Shown piece by piece: positions 1 through 64,000 of a stretch of DNA of 64,000 bases. The position numbers and the translations under genes are program-made. The notes beneath the pieces were generated by a model. It worked only from the letters and a program-made list of their open reading frames with translations. It was not told where the DNA came from and did no database searches. Each line of letters opens with the position of its first letter. Within the stretch, counting starts at the first letter, position 1. Source of the DNA: Nemertoderma westbladi (taxonomy: Eukaryota > Animalia > Xenacoelomorpha); the NCBI GenBank assembly GCA_032718475.1, contig JAUCBJ010007585.1, positions 31,265 through 95,264 on the forward strand, given 5' to 3'.

Positions 1-438
1 TTCAAAGTATCATTGTTAGTGTATTTGCCCATATCGCTTCAAGGCGGTAGTGTAGACTTGTGCCGGACTTCACTTTTTCTGCGATATCTCTAGAACTATT
101 TGCTCTACGTTAGTTTTGAAGGTGTCTACCCCCACTACCCCCACACTTTCTACTTTCAACTTTCAAAATGCACTTGTCCAATGGATGTTCTATCTTACTT
201 GAAAGTGGAAAACTGGCATTTCCAGCATTGCAAACCAATCAGAGGGTAATGTTTATCAAATTATAGTAGCTACAGTATATAACATTAACAAGTTTTTTTA
301 ACAACATATTTTAACAAGTTTGGATCGAAGACTTTGATATAGTGGTGTATAATGGAATCGCAAGCAACAATTATTGAATCTGTCGATCATACATAGTTCA
401 TACTACTAGGATCGGCATGCTGCATTGCAGCTGCATTT

Positions 439-645
439 TTAAGAATGCTGTGCCGGCTTGTCAACAAAATTGCACCGCCACAACTCCCTATCACCCATGA
501 CATTTGCTAGATCATCCGCATCTTTAAGGCCAGTGTCCTTTAAGATGCGTCTCAAGAAAGTCATGGGCTGTCCACCATGCTTATTCACTCCATGAGGCTG
601 CCAAAGTACAAGATTATGCACTGGCTGGTCCTCACGGCGAAAGCA
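439..645 (-). mobile_element. 3' fragment of an RTE-type non-LTR retrotransposon ORF
   Basis: Minus-strand translation CFRREDQPVHNLVLWQPHGVNKHGGQPMTF...LKDTGL...MGDRELWR resembles the C-terminus of RTE-clade ORFs (VLW-P-G-R--GRP ... DR--WR). Confidence 0.65.
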
Positions 646-1353
646 TAGTTCATAGCAATCGTTGAAGGCTGTTGAGGAATATACGGATCATACAGAGACA
701 TAAAATTGTTGAACCTACATCCACATCATCATATGTTGAAACTGACAATGGAAAATCGATATTACGTTGAAGCAAACGCCTCGAATGGAAATCTAACAAT
801 AAACATTAACGATTAGGTACACAGACCTTCATTAATCTCGCATGGTTGGTTAATCGTCTTTGTATAATTTATATATATCTATAAAGACTCGGTGGAGGTG
901 TGGTATTATAAAGGTAGTATGTTGTTACTTTACACATAACTACCGGTAAATCCCATCTTGGCGAATTTATATCCTGCCTCAATGTTAAATTCTCAATTTA
1001 GGGAAAGGAGCGGGTTACAGTGACACGTTATTTTAACCAATACAATAACTTAAACACAAGAGAACAGGTTACAGTTTTATTTTTGAGAGTATTGAGCTGT
1101 TATTTGCGTCGAATTTCCCCTGGAGAGGGATGAATTTTGATTGCGCTTGAAATGTATAGTGCTTATTATAACTGGGATAAAATCAGTTATGGGGATAATT
1201 AGCACCTATGTAGTTTCTATAAATAATGTTTAATTATTATATTAATATATAATATTGCAAGAGTACTGTAAGGAAATAATCACACCTGGTTTGTTGCTAT
1301 GGAGAAATTTATCGTTCTCCAATCAGAACTAACTCTGTCCTTGTATTGCAAAC

Positions 1354-1618
1354 AATAATAATAATAATAATAATAATATTGGTTATTTATATAGCGCTTT
1401 TCTACGCTCAGCATACTCAAAGCGCTTTTATTATCATTACCCTAGCAAAGCCAGGTTCCCATTATACCGCTGGGTTGACGTAGGCACTAATGTCTAAAGG
1501 TGCCTAGGGACACAACAGTGCGAAATTTCTACAGCCTTTAGTCGGATTCGAACCTGCACCACCAAACACTATTGTGTAAGCAGTTCAGGCGCCGTATCCA
1601 CTCGGACACTGCGACATC
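1354..1618 (-). mobile_element. tRNA-derived SINE with L2-type 3' tail
   Basis: Minus strand starts with pol III A box (GTGTCCGAGTGG) and B box (GGTTCGAATCC) and ends AAGCGCTTTGAG...AAAAGCGCTATATAAAT plus (ATT)n, a tail typical of L2-mobilised SINEs. Confidence 0.8.
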
Positions 1619-1834
1619 TAAACTAAACAATCACTACTTAAGATCTAATATTGAGAGTTGAGTAAGTTATATTGCAAATTTAAATGTATAAAATTCAGCA
1701 AATTAGCAGTAAATAAGTGATAAATAATTATGTTAACAATAACACTTTATAAATAAATTATAATAGCATAGTACAAACATGCTTATTGTGACTGGGACTG
1801 ACTACATACTGGTAGACTTTAAATTCCGTAAAAC

Positions 1835-2186
1835 TTGCACTACGGAGACTGATTGAAGGAATTAAGTCGAAGAATCTCCCCGCAGTCATGACTTTTGTGG
1901 ACTTCAAGAAGGCATTCGACTCCATCCATAGAGGCAAAATGCTTGAAATCCTAAGAGCTTATGGAATACCAGAAGTAATTCTTGCTGGCATTGGATTGTT
2001 ATATTGTGACACAGAAGCGCAGGTACTCTCACCAGATGGTTAAACTGAGTTTTTCTCAATCCTGGCTGGCGTACTGCAAGGTGACACATTAGCACCATTA
2101 CTATTTGTAATTGTGCTGGATTACGCAATGAGGACAGCCACAAAGGGTGAAGACCTGGGATTCACACTTCAAGAACGCAGACGTCG
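1835..2186 (+). mobile_element. RTE-type LINE reverse transcriptase fragment
   Basis: Translation LALRRLIEG...FVDFKKAFDSIHRGKM...AGVLQGDTLAPLLFVIVLDY with one in-frame stop; truncated at both ends. Confidence 0.85.
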
Positions 2187-3739
2187 CGTGTCGCACGCGT
2201 CGCAAAACAAGACCCATTGTTTATTGCAAAGAAGCATTCGAAGTTGGATTTGTGCCATGAATTTAGCGCTTACGATATTCGATTGTGAAAGATAAGATTT
2301 TTGAATGGCATGTTTTGATGTTGGACATTTTACTTCTACCACATGTGTTGGTGTAATGGCATCTGAAATTGCATCAAAAAATTAAGATTTTGTGGTATTT
2401 TATAAAAACACTAGCTACATTATTAAAACAGTACATACCATTGAAAACACTAGCTACCACAAACATTTGTTTTCATTTTCTTTAAAACATTTTTTTTTCA
2501 CATGTAACTAGCCAAAATATGTCAGGAACATAAATCAATAGCCCAAAACATTATGTTTTGGTATTTTTTTGGTATTTTGATATTTTTGGATGTCAAACCA
2601 AAAACAGCTATTATGAAAATAAGAATAATGGTGACACGACGGGCAACACTAGTACCAGAAGCAGTAACACTTTACAGTGAACTGACAAAAAAAACTAAAA
2701 CTAAATCATATCCATCTAGTGCTAATCCACCCATCCCACATTGTTCCCTGTAAAAACAATTAAAAAAATAATAGATTAATGATACGCCTGGAAGTATTTA
2801 GCTAGCAAAAATTTTTTTTAGCTACATACAGCTCTACGGTACAGGTATGGGCGAAATTAATATTATTCTAGAATAATTAACTTGATATGAATAATTTGCC
2901 TCCATACCGCTATCCTATAATCGATTCTTAACGCAACACAAATACACATCCAAATAAATACTTAGCTACATTTATTATTTGTTTTATTTTAGATACTGTA
3001 ATATTATACTTTATATTAGCCAATCAACAGCGCTTGACGACTGTTGCTGTGTTATGGCTGACGTCACTCGTGCAGTTTTCTGAAATGGCCTAATTTTTCG
3101 ATGTTGCTAATTTTGGCTTTTTAAAATTGCTATAACTCGGCCAATATTATTTTTTTGAAGTAAAATTGCTCTCTGGGTTTTTTTTCCCGCTCTTTCATAT
3201 GAAACCAACGAAAACTCGAAAAAAAATTTCCGAGTCGTCTACCGCATTAAACAAACTCTCAAACTCTTAAAAACTGTAACAACTCGGTAGCGTAATAATG
3301 TATTCAACTAGTTTGTGAAGTAAATTATTATCCTACACTTACTATTTCTCACTGGGACTTTCATCTTTGAGGATTTACTTCCATGTTCGTCTTCACCATG
3401 TTGCCGTGTTATAGGATGAGGAACAACGCGTTCCACATTATTACCGCTGAAGATAAATTCTCATTCTCTTGGTCTTCATTTTTGCTGCTGTCCGAATCGC
3501 TGTCGCCAGATGATTCTAAGATGAAAAAATATTAATAATATATAAAGTATAAATGGTAGAGTTAATGGTGAAAAATATCGAGACTTGAAAAATATCGAGA
3601 GCAAAAATAATTGCTCGATCCTCACAACTTTTCGTTTTTTTTTCGAATTTTCTTAAATGAACATTTCTATTGAGCAATGGTGAGCAAGCGTGGGGACTTT
3701 TCATGAGGCTACCTCTGGATATTATAGAAGCAAACATTT

Positions 3740-3888
3740 TTGCGACACGTTTTCCTTACTGCTTTTCCATGGCCTAGCTCTTGTGTGGTTTATTGCATGT
3801 TTTACTTTAGTTTTAGCACTTTTATTTTAAACGTATCTGGGGATATTCACCCCAATCCAGGCCCCTCTCTTCCATCTATTAAAGTTAT
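3740..3888 (+). mobile_element. 5' part of a CR1/L2-group LINE ORF2 with 2A-like motif, interrupted by a Gypsy insertion
   Basis: Hydrophobic stretch then SGDIHPNPGP. Removing the Gypsy element and one GTTAT copy joins it in frame to KVMLTNIRSL, the APE motif-I region at ~7940. Confidence 0.75.
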
Positions 3889-4083
3889 TATTATGTGTTT
3901 GAATAAAGAAAGTTATGTAATTAATTAGTTTACTAACAAACATATATATTAGTGGCCTACTTTCCTTCCATCACCTTATATAACTAATCGCACTCAACAT
4001 TAACTTTAACCAAAGTTCAAACATACTGAGTTAAACCATACAGCTGTATTAATAAGAGTCAATATAAATAAATACCCATTACA
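3889..4083 (-). repeat. 3' LTR of compact Gypsy
   Basis: Direct repeat of 7740-7934. Confidence 0.95.
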
Positions 4084-7021
4084 CATTTCCCCCACAAGAG
4101 TCCCCCTTTATCACTTTTACGTCCCTTACGTTGACACTTCTTCCGTCATCTAAAATAACTACCTGTCCATAAGGGCGAGCAGCAACAACGCCAGGTTTAT
4201 CATACTGAGCTGCCAATTTTGGCTTAATACCTCTTGCTCGAACTATTATGGTTTCTCCAACTTGCGGTCCGATAAATTGAGTCTCTTTTGATGGCCAATA
4301 TTTAACTGGGGGTGTTCCAATTATCCCAGTTATCTTTTCGATAGGTGATGTTCCAGTTGTTTCGTGGACTTGGCGGTTAATATTGTAGACCGCTTCTTGC
4401 AGATTATCAATCCAAACACCTTTCATGGACCTAAGTCTATCATTGAGAGTTCTATGAACGCGTTCACATACTGAGTTCCCTTCAGGGTGGTAGCTTGTTG
4501 TATGTTTTGAGGTAATTTCACAACGCTGGACAATGTTGTTGAACACATTACTTAAAAATCGGGTGCCACGGTCAGATAAGAGAGTACGTGGTGGTCCAAA
4601 TTTATAAACCCAATTATCTAAGAAATTTTTACCAATTGTTTGAGCATCTGTATTTGTTAAAGGCGAAGCTACTAAATATTTTGTTGCATGATCAATAATT
4701 GTTAATATAGACATATACCCAGAACGTTGGCGAGGTAGAGGTCCAACAATATCTATTGCAACATATTGAAATGGAACTACTTCAGGTGCTTTAGGTAAAG
4801 ATTCTTGCTTAGGTAAAAACTGACGATATGATTTTTGGGAGGCGCATACTCGGCATCCCAATACGATATCTCGAATTAGTTTTCGCAAATCCGAGCACCA
4901 TAATCCAGCTGACAATATACTCAAGCGAGTCTTTTTTGTTCCAAAATGACCTGCCTCATGAAACTGAGTTATTACCTTTCGTATTTCTTGTTTGGGTATT
5001 ACGATTCGATTAAAATAATATAGTACTCCATTTACTACGTTATAGTTTTGTCTAGGATTTTCCAATATTTCAACTAATTTTATATCCTTTAATTGATCTT
5101 CTCGCCAATTTGTTTCCATTGTAACAGCTGTCGCCGCACAAAGATGAGAAGGAATAAATTCTTCAGCATTTGGTTTCAATTTCACTATTGCTCTACTAAG
5201 AGCATCTGGGACTATATTATCCTTTCCAGGGCGGAAATGCATATTAAATTGATAATCAGATAGTGTATCTCGCCATCTGGCTTGCCTAGCATTGTGTGCA
5301 GTTCCATGCACTAATGACAACAAGGGTTTATGATCTGTATATATGTCAAATAATCGCCCATACAAAAAAGGATGATATTTCTTTACAGCCCAGACTAATG
5401 CCAAAAATTATCTATCGGTTGTAGAGTATCGTTGTTCCGTCGGAGTTAACTTTCTACTGCCAAATGCAATCGGTTTTTGCACACCACATTTTTCTTGTGA
5501 CAATACTGCACCTAAACCAATTGAACTAGCATCAGTAGACAATTGAAAATCTAATGTAAAATCGGGTAAATCCAGCACTGGGTGGGTTTGTAATGCCTCT
5601 TTGAGTCTATCAAACGCTAACTGGCAATCAATACTCCAAACGAAATCTTTGGGTTTCCCAGATTGTATAGAATATAAAGGGGAAGCAATTGTTGAAAAGT
5701 TTTCAATAAACCTGCTATAAAATTTAACCATGCCTGTGAATGTCTGAACTTCTTTTTGACAACCAGGTTTTGGATAACTGATAATGGAAGATACTTTTTC
5801 AGGGTCCGATGTTATCGTACCATTCCCCACTATGTACCCAAATACTCTCACAGATTTTTTTCCAAATATACATTTCTTTGGATTTAATTTCAAACCATCA
5901 CGTCGCATTCTTTCAAATGCGGCTTTAATCATTTGTAGATGGTCCTCTATAGAACGACTAGATAACGTGATGTCGTCTTGATATGGAGGGACATTAGAGA
6001 TATTCTGCATAGTTTTTGATATTTCGCGTTGAAATTTTGGTCCTGAATTACACCATCCAAACGGTACGACAGTGAATTGATATAAATTGTCACCCGCTTG
6101 AAATGCTGTCTTTGGTCGTGATTCCTCATCCAATGGTATTTGCCAATACGCAGATTGTAAATCTAAGGTAGAAATCACATTGGCATTAGCTAACTCATCA
6201 AGGATATCATCAATTCGAGGTAATGGAAATTGGTCACGTATAGTAATATCATTTAACTTTTTATAATTAACAACGAAACGTTTTTCACCTCCATTCGGAC
6301 GATTTACTAAAAGGCAAGGAAATGCCCAGGGAGAACTACTGTGCTCTATGACATCCATTTTCAGCATTTTATCCACATGTTCCAGTATTTCCTTGGTCTC
6401 GGCTGGGCTCTTTCTATATGACCTAATATATATCGGATCATTATTTTGGGTTTCTATTTTTACATTAGCTTCAATATGATGTCCCAAATCTGAAGAATCC
6501 CTTGCAAATATATCCGAAAATTCCCAACATAATTCTTTCAAATTTTCTACCTCTTTAGATGACCAGCTCATCGGGAATTCAAAATTGTTTAAGAAATCCC
6601 GTTTTACTAAGATGTTGTTCTCATTTTTGTCATTTATAGCCACTGCACAACAACCTTTGTTGTTATCATATGGGAAAGAAATTTCCATTTTTCCAAAATC
6701 GATAACAATTTTCAAGGACATTAATATATCCTTGCCTAATATAACTTCGAAATCGTTACTTGGCATCACAAATCCAAACCATTGACAAGTAACACGATCC
6801 CCTATACGAAACTCAAAATACCCGTATTCCGTCACAGTAAAATTAAAACTACCCAGAGTTGTGAACAACTTTCGAGGTCCACTCCTTATTTGTAATGCAG
6901 CTTCTCTAAAAAATTTTAAATCAGGCACAAAACTATAATCAGATCCAGAATCTATTGATGTTTTACAATTCTTACTCACACCTGTCACCCACACTGTTGT
7001 AGATAAGGCTGGCAATGACAT
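4079..7021 (-). CDS. pol: Gypsy pol (PR-RT-RNase H-integrase) with one in-frame TAA at 5408-5410
   Basis: PR IDSGS; RT LDLQSAYWQI, PFG, YQDD; RH TDAS, YSTTDR*FLALVWAV, TDHKPL; IN H-H-C-C, DIVGP, SDRG, ERVHRTL. ORFs 5408..7021 and 4079..5404 are in the same frame. Confidence 0.93.
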
Positions 7022-7704
7022 TAATTTCCCGGTGTCATTGACAGCCCCGACCCGTTTTTTGGTTTATTTCTACAAACAGATGCTACATGATTCATTTCAC
7101 CACATTTATAACATACCTTTCCTTTCCAACAACGTTGTGCTGAATGGTTACGCTTTCCACATTTGAGGCACTGAATTTCTGACGACTTTGTTGCTGCACA
7201 TTGCCACTTAATTTCTTCATCTGGTAAACTTTGTATGAAAGCCGCTACCTCCTGAGGTGGCGTATTTTTGTTACTGTACATCCATGCTTGTATGGTCGGA
7301 CGTATGTTAGCGTTATTGGAACTCACCAAACGTTGAACAATTGCATCATCTTGCAAATTCAGATAATATGCTAGAAAGCGTAACCTTTGTAAACTAGTCA
7401 TTATATGTGATGGTTGTTCAGTTTTTAACTCGGTAAATTCTGCAGCCGGGTCAATTGGTCGTTTTTGTCGATACCATTCTACTTTAATTGCCTCAAACGC
7501 AGTTTTTAATGTAGTACGACCATCTTCGAATTTATATTCCAATATTGATAATAATCCCTCTGATAAAAATTGTGGTAACAAAGTAACCATTTCTTTGCCA
7601 TTTGTGGATTCGTCATATTTCTTTCGAATAAACCATGCTTCCACTTGACGTGCCCATGCGGTGTACGATATTGATTCCACAGATAAGATTGGTATACCCG
7701 ACAT
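7021..7704 (-). CDS. gag: Gypsy gag (227 aa) with two CCHC zinc knuckles
   Basis: First ATG after the PBS (MSGIPILS); CLKCGKRNHSAQRC and CYKCGEMNHVASVC. Confidence 0.9.
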   Translation of the reverse strand: MSGIPILSVESISYTAWARQVEAWFIRKKYDESTNGKEMVTLLPQFLSEGLLSILEYKFEDGRTTLKTAFEAIKVEWYRQKRPIDPAAEFTELKTEQPSHIMTSLQRLRFLAYYLNLQDDAIVQRLVSSNNANIRPTIQAWMYSNKNTPPQEVAAFIQSLPDEEIKWQCAATKSSEIQCLKCGKRNHSAQRCWKGKVCYKCGEMNHVASVCRNKPKNGSGLSMTPGN

Positions 7705-7739
7705 TATTTCTAATATAATCAAGCTACACACTGCGCCAA

Positions 7740-7934
7740 TATTATGTGTTTGAATAAAGAAAGTTATGTAATTAATTAGTTTACTAACAAACATATATAT
7801 TAGTGGCCTACTTTCCTTCCATCACCTTATATAACTAATCGCACTCAACATTAACTTTAACCAAAGTTCAAACATACTGAGTTAAACCATACAGCTGTAT
7901 TAATAAGAGTCAATATAAATAAATACCCATTACA
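7740..7934 (-). repeat. 5' LTR of compact Gypsy
   Basis: Direct repeat of 3889-4083, adjacent to the PBS. Confidence 0.95.
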
Positions 7935-7939
7935 GTTAT

Positions 7940-10700
7940 GCTGACAAATATTCGTTCACTGCCTTGTAATTGGCATTTTTTGCCAGATAATCTATCCTCA
8001 AACTTTGATATACTTGCATTCGTCGAGCCTACTCACATAACCCGAACAACTAGCATATCACCATCCCCCGTTATTTCCACTCTGCCGAATTCTATCTCCA
8101 ACATAGATATTTCGAGCCCTTACGGCACAAGCAACCACTGCGTAATTACTTTCTCATATAAATTTCCCTATTCAGACAATACCAGCATACACTAGACGGA
8201 TTTGGCTTTATAAGGAGGCGGAATTTCCAAAATTCAGGCGCCTTTTGACTGAAACTAATTGGGACAGTGTCTACACCGATTACACTGAAGTTGATGACAT
8301 CGTTTCGATCTGTACAGATTGATTTTTCTTTTGTGCCAGTTCTTCAATTCCAAATAAAATTATTACAGTACACCCAAATGATAATCCGTGGTATACCACT
8401 GAGTTAAGACGCCTCTCTCGCATTAAAGATAGAGTACATCGGGCTGCTACATCCACCAACAACTGCAACTCTTGGAACAACTTTCGTTCAGCTAGAAATA
8501 AGTACTTTCTAGAATGCCGCAAAGCCAAAAATGAGTATTTTGCAAACCTGTCAGAAAAAAATCTTGCCACAAGGTCTTCCAGCAAACAATGGTGGTCAAT
8601 TTGCAAACAATTAATGGTAAAAGCTCCGGAACTGGAGATTACCTCAGTATCTCATAATAACATCGTTGTTGTATGCTGTGGAGTAGGCGGACCTCTCTAA
8701 ATCTTTCTTTATCGATCAATACTGATTGGACGAATCTAACTTCATTATGCCAAAAACTGCTCCTCCAGAACCTGTGCTTACCAAGATCAAATTTTGTGCA
8801 TCTAAAATTCTGTGTGACATTAAAACTTTAGACCCAGATGATGCTACCTGTCCCACCAAAGGAATTTCAAACAGAATGATAAAGGCTGGAATGCCGGTGA
8901 TAAAAGATCACGTTTCCAAATTCTTTCAATTTATCTTTGATAGTGGGTATCATCCAAAAAAATAGAAAATGCGCTATGTCCTGCCACTCTTGAAAAAATT
9001 TCCAAGTGATATTTGTAACAACTTTCGTCCAGTTGCTCTTACCAGTAACCTTGGGAAGTTGTTCGAGCACTACATTCATAGAATAATCTTCACTCATATC
9101 AAGACCTACATCTCCAAATTTCAGTCTGGTTTCAAGGGTGGGGATGGTACTATCTATCAATTGATTTCACTCTACAATGCCCTTGCTAGTGCTTTACACA
9201 AAGGGAAGAAGGTCCAAATAGTATTTCTAGATATAAGTAAGGCTTTTGACAAAGTCCATCACAAAAGTCTGCTGCATAAAATTGAAAACATGGGAATTGG
9301 GGGGAAGCTTCTGGAATGGCTCCACAACTATTTGAATTACACTTTTCAATGTTTTGCAGTGAATGGTCAGCAATCGTCTTGGGTGAAGGTCTTGGCTGGA
9401 ATCCCCCATGGTTCTGTCTTGGGACCCCTACTGTTTTTGATTTTCATCAACAACATAATGGATGTAGTTAGTGGCAACATTAGCCTTTAAGGTGATGACA
9501 CTGCTCTCTACATAGAGGTCAATTTCAGGTCCAACCGCATTCTTGCCGCATCTAATCTTAATGCAGACCTTACTTCAATATACAATTGGGGCGCGAGATG
9601 GTTAGTTCAATTCAACCCCTTGAAGACGGAGAGTATGCTGTTCTCACATCGCAGGTCATGCAATCATAATCATCTTCCTCTCTTCCTCAATGGTATCTCG
9701 ATCCCTGAAGTTGAAGAGCACCAACACCAACACCAACCACCACCAGCACTAAAATGGCACTCACAGGTTGAAAAAATGCTAAAATCTGGAAATAATAAGT
9801 TAAATATGTTACAAATTGTTAAATACAAGGTTAGCAGGGATGCACTCATGAATATTTACAAATCTTTTGTCAGCTCAAACTTGGAATATGCCAGTGCCAT
9901 TTGGGACAACTGCTCTCAGGATCTCAAATTGGAGTTGGAGCTCCTAAATAAGGAAGCTATTCGAATAGTTTGCAGATTGGCAGTTTCTTGCCAGACGAGC
10001 GAACTATATAAGGAGTCTGGGCTGTGCCCTGCCCACTCTAACAAAGACGAGAATTTAAGAAATTGTGTATAATCTACAAAATGATGACGGACCGCGCCCC
10101 CCAACACTTATTGGATATCCTTCCACCTGTTGTTAGGTCCGCTAAGTGCATACAACACCCGTAACTCCACGAATGTTCACCCTCCTATGGCCCATAGGAA
10201 CTTCTACAGAGATTCGTTTCTAACTTCTACTGTTAGAATGTGGAACTCACTTCCAATCGATTTGCGTTCTGCAGGCACAATTGAAAGTTTCAGGAATGGT
10301 GTATTTCCAGTAATATGTTCCTTGTCTCGTGTTCCCTATTATTATACACTGGGATCAACATCAATCAACAGCTTATTGATGCGACTCGGATGCAATTGCT
10401 CCTCAATGAATTCCGATCTCTTCTCTAACCATGTTAAATTAACAAAATTATGTTCCTGTGGTCATCAGCGAGGACGCATTCCACTACTTTATGGAATGTT
10501 TCCATTTTCACTCTCTTCATGTTGTCTTGCATGCAGCTATTTCAAATTTAGGACTAATGCCAACATTGACACTATAAGGCCCTCCAACAGATGTTAATCA
10601 CCCATCATCCATAACTATGCAGCACAACAAGGCGCTTATTCTTATGACCTAATCTCCGCATTTGTATCCAACACAGGTAGTTTTAATTTCCTAGGGTATA
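7940..10700 (+). mobile_element. Degenerate CR1/L2-group LINE ORF2 (partial APE, RT, C-terminus)
   Basis: TSNHC APE end; NFRPVALTS, FLDISKAFDKVHH, GIPHGSVLGPLLFLIFIN, (*)GDD, LEYASAIW. Several stops and frameshifts; 3' end approximate. Confidence 0.9.
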
Positions 10701-11341
10701 AGTGTCATCCGACTTCGGCATGGCGACCTAGATGCTCATCTTAATGACTGCAATAAACCCAGATATTATTTTTTTAAATTACAACCAAACCTAAATTAAT
10801 TCTTTTATAACCTAGCCCCTACAAATTTTAATTTACAACATTTTGTGGTTGCAACACAAAATTTTTTATTCTACTTGGATGTAACAGTAATTTCTATATT
10901 TCTATATTCACTCTACTGAACGCTGTAATTACTGGCTTACTTTTGGGATATCAATTTTTCAACTTCCTACTGCGATGGATCTGCATGTTTTGGTTTGGGT
11001 ATGTGTGAGGTGTGTGTTACCTCTTTCCTTTGTATGTACTGTAGTCGTACCTGGGTATGTGCGCTGTGTTCATTTCCATTGTATGTCTGTTGTGCAAATT
11101 GAATTATAAATATTGACAAGAGGGTTCTCATAAGCTTCGGCTTGTTGCCCAATTGTCCTCTTCTGTGGATAATAAATGTAAAAAAAAAAATTCACCTAAC
11201 CAGTGTAAACACTTTTGTGGTGTGTCCATAGGCATCCTACGCACCAGCACAAAATATAGGTTTACCTGTACAATGTATATACAATGAAAAAAATAAACAT
11301 AACATGCTCCTGTAAGCTGATACAGTACCTCCAATCACAAA

Positions 11342-13350
11342 ATGGCTGCGAAGCAAAATGTGGTATCAAATGATGGTGTAGGATTGGATTATCAATTTTC
11401 TAGAATGAAAATGATGTATTCGTGCTTAGATATAAATTGTATACCTAAATTACAAGAGATCGAATATAAATTAACACTGTTCAACAAAAATTATACAACC
11501 TTGCTAACGTGTATTGTAGAAAAAAGCAATTCACTGTGGATCGCCGACATGACTAGGGAGGCAAAACTGAATAAATTACATAAAACAATGGAGATGATGT
11601 TAAAAAATCAAATTGATACATTACAGGAACATATTAATTGTTACCTTTTTTCCACTCTTCTACCCAGTGAGCAGATAAACCGCTTACAAACATTATATAA
11701 CTTAGGCAGTAAACTCGATAACTTCATCGAAATATGGAGAAGTTGACATTTAGAAGGAGGGGCTGGTCTATACAGTTTTGATGGAAAATATTATTATATT
11801 TTACCTGTAAAGAGTCTATCATCCATCGCAGCCCTCCCTATACCACTAGACCAGCCACAAACATTCCATATATGCTCCAGGAAGGACAGCAAACCCTCCA
11901 GTGCCACTCCATTCCATATGATATGATTCTTATGCAAACACCAGAAATGCACCAAACTCATTTCATTATATGCAACCAGGATCGCTTCAAACTCAACATG
12001 TGCAACCGGGACTGGAACAAAGTCCAACATTCCACCAGCTACTATTAATCTCTGGCACTGAACAACCTGGACCATCTCAAATGGACCATATGCAACTGGA
12101 ATTTCTTCAAACTCAACATATGCAACAGGGAGTGGAACAAAGTCAAACATTCCACCAGCTACCTTTAATCCCTGGCACTAAACAACCTGGACCATCTCAA
12201 AGGGACCATATGCAACTGGAATTTCTTCAAACTTAACATATGCAACCGGGGGCGGTACAAAGTCAAAAATTCCACCAGCCACCATTATTTCAAGGTACTA
12301 AACAACCTGGACCATCTCAAAGGGACCATATGCCACTGGAATTTCTTCAAACTCAACATAAGCAACCGGTAGTGGAACAGAGTCCAACATTCCACAAGCC
12401 ACCATTAATCCCCAGTACTATGCAACCTGGACATAATATTCAGCAATTGTCCGAAAAGTTTTCAAACAGTTTGTTATTAACTCCTCGGGAAGACCTTGGA
12501 AATGCAAGACTAAAGCATACACAGGTTGACCGTAACGTACAGCAATTAGCAACTACATCGGAAGTGAGATGCATTTTGAAAGAGGACGAAACATACTCTG
12601 GTCGGTGTGAATAATATATTGATGTTGAACAAAAATTTGGGTATATAGAATCTACAAAAATAAGTAAAACAATTGTATGTTTTAAAACATCAAATCTCCA
12701 TAGCAATGGATACCGGATGAGTTTGAAACCGCGCGATGGTGTTATTTTTCAGTGCAAACCTACAACGAACTATAGAAATATATTATAAAGTTACACGGGT
12801 TAGTGTTGAAGGAAAGGATGCCTGTTGCTCAGGTCGAATCTATGATAAATCTATCCTAGAGGAGGACACAACTTATGAAGGTTTTTGTATATTCTATTCT
12901 GAAATAAATAGACATGGGTATATAACTCCAATAGATGAAAACAAAAAAGAACTTTGCGACTGCCGCACTATATCATTTTTTCAAAATAAAACACATATTG
13001 ATAGGTGTCGCTGTGAATGGCATATAAAAGGCAGACATATTCTATTCGAGTATAAATATAATAATACTGGAAAAAGATCTGCCACCTGTGTCACCACCAG
13101 TGATACCTCATGTGAGGTAGCTCGAAATATTAACATGTATCATAAAAATGCTGGAAAAAATCATGAACAAGGGACTGTGATTAGTAGGGGCGAGTGCAAT
13201 TCTTGTTACAACATATATGTTCATTGCAAAAAGACCAAACTTTATAATGAGCTAGTAGAGGTGGACAATGGAAGGCATCCCGTTAACTTTCAGTTTCAAT
13301 ATGAAGTAGCGGTAAATGAAGGGGTTGCAACATGGATGAAATTTATTTGA
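11342..13350 (+). pseudogene. Disrupted paralog of the ORF at 23915-26842 (Q/P-rich repeats plus cold-shock-like domains)
   Basis: Collinear with 23915-26842 from start to the identical C-terminus (GVATWMKFI); stops at 11744, 12234 and 12612, frameshifts, ~4 instead of ~8 repeats, and an internal deletion at ~13180. Confidence 0.9.
11960..12435 (+). repeat. ~4 copies of the 120-bp coding tandem repeat
   Basis: CTTCAAACTCAACAT-like anchors recur every 120 bp (~11984, 12104, 12224, 12344). Confidence 0.9.
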
Positions 13351-14159
13351 TTAGATAATTAGATAGATATAGGCCCAGTTGTAATTTCATTGTCATAAAT
13401 AAATTTCATTGTGATAAATATTTAATATGTGTCATGTGATTGTTTATGGCAAATAATATGGTAACAGTGTTTGTCCCACAACATTCCACCTAAATTAAGA
13501 ATATGTTCCGATTTTGAACCTGACTAGTAACCGTTGCTATTATAAAAATTAGTATTGTATAAAATATGCCATTGCTACGGATATCTTGTTACTATTCTAT
13601 TAAAATTGGCAATTGTATGAAAAAAAAACGCAAACGCTAAATAAAGTTAATACTGTAAAAAACCCAATGTTCTTATGAAAAACCCCGGTTGCTATGATAA
13701 GCTTTCGTTACTAAGAACATTGAAGTCAATTCAAATATATTTTTGTAATGTTTAAAGTACTGAAGGTGCGATATACAGATAAGTGGCCAAACTAGAGTCA
13801 TTTTTTCGTATAAAATAAAGTTTCTCAAAACCCAACAACATATGATATATATTCTGAAAGCTCAGAGTCTGTAGAATTCAGTGAGAGTATTGCCGACCTT
13901 AAATATGATCTGTAAAAAAATATACTGCTTCTCCATTCCAGTCCACTTTCTGTAACCATTACTTTAATACATATTATATGATACAGTAAATTCATGGTAC
14001 GACTGACACTACCAAACACACATTAAATGCAGCGTATGAACTTTATGCATCAAATGAAAGCATTTTCAAGGACGATTTCAGAACTTTATTATTTTATCTA
14101 GGTACCAAATTATATGCGATTCTATCAGCTTTAACATTGGTTACAGGTGGGGACAGTTT

Positions 14160-15757
14160 ATGGTTTTCCCTGGCCTCCCAGCAGTATGGGGCTCTGTAGG
14201 ATACTGAGAAGAAAACAGGCCTTGCGGGAGTGAAGGGGTCACTGCAGGCCCTCCAGTACCCACACCTCTATAGTACAGGTCGTATGCAAAATTGGGCATT
14301 AGAAAATGGCTGTAAATAGTCCCTTAAACGTCCATCCAGACTGGTTACCATTGGCGAGTTTGGGTGCCTTGGGGGTTGGGTTGGAGTTGTGGAGGTTCTC
14401 CACCCGACCACCAAACACAGAGAAGATCCCAAAATGGTACCGCAGTAATATTTGCCCCAGAATCGGGGAGAAACTGGAGCTCCTCCACGCCGTAGTTGCG
14501 GTTCTTGGAGACTTGGAAGCCCTGGGTTAAAGTTTCCAGTTGCTCCAGTTCCTCCATAGAGGAGACCATGGGGCAGTCGTCCAGTTCTGGACCAGAGAAG
14601 ATTGACCAGACTTGAGCATTGTATGTGGTTGGAGTCTGGAATACCATGTTCCTTGGGGCCATTGGCGGCGTGGGCCTGGGACGCGCAATGTTGCTGTTTA
14701 TTGCGGCACATTCAGTCGTAATGTCTGAGTTTATTGCAGTGCCTGCAACGTGCATTAGTTCCAGGGCAAGTTTCCCTGGAAGCATGGACTGGGTATCCAC
14801 ACTGGGGGCACATAGGCGTCTTGGGTGTGTGTGTGGGGGGGGGGGGGGGGGGGGGTTGTTAGGGCGAAGGTTGGGTGTGGTGGATGCCCATGCGGATGTG
14901 GGCATCACAAGATATGTCGCCGGATAATGCTGCCGTGTTCAAAGAGATGGAGGCGGTATCTTTTCTGGCCGTCCACACTGCCTGCGCCATAGTAAGGGCG
15001 TCATTTAGGGAGCTGTACAAGGGCAGGCGGAGGAGGTGTTCCATTACCTCCTTATCAGTAAACCCAACTGATAACCCAGTTGAACTGGTCGAGGAGTCAA
15101 TCAGTTAAATGCACATCGGCTGTCGGGAGTGCCTCGAAGGAGCACTTAGTGGCGATATTGCGCAAATTAACGAGAAAAGTCTCGGGAGTTTCCTCTGGAA
15201 GGCGAATGGTGGGTGAACGCCTTTATTCCCCCCCCCTATCGATATGGATGCTGAGTTTCTGTATAACGACATTCGCGTTGGCGTTCTCGACAGAGGAGAG
15301 AGTGAGTCCTTTGACTACGGCATTGGTTGCCCAGGAGAATGCAGTTGTTAGGGCGGCGCGTATCTGCGTAAGGCGGAAGAATGTCTCGGATAGATCCAGG
15401 ATCTGGTGGGTTGGCGGAATCTGCCAAATGTAGATTGTCCACTGTCCAGTCCGGATGTAATTAGGAAAGCCTCCCATTCGTCCTTCCAGAGTTCCCAGGT
15501 AGAACGTTCGGTATCAAGGTCGAATGGAGTTGGGTTGCTGCGGAGCACAAACTTGCGTGGATCACGAGCATCATTGTTAGCGCCGGTAGACATTACAGAA
15601 CGCATGCATGAAGCAATCTGGGTTGGGTTAACCGATCGTAAGTAGGTAAACCATAAACTGCACCATGACTGATAATGAATGTGTAATGATATAAACTAAG
15701 GAAAAACCAAACTGAAAGTAGTTAGAGAGTCAGTGTATACTACTCAACTATTACACA
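14160..15757 (-). mobile_element. Truncated degenerate Gypsy element (partial 5' LTR, PBS, gag, protease)
   Basis: PBS TGGTGCAG at ~15659-15666; gag start with PTPFDL...WELWKDEWEAFL; protease FLPDSGANITAV; no RT seen. Ends approximate. Confidence 0.75.
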
Positions 15758-17976
15758 TTTCACCTTCTAAAGGTAGACTTGAGAACCGCAGATGGATTAG
15801 TCTCCCTTAAAATATACAGCTGATTGTCTTCCATTTATATATCCTCCAAGTTTCATCATAAACGGATAAAAAGCAAAGGAATTGAAGGACATTTCATGAT
15901 TAGACATGTATCCTGACAGATGAAATGTTATTGTTCTTGTAGACCTTACGATGATATGTGGATGTGGACTGATTACTGTAGTAATTACGATTATTAAAAC
16001 ATTGTAATTTACCTATTTAAGAATATTAGAGCATAAGTGATGAAAAATATATTTTCTCTTAAATATAGTAATGAAATTTAATAATGAAAACAACTAAGTA
16101 ATATGAAAATTACCTTTGTAACAAATCTGACAAGTTGCCATGGCATCTAGAAACTAAAACATATTGCATATATATACTTATTATTGATATAGTGGGGGTG
16201 GAGATTATTTTAACCCTTTAAACCCGGGGGGTCAAATTGACCCACCCCCAAATTTAGAAATTTCAAACTTGTTTTTTTCGGCTTTTTCGGATTTTATTGT
16301 GTCACCCTGTTTCTTGCGTTATACGGGTTTAGGATGCTTCTGAATTCAATGGAATAAGTAAAAATTGTATAGTTTTCAAACTTGTATTTTTCACAGGGGG
16401 TTTAAATTGTTGTGGCAGCACCAAATTTTTAAAAATAAGCCAATTGATCAATAGATTGTATCATCTTGTTTCTTGCGTTATACGGGTTTATGAGCGTCCT
16501 GAATCCGTTGGAATGAATAAAAACAGCACTGGACAATGGACATATCAACATATCAAACCTGTACTTTTTGGTGCTAGCACCAACATTTGCCTTATTAGGC
16601 CTACTCCGAAAAATAAGAGTAAAAAATTATAAATGTATTGCATTATAATCAGCGCCCCAGAAAACCTGAAAATGTGAATTTATAGCATCGGATAAGTCAA
16701 TTATAATTTTTGTGTTTAAACTGAAAAGTGCTGGTTACTTGTTTTTTTTTTTTCATTTTTTACCAACGTAGAGGACTACAACTGCCATTTCTAGTAATCA
16801 GATCATATCTAAATACTTTTCAATAAGCGCCACAGCGCTTAATGGCGCCATAGAAAACCTGTATTTAAATATGATTTGCTGCAAATTATAACTTTAAAAT
16901 TTTTCGAAAATTGTTCACAACTTGAAATTTTGGTGCTCAAAAGAACCACCGCAGTAAATAATCCGGGGTAATAATACGGGGTCATAGGCTGGAACCTCTA
17001 CTGTTAGTCTACTTTAAGATAGTATGAGTGGGAACGCGTGGTAACAATGACAAACTAAAACTACTATATGATATTAAATTATTATAATATCTAAGGAAAC
17101 AAATAAATTATTTAAAATTAGTTTAGCTTATTGAGATAACAATACGTAAAGGTAATTTATTCGTAGTGTAGCAGCTAATAAATATATTCAACATTCCAAC
17201 AGAAGAATTATTTAGTATCTACAGTATACAATGTAACTATGTTTCACTGTTACACTGCAGAACTTGGGCTGGATGTTTAGATGCAGTATGAACTAGGGTA
17301 GTTTAATCTAGGGTAGTTCTATCTAGACATCTCACTTCGCGAGTAAGAAATAATGATATGCTTAGCCAATTCCAACATAGTACTATCTAAAGTACGAACT
17401 ACCCCGGTAAAATAGACTTTTGTGGACTAGTTAATTAATTGATGTATCACCCCCACGCCTTCCCACTAAGTTGCCTAAAAAACATTTGAAATTTGAAAAT
17501 TTGAAATAAAAATTCCCCGACCAGCTAGCTAATGAGTCATTGAATCTTGATTTCCGCTTTCCATTATTTTTCTGCTAAAAGCGTTTAACAGAGAAAGTCT
17601 CGGTCAGCCCGTTGATATTATTATTACACCAGCCAAACCGCAGTTCTTTCTAGTCTGTATTGGATTTGTTGTTTCCGATGGAAAGGTGGACTAACAACTA
17701 AATAAATATGAATTTGGTTGAAAAATCGTTGAAATATTGGCGTTAGAAAGTTGCGTGTTTGGCATGGATGTGCGCAAGATTTTTCGCATTTATTAAATAT
17801 ATCAAACATTCTATAATATATCTATAATATTTACGGTATTCTAGAATGTTTGTAAGTATATAGGCTCGGTCAGAAGGAATGGGCGCATTTGCGAATGGTA
17901 TATACTTGGAAACTTACAGACACTGTCAGATAGGTTGCACTCTGTTTACTTTCACTTTCTTACCATTATTGCAATC

Positions 17977-18645
17977 ACCAGAATTTTTATTTTTGCTTTT
18001 ATTATTTTAGCTACAAGCGTTTGAAAAAAGTGTCTCCAGCGATATTGCTCCAATTACAGCGCAGTTATTCGTCAACCTTATAGTGATTTGTTGCTACTAG
18101 TGGAAAGCTGGCCATATGCAAGGATTTCAAATATGTAAAAATATTTGAATTTGGTTTGGAAATATCTGAGAAATGAGCATTCGAATGTTGCATGTATTTA
18201 CTTCCACTGCAGGCCATTTATTCTATTTAATAAATGCATAACATTCTGGAACATTGTGTTTATCTCATAAGTAGCTTGGCAACAATGCAATGCCTACATG
18301 ATAAATACTAGTATATGGAAATTCCTAGTAGTAGTACATCCATAAGCGAAATGTTCTAGAACATAGTGTATTTATTATATAGAATAAATGGCCTGTAGTG
18401 GAAGTAAATACATGCAACATTCGAATGCCCATATCTCAGCTATTTCCCAACCAAGTTCAAATATTTTTATATATTTGGAATCCTTGCATGGCCAGCTTTC
18501 CACTAATACCAAGGTTGAATGAACTGAATGAATGAATGAACTATAAGGTTGAAGAATAACTACGGTGTAACTGGTGTAATATCGCTGTAGACACTTTTTT
18601 CAAACACGTGTAGCTAAAGAATAAAAGCAAAAATAAAAATTCTGG
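17977..18645. repeat. Imperfect palindrome with ~270-bp arms (foldback/MITE-like)
   Basis: Left arm CCAGAATTTTTATTTTTGCTTTT...CATTCTGGAACATT is the reverse complement of AATGTTCTAGAACAT...AAAAGCAAAAATAAAAATTCTGG; repeated at ~56497-57145. Confidence 0.85.
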
Positions 18646-19797
18646 CTCACCCAGGAAGGAGGAGGGAGGTGAAACTCTGTATGTTTCAAATTTCATGCAA
18701 TCTCATAAATATTTGTACTGAATAACGACACTATATTCCAGGACATGGAGTAGTTTTTGTGACTTACAATTATATTGGAAAGGAACCCCATTCTGTTCAC
18801 ATAGGCATATAGGAGGGATGACCCGTAATATATTGTCATTTTCTGATGACACGGACCACCACCCCCCCCCCCCCCCAGATTTTTCTAGAAATCTTTATCA
18901 TATTGCAGGAAATTTGAAATTTGAAATTTATAAGCGTTTTATAAAAGTGTCTTTTGCGAAATCGCACCCTCCGTATCTCCACATTAGTCGTAATTTTTTC
19001 ATATCATTAAAAAGGGAACAGTTCCGCCAGTTCCAACAATTTCGTTGTTTTTTGTCAACAAATTTTCAAGCTTTTTTGTCAGTTTTTTTTATAAATGTTC
19101 TAGAAAGTACATTGAGTGTTCTAAAACTTTGAATAAAAGTTCTAGAACATTTTAATTATTAATTTTCGAGAATATTATTTTCTTTAAAAAAGAAAATTAT
19201 TTAAAAAATTGTTAAATTTTATTATTTTTTATGCTATGTTGCCTGTTTTTTTTTCTATTGATAAGAGTTCTAGAACATTATTAAATGTTCTAGACCATGT
19301 ACCAAATTAAAAAATAAATAATAGAAATATACGATGAACGTTCCAGTTGCGACAAATGTAACGAATACGCCGACAAATTCGCGTCAAAGGTGATCGGATA
19401 TCTCTGGCGACGCCAGATTCGTAATTAATGAAAGTACACATTTTAAACTTGAACTTGAATTGAACTGAATTTGAACACATTTTAGTACAAAATGAAAATG
19501 TTGGCACGGGCGGAACTCTAGCCATTAAAAAGCTTGCGTTGCAAGGATTCCAAATATGTAACAATATCTGGATTTCGTTGAGAAGCAGCTGAGATAAAGG
19601 CGTTCAAAGATGGTAAGAATTATCGTTAGCTGTAGGCCATTTATTCTATCTAATAAATACAACAAAATTCTAGAATGTGTTATTTATTTTATAAGTTGGA
19701 AGGCAACAGCGGTATTCCTATCCAATATATATATTGCATAGCTATTCATACAAAATGTTCCAGAACATCTTGTATTTATTAAATATACTAAATGGCC

Positions 19798-19866
19798 TCG
19801 GTGCGAAAGTGTGGACGTTCAATAAATACATCCCGTATTTATTGAACGTCCACACTTTCGCACCGA
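19798..19866. repeat. Perfect 32-bp inverted repeat with 5-nt loop
   Basis: TCGGTGCGAAAGTGTGGACGTTCAATAAATAC-atccc-GTATTTATTGAACGTCCACACTTTCGCACCGA. Confidence 0.95.
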
Positions 19867-21173
19867 CGGGCAATAGTACTGAAACACGCTAATTTGCCAA
19901 CAGTCACCGGTTTTACTTGCATATAGGGAGAACTTAACTCACGTACGTTGGGGTCTATGAAACAGCATAAACTCATACAAACATCTGTTATTTGAACTAT
20001 GCAATTGTGGATAGTAAACCCCTCCGCTTACCTCAATGATCATGAAAACCAAGAGATCTACCGGTTATTCGTTAGTATTCTCCAACTATTAACATGAATC
20101 CATATGATATAATGACAACAGATTATAACAGCATAAATCAGTATAAAAATGCGGTGTTGCGGAAATATCAGACAGTCAGTATGCGTTGCAGTGAGTATTG
20201 AAGGACGGTTAAATGAATGCAAAAGTAAACGTCTAATAGATTTGCGTTCTGTAATCTTTCTAGCCACTGGTGTTTAAAGAAGAACGTAAACAAAGATAAT
20301 AATAATATCCAATGGCTAGTGATTTCGTAATTTGAGCATCTGAGTTTTTGTAGGAATGTAGGGGAAAGTGTTATACTGAGAATAAACGCTGGAGGGAGTA
20401 AGTTTACATCAGTTCATAAAATACAAAGTTCTTGAGAGTTTTCAAGGGTTTAGAGTACCCAGCGCATTGTGTAAAATGGGGACATTTTGGCCGCAAAAGC
20501 TTTAACACCACTCCCAGAAAATGGGACTTAGGTCTATAAAATATACATAGATTCACAATTTCTTAATATAATAACTACTCTAAACAATCAATCTTTCTTT
20601 CTAGAACGATGTTTACGGAGTTTCTTGAACTTTTGAGCGGTGGTTGTCTTCTTTCCGGCGCTACGAGCCACTTTACTCGGAGGACTATAACTCCTCGGGG
20701 AAGGGTGCAATATATTTGCATCACTTTTGGGACTCAGAACTTTTGGGCGGTGGTTGTCTTCTTCCCGGCGCTACGAGCCACTCGGTGGACTCGGCTACTT
20801 ACTCGGAGGACTATAACTCCTCGGGGAAGGGTTGGGTTTGCGGTCGGTATATCCGCCAGTCGAGGTACCTGGTTGGTCGATGTCCATAGAGGCTGCGCTT
20901 CACTCCTGGGACGGTGTTTCGGTATCAACACGTCTACCAGAGGGTCGAAGGGGTTGAGGTCGTACGATCTTTAGCGCTCGTCTCAAGACCGCAGCTTGGA
21001 CAGGTCCTGCCTTAGTCGTTTGTACGACTGCCGTTGGTAGGCCGTGGGTTATTAGGAACTTCCGAGATTTCACAGTTTTGACTAATAATTAATTGACTAA
21101 CGACTTTCATGGCCAGCTTTCCACTAATACCAACAAATCACTATAAGGTTGAAGAATAACTGCGGTGTAACTG

Positions 21174-22166
21174 TAGTCGAGTCAATCTAACAAAAAACCC
21201 ATAAGTATTTCGCAATCAATCCGAACCACATATTTTGGATTCTATATTACCTTATTAATGACCAAAAAAAAGTCTACAAAATTTTATTTTGCGGATCATA
21301 TGTTTATTCATAGAAATTCTACGTAAATTTGCATAACACAAGCCAAACAAAAGGAACAGTAGGGAAAAGTAAGTAGCAAATTAGTGATGTTCCAGAATAA
21401 TTTAATTAATTTCACAATAAGCTGTGATTCAATGGGAAATTAGTAATATTTACACTGGCGTGTTACACATTAATTGTATATCTCGGAAACTAGAAGTCGC
21501 ATCAAATTTTTAAATATATCAAAAACTTCACGATATATTGAGCTAACTGTTGTAAAAAAATTATACAATTCCACTGCAAGGAAATTTCATAATTTCCATT
21601 AATGTTAGTGAAGATTTTTCACATACTTAAATTATGATTGCTCTATTGATTTTAGGTGTAATTTATTTATTTGTTTTAGTATGAAAACAACAATAGTCTA
21701 TCATATTACAAATAAATTTTTTGGGGATAAGGGTTTTTGAGGTCGATAAATCCGATGAGCGAGGTTACGTCCACCCGTTTAGTAGAGAAGTTGTGTAAAT
21801 AAGCTCTCTGTATTGTACCAGCAAAATTGGTATTAAAAATGGTTAAATTATTACACAAATTTCCGTTGCTCTGGAAACTAAATTGGTAACTATATAGAAG
21901 TGCATACTTCTGTCAATCGATAGTCATTAGAGTAAAGTTGGTCTGTACCAAATTTTGAGAAAATCCCACCAATAGACCCCTTGTTGGTATGTAAAATCCA
22001 TGTTGCTAAGGAAAGAAACAGGAAATTGAAGGAGATCCGCATATATATTTTTATAGACTTTTTTGGGGGTATTAACAAGGCAATGTAGAATAAAAAAAAA
22101 ATGGTTTGGATGAATTGCGAATTTGTTATGGGTTGACCCCCTTTTTCGGCTAGATTGACTCGCCTA
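21174..22166. mobile_element. Non-autonomous TIR DNA transposon (993 bp), TAG...CTA ends, 3-bp TSD CTG (Academ- or Harbinger-like)
   Basis: Imperfect TIRs TAGTCGAGTCAATCTA / TAGATTGACTCGCCTA; the empty site GGTGTAACTGGTGTAATATCGC is present at ~18564 and ~57064. Confidence 0.85.
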
Positions 22167-23914
22167 CTGGTGTAATATCGCTGAAGACACTTTTTTCAAA
22201 CACTTGTAGCTAAAGAATAAAAGCAAAAATAATAATTCTGGCTCACCCAGGAAGGAGGAGGGAGGTGAAACTCTCTATGTTTCAAATTTCATGCAATCTC
22301 ATAAATATTTGTACTGAATAACGACACTATATTCCAGGACATGGAGTAGTTTTTGTGACTTACAATTATATGAGAAAGTAAACCCATTCTCTTCACATAG
22401 GCATATAGGAGGGAGGCCCCATGTATATAACATACATGGATACATACATACATTCATTTTCTGATGACACCCCCCCCCCCCCCCCAGATTTTTCTAGAAA
22501 TCTTCATCATATTGCAAGAAATTTGAAACACAACTATTTCCACTCACCGTCGATGACCCCATGAAGCCGGAATTTTCAATTTTGCCTTGAAAGTTTTTTA
22601 TAAGCGTTTTATAAAAGTGTCTTTTGCGAAATCGCACACTCCCTATCTCCACATTTGTCGTAATTTTTTCATATCATTAAAAAGGGAACAGTTCCGCGCG
22701 TTCCAACAATTTCGTTGTTTTTTTTCAACAAATTTTCGAAGCATTCTGTCAGTTTTTTTATAAATGTTCTAGAAAGTACATTCAGTGTTCTAGAACTTTG
22801 AATAAAAGTTCTAGAACATTTTAATTATTAATTTTCGAGAATATTATTTTCTTTAAAAAAGAAAATTATTTAAAAAATTGTTAAATTTTATTATTTTTTA
22901 TGCTATGTTGCCTGTTTTTTTTTCTATTGATAAGAGTTCTAGAACATTATTAAATGTTCTAGACCATGTACCAAATTAAAAAATAAATAATATAAATATA
23001 CGATGAACGTTCCAGTTGCGACAAATGTAACGAATACGCCGACAAATTCGCGTCAAAGGTGATCGGATATCTCTGGCGACGCCAGATTCGTAATTAATGA
23101 AAGAATGCCTTCATGGAATTTATACACTCAATTAAAGTACAATACAAATTTGAAAAATAACAATAAGTTGTTTTTAAAAATAAATAAAATTACGTATATA
23201 ACTCAGAAACCAAATAAAAAATAATAGCTATAGATATAAATTCCTAGCTATAATTATAAATTATTACTTTGAGTACATAAAATTACTAGATATATATGTT
23301 AATTATACAAAAAAGTGTTAAAAAAACAAAAAATATAATTTTTTAATAATGTTCTAGAACAAAAAATAATATGTTCTAGAACATTATTTAACAAAAAATA
23401 ATTCGAAATATCCTACAATAATTCACACTAACATTACAAAGTAGTAGCAGTAAATTATACACATTTTAGTGCAAAATGAAAATGTTGGCACGGGCGGAAC
23501 TATAGCCATTAAAAAGTCATATTCAATATATCGATTACGTAGCTATTCATACATAAACAAAATGTTCCAGAACATTGTGTATTTATTAAATATAATAAAT
23601 GGCCTTCAACGAACAATACTTCTTGCAATCTTTGAACGCCTATCTCAGCTGTTTCTCAACGAAATTCAAATATTGTTACATATTTGGACTCCTTGCAACG
23701 CAACCTTTTTAATGATATGAAAAAATTACGACTAATATGAAGAATGTCCACGATATGGAGGGTGCAATAAAGCGATAAGAGAATAGCTTATCGCTTACCT
23801 CTGATCGCTTGTCGCTTATCTCTTATGTCTCAATTGTGAACCTAACCAATAACCAACCAACTAACCAATACTGTACTTACCATGTACCTGTAATCTGATG
23901 CCTCTTATCATAAA

Positions 23915-26842
23915 TTGGCTGCGAGGCAAAATGAGGTATCAAATGATGGTGTAGGATTGAATGATCAGTTTTTAAGAATGAAAATGATGTATTGGGGCTT
24001 CGATATGAATAATTGTATATCTAAATTACAAGAGATCGAATATAAATTAACACTGTTCAACAAAAATTATACAACCTTGCTAACGTGTATTGTAGAACAA
24101 ATCAATTCACTGTGGATCGCCGACATGACTAGGGAGGCAAAACTGAATAAATTACATAAAACAATGGAGATGATGTTAAAAAATCAAATTGATACATTAC
24201 AGGAACATATTAATTGTTACCTTTTTTACACTTTTCTACCCAGTGAGCAGATAAACCGCTTACAAAGTTTATATGACCTAGGCAGTAAACTCGACAAATA
24301 CATCGAAATATGGATAAGTGAAATTTTAGAGGAAGGGGCTGGTCTATACAGTTTTGATGGAAAATCTTTTATTTTACCTGTAAACAGTCAATCATCCGTC
24401 GTCCAACATGAGCTAGACACGAGCATTATGCAAGTAGAAGGACCAGCAGGCAGACCCCCCTATACCATTACACCAGCCACAAACATTCCATATATGTTCC
24501 AGGAAGAACATCAAACCCCCCAGTGCCACTCCATTCCATATGATATGATCCTTATGCAAACACCAGAAATGCACCAAACTCATTATATGCAACCGGGATC
24601 GCTTCAAACTCAACATGTGCAACCGGGACTGGAACAAAGTCAACCATTCCACCAGCCACCATTATTTCAAGGCACTAAACAACCAGGACCATCTCAAAGG
24701 GACTATATGCAACTGGAATTTCTTCAAACTCAACATATGCAAGCGGTAGTGGAACAAAGTCCAACATTCAAACAGCTACCATTAATCCCTGGCACTAAAC
24801 AACCTAGACCATCTCAAAGGGACCATATGCATCTGGAATTTCTTCAAACTCAACATATGCAAAAGGGAGTGGAACTAAGACCAACATTCCACCAGCTACC
24901 ATTAATCCCTGGCACTAAACAACCTGGACCATCTCAAAGGGACCATATGCAACTGGAATTTCTTCAAACTCAACATATGCAAGCGGTAGTGGAACAAAGT
25001 CCAACATTCAAACAGCTACCATTAATCCCTGGCACTAAACAACCTAGACCATCTCAAAGGGACCATATGCATCTGGAATTTCTTCAAACTCAACATATGC
25101 AACAGGGAGTGGAACAAAGTCCAACATTCCACCAGCCACCATTATTTCAAGGTACTAAACAACCTGGACCATCTCAAAGGGACCATATGCAACTGGAATT
25201 TCTTCAAACTCAACATATGCAACCGGGGGCAGTACAAAGTCAAACATTCCACCAGCCACCATTATTTCAAGGTACTAAACAACCTGGACCATCTCAAAGG
25301 GACCATATGCAACTGGAATTTCTTCAAACTCAACATATGCAACCGGGGGCGGTACAAAGTCAAACATTCCACCAGCCACCATTATTTCAAGGTACTAAAC
25401 AACCTGGACCATCTCAAAGGGACCATATGCCACTGGAATTTCTTCAAACTCAACATAAGCAACCGGTAGTGGAACAAAGTCCAACATTCCACCAACTACC
25501 TTTAATCCACAGTACTATGCAACCTGGACATGATATTCATAAATTGTCTGAAAAGTTTTCCAACAGTTTGTTATTAACTCCTCGGGAAGATCTTGGAAAT
25601 GCAAGACTAAAGCATACACAGGTTGACCGTAACGTACAGCAATTAGCAACTACATTGGAAGAGGGGTGCATTTTGAAAGAGGACGAAACATACTCTGGTC
25701 GGTGTGTAGATGTTAGACAAAATTTGGGGTTTATAGAAACTACAAATCTGAGTAAAACAATTGTACGTTGTCATACATCAAATCTCCATAGCAATGGATA
25801 CCGGCTGATTTTGAAGTTGGGGGATGATGTTATTTTTCAGTGCAAACCTAAATTGGATAGAAATATACCGTATATAGCTGCTACATGGGTTAGTGTTCAA
25901 GGAAAGGATGCATGTTGCTCAGGACGAATCTATGATAAACCTTTCCTAGAGGAGGACACAACTTATGAAGGTTTTTGTATATTCTATTCTGAAATAAATA
26001 GATATGGGTATATAACTCCAATAGATGAAAACAAAAAAGAACTTTGTGACTGCCACACTATATACTTTATACAAAGTAAAATCCACATTAATAAGTATCG
26101 TTGGATGAGGAATATAGAAGGCACCCATTTTCTATTCCAGTTTAAATATAATACAAATGGAAAAAGATGTGCCACCTGTGTTACATTAGCTACTGATACC
26201 TCATGTGAGGTAGCTCGAAATATTAACATGTATCAAAATAATGCTGCAGAAAATCATGTCCAAGGGACTGTGAATGATGACATCCTAAAGGAAGGTAAAA
26301 CATACACCGGGCGAGTGCAATTAGTAGGTAGTGATACTTACTGGTTTACTATACCGGAAATAAATGGGGTGGAACTTTGTGAATGTTTTTCTATGTTTAC
26401 TGGACGTGGAAACATACATATTAATGGGCATCGAATGACACTGGAGAACAATAAACCTGTTAAATTTTTGTTCAACACTAAATATCGAAACAAAGCCTCA
26501 ATAGTTACAGTGTCAGGGGACTTTAATTGTAGGGCTGCGCAGTTTGTCAATAAAGGCAGTGGTGAGGTTGCTAATACCTCATTGGATGTTACAAAAACAT
26601 ATAATGGTCTATTTTATCATCATTATAATGAATACTATCCAGAATATTATGGAATTATAATACCGATAATTGTTGAGGATGAATTATTGTGTTCTTGTTA
26701 CAACATATATGTTCATTGCAAAAATACCAAACTTTATAATGAGCTAGTAGAGGTGGACAATGAAAAGCATCCCGTTAACTTTCAGTTTCAATATGAAGAA
26801 GCGGGAAATGAAGGGGTTGCAACATGGATGAAATTTATTTGA
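23915..26842 (+). CDS. Intronless ORF: helical N-terminus, ~8x 40-aa Q/P/H-rich repeat, four divergent cold-shock-domain-like units; putative RNA-binding protein
   Basis: 2.9-kb open frame. Starts at TTG where the paralog has ATG; first in-frame ATG at 23978. Four C-terminal units begin TYxG and two carry GFI/GYI. AATAAA lies ~25 nt after the stop. Confidence 0.75.
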   Translation: MAARQNEVSNDGVGLNDQFLRMKMMYWGFDMNNCISKLQEIEYKLTLFNKNYTTLLTCIVEQINSLWIADMTREAKLNKLHKTMEMMLKNQIDTLQEHINCYLFYTFLPSEQINRLQSLYDLGSKLDKYIEIWISEILEEGAGLYSFDGKSFILPVNSQSSVVQHELDTSIMQVEGPAGRPPYTITPATNIPYMFQEEHQTPQCHSIPYDMILMQTPEMHQTHYMQPGSLQTQHVQPGLEQSQPFHQPPLFQGTKQPGPSQRDYMQLEFLQTQHMQAVVEQSPTFKQLPLIPGTKQPRPSQRDHMHLEFLQTQHMQKGVELRPTFHQLPLIPGTKQPGPSQRDHMQLEFLQTQHMQAVVEQSPTFKQLPLIPGTKQPRPSQRDHMHLEFLQTQHMQQGVEQSPTFHQPPLFQGTKQPGPSQRDHMQLEFLQTQHMQPGAVQSQTFHQPPLFQGTKQPGPSQRDHMQLEFLQTQHMQPGAVQSQTFHQPPLFQGTKQPGPSQRDHMPLEFLQTQHKQPVVEQSPTFHQLPLIHSTMQPGHDIHKLSEKFSNSLLLTPREDLGNARLKHTQVDRNVQQLATTLEEGCILKEDETYSGRCVDVRQNLGFIETTNLSKTIVRCHTSNLHSNGYRLILKLGDDVIFQCKPKLDRNIPYIAATWVSVQGKDACCSGRIYDKPFLEEDTTYEGFCIFYSEINRYGYITPIDENKKELCDCHTIYFIQSKIHINKYRWMRNIEGTHFLFQFKYNTNGKRCATCVTLATDTSCEVARNINMYQNNAAENHVQGTVNDDILKEGKTYTGRVQLVGSDTYWFTIPEINGVELCECFSMFTGRGNIHINGHRMTLENNKPVKFLFNTKYRNKASIVTVSGDFNCRAAQFVNKGSGEVANTSLDVTKTYNGLFYHHYNEYYPEYYGIIIPIIVEDELLCSCYNIYVHCKNTKLYNELVEVDNEKHPVNFQFQYEEAGNEGVATWMKFI
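24580..25530 (+). repeat. ~8 copies of a 120-bp (40-aa) coding tandem repeat
   Basis: Anchors at 24602, 24722 ... 25442; unit LQTQHMQPGAVQSQTFHQPPLFQGTKQPGPSQRDHMQLEF. Confidence 0.95.
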
Positions 26843-26982
26843 TTAGATAATGATGTAACATTATGTAATAATAAATTCGGTAGTTTTTTACATCATCAAC
26901 ATTTTCATTACAATTATTTAATTATTAAGTATTAAGTAATAATTATTAAGTAATTTAATAATATTTAATTTTTTGGGATATT

Positions 26983-28866
26983 TTATTCCTTGCTCCTTTC
27001 CTGGTGAGTAAGCCTCCCGCAGTAATCGCAGCCGAGTACCAACGTGTCCCGCCCCAAGTCGTCCTTCGCCCCAAGCGATCTCCTCGGTCTATAGAGTCGC
27101 TGGTAAGCAAACTTCTGGATGTTAACGTCCCTGTCCATGTCTATCTCCTCGTCTCGCCCGGGCATTGTCTCCCTGAATACTACCCGTGGTGCCATTCCCG
27201 GTTGCTCGCCCAACCTGATGGTGCTCCCCGCGAAATCCATCGCTGGCTCCTCATGCACCCAGGCCCGCTTGCCGGGTCTATCCCAGAAGGCCCTCGCCCC
27301 GCTGGCCATCACCACTCTCCCGCCAACCCAGTCCGTGTCTGAGTGGCCGATTCTCCGGATGGGCGGCATCTCTCCGAACTCATCGTCATCCTCGTCCTCC
27401 TCTGGGAGTGGCTCCAAACCAGGTATCCCGGTGGATCCACTGTGTCCCTTCCCACCTTGGCCCTCGCCCGTGACCCTCCATCCTACCAGTTCCCCTGGCC
27501 TTCTCTTCGCGAAATCGCCCTCTGCGCCCGCTGGTATGGGCATCTCCTGCAATCCCGATGTTGACTGTTTCGGTGATCCTTCCGTCCACCCCAATTCTCG
27601 CCCTAGAGACTCGCCCGAGCTCCCTGATGTCCAGTGTAAATCGTCCAAGGCCGCCTGGGCCTCAAACCCATAGCCCTCTCCTCTAGCCTCCGCCTCTCTT
27701 TCGTCTGCCTCCCTCCTTTCTCGTCTAGCTATTTCTTCCAATCGCTTCGCCTCTTGTCTATCCGCCTCTAGCTGCTCCCACCTATGATATGGTGTATCCA
27801 CCTCCCTGTCTACTAGATATCGGCAGTTGTAGTATACCGACTCGCCCTTCAGCCCCGGGTGGTCGACCAGACCCTCGAAAGCCACTTTGAAGGCTCTTCT
27901 GTAGTTCAGGGGTGATCCCGATAGCAGAAATGCCGTTGGCTCTCTTTCGATAACCACGGCCATGAATAGGTTTAATAAACCTATCATTATCCAGTCCTCC
28001 TGCAGGATATATCGCTTCTGATATATCTTTATTGCTCCTCTCCAGAATTGATACACCTCTTGTTTCCCCGGCCTCGCTCCCCACTTCAGCGAGTTCGCCA
28101 ACTCCGCTCCGTACTCCTCCCTGAATTTACCCCAGTCCATTGGCTTGTGGCATACGAGCCCCATTAGCTGACCCATCGCCACCGCTCCACAATGGCCCGT
28201 GTTCTCTACTAGTCCCAACCTGGCTGGCCCCATCATAGCCATATAGACCGTTTGCATGTCCAGGAGGTTGGGGGTCTCCGGACCGATGATCCTCTCCGCA
28301 TCGTTGCGGATCGCCAATCCCACCTTTATCGTCGACTTCTCTCTTACTACGTTCTGCACTGCCCTTGGCAACTGGTTTAACTTCGGCCCATTCTTCTTCC
28401 CATACATTCCCAGATCGAACAGGAAGATGTCACCATTTGGCGCGGCCAAATGCAGAAGTATGGTTCTGGCCGACCCTCTTCTCGAACCCTCCTCATCTTC
28501 CACGGTCCCCTCGTCGTCCAGGACCATGTATCCTCCCCTGCTGATGGACTCTACGAACCTCTTCCAGTCCTTTTTCGGTGGTTCCCTCGGATACTTCGGT
28601 ATCCCGAACTTCGCCTCGTCTCCCTTTACCACATAGTGGAAATGCTCGAAGATCACGTTGTTTAGCGATGGCGTCCCGTAGGTCCCGACCAGCCGCCTCT
28701 CGTGCACCTCCCTGAAATGGTCCTGTAGTGCTCACTCTTTGTGACCCTTCTCCAACCGCTCGTAGTATCCCCTCGTCTTCTCCTCCGGATGCCTCTCGGT
28801 GAAGTCTACTAGTATTTATTTTCCTCCCATCTCCGCCTTTCTCTTTCTAACAAGTTTCTCCGCCAT
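26983..28866 (-). CDS. Extra BEL/Pao ORF with DEDDy/WRN-like 3'-5' exonuclease domain and acidic Gly-rich tail; two early in-frame stops, 3' truncated
   Basis: ExoI VLDDEG, LLHLA...FLFDL...LP, ExoII KVGLAIRNDAERI, LLDM, ExoIII-like WRGAIKIYQKRYILQED. ATG at 28866 is in frame with the 574-codon open stretch 26983..28707. Confidence 0.8.
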
Positions 28867-29269
28867 TTCGAACGCTCCCGATCGCTCACCTATAAGGTGG
28901 TACCTTACCAAGGCTCAATATAAGTGAGTGATGTAGTTAGGATGGTCTGTTTGGTCCGATAATGGCCTATCTCTCTCTGAACGCTAGGTTATTGCCGAAT
29001 TTTCTTATTTTACTCCCTAAAAGTACCAAATTTCCTAAATTCCCTAATTTTGTCAGTTACTTTTATTATATTCTAGAATATTTTATCTACTGTTACTATA
29101 ATTTGTTGAATTTTGATTTTTTATATTCTGCAACTGTGCTATTAATATTTATAACGGATTATTTATTTTGATAATCCCTATTCTGACCTATTCTACGGGC
29201 TGTGCAGTACAGTAGTATGTCCCGTGCGGCCTACACGATCTGTCCTGGTGTACCCACGTGCCCCCCTCT

Positions 29270-29850
29270 AGCTCCTCACTACTAACTCTACTAATTCTCT
29301 TACTCTACTAACTCTTACTAACATTCTAACTAACTTCTACTAACTCTTAATAACACACTAACTAACTCCTACTAACGGTACTATGTACCCTCCTACTACT
29401 AACCAACTCCACTAGCGGTACTGCACGTACCCTCTTACTACTAACTAACCCCCCTAATGGTACTATGTACCCTCTTACTACTAACTAACTCCACTAACGG
29501 TACTGCACGTACCCTCTTACTACTAACTAACTCCCATAATGGTACTATGTACCCTCTTACTAATAACTAACTCCTCTAACGGTACTACACGTACCCTCTT
29601 ACTACTAACTAACACCTCTACTAACGGTACTACACGTACCCTCTTACCAACTCTTCTACTAACAGTACTAAGTATCCTCTTACTACTAACTCTCTAACTA
29701 ATGGTACTACATACCCTCTTACTACTCTTACTAACTCTCTAACTAACGGTACTACGTACCCTCTTACTACTCTTACTAACTCTCTAACTAACTTCTATCT
29801 GCCTACTTACTTACTACGTACTTACTATATACTATTACTTTCCTTTCTCT
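29270..29850. repeat. Degenerate TACTAAC-rich tandem array in the BEL/Pao spacer
   Basis: Recurring ~39-41-bp unit CTCTTACTACTAACTAACTCCACTAACGGTACTGCACGTACC; strongly G-poor on the plus strand. Confidence 0.85.
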
Positions 29851-29974
29851 TACTCTCTTTCTATTATTTTATTATTTTACTATTTTTTATATTTTTATAT
29901 TTTGTGTGGGAAGGGCGTCTCGCCCTCAATCCCACCCCCCCCCCCCCCCAGTCCTACACTTGGACGACTAAACT

Positions 29975-32900
29975 CTATGGTGTCCCTTTTAGCAGGCAAC
30001 ATTTACCTACAGCCCTCCTGTAGGTCTTCCTGTCTTTCGCTCCTATCTTACCCCCTATTCGCACTTCCACCGATCGGACTCTTCCGTCCTCGTCGGAGTA
30101 AGTATCCACTACCCTTGCTAGCCTCCATTGATTGTTGATGATGGTGTCATCCGCGACGATCACCAAATCACCCTTCTTTAACTCTCTAGTGGTATTTCTC
30201 CACTTGCTCCTCCTATGTAGTGTAGGTAGGTATTCCTCGACCCACCTCCTCCAGTACTCTGCGCTTATCGCCTGAGCGACTTTCCAACTCTGTCGGGAGT
30301 GTATGTCATCTGGGTCTACACCCCGCATGTCAATGGTCGCCGGCCTCTCCATTAGAAAGTGACTGGGTGTCAGCACATCTAGTGATTCTGGGTCGTCATT
30401 TTCTGGGTATAGCGGTCTGCTATTAATGATACTCTCGCACTTAGCTAGCATCGTCCTTAGTACATCTTCTGTCACCATGTGGGTGTTCATCAACTTCGTT
30501 ATCAGACGCTTGGAACTACCCACGAGTCTCTCGACGCATCCTAAAGTATGCAGAGCATACGGCGTCCTCCTCTCCCACTTCACCTGTTGAGGATGTCCAA
30601 GGCCTCCGCCAGCGCGTTCTCCGCGCCCACAAAGTTGGTTCCATTATCGGAGTAGATCACTGCAATCGTCCCACCTTTTCGGTCTCTGAATCTCTCTAGG
30701 GCATTGATAAATGCCGATGCGCTATTCCTACCGCCCGCGTGTTGTTACATACGAAGATGATGCTGTAGTGCTTCTCCGTGTGCCGCATCACCCTGATCGT
30801 TATCGGCCCGAACATATCTACACCGCAGTGTGTGAATGGCGGGTCATGCTGTCTCACCCTACTGGCCGGTAATGGCGCCATCTCCTGTACGGCCCGCTCC
30901 TTCCTCGTCCGTCGGCAGGTCTGGCACTGCCCCACTACCGCCTTCACCTTCTTTCTTAGCTGCGTGATCCAGAAGGTCCTCCGTATCTCCGTGAGGGTCT
31001 GGTTGGTGCCCCCGTGCAATATCAACTTGTGGGAGTCCCAAATGATCTGGTGGACTATCGGCGACCTATTTGGGATGATAATGGGTTTTGGTGGGATGAT
31101 GGGGCTGTTGTTATTTAGCACTGTGGAGTTCATTACTAGGATCCCATCGTCATTTAGTTGTGGCGACAGCGTGATGAGCTCGCAGTCCCGACGAAGATGT
31201 TGTTGTTTACTGACGTGCCCCACTTCGTCGCCGTAGTACCTTTTCTGTTTGTACCGAATCACGGCCTTGGCTGCTCCCTCCAGATCGATGTTGGGTTTCC
31301 TCTTGGCGTCCTTGCCAATTCCCTTGAGGAAATCCCCGAAGGCTCTCCAGTACGCTACCAACTTCTTGGTCTTGTACCAACTTGAGCTGTAGCTGAGGAG
31401 TTTATCCGTTGGGATATCGCATGGTTCTTCTGATTTTGGTTGCACCTCCCTGATCTCCCTCGCCATCTGACTATTTATCTCTTCACCTTCTGAGTCTTCT
31501 CCCTCTTCCTCTGGTGGTACTTCCTCCGAGCCCGGGTCCACCTTCTTCATTGGTGGCCAGGCCATCCTATCGTTCAGGAACTGTGGCCCGTGATGCCACA
31601 ATACTTCATTCTTTAAGAAAGTATGGCGTGCCACGCCCCTCGATAACAAGTCCGCTGGGTTCTCGTCTGTTGGGCAGTAGTGCCACCTTTCCAACTCAGT
31701 CGTTGCCCTTATTTTGTCCACCCTATTTGCGACGAATATAGGGTATCTTGTCTTCTCATTATGTAGCCAACCAAGCACTACCATGGAGTCCGTCCAGTAG
31801 TGTGTTTCCACTATGTTGGGAATAGTGTCCATCAAGTAGGCTGTGGCCCTTACTCCTAATCTTGCAGCTGTCAACTCAAGTTTCGGGACCGATGCTGAAT
31901 CTGGCGGCGTCGACTTTGCTTTGCTGAATGCAAGTCTGGGCTTATGAGCCCCCTCTCGTTGTACTAGGTAGAGTGCCGCTCCGTATGCTTCCAATGACGC
32001 ATCGGAGAACATGTGTAGATCCAGATCCGTCATGTCCCCATCCGGGAAATACACGCGTGGCATGCTGTACATCCCCATCTGTTCTAAACTCTCCATCCAC
32101 TTACTCCACTACGTGCTGATTTCTTCCGGGACCTCTGTATCCCACTCGTCCTTTAGCTTATATACTTTCTTAAGTATCTGTTTCCCCGTAACTAATAGTG
32201 GGGATGCTAGGCCTAGGGGATCGTATATCCTTGCTATGTACAATACATAGCCCCTCTTTGTGTGGATGTCCGCGCCCTCCTGGCTCAGCTGATACTTGAA
32301 CTCGTCTGTCTCCCGGTTCCACACGATCCCCTGTGCCTTCTGCTGAGACTCTACTCTTTTGTTCGCCATGTCCTGTCCCTTGGTGTTGTGGGTTATCCAT
32401 GGTCGACTCTGGCCTCCTCTCCTCTATGGCTTTCATAAACTCCTCTGAGCTGGATTGGAACTTGGTCAGGTTAAACCCGGATCCCTTCAGGATGTCGCGA
32501 ACCTCGCGCCCTGTATCCAGTAGTTCTTTAACCGTGTTTCCAGACTCCTTTCCGTCGTCTACATAGAAGCCGCGTCGAATCATATCGACGGCTTTGGCGC
32601 TATACTTCTCCTCTTTCCCCTCTACTGTATCCCTTACAGCCACAGTCATCGTAAATGAGGACGACTTGGCCCCCATATTCTGCACCACCATCTTGTACAT
32701 CGGTATTGTCGACGGTTCCTCGTCGCCGTTGTACCATAGGAAGCGCTGGCTGTCACTATCCTCCTCCGTCACACGGACTTGGTTAAACATGCCTTCAATG
32801 TCGCAGGTGAAGGCGTGCCTCCCGTTTCTGAATCTCAGTAGGACCTCGATTCCCGAGTTATAGATATTGGGGCCTTCTAGCAGATAGTCGTTTAGGCACT

Positions 32901-33904
32901 TGCCGTTGGTTTTAGCCGATGCGTCAACTACCATCCGCAATTTACCTTTCTTTGGATCTAGAGCCACGTGAAGTGGCAGGTAGTAGGTCCTGTCCGTGTT
33001 CGGTTCGTCGACCGGTAACTCCACGGCCCATCCTTTCTCGACATACTTCCTTATCGTCTTATGAATGTACTCATCCTTCTCGGGGCTCCGCTTCAGCGTT
33101 TGCTTCAGTTTACGAAGCCTCGTGAGTACCATTCCCTTGTTATCCGGTAGCGGTAATTTTGGTTGTTTCCACACCATCCCTATGGTGTACCGCCCCTCGT
33201 CGCATCTCATCGACTCCTTCACACTTTGCATCGCTTGTTTATCTTCTACCGAGGTTCCGACCCCGGTCTCTTTTAGTCCCTCAAAGTCCTGTCTGAGTAG
33301 TCTCCTGAGCTGCTCCTCCGCTCCTTCATCTTCCATCTCCCTCATAGTTCCCGCGAACATGCACCCTGATGTCTCCGACATCCTAAACGGAATCTTGGTT
33401 CTTAATTGGGCCGCTTAGCGTCCACCCGAATGGTGTTAAAATTGCCATCGGGTCACGCTGTCTGTCTTCGCCGAAGACCGTCTGCATTCTCTCGTGGGCC
33501 GTCGGGCAGTCCATTCCCACTATAATGGATACCTTCCTAACGTCCACCTCTGGTATCGAGAAATCGATGCTGTCCAGGAATCTGTATTGTTCGACCTCGA
33601 TGTTGGTTGGTCGCCTGGCGTTGATATTTATCGATTCTATCACCTGGATGGGGTCGATGGTCGCCCCATAATCGCATCCCGGTGCTATCGCTGCTATCCC
33701 GCACCGTCCCGTCCTCATCTCCAGGACCTCATCTTTGCTGGAGATGGTTGTTACCGCCATCCTACTTGGCCTCGTCTTTAGTCCTATCTCTTCGGCCACC
33801 CAATTCTCGACCAATGTGAAGGCTGCTCCACTGTCGACCAGCATCAGCGTGGTTACTGATCGACCGCCTTCTCCGATCACCCTCACTGGTACTACCCCGC
33901 CCAA
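29975..33904 (-). pseudogene. pol: BEL/Pao pol copy 1 (frameshifted)
   Basis: ORF pieces 33383..33904 (PR), 32170..33381 (RT), 32109..32369, 30696..32096 (RH, IN N-terminus), 29975..30583 (IN C-terminus). Confidence 0.92.
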
Positions 33905-36089
33905 GTAGTACCGTTCCTCTCTTCTTCGCCCCTACGGTGCTTGTTGCCATTGTCTGCCCTTTGCCTTGACTGAACTTAATTGGTGTTTCTTTGCATTGAT
34001 CAGCTCTGTGTCCGCCCGCCACACATCGATGACAGATTCCACTCTTTCTTGCATATTCTACCTGATCTTGTTTGGGCAACGCTTGCCAATATCTGCAGTT
34101 CATGGTCTGATGAAGTGCGTTCGTGTGCAATTGGCATTTGTTGTTTGGATTATAGCCATCCTTATACAGTGCGCTGCGTATTGCACTTACGTTTGTACCT
34201 AGATCCCTACTGTTCTTATTGTTTGGGTTCGGCCTACTGGGCGTGTTGGGGTTATGTTTGTTTGTGTTGTTATTTTGCCCCTGTCCGCTCCATGGTGTGG
34301 CCCTACCCCCGGCTACATGTGGACTAGCAGTCCCCTGCGTCGCCGCGTATGGCAGCGATTGTCTAAGCTTTGGCAATGCGTTTGCCGTGTTGTATTCTGG
34401 TTTCGGCCTGTTATATTCAGTCTTTGGCCCCTTCCCCAGACTATCCTCGCTATAGACTGGGTCTGTGATCAATTCGGCTTCGTAGTTGAGGAAGCTCTAC
34501 ATTTCCTCTAGGCCCGGTTCCGCACCCTTCTTCTCCTGGGTGGAGAAAGCAATTTTTCTCCACTTATTGTGCAGCCAGATCTGCAGTGCCTGCGCTATCG
34601 TGGTGATGTTATTAGTTGCGTTGAGTTCGTATGGCGCGTCTAGCGTCTTCAACACGATTAGCGCCTTCTCGACTTTGTTCGCAAACGTCTTTATGCTAAC
34701 GGGGTTATCCTGTAGGCCACCCGATGTTATACCCCTCAGGGTCTGCCGTATGATCTTGGCCGGGTGCCCGTACTCCCTGTCTAGAGCCCGCCATGCTGTC
34801 GTGAAGCCACCCTCGATGCCCTGGTATTGCCTCACGATGTCGTATGCTGGGCCTCCTGTATATACCTGTAGATATTTTAGGCACTCCGCCTGCGTCAGGT
34901 TCTTGGTTAATATCTTGTTGCTGTACATGCGCCAAAATTGCAAGTATTCTTCCGGCCTACTTCTGTCGAATTTAAATGGCTCTACGGGTGGTAGCTCGAT
35001 TCTTGTCTTAAGTGCATCGATTAATGTAGCCATTCCCATCGCCTGTGCTTCCAATGGGTTCGAAGGATGCTGTACAGATTCTCCCATTGGGTGCGGTCTG
35101 CCGGTCCTGTCTGTTGCCCTCCGTTGTGTCGGGTATGTCATTGGGGGTAACGGCCCCCTCCATATTTCCGTGTCGCAAGATCTGTTCTCGTCCAGGGGAT
35201 TCGATGTTCTTATTCCTGTTTGAGTATATTGTTGATATTGTAATGGGGGAATGTCACCCTGCCCCCCCCCCCCCCCCCCACCGGTGGTATGTTTGGTACT
35301 GGGGTTGATGTTAATATATTGGGGCCCATACACCTATCCGCAATAACTCTCCCCTCCCCTGGATATATGTTATGTCCCTGCATGATATAGTGATACTGCT
35401 CTGCTGGTACCGGTATAGGCCTATCCACTTCTGGCCTATCTACCGGTATATACTCCGCGACTTCCGGGTTTAATCCTATCGCCTACACTATCTCTCCCAG
35501 CATGGCCTATAGTATGTGCAGTAAGGCCTACAGTATGTCCTGCAGTCTGTATGTGTCCCTCCGGATCGAAGTTTAACCTTCTCGAATAATCCAAGAAGTC
35601 CTCCCCGAGACTACCGTACCCTCGATCGGCAGCTATATCCCATCGGGAAGTTTCTCTTCGATCCCCTCTCCTATTCTCGTCCTCGTGCCGGTACGCCCTG
35701 TACCCCTCTCTCGGCGTATAGTACACCTCGCCAGGTCGCGTCTCTCCGGGACGATGGCAATCTCCCGGAGTTCGACCCCACCGACTCTCCAACTCCATCT
35801 CGAATCACGAATCTCCAACGGCTCGCTATCCGTCCTCGCTCTCCTGGGCTCGACGTCTCGTCGCTCGCCCTTTCGCGATGCCAACCTCTCTCTCTCTACC
35901 CGGTCGCACGCTGCTGGGGATATTCGTAATCCCCCTACTATTCTCTGTTGCCGGGTGCTGCGGTTCACCTAATTCGCCCTGCGCATTATCCGCCGACGTC
36001 TGTGGGGCGCTCTCTGCACCCCCCCTCTCACCGCTAATCTCTCTTTGTGGGGCTCCTGTAGCCCCCCCCCCCCCCCCCCCCCGGGCCAA
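33762..36089 (-). pseudogene. gag: BEL/Pao gag copy 1 (frameshifted)
   Basis: IELPPVEPFKFD...EYLQFW...CLKYLQVYTGGPA...AWRALDREYG (Pao gag core) plus Cys/His knuckles. Confidence 0.88.
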
Positions 36090-37109
36090 TTAAGTACTGT
36101 AGTAACATAGCCCGGGCCAGATAGCAGATAGGGTTAAATGTACAGGTATCTCAGGATTACGGTAGTAACTGAATATGAATCTCTCAATTCCGCATCAAAC
36201 ACATAAACACATAGTAGAGTAGAGTAAAATAAGTTACTCAAATCATTAAACGACATTATATCCCATGATATTTAATAATAATTCCCTTAAATAATATCAG
36301 TTCCTCATTAAAATGAAGTCGTAATATTAATTTATCTCAGCATATCTATTATGTATCAAAAACCTTTGTCTATTAAATCCAAGACAGTAAGATGCGAACA
36401 CTGTTAAGGTGGCCACCCATATTGTCTTAATCCTCAGAAAGGCCGATATGTCTTCGGGGATTCAGATTATCAGTCCCGCTGGTTTAGGCAGAAGAATTAC
36501 ACTAGCGTCATGGTTCTTAAAGAATAACCGGCCCCTCCAACAACCCCAAGTCCAGCAGTAGCTTCATCTCTACATCAGATAAAGAACAAATTTTACTCTC
36601 CTTCAAGAATTTCGATGGACGATGGACGATATATTCTTTTACTGGTGGTCTAAGAGGAATTTGAGGCATTTAGCACACTGAAGTCGGAACAGATTTCGGG
36701 TTTACTGAATATATCGCCCGTCGAAATGTACAAATGTTAGTGGAAGCGGGAAGCCCTGGTGTCATATGTTCTGTAGAAAAGCCCTGAGTAGTCGAACTAA
36801 GTGCCACTGTAGACCGAGCGCGCGAGTGGCATCTTCATCTATACACATAGCACTTTCCAGCTATAACTGTTAGGCCTGCATACAGATTCAGATACTATGT
36901 CCAGACCAAAATTTGGCTCCCATGGTTGCCAGCCCGTGTAGAGGTGATAATAACTATTCAAATAAACACAGGTACGAACGTAATCAGGTAATAATATAAT
37001 AAGTGAGTCCCTTGTCTTATCCTCCTGTTCCAGTCAATTAGTCCCCAGCCCCAGTAGCTAATTGGAAAAGGTTGTATCTGACTATAGCGCGTATATTATA
37101 TTATATATT

Positions 37110-37660
37110 CGTATGTACAACGTGTCTTAATCACCCCCTTTCGGAAGTGATATAACTCGTCTCTCCCCCATCTCACCCCCCACTTGAGTGGATTCACAAG
37201 TTCCATCCGGTATTCCTCTTGGAACTTGTTCCACTCCATCGGCTTGTGGCACGCGAGTCCCATCAACTGAGCCATCGCCACAACTCCTTATTGTCCCATG
37301 TTATCCACCAATCCTAATCCATCCGGTTTCATCATAGCCATGTCCAGAAGATTTGGAGTGCCTGGTCCAATAATCCTCTCCGCGTCGAGGCGTATCGCCG
37401 ATCCAATCTCGATCGTACTCTTTGACCTTACTAGCTTCTACACCGTATCTAGTAGGCGGTTCTACTATGGCCAGCTCTTCTTATCATAGGTCGCTAGGTC
37501 AAACAGAAAAATATCGCCGTTCAGCGCCACTAAATGCAGCAATATAGTTCTACCCGATCCTACTGACCCCTTTCTTGACCCACCGTCATCCTCTACTGTC
37601 CCCACGTCATGCAGGACCATATATCCACCCCTCTCCACAAAATATGAAAAATTTCTACAC
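37110..37660 (-). pseudogene. Decayed second copy of the BEL/Pao exonuclease-like ORF
   Basis: RGGYMVLHDVGTVEDDGG...RTILLHLVALNGDIFLFDL...AIRLDAERIIGPGTPNLLDM...LMGLACHKPMEWNKF aligns with the copy-1 ORF; contains in-frame stops. Confidence 0.9.
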
Positions 37661-38124
37661 TAGCTTCTCCATCATCACGATTCTCCTCTCTCACCAGACT
37701 GGTGGTGCCTTAGAAAGGCTCAGTAGGGCAAGGGATAGCTAAGTATGGTCTTAATTAGTTTAAATCAGTGATGGCCTACCTCCTATCTGCATTATGCCAA
37801 TGTTTCGTAGAAATATTCCCCTTTATGTGCCAATTAACCCCTGATTTTTCAGTGCTGGGTTCCTCAACTAAAGTGCTATTACTCTACCTACTACTCAATT
37901 ACTATGTAAGTAATTCATCTCTACCTGTCTACAGAAAAGACTAGCTACAATTTTCATATTATTGTACTAGCTTCCTACCAGACAACTTTCTGGCTCTGTA
38001 ACAATGCTCTAACTCTACACTATGGGCTATGCACTACAGTAGTCTAGTTCATGCGGCCGCCTACACGGTCTACTATACTACTATGCCTACATACCCCCTT
38101 CAACTCCTCACATGGTGCCCTTAG

Positions 38125-39982
38125 CCCTTTCCGGCCTGAATTAATTTAATTTAGGAAAAAAAATTGGTTGGTCTTGTTAATGGGTTAATTATACACCAAA
38201 TAATAATTTTCGATGAAAAAATTTTCAAAAAATTATTTCCAATGTTGTTTTTTTTATTGTATACAAAAGTATACGTTAGGTATATGAAACATGTTCCCAA
38301 TGTATACTTTTGTATACGAACTCTAGATTGTAAGTACTTACATACATAAATCGTATAGTAAGTATATTCTCTCTCTCTATATATATATATATATATGTAG
38401 AATAAACAAAGCATGCAACGAGCAGGCAATTTTAATTATAAAAATTTAAATTATGTTTTTTGGTAATAAAAAGCTGTCAATACTGTGAAATTTGCCAAAA
38501 TGCCAAAATTTTATAATTTTGTGTGTTTTCACAACACACGTTGTTTAAAAGTAACACAGTGCGACAAAAAACTTAAAATGAAGAATTATACAGTGAAGGT
38601 TTTTTTCTGTCAGTTTTGTTCAAGTTTGAAAAAAACAGTATTGACTGACTTTTTTCAATTGTTTGTATGTCTATCTGCCCTGCCTGTATACTGTGGGTGT
38701 ACAACATCTACTCCCCAACGGTGGCTGCACCACATCTACTCCCCAATGGTGGCTGAATCACATCTACTCCCAAGGCCCAATGGTAAACATCTACTCCATA
38801 TGGTGGCTACACCACATCTACTCCCCAATGGTCAACATTTACTCCATTGGTCGCTACACCACATCTACTCATCAATGGTCAGCATCTACTCCACTATGGT
38901 GGCTGCACCACATCTACTCATCAATGGTCAGCATCTACTCCCCAATGGTGGCTGCACCACATCTACTTATCAATGGTGGGTGCGCCAGATTTACTCCCCA
39001 ATGGTGACTGCGACACATCTACTCCCCATTAGTGGCTGCATCAGATCTACTCCCAAGGCCCAATGGTGACTGCGCCACATCTACTCCCAAATAGTGGCTG
39101 CATCACATCTACTCCCTAATGGTGGGTGTGCTAGATTTACTCCCCAATGGTGACTGCGCCACATCTACTCCCCATTGTGGCTGCATTACATCTACTCCCA
39201 AGGCCCAATAGTGACTGCGCCACATCTACTCCCCAATAGTGGCTGCATCACTTCTACTCCCAAGGCACAATGGTCAACATCTACTCCCCTATGGTTCTAC
39301 GCCACATCTACTCCACAATGGTGACTGCACCACATCTATCCACAATGGTGGCTGCATCACTTCTACTACCCTATGGTCAACATCTACTCCCCATGGTGGC
39401 TGCGCCACATCTACACCCCAATGGTCAACATCGACTCCCCTATGGTGGCTGCACCACATCTAGGCCTACACCCCAATGGTGGATGCACCACATCACCCAA
39501 ACGGTGGCTGAATCATATCTACTCCCCAACGGTGCTGCACCACATCTACTCCACAACTGTGGCTGCACCACTTCTACTCCCCAACTTTATAAACCTAACG
39601 TAGACAAATGTATACAGTGATTTATCAATAACACTACCAGCCTACATGTACTGTAAAGTTTATCCTGGAAGTATTATTATCTCATTGGACAATCCATCTT
39701 TGGAATACCCAATCAAAATTCTCAATATCGCTTTGCCAAAGCGTTTAAATAACCATCTTTCCTATACCAGGTAGTCATCATGTCAATACCTGAAAACACG
39801 GCATCTAAAATCGTTCATTGAAGCCTTCTACTACAATTATCCAATCAGAATCGGTAATTTCTAAATAAAGGAAGTGTGATAGTGCCACAATTGGATGAAA
39901 CCAACTATAATTAGTTAAAATTATGCAATCCGTAGTGAAATAAATTCAGTGTATACAAAAATATACAGTCGGCCGGAAAGGG
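38125..39982. mobile_element. Non-autonomous piggyBac-like element with internal minisatellite
   Basis: 12-bp TIRs CCCTTTCCGGCC / GGCCGGAAAGGG flanked by TTAG (left) and TTAA (right); no transposase ORF. Confidence 0.8.
38690..39590. repeat. Minisatellite with ~21-, 28- and 35-bp variant units
   Basis: Core CACATCTACTCCCCAATGGTGGCTGCAC repeated roughly 30 times. Confidence 0.92.
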
Positions 39983-41274
39983 TTAATGCCCACTATAGTA
40001 CGTATTACTTATTAATATTGATTGGTCTCATTGACCCAGCATGTTTGGTATTTATTGCATATGTTGGCACATTGTGCCCATCAGACGTACGCAATATATA
40101 CCCTTCCAATCCTCACTATGGTACCATGTATCCTTCTACTGATATTGGTCCCATTGACCTGGCATTTGGTGCGTATATAAACTAGGTACGTTGTTACATT
40201 CATAACCGTCCGACGTACGTAATTATAACTACCTACACCTAAATATTATGTACGTTGGTACGTCCATACCCATCAGACGTACATAATGTCTACCTAAAGT
40301 GTACATTGGTACTACTACTTACTCATTTTATTTTTTATTTTATTATTTTATTTTATGTGGGAAGGGCGTCTCACCCTCATTCCCACCCCCATCAGTCCAA
40401 TATATTGGATGACTCCAATAATTAGGGCGCTCCCTCCAATAGGCAACACTTCCCTACTGCCCTCCTGTAGGTCTTCCTATCTTTGGCCCCTATCTTTCCT
40501 CCGATCCTCACTTCCACGGATCTAATCTTTCCGTCTTCGCCGGGGTAGCATATAGTAGTAGAATGCCCTCTGCTGTCATAGAAATCTACATCCTGGAGAC
40601 TCACCATTTCTTCATAAAATTCATCAATTCAATTCAATTCAATGTTTATTTTTACCCTTCAAATAATAATTCAAAATAACAATAACTCAGTATAAAATAG
40701 AAATTAACATGAATACATACTCTATATGGTAAGTTCTATATAAATGGGTACTGGAGAACAGCCAAATAGCAGGGCTAGTAAACGGCTGCCCACCAGGAGG
40801 ATGGGATTATATGAAATGTAAAAATATGTAACATTTGATAGATTGGACGTAGTAAGTAGTAGTTTGAAGTAATAGTATACTGTAGGGTGTTGCAGATGCA
40901 GAATAGAGAGGTGAAGAAGATGGCATATAGATAGATAGATACTGTAGGTAAGGTAGAGTAGAAAGTAGATAGATAATGTAGGCAAGGTAGAGTAGAAGGT
41001 AGATAGATAAGAATAGGAAGGATAGGGACTATGTATTAGGATTGCAATAGATTTAGCAATAGATTTATGGTAATTAGTTGGGGCAGACTGCGATTTTTTA
41101 ACATTTTTTGTTTATACTGTAGGTCTATATATATAAATGTATTTAGTAATACATAAATTTAATTTGGCGAATGACAGCGAGTTATTTTAATAGATGGAGA
41201 TTTAAACAGCAAATATTTTAGTAGACGAATTTGTAATATAATTAAATTAAATAAAATTAAAGGGTTAAAGTTTA

Positions 41275-41880
41275 AAACATGGCCCCGTGCCTGGGTATTG
41301 TTCATGTAACCTCAAAGAGAGGAAAACGTGGCCCCGCGCCCGGGTATTATACATGTAACCTCAAAGAGAGAAAACGTGGCCCCGCGCCCGGGTAATATTC
41401 TTGTAACCTCAAAGAGAGGAAAACGTGGCCCCGCGCCCGGGTAATATACATGTAACCTCAAAGAGAGGAAAACATGGCCCCGTGCCCGGGTATTGTTCAT
41501 GTAACCTCAAAGAGAGGAAAACGTGGCCCCGCGCCCGGGTATTATACATGAACCTCAAAGAGAGGAAAACATGGCCCCGTGCCCGGGTATTGTTCATGTA
41601 ACCTCAAAGAGAGGAAAACGTGGCCCCGCGCCCGGGTATTGTTCATGTAACCTCAAAGAGAGGAAAACGTGGCCCCACGCCCGGGTAATGTTCGTTTAAC
41701 CTCAAAGAGAGGAAAACGTGGCCCCGCGCCCGGGTATTATACATGTAACCTCAAAGAGAGGAAAACATGGCCCCGTGCCCGGGTATTGTTTATGTAACCC
41801 CAAAGAGAGGAAAACGTGGCCCCGCGCCCGGGTATTGTTCATGTAACCCCAAAGAGAGGAAAAATGTGGCCCCGCGCCCG
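41275..41880. repeat. ~49-bp tandem minisatellite (~12 copies) in the LINE 3' UTR
   Basis: Unit AACCTCAAAGAGAGGAAAACGTGGCCCCGCGCCCGGGTATTGTTCATGT. Confidence 0.95.
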
Positions 41881-41906
41881 ACAGCCAATAGCACTGATTG
41901 ATATTG

Positions 41907-44879
41907 TTAGTCTGGAAACTGACCAGGATTAAATAAGAGATCTTTCTTTATCACTTTTAAAAAAATATGTTTACTTTTAATTTCCCTATATGAATTGGCC
42001 AGAGCATTCCACAGGCGGGGTCCTTGGAATGAAAGAGATTGTTCTGCAACACGTAGCCTAATGTGAGGAGGATGAAATAAGCCAGATGCCGAAAAGCGAG
42101 TATTGTATGAATGGATTGAAGACGCTCTATGAAATAGAGGCTCAAGGGGAGTTGGGATGTTGTTATGTACATCAAACATAATATTATAGACTTGATATTT
42201 GTATAATTGATCCAAAGGGAGTATATTAAGTTGTTGATAGAGAGGGAGTGAAGATGATTGCCAATGGCTGAAGGTGATTACTCGAAGTGCTTTGTTAATT
42301 TTGATTCTAAGTGGTTTTAAAATCGACGGAGATGTACTTCCCCACACGACAATGGCGTATTGTATATAGGGATAAATAAGAGCGAAAAATAGGGTACGGA
42401 GAATATAAAGTGGAAAAATGTGACGAAGCCTATAAAATATACCTGCAGATTTGGAAATCTTTTTTAATATGAAAGATATGTGTTCTTTAAAATTTAGTTT
42501 ACTGTCAATCAGAACACCCAAGTACTTAGTATATGCGACCTCGGAAATTACAGAATCTTTAATTTTTACCTTAGGTAGTGTATCTTGACAGAGCGATGAG
42601 TTTGTAAACAGGGTGTACTCGGTTTTTTTAAGGTTCAATGAGAGCTTATTATCCTCCAGCCAGTCAACAATATCGGTTATATCATGATTTACGGAGTTAA
42701 TTAATGATGGTAAATTATTTAGAGATTTTATTAAACTAGTGTCATCAGCAAATAGTGTTGTCATAAAATGTGAGGCATTTGGAAGATCGTTTATATATAT
42801 AAGAAATAAGATAGGTCCAAGGATGGAGCCTTGGGGAATACCACAGATTACCGGTAGGGGCGTCGAGTTACATCTGTCTACGGTAACAAACTGAGTGCGA
42901 TTGGCAAGATAATCAGAAAATAGTTGCAATGGCATACCCCTGATTCCGTAACTGCTGAGTTTTTTGACGAGTATGCTATGATCCAGCGTATCAAACGCTT
43001 TTTTAAGATCTATAAAAATTGTGCAAGTTGACATTTTATTATCTAGAAAATCGCGCAATTTTTCGACAATATCAAGAATTGCAAATGAAGTGGTATATTT
43101 TTTCCTAAAGCCGTACTGGCAACTGTTTATTATTAAATATTTGTCCAAATAAGATGACAGCTGTACATATATAATGCGTTCAAACACTTTGCTTAATACC
43201 GGTAACAATGAAATAGGGCGATAGTTGGTTGTGAGACATGGGTCACCAGCTTTATAAACGGGGGTTACTTTTGCTTCTTTGAGAGAATTTGGAAAAAAAC
43301 CGTGTTTGATACTCAAATTTATTAATTCGGAAATATGATTACACAATATATGGGCAGCAGTTTTTATTAATTTGGTTGGACATTTGTCATTTGAGGCTGA
43401 GGCATCATTTAATTCTAATAAATAATATTGTACTTCAACTGGTGTAGTTTTAATAAGTGCAAACGAATTTGATTTGTTGTGCTTAATATGACGTGAGGGA
43501 CAGCGAGGCGAGGAAGGGATTGCACTAGAGAGCGCGGGACCTATAGATGTAAAAAATGAATTAAAAGATTCCGCCATAGTAGTAGGGTCTGTAATTATTG
43601 AATTATTATTATTAATGGACACTGAAAGTTTACGCGGGATGCAATTTTTTGATTGACGGCCCAAGGCACCGTTTATTGTTCGCCATGTTTTCCGCATGTT
43701 AAATTTATTTTTTAAAAATTGTGATGTATAAAATTCTCGCTCGGCTGTCCTTAGAGTGGATGTGAGCTGATTTCTATACGTTTTGTACATACTGTGGTTT
43801 ATTAATGTTGGACTGTGGACATATTTAGCATACAATTTATTTTTTTTATTAATGGATTTGACCAGTGTCGGAGATAGCCATGGTTTACGTGGAATTAATT
43901 TCTTTGAACATTTTTTGAGGGGAACATGTTTTTTACATACCGCATTAAAATCAGAATAGAAATGATCAAAGCGATCACTCAACCGATTATCCGAATCCTC
44001 ATAGGACCAAGTATTTGGATTTAAGAGATCTGCCAAGAAAGTAGCCTGATTAAATTTTGAATAATCATATATGTAGTTAACAGTATCGGCCCTAAAATAA
44101 TTAGAGTAATCGGTTAAAATCAGGAATGTTGGTAAATGATCTGCGATTTCAGTTAAAAAAACACCCTCATTACATAATGATGATCCGATATTAGTTATGA
44201 TGTGATCCAACAGGGAAGGGTTTGGACTTCTGATTCGTGTAGGTTTTGTAATGACCTGCTGAAAACCAGTACAATTTATGGTTTGAAGATAGTTAAGTGT
44301 CATATTACATGGCTTCTTTAGGTCGATATTCATATCACCTGTTAAAATCACATCATAACCTTTGTCGGCTAATGTAGATAATAGTTGTTCCAAGTTATGA
44401 ATGAAACCATGGCGCTCAATAGACTGGGAAACATACAGGCAACCTATTATTAGGGGTTTATTAGGGTTAGGGCGCCTGACTTCGACCCAACAGTTCTCAG
44501 GCCCGGGTATTCTTAAATCGTTGCGTTCTGTACATTCGAACTCATCCCTAATGAAAATTGCAGTGCCTCCTCTCTTTGTTTCACGCATATCCTGTGATAC
44601 GAGCTCATAACCTGAAAATTGTACTTCTGAAAAATTTGAGTTAGGAGACAGAAATGTTTCAGAAAAAGATAGTACGTCAAATTTAGTTTCCATTGTTTCA
44701 AAAAAATCAGTTATTTCGGCCTTATGAGCTGGTAGACTTTGGGTATTGACGTGAAAAATTGAAAATGACTTGGAATTATCCAAGTTACTGAATTTTTTAT
44801 CGAATATGTCAGCTGTGTAATAATCTTGCGAAATTATATTACTACTAAGATGTAGGTCAGGATCAATATCATTGAACAT
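41907..44879 (-). CDS. LINE ORF2, APE endonuclease plus reverse transcriptase (990 aa, intact)
   Basis: FHVNTQSL, SETFL, GDMNID, LLDHI, ADHLP; NYRPISLLP, FIDLKKAFD, GIPQGSILGP, FADD, KYLGV. Confidence 0.96.
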   Translation of the reverse strand: MFNDIDPDLHLSSNIISQDYYTADIFDKKFSNLDNSKSFSIFHVNTQSLPAHKAEITDFFETMETKFDVLSFSETFLSPNSNFSEVQFSGYELVSQDMRETKRGGTAIFIRDEFECTERNDLRIPGPENCWVEVRRPNPNKPLIIGCLYVSQSIERHGFIHNLEQLLSTLADKGYDVILTGDMNIDLKKPCNMTLNYLQTINCTGFQQVITKPTRIRSPNPSLLDHIITNIGSSLCNEGVFLTEIADHLPTFLILTDYSNYFRADTVNYIYDYSKFNQATFLADLLNPNTWSYEDSDNRLSDRFDHFYSDFNAVCKKHVPLKKCSKKLIPRKPWLSPTLVKSINKKNKLYAKYVHSPTLINHSMYKTYRNQLTSTLRTAEREFYTSQFLKNKFNMRKTWRTINGALGRQSKNCIPRKLSVSINNNNSIITDPTTMAESFNSFFTSIGPALSSAIPSSPRCPSRHIKHNKSNSFALIKTTPVEVQYYLLELNDASASNDKCPTKLIKTAAHILCNHISELINLSIKHGFFPNSLKEAKVTPVYKAGDPCLTTNYRPISLLPVLSKVFERIIYVQLSSYLDKYLIINSCQYGFRKKYTTSFAILDIVEKLRDFLDNKMSTCTIFIDLKKAFDTLDHSILVKKLSSYGIRGMPLQLFSDYLANRTQFVTVDRCNSTPLPVICGIPQGSILGPILFLIYINDLPNASHFMTTLFADDTSLIKSLNNLPSLINSVNHDITDIVDWLEDNKLSLNLKKTEYTLFTNSSLCQDTLPKVKIKDSVISEVAYTKYLGVLIDSKLNFKEHISFILKKISKSAGIFYRLRHIFPLYILRTLFFALIYPYIQYAIVVWGSTSPSILKPLRIKINKALRVITFSHWQSSSLPLYQQLNILPLDQLYKYQVYNIMFDVHNNIPTPLEPLFHRASSIHSYNTRFSASGLFHPPHIRLRVAEQSLSFQGPRLWNALANSYREIKSKHIFLKVIKKDLLFNPGQFPD

Positions 44880-47800
44880 AGAATTTGTTAGGTCGTCCTT
44901 TTGTAGTTGAATGCTACCCTTTCATTGGTAGGTTTCATATATATACATCTGGCCCACTGACATCACATCTGGCCATATGGCCCCTCACTGCCCCCCCCCC
45001 CCCCACTCTTTCCCTGTCTCAGGTCCGACCTTCCCACTATCTCACAGAATCCGTCATCATCTTTTGGCGCAGAATGCCACCCTTCATTTCTTCATCACTT
45101 GGTGGTAGAATGCCACCCTTCAATTCATCGTCACTGGTAGATTCCACCTCTTCTGGCCTCCCCCTCAATATGTGCACCGGCGTTAAAGCCCCCGATGACC
45201 CTTGGTCATCATTCGGTACGCAAAATGGTTTAATATATAATGCCCCCTCTCACTCTGGCAGCCCCGGGTTCAACACGTCTCCTCTAACTTTCCCATTCCC
45301 ATCATCATTTATCCTCGACTCCTCTACCTTTGGATCAACCCTGTTATGTTTCTTCTTTTTCCTCCTTATCTTCTTGTTCAATCCCCCTGGTATCGGTATA
45401 CTTCTCAGTTGGATCAGCATCTCTTCTGGGCATCTCTCTGGATATCTCGCTGTCAACTCTTCCCCATCCCCGTACTGATACTTGTTAGGAACGTCCGTGT
45501 TTCATCCCATTGCCTCTAGGTCCTGTGCATTGAACCCATTCTCCTTCACCTACTCTCTTGCTGTTGCTACTCCTCCTGACTCCTCTATCTGCGGTATTTC
45601 TCTGGACTCATCCTCCACTCTTTCCACTATGCATGGTTCCAGATCCATACCCGCCCCTGACTCCTGGTATCCTTCCCCGGGCCGCTTCTCATTTGGGTCC
45701 TCCCAATTGCCCATCCTTGACTTCTGCTCAGGCCGCTTCCCATATGGGACCTCCCCATCACCCATCTTTGGCTTCTGCTCTATGTCCTCAATGGTACCGG
45801 ACAGCATGTATCCTGATGATTCGAACACGCTAAACATGATCCTCGTCTTTATTGGGCCATCCGAAAGGCATGAGAATGGCCACCGGGTCTCATTCCTTCT
45901 CGTTGGCAAAAATGGTTTGCAGCCTCTCATGGGCCGTCTGACAGCCCATGCCGACTATAAGAGACACTTTCGGGACATCTAGTTCGTGTACGGAGAAGTC
46001 GATGCCGTCCAGATACCAGTATTGTTTGATCTCGATCTTTGTAGGTCGCCTGGCATTGATATTGATCGAATCTATTATTTGGATGGGTTCGATGGTAGCC
46101 CCATAGTCGCACCCTGTTGTTATCACTCTGATTTCACACCATTCCATCCTCATCTTCATGACCTCGTATTTGCTCGATATCATGGTCACCGCCATCTTAC
46201 TTGGTCTGGTCTTTAATCCTATCTTCTCGGCCACCCAACTCTCCGTTAGCTTAAACGCTGCTCCACTATCTTCCAACATTAGTGTTGTAACCGATAGTCC
46301 GTTTTCTCCAATTATCCTCACCAGTACTACTCCGTCTGTTCTCTTCCTCCTTACTCCAGTGGTGCTCGTCGCCATCGTCTGGCCTCCAGTTCCATCAGTA
46401 TCGGCATACTTGATCGGTTGTTCTTGACATTCATCCTTCTTGTGTCCTCCTACTGCGCATCAGTGTCACAGTCCAAATTTTCTAGTGTAAGCTATTCAGT
46501 CTTGTTTAAGTAACGCCTGCCAAGGCTTACAGTTTATGGTCTTGTGCATCCCGTTTCTATGCAATTGACATTTGTAATTGGGGTTGTAGCATTCCTCATA
46601 CCGTATCGCCTTCAGATTCATGTTGAGTGGTTTAGTGTTATGGTTGTTTGGACTCGGCCTATTTGGGGTGTTAGTAGCTACTGCTGTTGTTGTTTTGTCA
46701 CTGTCCCTGCCATCGCGTGGCTCTATTCCCAGGGCTCTGTGGACTTGTAGTAACGACTGCCTCACTTTTGGAAGTGCATCCGCTGCACTATGTTCCAGTT
46801 TAGATCAGCTGTATTCCGTTTTCGGTACTTTGCCTAGACTGTCCTCACTATAGACTGGATCAATTATTAACTCCACCTCGTAGTTAAGGAAGTTCGACAT
46901 CTCGTTTCGACATCTGGCTCCGTACCCTTCTTCTCTCGAGTGGAGAAAGCGATCTTTCTCCATTTGTGCAGTGCCTGAGCTATGGTCATGATGTTATTCG
47001 ATGCATTGAGTTCGTATGGTGGATCTAGGGTCTTTAAGCTATCAGCACCTTCTCTACTTTGTTAGCGAAGGTCTTGATGCTAACAGGGTTATCTGCGAGT
47101 CCACCTGATGTTATTCCCCTTAAGGTTTGTCGAATAATCTTCGCAGGATAGCTAAATTCCCTGTCCAGGGCTCTCCACGCGGTTGTAAATCCTCCTTCAA
47201 TTCCTTGGTATTGCCTCACGATGTTGTAGGCTGGCCCACCTGTATAGACTTGTAGATATTTAAGGCACTCCGTCTGTGTGAGATTTTTCGTCAAAATCTC
47301 ATTGCTGTACATCTTCCAGAACTATAGATATTCTTCCGGCTTGCTACCATCAAACTTAAAAGGCTCCACTGGTGGCAGCTCTATTCTTGTTTTCAGCGAG
47401 TCGATGAGTGTTGCTATTCCCATCGCTTGAATTTCCAGCGCACTCGACGGTACGGATGCAGGATCCTTCAATGTTGATTGTGCTTTGCCTCTCGGGTTCG
47501 TCGACTTTCCCTGAGTAGGATATATCATCGGGGGTAACAGTCCCCTCCATATCTCGCATGATCTATTTGGATCTGGGGGGGTCGCGATTTTTATTTTTGG
47601 TTGAGTGTATTGCGGATACAGTAATGGAGGAATGTCACCCTGCCCCCCCCCCCCCCCCTCACCGATGTTATATTTGGCACTGGGGTAGATGTCATTATAT
47701 TGGGGCCCATACACCTATCTGCAATACCCCCACCCCCCTCCCCTGGGTATGTGTTATATCCCAGCATATTATAGTCATACTGGTGTGCAGGTACCGGTAT

Positions 47801-49045
47801 AGGCCTAGCAGGTTTCTGCCTACTCACTGGTATGTATGCCGCGACCTCCGTGTCCAATCCCGGCATTCGCGCTACCCCATCGCCTAAACTATCTCTCCCA
47901 ACATGGCCTATAGTATGTGCAGCAAGACCTACATAATGTCCTGCAGTCTTTCTGTGTTCCTCCGGTTCGAAGTTTGATCTTTTTGAATATTCCGAGAAGT
48001 CATTCCCACGACTACAATATTGTCTAGCTGATACGCCAGATCTATCTCTAATACCCTTCTAGCTTTCGCGGAGGATGTAGCGGACTTTTCAGTTGAGATG
48101 GACTCCTATCGCCTGTTTGTTCTACTAATTTTGACATGCTTGGTAGCATTTCTACTAACCAACGACACCGAATCTTTGAGGTTAACCTCGGGTTCAGCGT
48201 CATGCAGATACGCCCATCCCACTAACTTAATTCCCCGTGCATCCATTAGCTAAGGCCCTATATACACTACATCAGGTGGCATTATCTCGGATCACCACAA
48301 TTCGAACAGTTCTGTGGCGACCCCCCTCGCCCTCTCGCTAGTTCCCCCTGCCCAAATCGGACTAGGTTGTGGAAATGTTTATTGCACTCACTGAGTCTCT
48401 GGTTCAACTTGGGCTGGTCTACCTTTCCTCCAGTCTTAGCATCATTGAGTAGCTTCCTTGTCGCGTTGTACCCTCGTCGTAGGCGATTGCTCATCCCAAA
48501 ATCTTCCTCCTGAACCTGACCTTCTCTCCTTGTCTGGCGTCATACCGTCAGCCCCACCATTGCTGTTTTGGTGGGCTGCTCACTGGAAGCTCACTCGGTG
48601 GGTAGCTACTGGTATGCCGGCGACTCCGGTACTTCTCTCGCTGCTCTCATCTTGTGCTGACTCGCGTCCCTCTTCTCCTTGTACGTGGCCGCTCTCCTCT
48701 TCGACAACTGAACCGTCTCTCCTCGGCGAATCCAGTGTGGCAGGCCAGTACCGCCTCATCGCTGCCTCCCGAATTGTTTGGTCTCTATCGCTCAGGGTGC
48801 GCGGCGGCGGGCTTCCTTCTCCCACTGGACCTTGGGGCGGTTGTTCGCTCATCTCGTTGTTTCATTGGCATGTCATCGTCACAGTTTATTTGTTCTTCGC
48901 GTCTCACTTGAAGTCGTAGTTTAGACTAAGCTAGGTTTCAACTGTGACGGGATCCTCAAGTTGGCGAGGGAATCCCGACCGGTGTGTTTGCTTTTGGGTT
49001 ATACGCTTCGCCGCATCCGTTGGCTGCTGAAAGGCTTATGGTACT

Positions 49046-49371
49046 TATAATGATATCGTAAATATACCGATATATGAGTATGAGTAAGAAATAATTAGTG
49101 CCGCATCTTGAATCGTATTATATTATTTCAATAAATGCTGACAAACTGACAAAGTAAACTGGCTGACATACTGGTGGCTAACGCAGTACAACTGTCAGTC
49201 TGTGGCTGTCCAGGATGACAGCATAGGTATCCTGAATGATATATGATCACCAAAAAATAATGTAGAATCCCATCACCCTATATCCCATCTAATGTGCCAT
49301 TCACTGATTGGCCGTTACCTAGTAACGGCCCTAGAGTATGTACCTCTATGTAACTAAGGAATATCATTACA
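49046..49371 (-). repeat. 3' LTR of second Gypsy
   Basis: Direct repeat of 53928-54240; contains palindrome GGCCGTTAC-cta-GTAACGGCC. Confidence 0.93.
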
Positions 49372-52300
49372 CCCCCCTTCTAGTTTGTGTGAGTTCCAAC
49401 AAACTATCCATAATGGAGTCTGTCTGGTTGATGTCGCCGACGTGTTGGGTGCGTGTTGTTGGGTTGTAATTCTGATTTATGGGTGTCCGGGCTGGTACTG
49501 GTAAGCTGTGTTGCACAGTGAACGCCCTTAGTTGGGTTTGATGGGGTTCCTCTAACATTAGAACCATTGTACCCGCAGTTAATGCCCCCCGATGTCGCGA
49601 TAGCTGTGTCCCTCAGAAGGTGGCGTCAGTTGCGGGTGAGACAATGGCTGGACTGCAATTTAATCCGGTAACTGCAGTGTGAGGCCGCCTCAACCACAAC
49701 ACCAGTGCGGTCCCAACGCTTAGTGGTTGGGTTTTGGACCCAGATCTCCCACTGAGAGAGTGGGGAGGGGTTTGGCCCCGCGGTTGAAATCCTCGGCCTG
49801 AGAATCAATGAGTTTTGGCACTGCAGCGTCGAGTGCAGTCCTGGTCTCTTGGTGTCCCAGGAGGAAAGCCTGGCTGTGTGTGGGTACCTGTGAATGTGTT
49901 GGGTGCCCAAACAAAATCTGGGCCGGTGACTGACCGTGTGCGAGGGGTGAGTTTCTTAATTTCAGGAGGCCCTCCTGGAATGCCGTAGAGTTAATTTTTC
50001 CCCCAGTTTTTGTTAACAAACTCTTCAGAGCCTTAACGGCAGACTCTGCATGGCCGTTGCTCTGTGGGTATTCCGGGGAGAAGAACATCTGCTGCACTCC
50101 CCAGTCACTAAGGAAGTCCATAAAATTGGACCCTGCGAATTGTGGACCACCGTTGGAGGAGAACCGAACAGGGACGCCGAAACGTATAAAAACGTCCCGC
50201 ATATGGGCTGCTGTTGTAGCGGCGTTTGGATGGCTGGTGTAGCCATATATTTCGGGCCACCCAGAGTAACGGTCCGCTATGGCGAGGTGGTCCCGGCCGT
50301 CGAGGGCGAAGAGATCGGCAGAAATCTCCTCGACGGGCCGGGTAGCCTCTCGGTCTCGTAGGAGAGGCTCCTTGGTGAGACTGGGGCAGTGTGTGAGACA
50401 GGCGTCACACGATGAAATGGTAGTCCGGACATCGTTGGTCAGCCCGGGCCAGTATACCGTCTGGCGGGTGTGGCGGAGAGTTTTCTCTACCCCCTGATGG
50501 GCGGCGTAAAGTCGTGCGAGGGTGGTCTGTCTCTCGGCTCGCGGAATAATAATCTGCTGTCTGTAAAGGACGAGTTCGTGGTCCATGGTGAGTTTCTCCC
50601 GGACGGACCAATAGGGAGAGACTCCTGGGAGTTGGCGGGAGGACGGTGGGAACCCGGACTGTGTGGCAATGAGGAGTTCTATGTAGTCGGGGTCGTCCCG
50701 GGCGGTCTTGTAGAGGGAGTCGAGGATCAAGTCAGAGAACTCCTCAGATTGCTCCGAACTCTCGCAGAGTTCGGCGGCTTTCTGCCGGGTTACCGCGTGT
50801 ATGTAGTAGGCCATATCGCCGTCGTTGATCAGGGCATCGGAGGACGGATCGTCAACTGGAGCGTGGGACAATGCATCAGGAATCCGATGATCCTTACCCT
50901 TCCTCCACACTGTAGTGAAGGTATACGGGGTGAGTTTAGATTTCAGCCGCTGGAGGCGAGTATTATCCGTGGCATCGATTGTGTAGCGATCCAGGATAGT
51001 AATGAGTGGCTGGTGGTCGACTATAAGGGTGAAGTGTGGAAGGCCGAGGAAGTAGAGTCGACACTTGTGGGCCGCCCAGGCGACTGCGAGCAGCTCGAGC
51101 TCCACCATTGTATAGCGCGACTCCGTCTCCGAGACGAAGCGCGACCCATACTCCACCAGTTTCCAGTCATCGTCGCCGTAGCGCTGGAGTAATGCATAGC
51201 CCAAACCATGTTTTCGCAAGGCGTCGGTTTGGAGCATTGCCTCGCGTTCCGTCTCGAAGGGAGCGAGGATTGGGGGTGAGACCAATGCGCGTTTCGTCGC
51301 CTCGAATGCCGCCTCATGGTCCGAATTCCAAATAAATGAATTCTTAGAACTGAGGAGGGGGCGGATGGTGGACATCATTGAGGATATGTCCATCGAGAAC
51401 GGGGCGAGTTGCTCCACCAACCCAATGAAACTCCGGAGGTCAGTAATATTCGTTGGCCTTGGGAAACTCGCGATAGCCCGGACCTTCGCCGGGTCGGCCC
51501 ATATCCCGTCGGCCCCGACGAGGTAGCCCGCGAACTTGACTTCGCACTGGACAAATTGAACCTTGTCGGGGTTGAGGGAAATTCCGGTCTCGCAGCATTG
51601 TTGATGTGGCCGTTGAGGTTGGCATTGTAGAGGAGGATGTCATCGACGATCTTACTCATGTTTGGCAGGTCGCGGATGGTGTCGTCACCGCGGCGGTTGT
51701 ACTCATCCCCGCTCGATATTAAACCCATAACACTCCTGATGTGATTATATCTCCCCCAGGGTGTTACAAACGTGGTTAGGAGCTGGAAATCTTTTTCGAG
51801 AGGGACCTGCCAATACCCGTAAGTCAAATACAGTGAAATAATTCGACGTTGTTGCGATTCCAGCTATCGCCACCCATGGGCTCAGCGTGGGGTAGTAAGG
51901 CCGTGTAACCTTTTGGTTGAGGTTGCGGAGGTCCACATACAACCTGAGTTTGCAGGAAGGTTTCCGGGTAAGCATCATCGGGTGAGCCCAATCGGTAGGC
52001 TCCGTCACCCGTTCGATGACAGTGCATTGCTCCATGTTGTTGAGGAGGGACTTTACCTCGTCCCGCATGTTGAAGGGAATTGGACGTGCGCCGTTAATGT
52101 GGAAGGGTTTGGTGCCCTCCTTTAAGTCTAACTCTAAGTCTTTAAGTCTTTAAGTGCATCGGTTCTCCAACCATGGTGGACAAAGGTTCATCTACATCGT
52201 CGAAAACATCCTCGTATTAGCATAGAATTTCGTCGCGAACTCAGGGATATAAAGGTTCTGCTGCAGATTTATTGAGTTTATGGCTTGTGGGAAATCCGGT

Positions 52301-53927
52301 GGAAGAATGTTAAGGTTCACGGAGGTTTAGGATTAGGCCATCAATTTCCGGGGATATGACAATTAAAGCCATTGTTTCGAATCCATCATAGGAAATTATA
52401 GAAGGAAACATTCCCGCGATTTGTAGCGGGCTTTGGTTGGCGGCTCGCAGTTGAGGGTCATCAATGGGATACGGTAGTAGATCTACCTCGCGGCCCCCCA
52501 TGGCGTTGTACAGTTTGTGGCTGAACATTGTAGCCATCGCGCCGCTGTCCGGTAAATCTTGTTTAACAGTTCCGTTAACAGTTAAGTTAACTTGTTTTAG
52601 ATCCACACTTATACATTTAAGTGGGCAGGTGGCGGGCGGAAATTCAGTTTCGTTAATGGAAATCGAGTTTACTCGAGTGTTTGAATGAACCTCTGGAAGT
52701 ATCGAGTTTACAGTATCAAGTGACTGTGGCGGCTGATCCCTGGAACCAGGTTTACAGCAATTACCTGATTGGGATCGTTTCTGATTGGAACGGCAAACAC
52801 CCCTATAATGTCCAACCTTCCGACAGGATTTACAAACAGCGTCCTTGGCGGGTTAGTTCGGTCTACCCCCTGCGTGGTTTCACCCGCACCACAGACATGC
52901 TTGATCCGGGCTGGGTTGCTGAGAGTTCGTCTGTTGAGATGTCCGGGAAGCTGATTTCTCGCACTGGTAATTCGACATCACTTTAGCGACTGATGATGGA
53001 GTCGTTATGTTCGCTCGCCTCCATCGATTGGGAGATCCGAACGCAGTCCTCGAGGGAAGGTTGCAGAAGAACCTTCAGGAGCTCCGTCCTCGTCTCTGAA
53101 GATTGGATCCCGACCAGAATCTGCGTCATGATCTGGCGATCGCGACAGCGGCAGCAGAGTTTGGCGTCGTCCGCCAACTGATCGAGGGCGATGCGAAAGG
53201 TGTCGAAGGACTTGTTGGCTCCCTGCCTCTGGTCGTGGAACCGGATCCCGTCGATGGCGATGCTTCTCTCCGACCGGAGGTGGGCCTGGAGATCGTCGAG
53301 GATGGAGTCCGTCGTCATCTCCAGAGCATCGATGTTGACATGGAGAGTCACTGTCAACGTTCGCTGGAGGTCCTGCCCGAGAGCGGAAATGAGGGCGTAG
53401 AACTGCTCATCTCGGGGGAAGGTGGAGGCTTGTTGGCGGTGCGTGTGGACGTGCCAGTTCTCTCTCCAGCAACGGAATGGAGTGAATTCGATGTCGCCAT
53501 CAATCTTCTCTAGCCCGGATGTATCTATCATGCGACGTCGAGGTTGGGGTTGCGCAGGAGCTGGATGTCCCATGGCGGCGGCGGGAGGTGCGGCAGCAGC
53601 ACCGGGTCCCGCACCGTGTTGGCCTTGGAGGGCAGCGATTAGCTGCATCATCCGAGCATCGGAGTCGGCTTGTTGTTGGAGGGCGTCAGCCTGGTGCTGT
53701 GCCAAACGCGAGTCGGCGTCGACATTAACTGGGTCAGTTGATCGAGTCTGTCATCCGCGTGTGCTCGTTGCTGATCGAGTTTGCGTCGCATATCTCGGAT
53801 GTTGTACCGAATATTGTACATTATCCGAATCTGATGAATCCGCGTTATCGTCTTTGCCTGCGGCAGCTAAAATTTTAGCACTGCATTTAGGAGGCATCGT
53901 TCAGTTCATAAATAAATCACTGCGCCA

Positions 53928-54240
53928 TATAATGATATCGTAAATATACCGATATATGAGTATGAGTAAGAAATAATATAGTGCCGCTTCTTGTATCGTA
54001 TTATATTATTTCAATAAATGCTGACAAACTGACAAAGTAAACTGGCTGACATACTGGTGGCAAACGCAGTACAGCTGTCAGTCTGTGGCTGTCCAGAATG
54101 ACAGCATAATAATATAATGTAAATAATAATGTGAAATCCCATCACCCTATATCCCATCTAATGTGCCAATCACTGATTGGCCGTTACCTAGTAACGGCCC
54201 TAGAGTATGTACCCCTATGTAACTAAGGAATATCAATACA
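53928..54240 (-). repeat. 5' LTR of second Gypsy
   Basis: Direct repeat of 49046-49371, adjacent to the PBS. Confidence 0.93.
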
Positions 54241-54848
54241 GTCTGAAAGGCCGGAGGCCGGTTGAATAACTGAGTTTTAGTGGCAGTTGTTCGTGTCAGA
54301 ATACAATAATAGCACAATCAGAATATAATAATAGCATGGTTAATGACGACGACGGTTGAAACCGTCTTGCTTCCACAGCTCTACTTAAACCAACTGAACA
54401 ACAGGTAATAAATGCAATGGTTATATTACTAACACATATGGAATATTGCTATTGCTACGTGGCCTGGCCAATGAATGCACCCCAATCAGATGGTGTTCTG
54501 GCCCATCATTGGCTAACCTATCCTCCCTTCCCTTGGCAATCCCTGTTCCCTTTATGCCCTGCCCACGTGCTGGCTCCCTTAGTCCCCTTGAGATGGCTTG
54601 TAGCCTCTTATCTCTACTTGCGGCTGACAATGTGTATTGCCTTCGTTGGTTATTAGGCGACATTATATTGCTAATGTCACCTAGCCAACTATAATTGGTA
54701 AAAGCCACTTTCCCTATTTTCCGCTGTATAGTGCAGTGAATTGGATCCGCTTACATCTATCTAAGAGAAATAACTGGCCCACTAAATTTAGGGGCTTTGC
54801 AGCAGCTTGGCGGGTCGTATCTATATTATGTCATGAGTCTCCCTCGAT

Positions 54849-57800
54849 ATATACAGCTGATTGTCTACTATATATTTTCCAAGTTTCATCATAAACGGAT
54901 AAAAAGCAAAGGAATGGAAGGACATTTAATGATTAGACATGTATCCCCCTAGCGGTTGACAGATGAAATGTTATTTTTGTTGCAGACCCTACAATCTTAT
55001 GTGGATGTGGACTGATTACTGTAGTAATTGCGATTCTTAAAACAATGTGATTTACTTATTTAAGAATATAATAGAGCATAAGTGATGACAAATATATTAT
55101 CTTTTATATATTAGAAATATACACATATATTACAAATATATTAGAGCATGCCGCAATTCCCCAGAAAAAATGTATTGAAATATGATTTGCTGAAAATTAT
55201 AACTATCAAATTTTATGAAAATTGTTCACTACTTGAAATTTGGTGCTGAAAATAACCACCGCAGTAAATAATATTTCATAAATTTTAACTCATCATATCT
55301 ACTATAAGAGTTGTTGCTATGGCAAATCATATCTACTACTGTATAAGAGTTGTTGCTATGGCAAATCCCTTCGTTGCTATGTTTAAGACCCTCTAAAAAC
55401 CAGCGCTATCATTTGTTGATGTCTACCAAAAATTATATTATGTCACATATCTGTAACTAAACAACTATGTTGGGTAGTTCCGTCATATAAAAAATTCATA
55501 CGGGGTAATAGGCTGGAGCCTCTACTATAGTCTACTGTAAGATAGTACGAGTGGGTACGCGTGGTAACAATGGAATCATAGGTATGAAAAACTAAATCAT
55601 AATATCTAAGGAAACTAATAAATTATTTAAAATTAATTTAGTTTATTGAGATAACATTACGTAAAGGTCATTTATTCGTAGTGTAGCAGCTAATAAATAT
55701 ATTCAACATTCCAACAGAAGACTTATTTGGTAACTACAGTATATTGTGTAACTATGTTTGTTTCACTGTTACACTGCAGAACTTGGGCTGTATGTTTAGA
55801 TGTAGTATGAACTAGGGTAGTTTAATCTAGGGTAGTTATATATAGACATGTAACTTCGCGAGTAAGAACTAATGATATGCTTAGCCAATTCCAACATAGT
55901 ACTATCTAAAGTACGAACTACCCCGGTAAAATAGACTTTTGTGGACTAGTTCCTTAATTGATATATCACCCCCACGCCTTCCCACTAAGTTGCCTAAAAA
56001 AAATTTGAAATTTGAAAATTTGAAATAAAAATTCCCCGACCAGCTAGCTAATGAGTCATTGAATCTTGATTTCCGCTTTCCATTATTTTTCAGCTAAAAG
56101 CGTTTAACAGAGAAAGTCCCGGTCAGCCCGTTGATATTATTATTACACCAGCCAAATCGCAGTTGTTCCTAGTCTATATTGGATTTGTTGTTTCCGATGG
56201 AAAGGTGGACTAACAACTAAATATATATGAATTTGGTTGAAAAATCGTTGAAATATTGGCCTTCGAAAGTTGCCTGTTTGGCATGGATGTGCGCAAGATT
56301 TTTCGCATTTATTAAATATATCAAACATTCTATAATATATCTATAATATTTACAGTATTCTAGAATGTTTGTAAGTATATAGGCTCGGTCAGAAGGAATG
56401 GGCGCATTTGCGAATGGTACATACTTGGAAACTTACAGACACTGTCAGATAGGTTGCACTCTGTTTACTTTCACATTCTCACCATTATTGCAATCACCAG
56501 AATTTTTATTTTAGCTTTTATTATTTTAGCTACAAGCGTTTGAAAAAAGTGTCTCCAGCGATATTGCTCCAATTACAGCGCAGTTATTCGTCAACCTTAT
56601 AGTGATTTGTTGCTACTAGTGGAAAGCTGGCCATATGCAAGGATTTCAAATATGTAAAAATATTTGAATTTGGTTGGGAAATATCTGAGATATGAGCGCT
56701 CGAAAGTTGGATGTATTTACTTCCACTGCAGGCCATTTATTCTATTTAATAAATGCATAACATTCTGGAACATTGTGTTTATCTCATAAGTAGCTTGGCA
56801 ACAATGCAATGCCTACATGATATAATACTAGTGTTATGGATATTCCTAGTAGTAGTACATACATAAGCGAAATATTCTAGAACATAGTGTATTTATTATA
56901 TAGAATAAATGGCCTGTAGTGGAAGTAAATACATGCAACATTCGAATGCCCATATCTCAGCTATTTCCCAACCAAGTTCAAATATTTTTATATATTTGGA
57001 ATCCTTGCATGGCCAGCTTTCCACTAATACCAACAAATCACTATAAGGTTGAAGAATAACTACGGTGTAACTGGTGTAATATCGCTGTAGACACTTTTTT
57101 CAAACACGTGTAGCTAAAGAATAAAGGCAAAAATAAAAATTCTGGCTCACTCAGGAAGGAGGAGGGAGGTGAAACTCTCTATGTTTCAAATTTATTTCAT
57201 GCAATCTCATAAAGATTTGTAAAAGGATTTGGGGGGGGGGGGGGTGGTGGGGGGCAATATAACTGAATAACGATACTATATTCCAGGACATGGAGTAGTT
57301 TTTGTGACTTACAATTATATGAGAAAGTAAACCCATTAGTTTTTTTTATAAATGTTCTAGAAAGTATATTGAGTGTTCTAGAACTTTGAATAAAAGTTCT
57401 AGAACATTTTAATTATTAATTTTCGAGAATATTATTTTCTTTAAAAAAGAAAATTATTTAAAAAATTGTTAAATTTTATTATTTTTTATGCTATGTTGCC
57501 TGTTTTTTTTCTATTGATAAGAGTTCTTAGAACATTATTAAATGTTCTAGACCATGTACCAAATTAAAAAATAAATAATAGAAATATACGATGAACGTTC
57601 CAGTTGCGACAAATGTAACGAATACGCCGACAAATTCGCGTCAAAGGTGATCGGATATCTCTGGCGACGCCAGATTCGTACTTAATGAAAGTACACATTT
57701 TGAACTTGAACTTGAATTGAACTGAATTTGAACACATTTTAGTACAAAATGAAAATGTTGCCACGGGCGGAACTCTAGCTATTAAAAAGCTTGCGTTGTA

Positions 57801-59635
57801 AGGATTCCAAATATGTAACAATATCTGAATTTCGTTGAGAAGCAGCTGAGATAAAGGCGTTCAAAGATGGCAAGAATTATCAGGCCATTTATTCTATCTA
57901 ATAAATACAACAAAATTATAGAATATGTTATTTATATTATAAGTTGGAAGGCAACAGCGGTATTCATATCCAATATATCTATTACGTAGCTATTCATACA
58001 AAATGTTCCAGAACATCTTGTATTTATTAAATATAATAAATGGCCTTCAACGAACAATACTTCTTGCAATATTTGAACCCCTATATCTCAGCTGTTTCTC
58101 AACGGAATTCAGATATTGTTACATATTTGGACTCCTTGCAACGCAAGCTTTTTAATGATATGAAAAAATTACGACTAATATGAAGAATGTCCACGATATG
58201 GAGGGTGCGATTTCGCAAAAGACACTTTTTTAAACTTTTTTCAGGAAATGACACTATATTACGGGACTTGGTGTACACGGATACCATCTACTGCCACAAC
58301 AACTCATGATGAAAAACAACATATTTAGGAAACTTGGTTTGGAATGATTTGAGTTGCTGGAGATCAGTTGGAATATAAACAAACTTTCCAACTAAAGGGG
58401 CCAAATTGTCCATTACTTCATTGACAGCTCCATAAACAGGGTATTAGTATGGCCTGTGACCCCATTTTTTGATGAAAAAAACTAACTAGATGGCAGATTT
58501 ATGTACAATAAAATTGCTTAATTTTGCGTGTAAAAACCATAGTTATGAGTGAGGCCCCATTCAGCAAACTGATAAAACTAATAAATAATAGCGAATTATA
58601 GAAATCTGTTTAATTCAGTTCAAAAACAAAAAACAAATCAATTTACATTGTTACAGTATATTCATTAAATAACATATTCGATTAACCTTCAATAAATCAT
58701 TATTTACAACACTTGGTTACCATAGCAACACAAGAAAAATGTTCCAGAATGTAGAACTTGAGTGGGGCAAACATAATACCAACATATGTAGCTAGTATAT
58801 CATAAATTACTAGCTAGTTTTTTTCATCAAAAAGTGGGGTCACAGGCCATACTAATACCATAAACAGTGGGTTGGTCAATGTGGAAGGCGTGGGCAATGT
58901 CGTGAATTGCTGGCAAGGTAGCGCATAGAACTCAAAACCTTTATTCGTGTTCGTGGTTTTAGGCCTTTAACAGTTTAACCTGCTAATTTATGTGTCTGTT
59001 AATACCTGACAGCCCAAAACAGATGAACACAGTCAAAGCCAGTCTAGCGCGGCGTATGACCCACCAGATGTGGGAGACTGGATTCGATGGCAGAAAGTCG
59101 TAGGGACAAGACGTAGGATACCTTGTATTATTTGATCGAGCTTTACTATATAAATCTCCAAAAACTATGTTTATTTTCCATTAAATACTGACAGTTCCTT
59201 TCAGTCTAAATACTACGCAGAAATATGACTTATACTAACTACAACGGGTGGGCATAAGATAACCCAAATGTTTACATCCTTTAGGGATGTATTTATTGAC
59301 CTTCACACTCTCGCACGGACGGTCAATAGTACTGAAACACGCTAATTTGCCAACAGTCACCGATTTTACTTGCATATAGGGAGAACTTAACTCACGTACG
59401 TTGGGGTCTATGAAACAGCATAAACTCATACAAACATCTGTTATTTGAACTATGCAATTGTGAATAGTAAACCCCTCCGCTTACCTCAATGATCATGAAA
59501 ACCAAGAGATCTACCGGTTATTCGTTAGTATTCTCCAACTATTAACATGAATCCATATGATACAATGACAACAGATTATAACAGCATAAATCAGTATAAA
59601 AATGCGGTGTTGCGGCAATATCAGACAGTCAGTAT
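54849..59635. repeat. Copy B of the non-coding composite block
   Basis: Collinear with 15812-20180; ~58000-58210 also matches ~23550-23765. Confidence 0.9.
58440..58859. mobile_element. 420-bp MITE with ~48-bp TIRs and 8-bp TSD (Merlin- or MULE-like)
   Basis: GGTATTAGTATGGCCTGTGACCCCA... / ...TGGGGTCACAGGCCATACTAATACC; ATAAACAG at 58432-58439 and 58860-58867. Confidence 0.9.
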
Positions 59636-59659
59636 GTGTATGGCATACATATGGTATTT

Positions 59660-59940
59660 TTATTCTTGATTAATTATGTCGGTCTTGAATTTATTTACAT
59701 CGGTCTTGAACTTATTTATGTCCCTCTTGATTTATTTATATGTCGGTCTTGATTTATTAATGTCGATTTTGAATATATTTATGCCGCACTTGATTTAATT
59801 ATCTCGCCCTTGAATTATTATTGCCGCCCTTGAATTATTATTGCCGCTCTTGAATTATTATTGTCGCACTTGATTTATTTACGGCGCTCTTGAATTATTT
59901 ATATCGGTCTTGATTCCCATTTACTTGGTCTTGATTCATT
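59660..59940. repeat. Degenerate ~20-bp minisatellite
   Basis: Recurring GTCGGTCTTGA(A)TTTATTTA-like units. Confidence 0.8.
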
Positions 59941-60290
59941 GGTCGAAGGAATTTCTACCATTATAATCAACCAATCAGAATCAGCTGGACAGTAGTGCAG
60001 TGAGAATAGTTAGTTAGTTAGTTAGTTTATTGACATAAAGTTAGATTGTATATAAATGAGATAAACAATTATTAACCAGCACAACACCACTTTACGTCCT
60101 GATATTAATAATATACATGTTATACATAATCATCAAAATAATAATTCCTACTGTAATTTAATAAAATAAACATTTAAATATAATTAGCACAAGATTATTT
60201 TAATTGACACATTACTAATGCCTCATTACTAATACTAATGTATTGATGCTATCAATCGAATAATTTTTGAACCTCGTATACAAAAACAGC

Positions 60291-63200
60291 TTAATATACA
60301 GACATTACTGACTCTATATACCTACACAATTGTTCAATATTATCCATATTACCATTGAAAAAGATACTTATATTTTGCATATTTAACTGTGGGTACTGTC
60401 TGCGTATTGGTAGTGATATTGGGCAATGTAACAGTGTGTGCACTTCGTCCTGAACGGATTTGTTATCACAGGGACACACTCGCTCCTCGTGTGGAATCCG
60501 TGACCATCGCCCTCGTTCTACAAACAGGTTGTGCGACATTAATCGCATTCTGCTGAAGTGCGCCCTAATATAATCCGGTACATACGGGGATTTCAGGCTG
60601 TAAATCGAGTGGCATGTCAGGTCCATATTCAGTGACGTCCTGTATGTGACAAACTTGGTCGCCGTGCTTGGCTTCTTGCGTATTCTAGTAAGAATGTCGC
60701 TGTTAGTCGGGCTTGGTTCGGACCACGCCATAGCACACTTTATCATGTTGTACCCTGGTGAGTTTACATTCTTACAAATGGTAAGTGCCTGTCGGAAAGG
60801 TGTGTCCTCTGGTAGCGTATGTAGAGCTTTCTGTAGGAACCGTTTGCGGTATTTCATTATGCGTGTTTGAATGGAAGGCATCCCTACTTCTATTAAACAA
60901 ATGTCGGTCGGGGTTTGTTCCCGTACACCTAATAATATTTTTATCATACGGCCATAAAATATATCTAAACTCTTAGTATTATTAGTTAACCAGCCTTCGC
61001 AACCATATAGGAATGCTGTAGCTACTGCAGCCTCAAACACCTGCTTTTTAACACAAAAAGCAATATTTGTATTGTGCGCACAAAATATAGAAAATTTATT
61101 TACAATCTCCTCGCACCGAGTTTTATGTAGATTAAAAACTGAGTTGAATTTACCATCTTCTGTAAAAATAGATCCAAGATAGGTGTATGTAGTACAATGG
61201 TTAACTGTTACGTCATTTACAACTAGAGGAGTTCTATCGTACATTGCACCATTAACAACGAAAAACTTTGTCTTTTTTACATTTATCTTCATACCAGACT
61301 CTTTACAAAAAGCTATAAGAGCACCCAATTTACGCAGGCACAAATTACGGTTAGTAGAAAGAATTATAGTATCATCCATTAGTAACATAATATGCAAAAT
61401 ACCCAAATAACCATCCTGGGTTACAGTATTACACACCATTGTTACCAGATTGTCAATATATAAGCTAAATAATATTACACTAGTAGCTGCACCTTGTCTT
61501 ACGCCTATGGCTGTACATATTATAGCGGATTTCAATATACTTTTAGTACATGTATAAGTAGCTAAGATTGCCATTAACATTACTTTTCCACAACCCAATT
61601 TTCTTAATCTTTCAATAAGTTTCATTCTAGGTATATTATCGTAAGCCTTTGAGAAATCTACAAATAGTACAAAAAGTTTCTCCCTTTTAAAAATCGCATA
61701 ATCTATAAGTAGACGCAGTGCTAATATATGTTCAGTGCAACTGCGGTTTTTTCTACCCCCTGCCTGACACCTACTTATATTGCACCATAAGGACAGTCTA
61801 GCTGATAATAACATATCATAAATCTTAGCACAGGTCTCCATAATTGATATACCTCTGTAATTACCACAAATAGCTCGGCTCCCCGATTTGAAAATTATTA
61901 TTAATTTACTGTAGCACCACGATGTGGGGTACGCCCCAAATTTAAACACGAAATTAAAAAATGCAAGAAAAAATATAAGCCAATTACCAGGTAGCGAAGT
62001 GAACAATCCAAGTGCGACACCTATGTAACTTTTATTTATTTTTATTTCACTTAAAACTTCCGCAAATTCCTTTTCTGACAACGGATCATCTAGAATCGGA
62101 ACATATGGAGCGGTTGAAAATTCGTCAGTCATATGCACTGTTTCCGCAGATGGAGGATTCAGTAACGCTTCAAAATGGCTTTTAAATTGGTTGTCATCTG
62201 GCATACTCTCTCTCCTGGGTTTTAGTTTATCAATTTCACCTTTCCAGTTTACTGCATGCCAGATTAATTTAGGGTCATTCAAAGAAACTAGCCTCGCCCA
62301 CCGATCATTATTAGATTCAGGTAGATTAACATTGTGTATACAATCGTATTGCTTTTTAACTTTGCAACTTTTGGCCGTTTCATTTAAAATTTGTGTTGCA
62401 GTTTCTACTATATTCTGCCCACCCTCTCTACTAGCGTCATTAATTATCGGTGGATGAATACTTGTAATAAGGTCTTTAAACTGGTCTAAGTTAGTATTGC
62501 AATGGCTGGGCCCTTTCTCCCCAAGTGGGGTTGTACGGTAATTATTAAAATTTAATTCAGTCCACACCGCACCCAAATCACCTGCTCTGTCATATATCGC
62601 ACTTGTTAAATATTTTTTATTATTAATATTAATTTCTACTTCTACCAATAAAGGTGCGTGATCCGAGCCATGTTGGTTTCTGTCTACACTAACTTTAACT
62701 ACATTACTAACCAAACAACTCGTAATTACACATAGGTCCAATGAGCTTACCCATGATTTACCCTTCCTATAGGATAAACCCCCACCTAACACACCCCTCC
62801 CTGTTTCTAAATGGTTTGCGACTACACGCCCAGTGGTAGAGCATATACGTAGTAACCGTTCCCCATTGCTATTTACAGCGTTATCTTCCACCCCGTGATA
62901 CTTTCGGTTAATCACATGCCGTTCACCGGTGTATTTAGGGACCCCAACACGTGCATTGAGGTCGCCAACAACTATAACCTTTCGGTTCTCTTCAAGGGTG
63001 GCATTCAGGTTCCCGAACATTTGGGTCGAAAAATAGCGAGAGTCACAAGGGGTTATGTAGGAGGTACCGATCAAGGTATCAGGCGCGAAACTAAACCGCA
63101 GCCATAGCTGATCCTCCTTACTCGTATCCACTTCTAACACGAATTTAGCTAATGTACACTTCACCAATGCCAATATCCCCCCGCGATGGGATGGTGTTGG

Positions 63201-63356
63201 CGTATTAATATATTGGGTGAAGCCGGGTACGTGTGTGGGTTTATTAGTTTTAATTTCTGACAGGAATACGATATCATGGGAATGTATATATCGGAGAATC
63301 TGGGGATCTAGGAGTTTATCTTTCAGACCACAGATATTCCACGAGCATAGAGACAA
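60291..63356 (-). CDS. LINE ORF2, APE plus RT plus C-terminal Cys/His motif (1021 aa, intact)
   Basis: SWNICGL, GDLNAR, SDHAPL; NYRGISI, FVDFSKAYD, GVRQG, LMDD, YLG; RVCPC...DEVHTLLHCP. Confidence 0.95.
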   Translation of the reverse strand: MSLCSWNICGLKDKLLDPQILRYIHSHDIVFLSEIKTNKPTHVPGFTQYINTPTPSHRGGILALVKCTLAKFVLEVDTSKEDQLWLRFSFAPDTLIGTSYITPCDSRYFSTQMFGNLNATLEENRKVIVVGDLNARVGVPKYTGERHVINRKYHGVEDNAVNSNGERLLRICSTTGRVVANHLETGRGVLGGGLSYRKGKSWVSSLDLCVITSCLVSNVVKVSVDRNQHGSDHAPLLVEVEININNKKYLTSAIYDRAGDLGAVWTELNFNNYRTTPLGEKGPSHCNTNLDQFKDLITSIHPPIINDASREGGQNIVETATQILNETAKSCKVKKQYDCIHNVNLPESNNDRWARLVSLNDPKLIWHAVNWKGEIDKLKPRRESMPDDNQFKSHFEALLNPPSAETVHMTDEFSTAPYVPILDDPLSEKEFAEVLSEIKINKSYIGVALGLFTSLPGNWLIFFLAFFNFVFKFGAYPTSWCYSKLIIIFKSGSRAICGNYRGISIMETCAKIYDMLLSARLSLWCNISRCQAGGRKNRSCTEHILALRLLIDYAIFKREKLFVLFVDFSKAYDNIPRMKLIERLRKLGCGKVMLMAILATYTCTKSILKSAIICTAIGVRQGAATSVILFSLYIDNLVTMVCNTVTQDGYLGILHIMLLMDDTIILSTNRNLCLRKLGALIAFCKESGMKINVKKTKFFVVNGAMYDRTPLVVNDVTVNHCTTYTYLGSIFTEDGKFNSVFNLHKTRCEEIVNKFSIFCAHNTNIAFCVKKQVFEAAVATAFLYGCEGWLTNNTKSLDIFYGRMIKILLGVREQTPTDICLIEVGMPSIQTRIMKYRKRFLQKALHTLPEDTPFRQALTICKNVNSPGYNMIKCAMAWSEPSPTNSDILTRIRKKPSTATKFVTYRTSLNMDLTCHSIYSLKSPYVPDYIRAHFSRMRLMSHNLFVERGRWSRIPHEERVCPCDNKSVQDEVHTLLHCPISLPIRRQYPQLNMQNISIFFNGNMDNIEQLCRYIESVMSVY

Positions 63357-63386
63357 AGTTCTAAATAGGTGTTGTGCAGCTCCCCC

Positions 63387-64000
63387 CTATAGGGAACCTA
63401 TAGGATTAAACCTATCAATAACAGTATTACCGCGTGTCACTACCCGGCGCTTATAATCGTAGCGCACAGTGACCCCCGCATTCTCAGGACGTTTCCTTTC
63501 TTCCCATGCGAGGTGACGTAGACGTCCTTCCTCACGTCGCACTGAAGGGTGAACATCTGGCTTGATATACACCTTACCGAACCGATCATCGCCCTTTAGG
63601 TTCTTTGCTGCAGCCAAGATCTTGCTACGGTGGCCAGGGCTATGTATGGTTATTAGCAGAGGCCTGATTCTATTGGGAGAACCACTGCCGAGACTTGGCC
63701 TCCCGTCAGCAACACGCCCCTGACCCAGTTCTCTTCCCAGTCGTTTTATTTCCCATCCGGGCAACGCGCTTATTAGGTCCTCGCATTTTAAAACCTTTAG
63801 TAAATCTCCCACCTCTTGTAGGTCGTCACTTCCGTCACGTTCAACCAACCCAGTTATCACGATATTGCTCGCTCGTTCCTTGGAATCAATCCGCTCGATA
63901 TATTCCTGTTGTCTTCCGATAATCGCGAATGCGTCGTCCAGTTTCCCGGATAGTTTCGCGACATGTTCTTTCTCTGTCCTAAGGTCCTCCCGTAGTTCCC
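63387..64000 (-). CDS. LINE ORF1, C-terminal part
   Basis: RERASNIVITGL...RLG...RPLLITI...ILAAAKNLK...VYIKPD, typical of LINE ORF1 RRM/CTD; start lies outside the window. Confidence 0.85.
   Translation of the reverse strand, partial: ELREDLRTEKEHVAKLSGKLDDAFAIIGRQQEYIERIDSKERASNIVITGLVERDGSDDLQEVGDLLKVLKCEDLISALPGWEIKRLGRELGQGRVADGRPSLGSGSPNRIRPLLITIHSPGHRSKILAAAKNLKGDDRFGKVYIKPDVHPSVRREEGRLRHLAWEERKRPENAGVTVRYDYKRRVVTRGNTVIDRFNPIGSL

Follow-up and report, generated by a model that had tools for sequence, protein, structure and literature searches.

A BEL/Pao retrotransposon of Nemertoderma westbladi with a predicted DEDDy-type exonuclease gene behind its integrase

The window, by which we mean the whole 64,000-nucleotide stretch of DNA analysed, holds a damaged BEL/Pao retrotransposon with an additional reading frame (ORF3) behind the integrase, and the protein encoded there is very probably derived from the DEDDy-type 3'-5' exonucleases. 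Within a multi-copy BEL/Pao family, ORF3 would stand as a third gene, occupying the slot after the integrase and encoding a predicted DEDDy-fold protein, and we hold with high confidence that it is carried by the element.

The ORF reported in the preliminary description is present as claimed: on the minus strand it starts with the ATG at 28866, and two early stops interrupt the frame at codon 17 (28818-28816) and codon 45 (28734-28732). Its stated distance of about 1.1 kb from the integrase stop (29977-29975, same strand) measures 1,109 nt. The stop-free frame that follows (28731-26986, with its terminating stop at 26985-26983) comes to 582 codons, so that the long open frame described earlier is real and only its length, given as 574 codons, needs correction; the longest frame found by chance, over 2000 composition-preserving shuffles, was 233 codons. 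The motifs quoted earlier were all found in ORF3 and, in the numbering of the 582-aa frame used throughout, are D72-x-E74, KVGLAIRND144, LLD158M, Y241ILQE245D246 and C568xxC-x4-H576. The features of ORF3 in this copy of the element (copy 1) are these:

26983..28866, minus strand: copy 1 ORF3, with 627 codons when counted from the ATG; two early stops precede 582 open codons
27952..28566, minus strand: domain resembling DEDDy 3'-5' exonucleases, spanning roughly aa 56-260 in the 582-aa numbering
28518-28510, minus strand: ExoI D72/E74, from profile and motif positions
28302-28300, minus strand: ExoII D144, from profile and motif positions
28260-28258, minus strand: D158, from profile and motif positions
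28011-27997, minus strand: candidate ExoIII Y241-x3-E245, register set by eye only
27679..27783, minus strand: strongly charged stretch C-terminal to the domain, with a Gly/acidic tail behind it, from the sequence
27004..27030, minus strand: incomplete zinc knuckle C-x2-C-x4-H, with the fourth ligand missing at the apparent cut-off point

Copy 1 has kept three of the four catalytic acids. The charged stretch behind the exonuclease domain is probably helical, and the zinc knuckle lies about 300 residues away from the domain; the gene was probably cut off at about 26992. Adjoining the cut-off end, on the plus strand at 23894-26842, is a 982-codon open frame in which 40-aa Gln/Pro-rich repeats (120-bp units) form an array and the C-terminal part contains Cys; it has no significant Pfam family, and a shorter relative lies at 11435-13359.

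The rest of copy 1 is laid out as follows:

33762..36060, minus strand: gag, with DUF1759 and a Cys/His knuckle region; its 5' start and the 5' LTR are unrecognisable
29975..33931, minus strand: BEL/Pao pol, broken by stops and frameshifts
33931-33383, minus strand: protease, part of pol
33414-32170, minus strand: RT, part of pol
32108-30696, minus strand: Peptidase_A17 and Integrase_H2C2, part of pol
30643-29975, minus strand: integrase (IN) end and DUF5641, part of pol
28867..29974, minus strand: spacer from IN stop to ORF3 ATG, 1.1 kb, non-coding

A tandem array of ten 42-bp units occupies 29357-29771 within the spacer. The domains come in the order DUF1759, Asp_protease_2, RVT_1 (weak, E 0.004), Peptidase_A17, Integrase_H2C2 and DUF5641, with E values of 2.3e-21 for Peptidase_A17, 1.5e-11 for DUF1759 and 1.4e-25 for DUF5641, all above the curated cut-offs; we take DUF1759 and DUF5641 to be BEL/Pao markers. 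This is the order of the Belpaoviridae, Gag and then PR-RT-RH-IN, and together with the Pao-type family models it upholds the BEL/Pao identity assigned to the element at the outset.

Family searches of the usual kind do not recognise the ORF3 domain. An HMM comparison with PF01612 had been proposed as a check and did not succeed: Pfam reported no family for ORF3 up to E 10, the PF01612 cut-off not being reached, nor did NCBIfam or PHROGs, and a sequence search of the PDB gave chance rows only, even at E 10. None of the 1,102 candidates in a homologue search (candidate lengths 320-1019 only) matched, and the two matches returned by a search of 1.84 billion proteins were rejected as repeat artefacts, TPR and cadherin-like. 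Viral contigs yielded no relatives with ORF3, the two-copy alignment or RH-IN as query, and the phages and plasmids searched yielded nothing meaningful; in metagenomes the ORF3 query was without a match and the RH-IN query had one, of 35 aa on a 1.3-kb contig. A feature search of the ESM Atlas gave PF01612 clusters as 25 of 30 matches in one run and as all 30 named matches in a second (scores 0.93-0.94, one cluster being named Werner syndrome-like), on a scale where, per the tool, shuffled proteins score 0.9 in 4-10 of 100 cases.

Statistical support for the domain comes from a custom DEDDy profile of 19 rows, made up of RNase D, NrnC-like, PolA exo and giant-virus Egl-like sequences and omitting one sequence without the ExoIII stretch. 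Against this profile ORF3 scored 17.5 bits over aa 56-171 (E 1.4e-7 as a single comparison, about E 0.003 at Pfam scale by our own arithmetic) and ranked first among 1,298 targets; the top of 1000 shuffles reached 3.7 bits and the top of 295 other frames of the window 2.2. D72, E74, D144 and D158 align with conserved columns, the D-x-E of ExoI (D72, E74) with invariant ones, and the ExoII aspartate D144 was aligned in two alignments and is also kept in the second copy of the element described below. The signal varies with the choice of rows: a 12-row profile of bacterial and phage sequences only gave 11.9 bits (0 of 500 shuffles as high), two random 12-row subsets 1.9 and 6.7, the first profile, of eight mostly giant-virus rows, 1.2 (2 of 1000 shuffles as high) and a seven-row giant-virus, Egl-like profile -1.2, the worst score, while hhalign of two 2-row alignments returned a probability of 0.2%. 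In the DnaQ-like proteins of Mollivirus, Pandoravirus and Medusavirus the exonuclease domain lies at the C-terminus, and the best solved-structure match of the Mollivirus protein is Drosophila Egalitarian (E 3e-19).

The reading of ORF3 as having ExoI, ExoII and ExoIII in the order of a DEDDy exonuclease stands for the first two motifs; the ExoIII half of the profile scores -2.8 bits, a value equalled by 313 of 1000 shuffles. Y241-x3-E245 falls on the YAAxD of the profile rows in one alignment, with YILQE instead of a canonical Y-x3-D, and the gap-free register shows neither Y nor D. The distance from ExoII to the tyrosine is 97 residues in ORF3, as against 71 in EXD2 (D171, Y242) and 83 in Egl (D621, Y704), where the accessible portions of the sources give ExoIII as Y242/D246 (PMC6648332) and Y704/D708 (bioRxiv 10.1101/2025.08.03.668247), respectively. 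Unlike the host DEDDy exonucleases, to which it is only 16-20% identical, ORF3 has E at the fourth acid position. Since ExoIII is both weak and non-canonical, we call the domain DEDDy-derived, with uncertain catalysis, rather than a canonical member of the group.

Structure prediction, also suggested in the preliminary description, bears the reading out in part. The single-sequence model was unusable (pLDDT 34.5), and a model guided by an alignment, with eight Egl-like DEDDy rows steering it, reached pLDDT 47.7. With this low-confidence, DEDDy-steered model, Foldseek ranked EXD2 first (E 3e-5) and so did VIA (Z 6.8, rmsd 4.4, 109 residues aligned, N-terminal half only), followed by Rrp6, Nibbler and RNase D; all four chains with Z of at least 5 are DEDDy, in a comparison that the steering rows make partly circular. 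The fold matches include Egl and Exd1 as well, ranked below EXD2 despite the Egl-like rows. With EXD2/WRN-exo, Nibbler (Mut-7), Rrp6, RNase D, Egalitarian and Exd1, ORF3 appears to share the ExoI D-x-E, the ExoII D and, in this low-confidence model, the N-terminal beta-sheet core. The RNase D of Trypanosoma brucei (PDB 7c42, entered there under the name CCHC-type domain-containing protein), which is among the sequence and fold matches, likewise combines a DEDD domain with a CCHC element; it is, however, a cellular enzyme, and the knuckle of ORF3 is incomplete and some 300 residues from the domain. An HRDC domain was not matched in a single pairwise comparison with a stretch of E. coli RNase D, a weak test.

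That the exonuclease gene belongs to the element, as had been proposed, is supported by a second colinear copy, by selection and by codon usage. A more decayed relative within the window (copy 2), diverged from copy 1 to about 70% identity, repeats the succession of integrase end, spacer, ATG and exonuclease. Its parts are:

45779..48870, minus strand: gag-protease of copy 2; across 48015-45779 its nucleotides are 70% identical to those of copy 1
39986..40547, minus strand: integrase C-terminus, first G tract and spacer of copy 2, from sequence comparison
37126..38119, minus strand: remainder of the spacer, ATG and exonuclease of copy 2, from sequence comparison

The integrase end (40547-40425) has 85% aa identity to copy 1 over 41 aa, the ATG lies at 37675/37672, and the exonuclease fragment (37656-37126; 62% aa identity) contains four stops and is missing about 290 nt of its N-terminal part. 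Both ExoI acids are gone, with H-x-V in their place, and stops are denser in the exonuclease, at 4 in 174 codons, than in gag, at 1 in 223. Between the IN end and the ORF, copy 2 is interrupted only by a 1.9-kb insertion (38125-39982), which has perfect 12-bp inverted ends, flanks of TTAA and CTAA and a 28-bp tandem array (38693-39584), and which we take to resemble a non-autonomous piggyBac-type element. Beyond the protease, at 44960-45780 on the minus strand, copy 2 continues for about 800 nt in a sequence that is purine-rich, codes for acidic residues and does not resemble the RT of copy 1.

The dN/dS comparison between copies that had been recommended gave 0.11 for the exonuclease, 0.10 for gag, 0.14 for protease and 0.03 for the IN end, all purifying. 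Because dS is near saturation, raw pN/pS is the safer measure, and bootstrapping puts it at 0.21-0.38 in the exonuclease as compared with 0.15-0.28 in gag. The exonuclease differences between the copies are distributed 32/40/97 over the three codon positions. ORF3 is under purifying selection like gag, and divergence of gag, protease, IN and ORF3 under such selection is not what a duplication of dead DNA would produce. The codon usage of ORF3 correlates with that of BEL pol (r 0.78) and BEL gag (r 0.57), as against r -0.06 to -0.48 for five other ORF sets of the window. The copy 2 fragment was also considered as a 5' LTR of copy 1 and ruled out, its 34% divergence being concentrated at third positions; the presence of its own IN end upstream speaks against this as well.

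Other repeats fill much of the surroundings. Directly upstream of copy 2 gag is a Gypsy-type element (49046-54240, minus strand), whose LTRs (49046-49371 and 53928-54240) are 91% identical and whose flanks show no obvious target-site duplication; another Gypsy-type gag-pol, in three open pieces, lies at 4079-7821 on the minus strand. Two long open LINE ORF2 frames (endonuclease and RT) are found at 41907-44921 and 60291-63386, both on the minus strand, the former followed by a tandem array of twelve 49-bp units (41274-41880). An AT-rich repeat family with internal palindromes occurs twice, about 38.5 kb apart, at 17000-23800 and 55700-59600, with 95-98% identity.

Contigs from four public runs (at most three samples), compared over 25700-29800, indicate how widespread the gene is. 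Relatives of ORF3 were found in thousands of contigs at 80-100% identity, and the summed depth of runs X1-X3, which is not equated with copy number, is 85-527 in neighbouring DNA and 5,639-61,396 in the ORF bins of 27070-28850; the ORF3-bearing family is large and diverged. Among the 40 of 740 contig differences that were listed, 28 fall in the ORF, 16 of them at third codon positions (p 0.008). Nearly all contig depth differs from copy 1 inside the second stop codon (codon 45), so this stop looks private to copy 1; the first stop (codon 17) does not figure among the differences listed. One X5 contig spans 28560-28981 without a gap, with 59 differences; another matches ORF3 down to 26992 and then runs on with 74 other letters, thus leaving copy 1 at the site of the fourth knuckle ligand, from which we take the present stop, on the evidence of this one contig, to be probably a truncation. 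One contig skips 1,289 nt of ORF3 including the exonuclease domain, and with the decayed copy 2 it indicates that copies without a working gene exist.

The place of ORF3 inside the element is deduced rather than seen, since no LTR pair survives: no pair of direct repeats surrounds either copy in the window, both being cut by other insertions (copy 1 at its 3' end, copy 2 by LINE and Gypsy elements). No primer-binding site for tRNA-Arg or tRNA-Gly was seen by eye upstream of either gag, and the window has no tRNA genes. A GC-richer stretch with CCAAT-like boxes at 54240-54830, upstream of the Gypsy 5' LTR, matches nothing else in the window and may be what is left of copy 2's 5' LTR. What does survive in both copies is a pair of G tracts, one directly behind the IN stop and the other some 400 nt ahead of the ATG, and TG or CG comes within a few bases after each of them:

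29949-29933 and 29266-29257, minus strand: candidate polypurine tracts (G-rich) of copy 1, both upstream of ORF3
38098-38090, minus strand: second G tract of copy 2, upstream of the ORF3 ATG

Because, according to the ICTV, the 3' LTR follows immediately on the polypurine tract (PMC8742986), these tracts raise the possibility that ORF3 sits in an unusually long LTR (in U3) and not in an internal env slot, an arrangement compatible with any function. If either tract is the polypurine tract, the LTR holding ORF3 would measure at least 2.3-3 kb, against 0.2-1.2 kb as described (PMC8742986); G runs are present in gag and upstream of gag in both copies too, and the DNA behind IN has no match to that upstream of either gag, where both 5' ends are damaged. 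We regard the long LTR as rather doubtful. A 3' LTR ending before ORF3 is disfavoured by the linkage data. Both the missing LTRs and target-site duplications around the two copies and the nested insertions that fill the region would also suit an ORF3 that came from another repeat or a host gene and landed behind the integrase by chance or segmental duplication; but the order and spacer landmarks are kept in two copies 30% apart, purifying selection is seen in gag, protease, IN and ORF3 alike, and ORF3 has the codon usage of pol, all of which makes such an origin quite improbable.

Among retroelements of other animals, the rotifer lineages Juno, Vesta, TelKA and Mag are Gypsy-type, whereas the carrier here is BEL/Pao. 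These four lineages appear in the accessible text of Rodriguez, Kenefick and Arkhipova 2017 (PMC5408684), which reports a DEDDy ORF3 in bdelloid Juno1/2 and Vesta2/5, shared with Terminons, with at least two acquisitions, a DEED motif and a function left untested; the accessible parts of later reviews repeat the observation (PMC5718144, PMC6431247, PMC6338049). The preliminary description, which knew of no BEL/Pao case, thus took the gene to be newer than it is: LTR retrotransposons with a DEDDy ORF3, and the same ideas about its function, are already on record (PMC5408684). As that text describes it, the rotifer gene resembles ours in being a separate, non-env, DEDDy/DnaQ-like ORF downstream of pol, with no transmembrane segment and with one acid changed. 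It differs in its DEED motif, called RNase D-like in the text description, where ORF3 here keeps the ExoII D and has E in ExoIII; ORF3 here also has about 630 codons with a long tail, and its nearest matches are EXD2/WRN-like. What is new here appears to be the BEL/Pao host lineage, together with a WRN/EXD2-like source of ORF3 that is probably separate from that of the rotifer gene.

For BEL/Pao itself the third gene is described by the ICTV only as env-like (PMC8742986). De la Chaux and Wagner likewise give only env-like extras in the accessible main text, where the word 'exonuclease' occurs 0 times (PMC3118150), as it does in the accessible text of the Troyka paper. Our literature search found no BEL/Pao exonuclease case within a coverage that left Repbase and most subscription papers outside, and supplements may hold unannotated cases. 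The element is like other Belpaoviridae in its gag-PR-RT-RH-IN order with an extra gene behind the integrase, and unlike the env-bearing ones in that ORF3 is without env features, with a best 19-residue hydropathy of 1.59, 0 NxS/T sequons and 5 Cys in 627 codons. The hydropathy, glycosylation-site and Cys counts rule out an env identity.

As to function, we infer every step beyond the domain call. The ORF3 protein would be made from its own subgenomic mRNA, and the C-terminal zinc knuckle and charged helix may anchor it on RNA or an RNP; cutting would be weak, altered or absent, because ExoIII is non-canonical. The protein would then bind or trim RNA 3' ends and so blunt small-RNA silencing of the element, by interfering with the 3' maturation or stability of silencing RNAs. 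An action on RNA ends, through binding or trimming, seems to us reasonably probable, and we lean towards ORF3 being an element-borne, RNA-end-acting protein. Host silencing RNA (small RNAs) as the target is a tentative choice, and we are doubtful of the full scenario, in which a BEL/Pao family independently captured a WRN/EXD2/Nibbler-type exonuclease, possibly in a long LTR, that suppresses piRNA/siRNA 3'-end maturation. Available portions of two sources are consistent with the proposal: EXO domains bind RNA apart from catalysis in Egl, Exd1 and Exu (bioRxiv 10.1101/2025.08.03.668247), and for the rotifer ORF3 an involvement in silencing has been brought up (PMC5408684).

The rotifer authors themselves favoured processing of the element's own RNA, as the accessible text has it (PMC5408684), and ORF3 may correspondingly trim the 3' end of its element's genomic RNA, the primer or the cDNA ends in or near the particle. 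The intact ExoI and ExoII of copy 1 would suit this, and the zinc knuckle could direct the protein to the RNP, as the CCHC element of RNase D 7c42 invites one to suppose; yet ORF3 stands as an ORF of its own, for which no way into the particle is apparent, its ExoIII is non-canonical, and the genes described for BEL/Pao elements are gag, pol and no more than an env in addition (PMC8742986), so that an end-trimming step is not generally needed. We think it possible but would not expect it. The altered ExoIII, YILQE against the YAAxD of the profile rows, would fit a catalytically dead RNA-binding adaptor that routes element RNA, for instance to the germline, as Egalitarian does with localised mRNAs. 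Egl too has a charged helix behind its domain and, like Exd1, turned up as a fold match, and the function of Egl survives mutation of all five catalytic residues, according to the accessible part of the report (bioRxiv 10.1101/2025.08.03.668247). Against an adaptor, copy 1 keeps three of the four acids, the Egl-like profile scored worst, and EXD2 outranks Egl and Exd1 although Egl-like rows steered the model; on balance we judge it unlikely. Proofreading for the reverse transcriptase, put forward in the preliminary description for cDNA, is highly improbable. The DnaQ fold does include the PolA proofreading domain, which is among the profile rows, and reverse transcriptases are not known to proofread, but no finding speaks for such a role: ORF3 is not fused to pol, its ExoIII is altered, its closest matches are the stand-alone EXD2, Rrp6, Nibbler and RNase D, and there is no sign of higher copying fidelity.

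With ORF3, nuclease-type third genes extend from Gypsy-type elements to BEL/Pao, where only env-like extras have been described, and that such genes arise again in retroelement groups not related to one another suggests an advantage under selection that these groups share. Since the domain was missed by standard family searches, such genes may be widely unannotated. The rotifer work left open whether DEDDy proteins encoded by elements cut at all, and which RNAs they act on, those of the element or the silencing RNAs of the host; the exonuclease domain of copy 1, being stop-free, is directly assayable. If the protein is indeed a captured suppressor of piRNA/siRNA maturation, it would represent a retrotransposon-encoded counter-defence that makes use of the very fold found in the trimming enzymes of its host.
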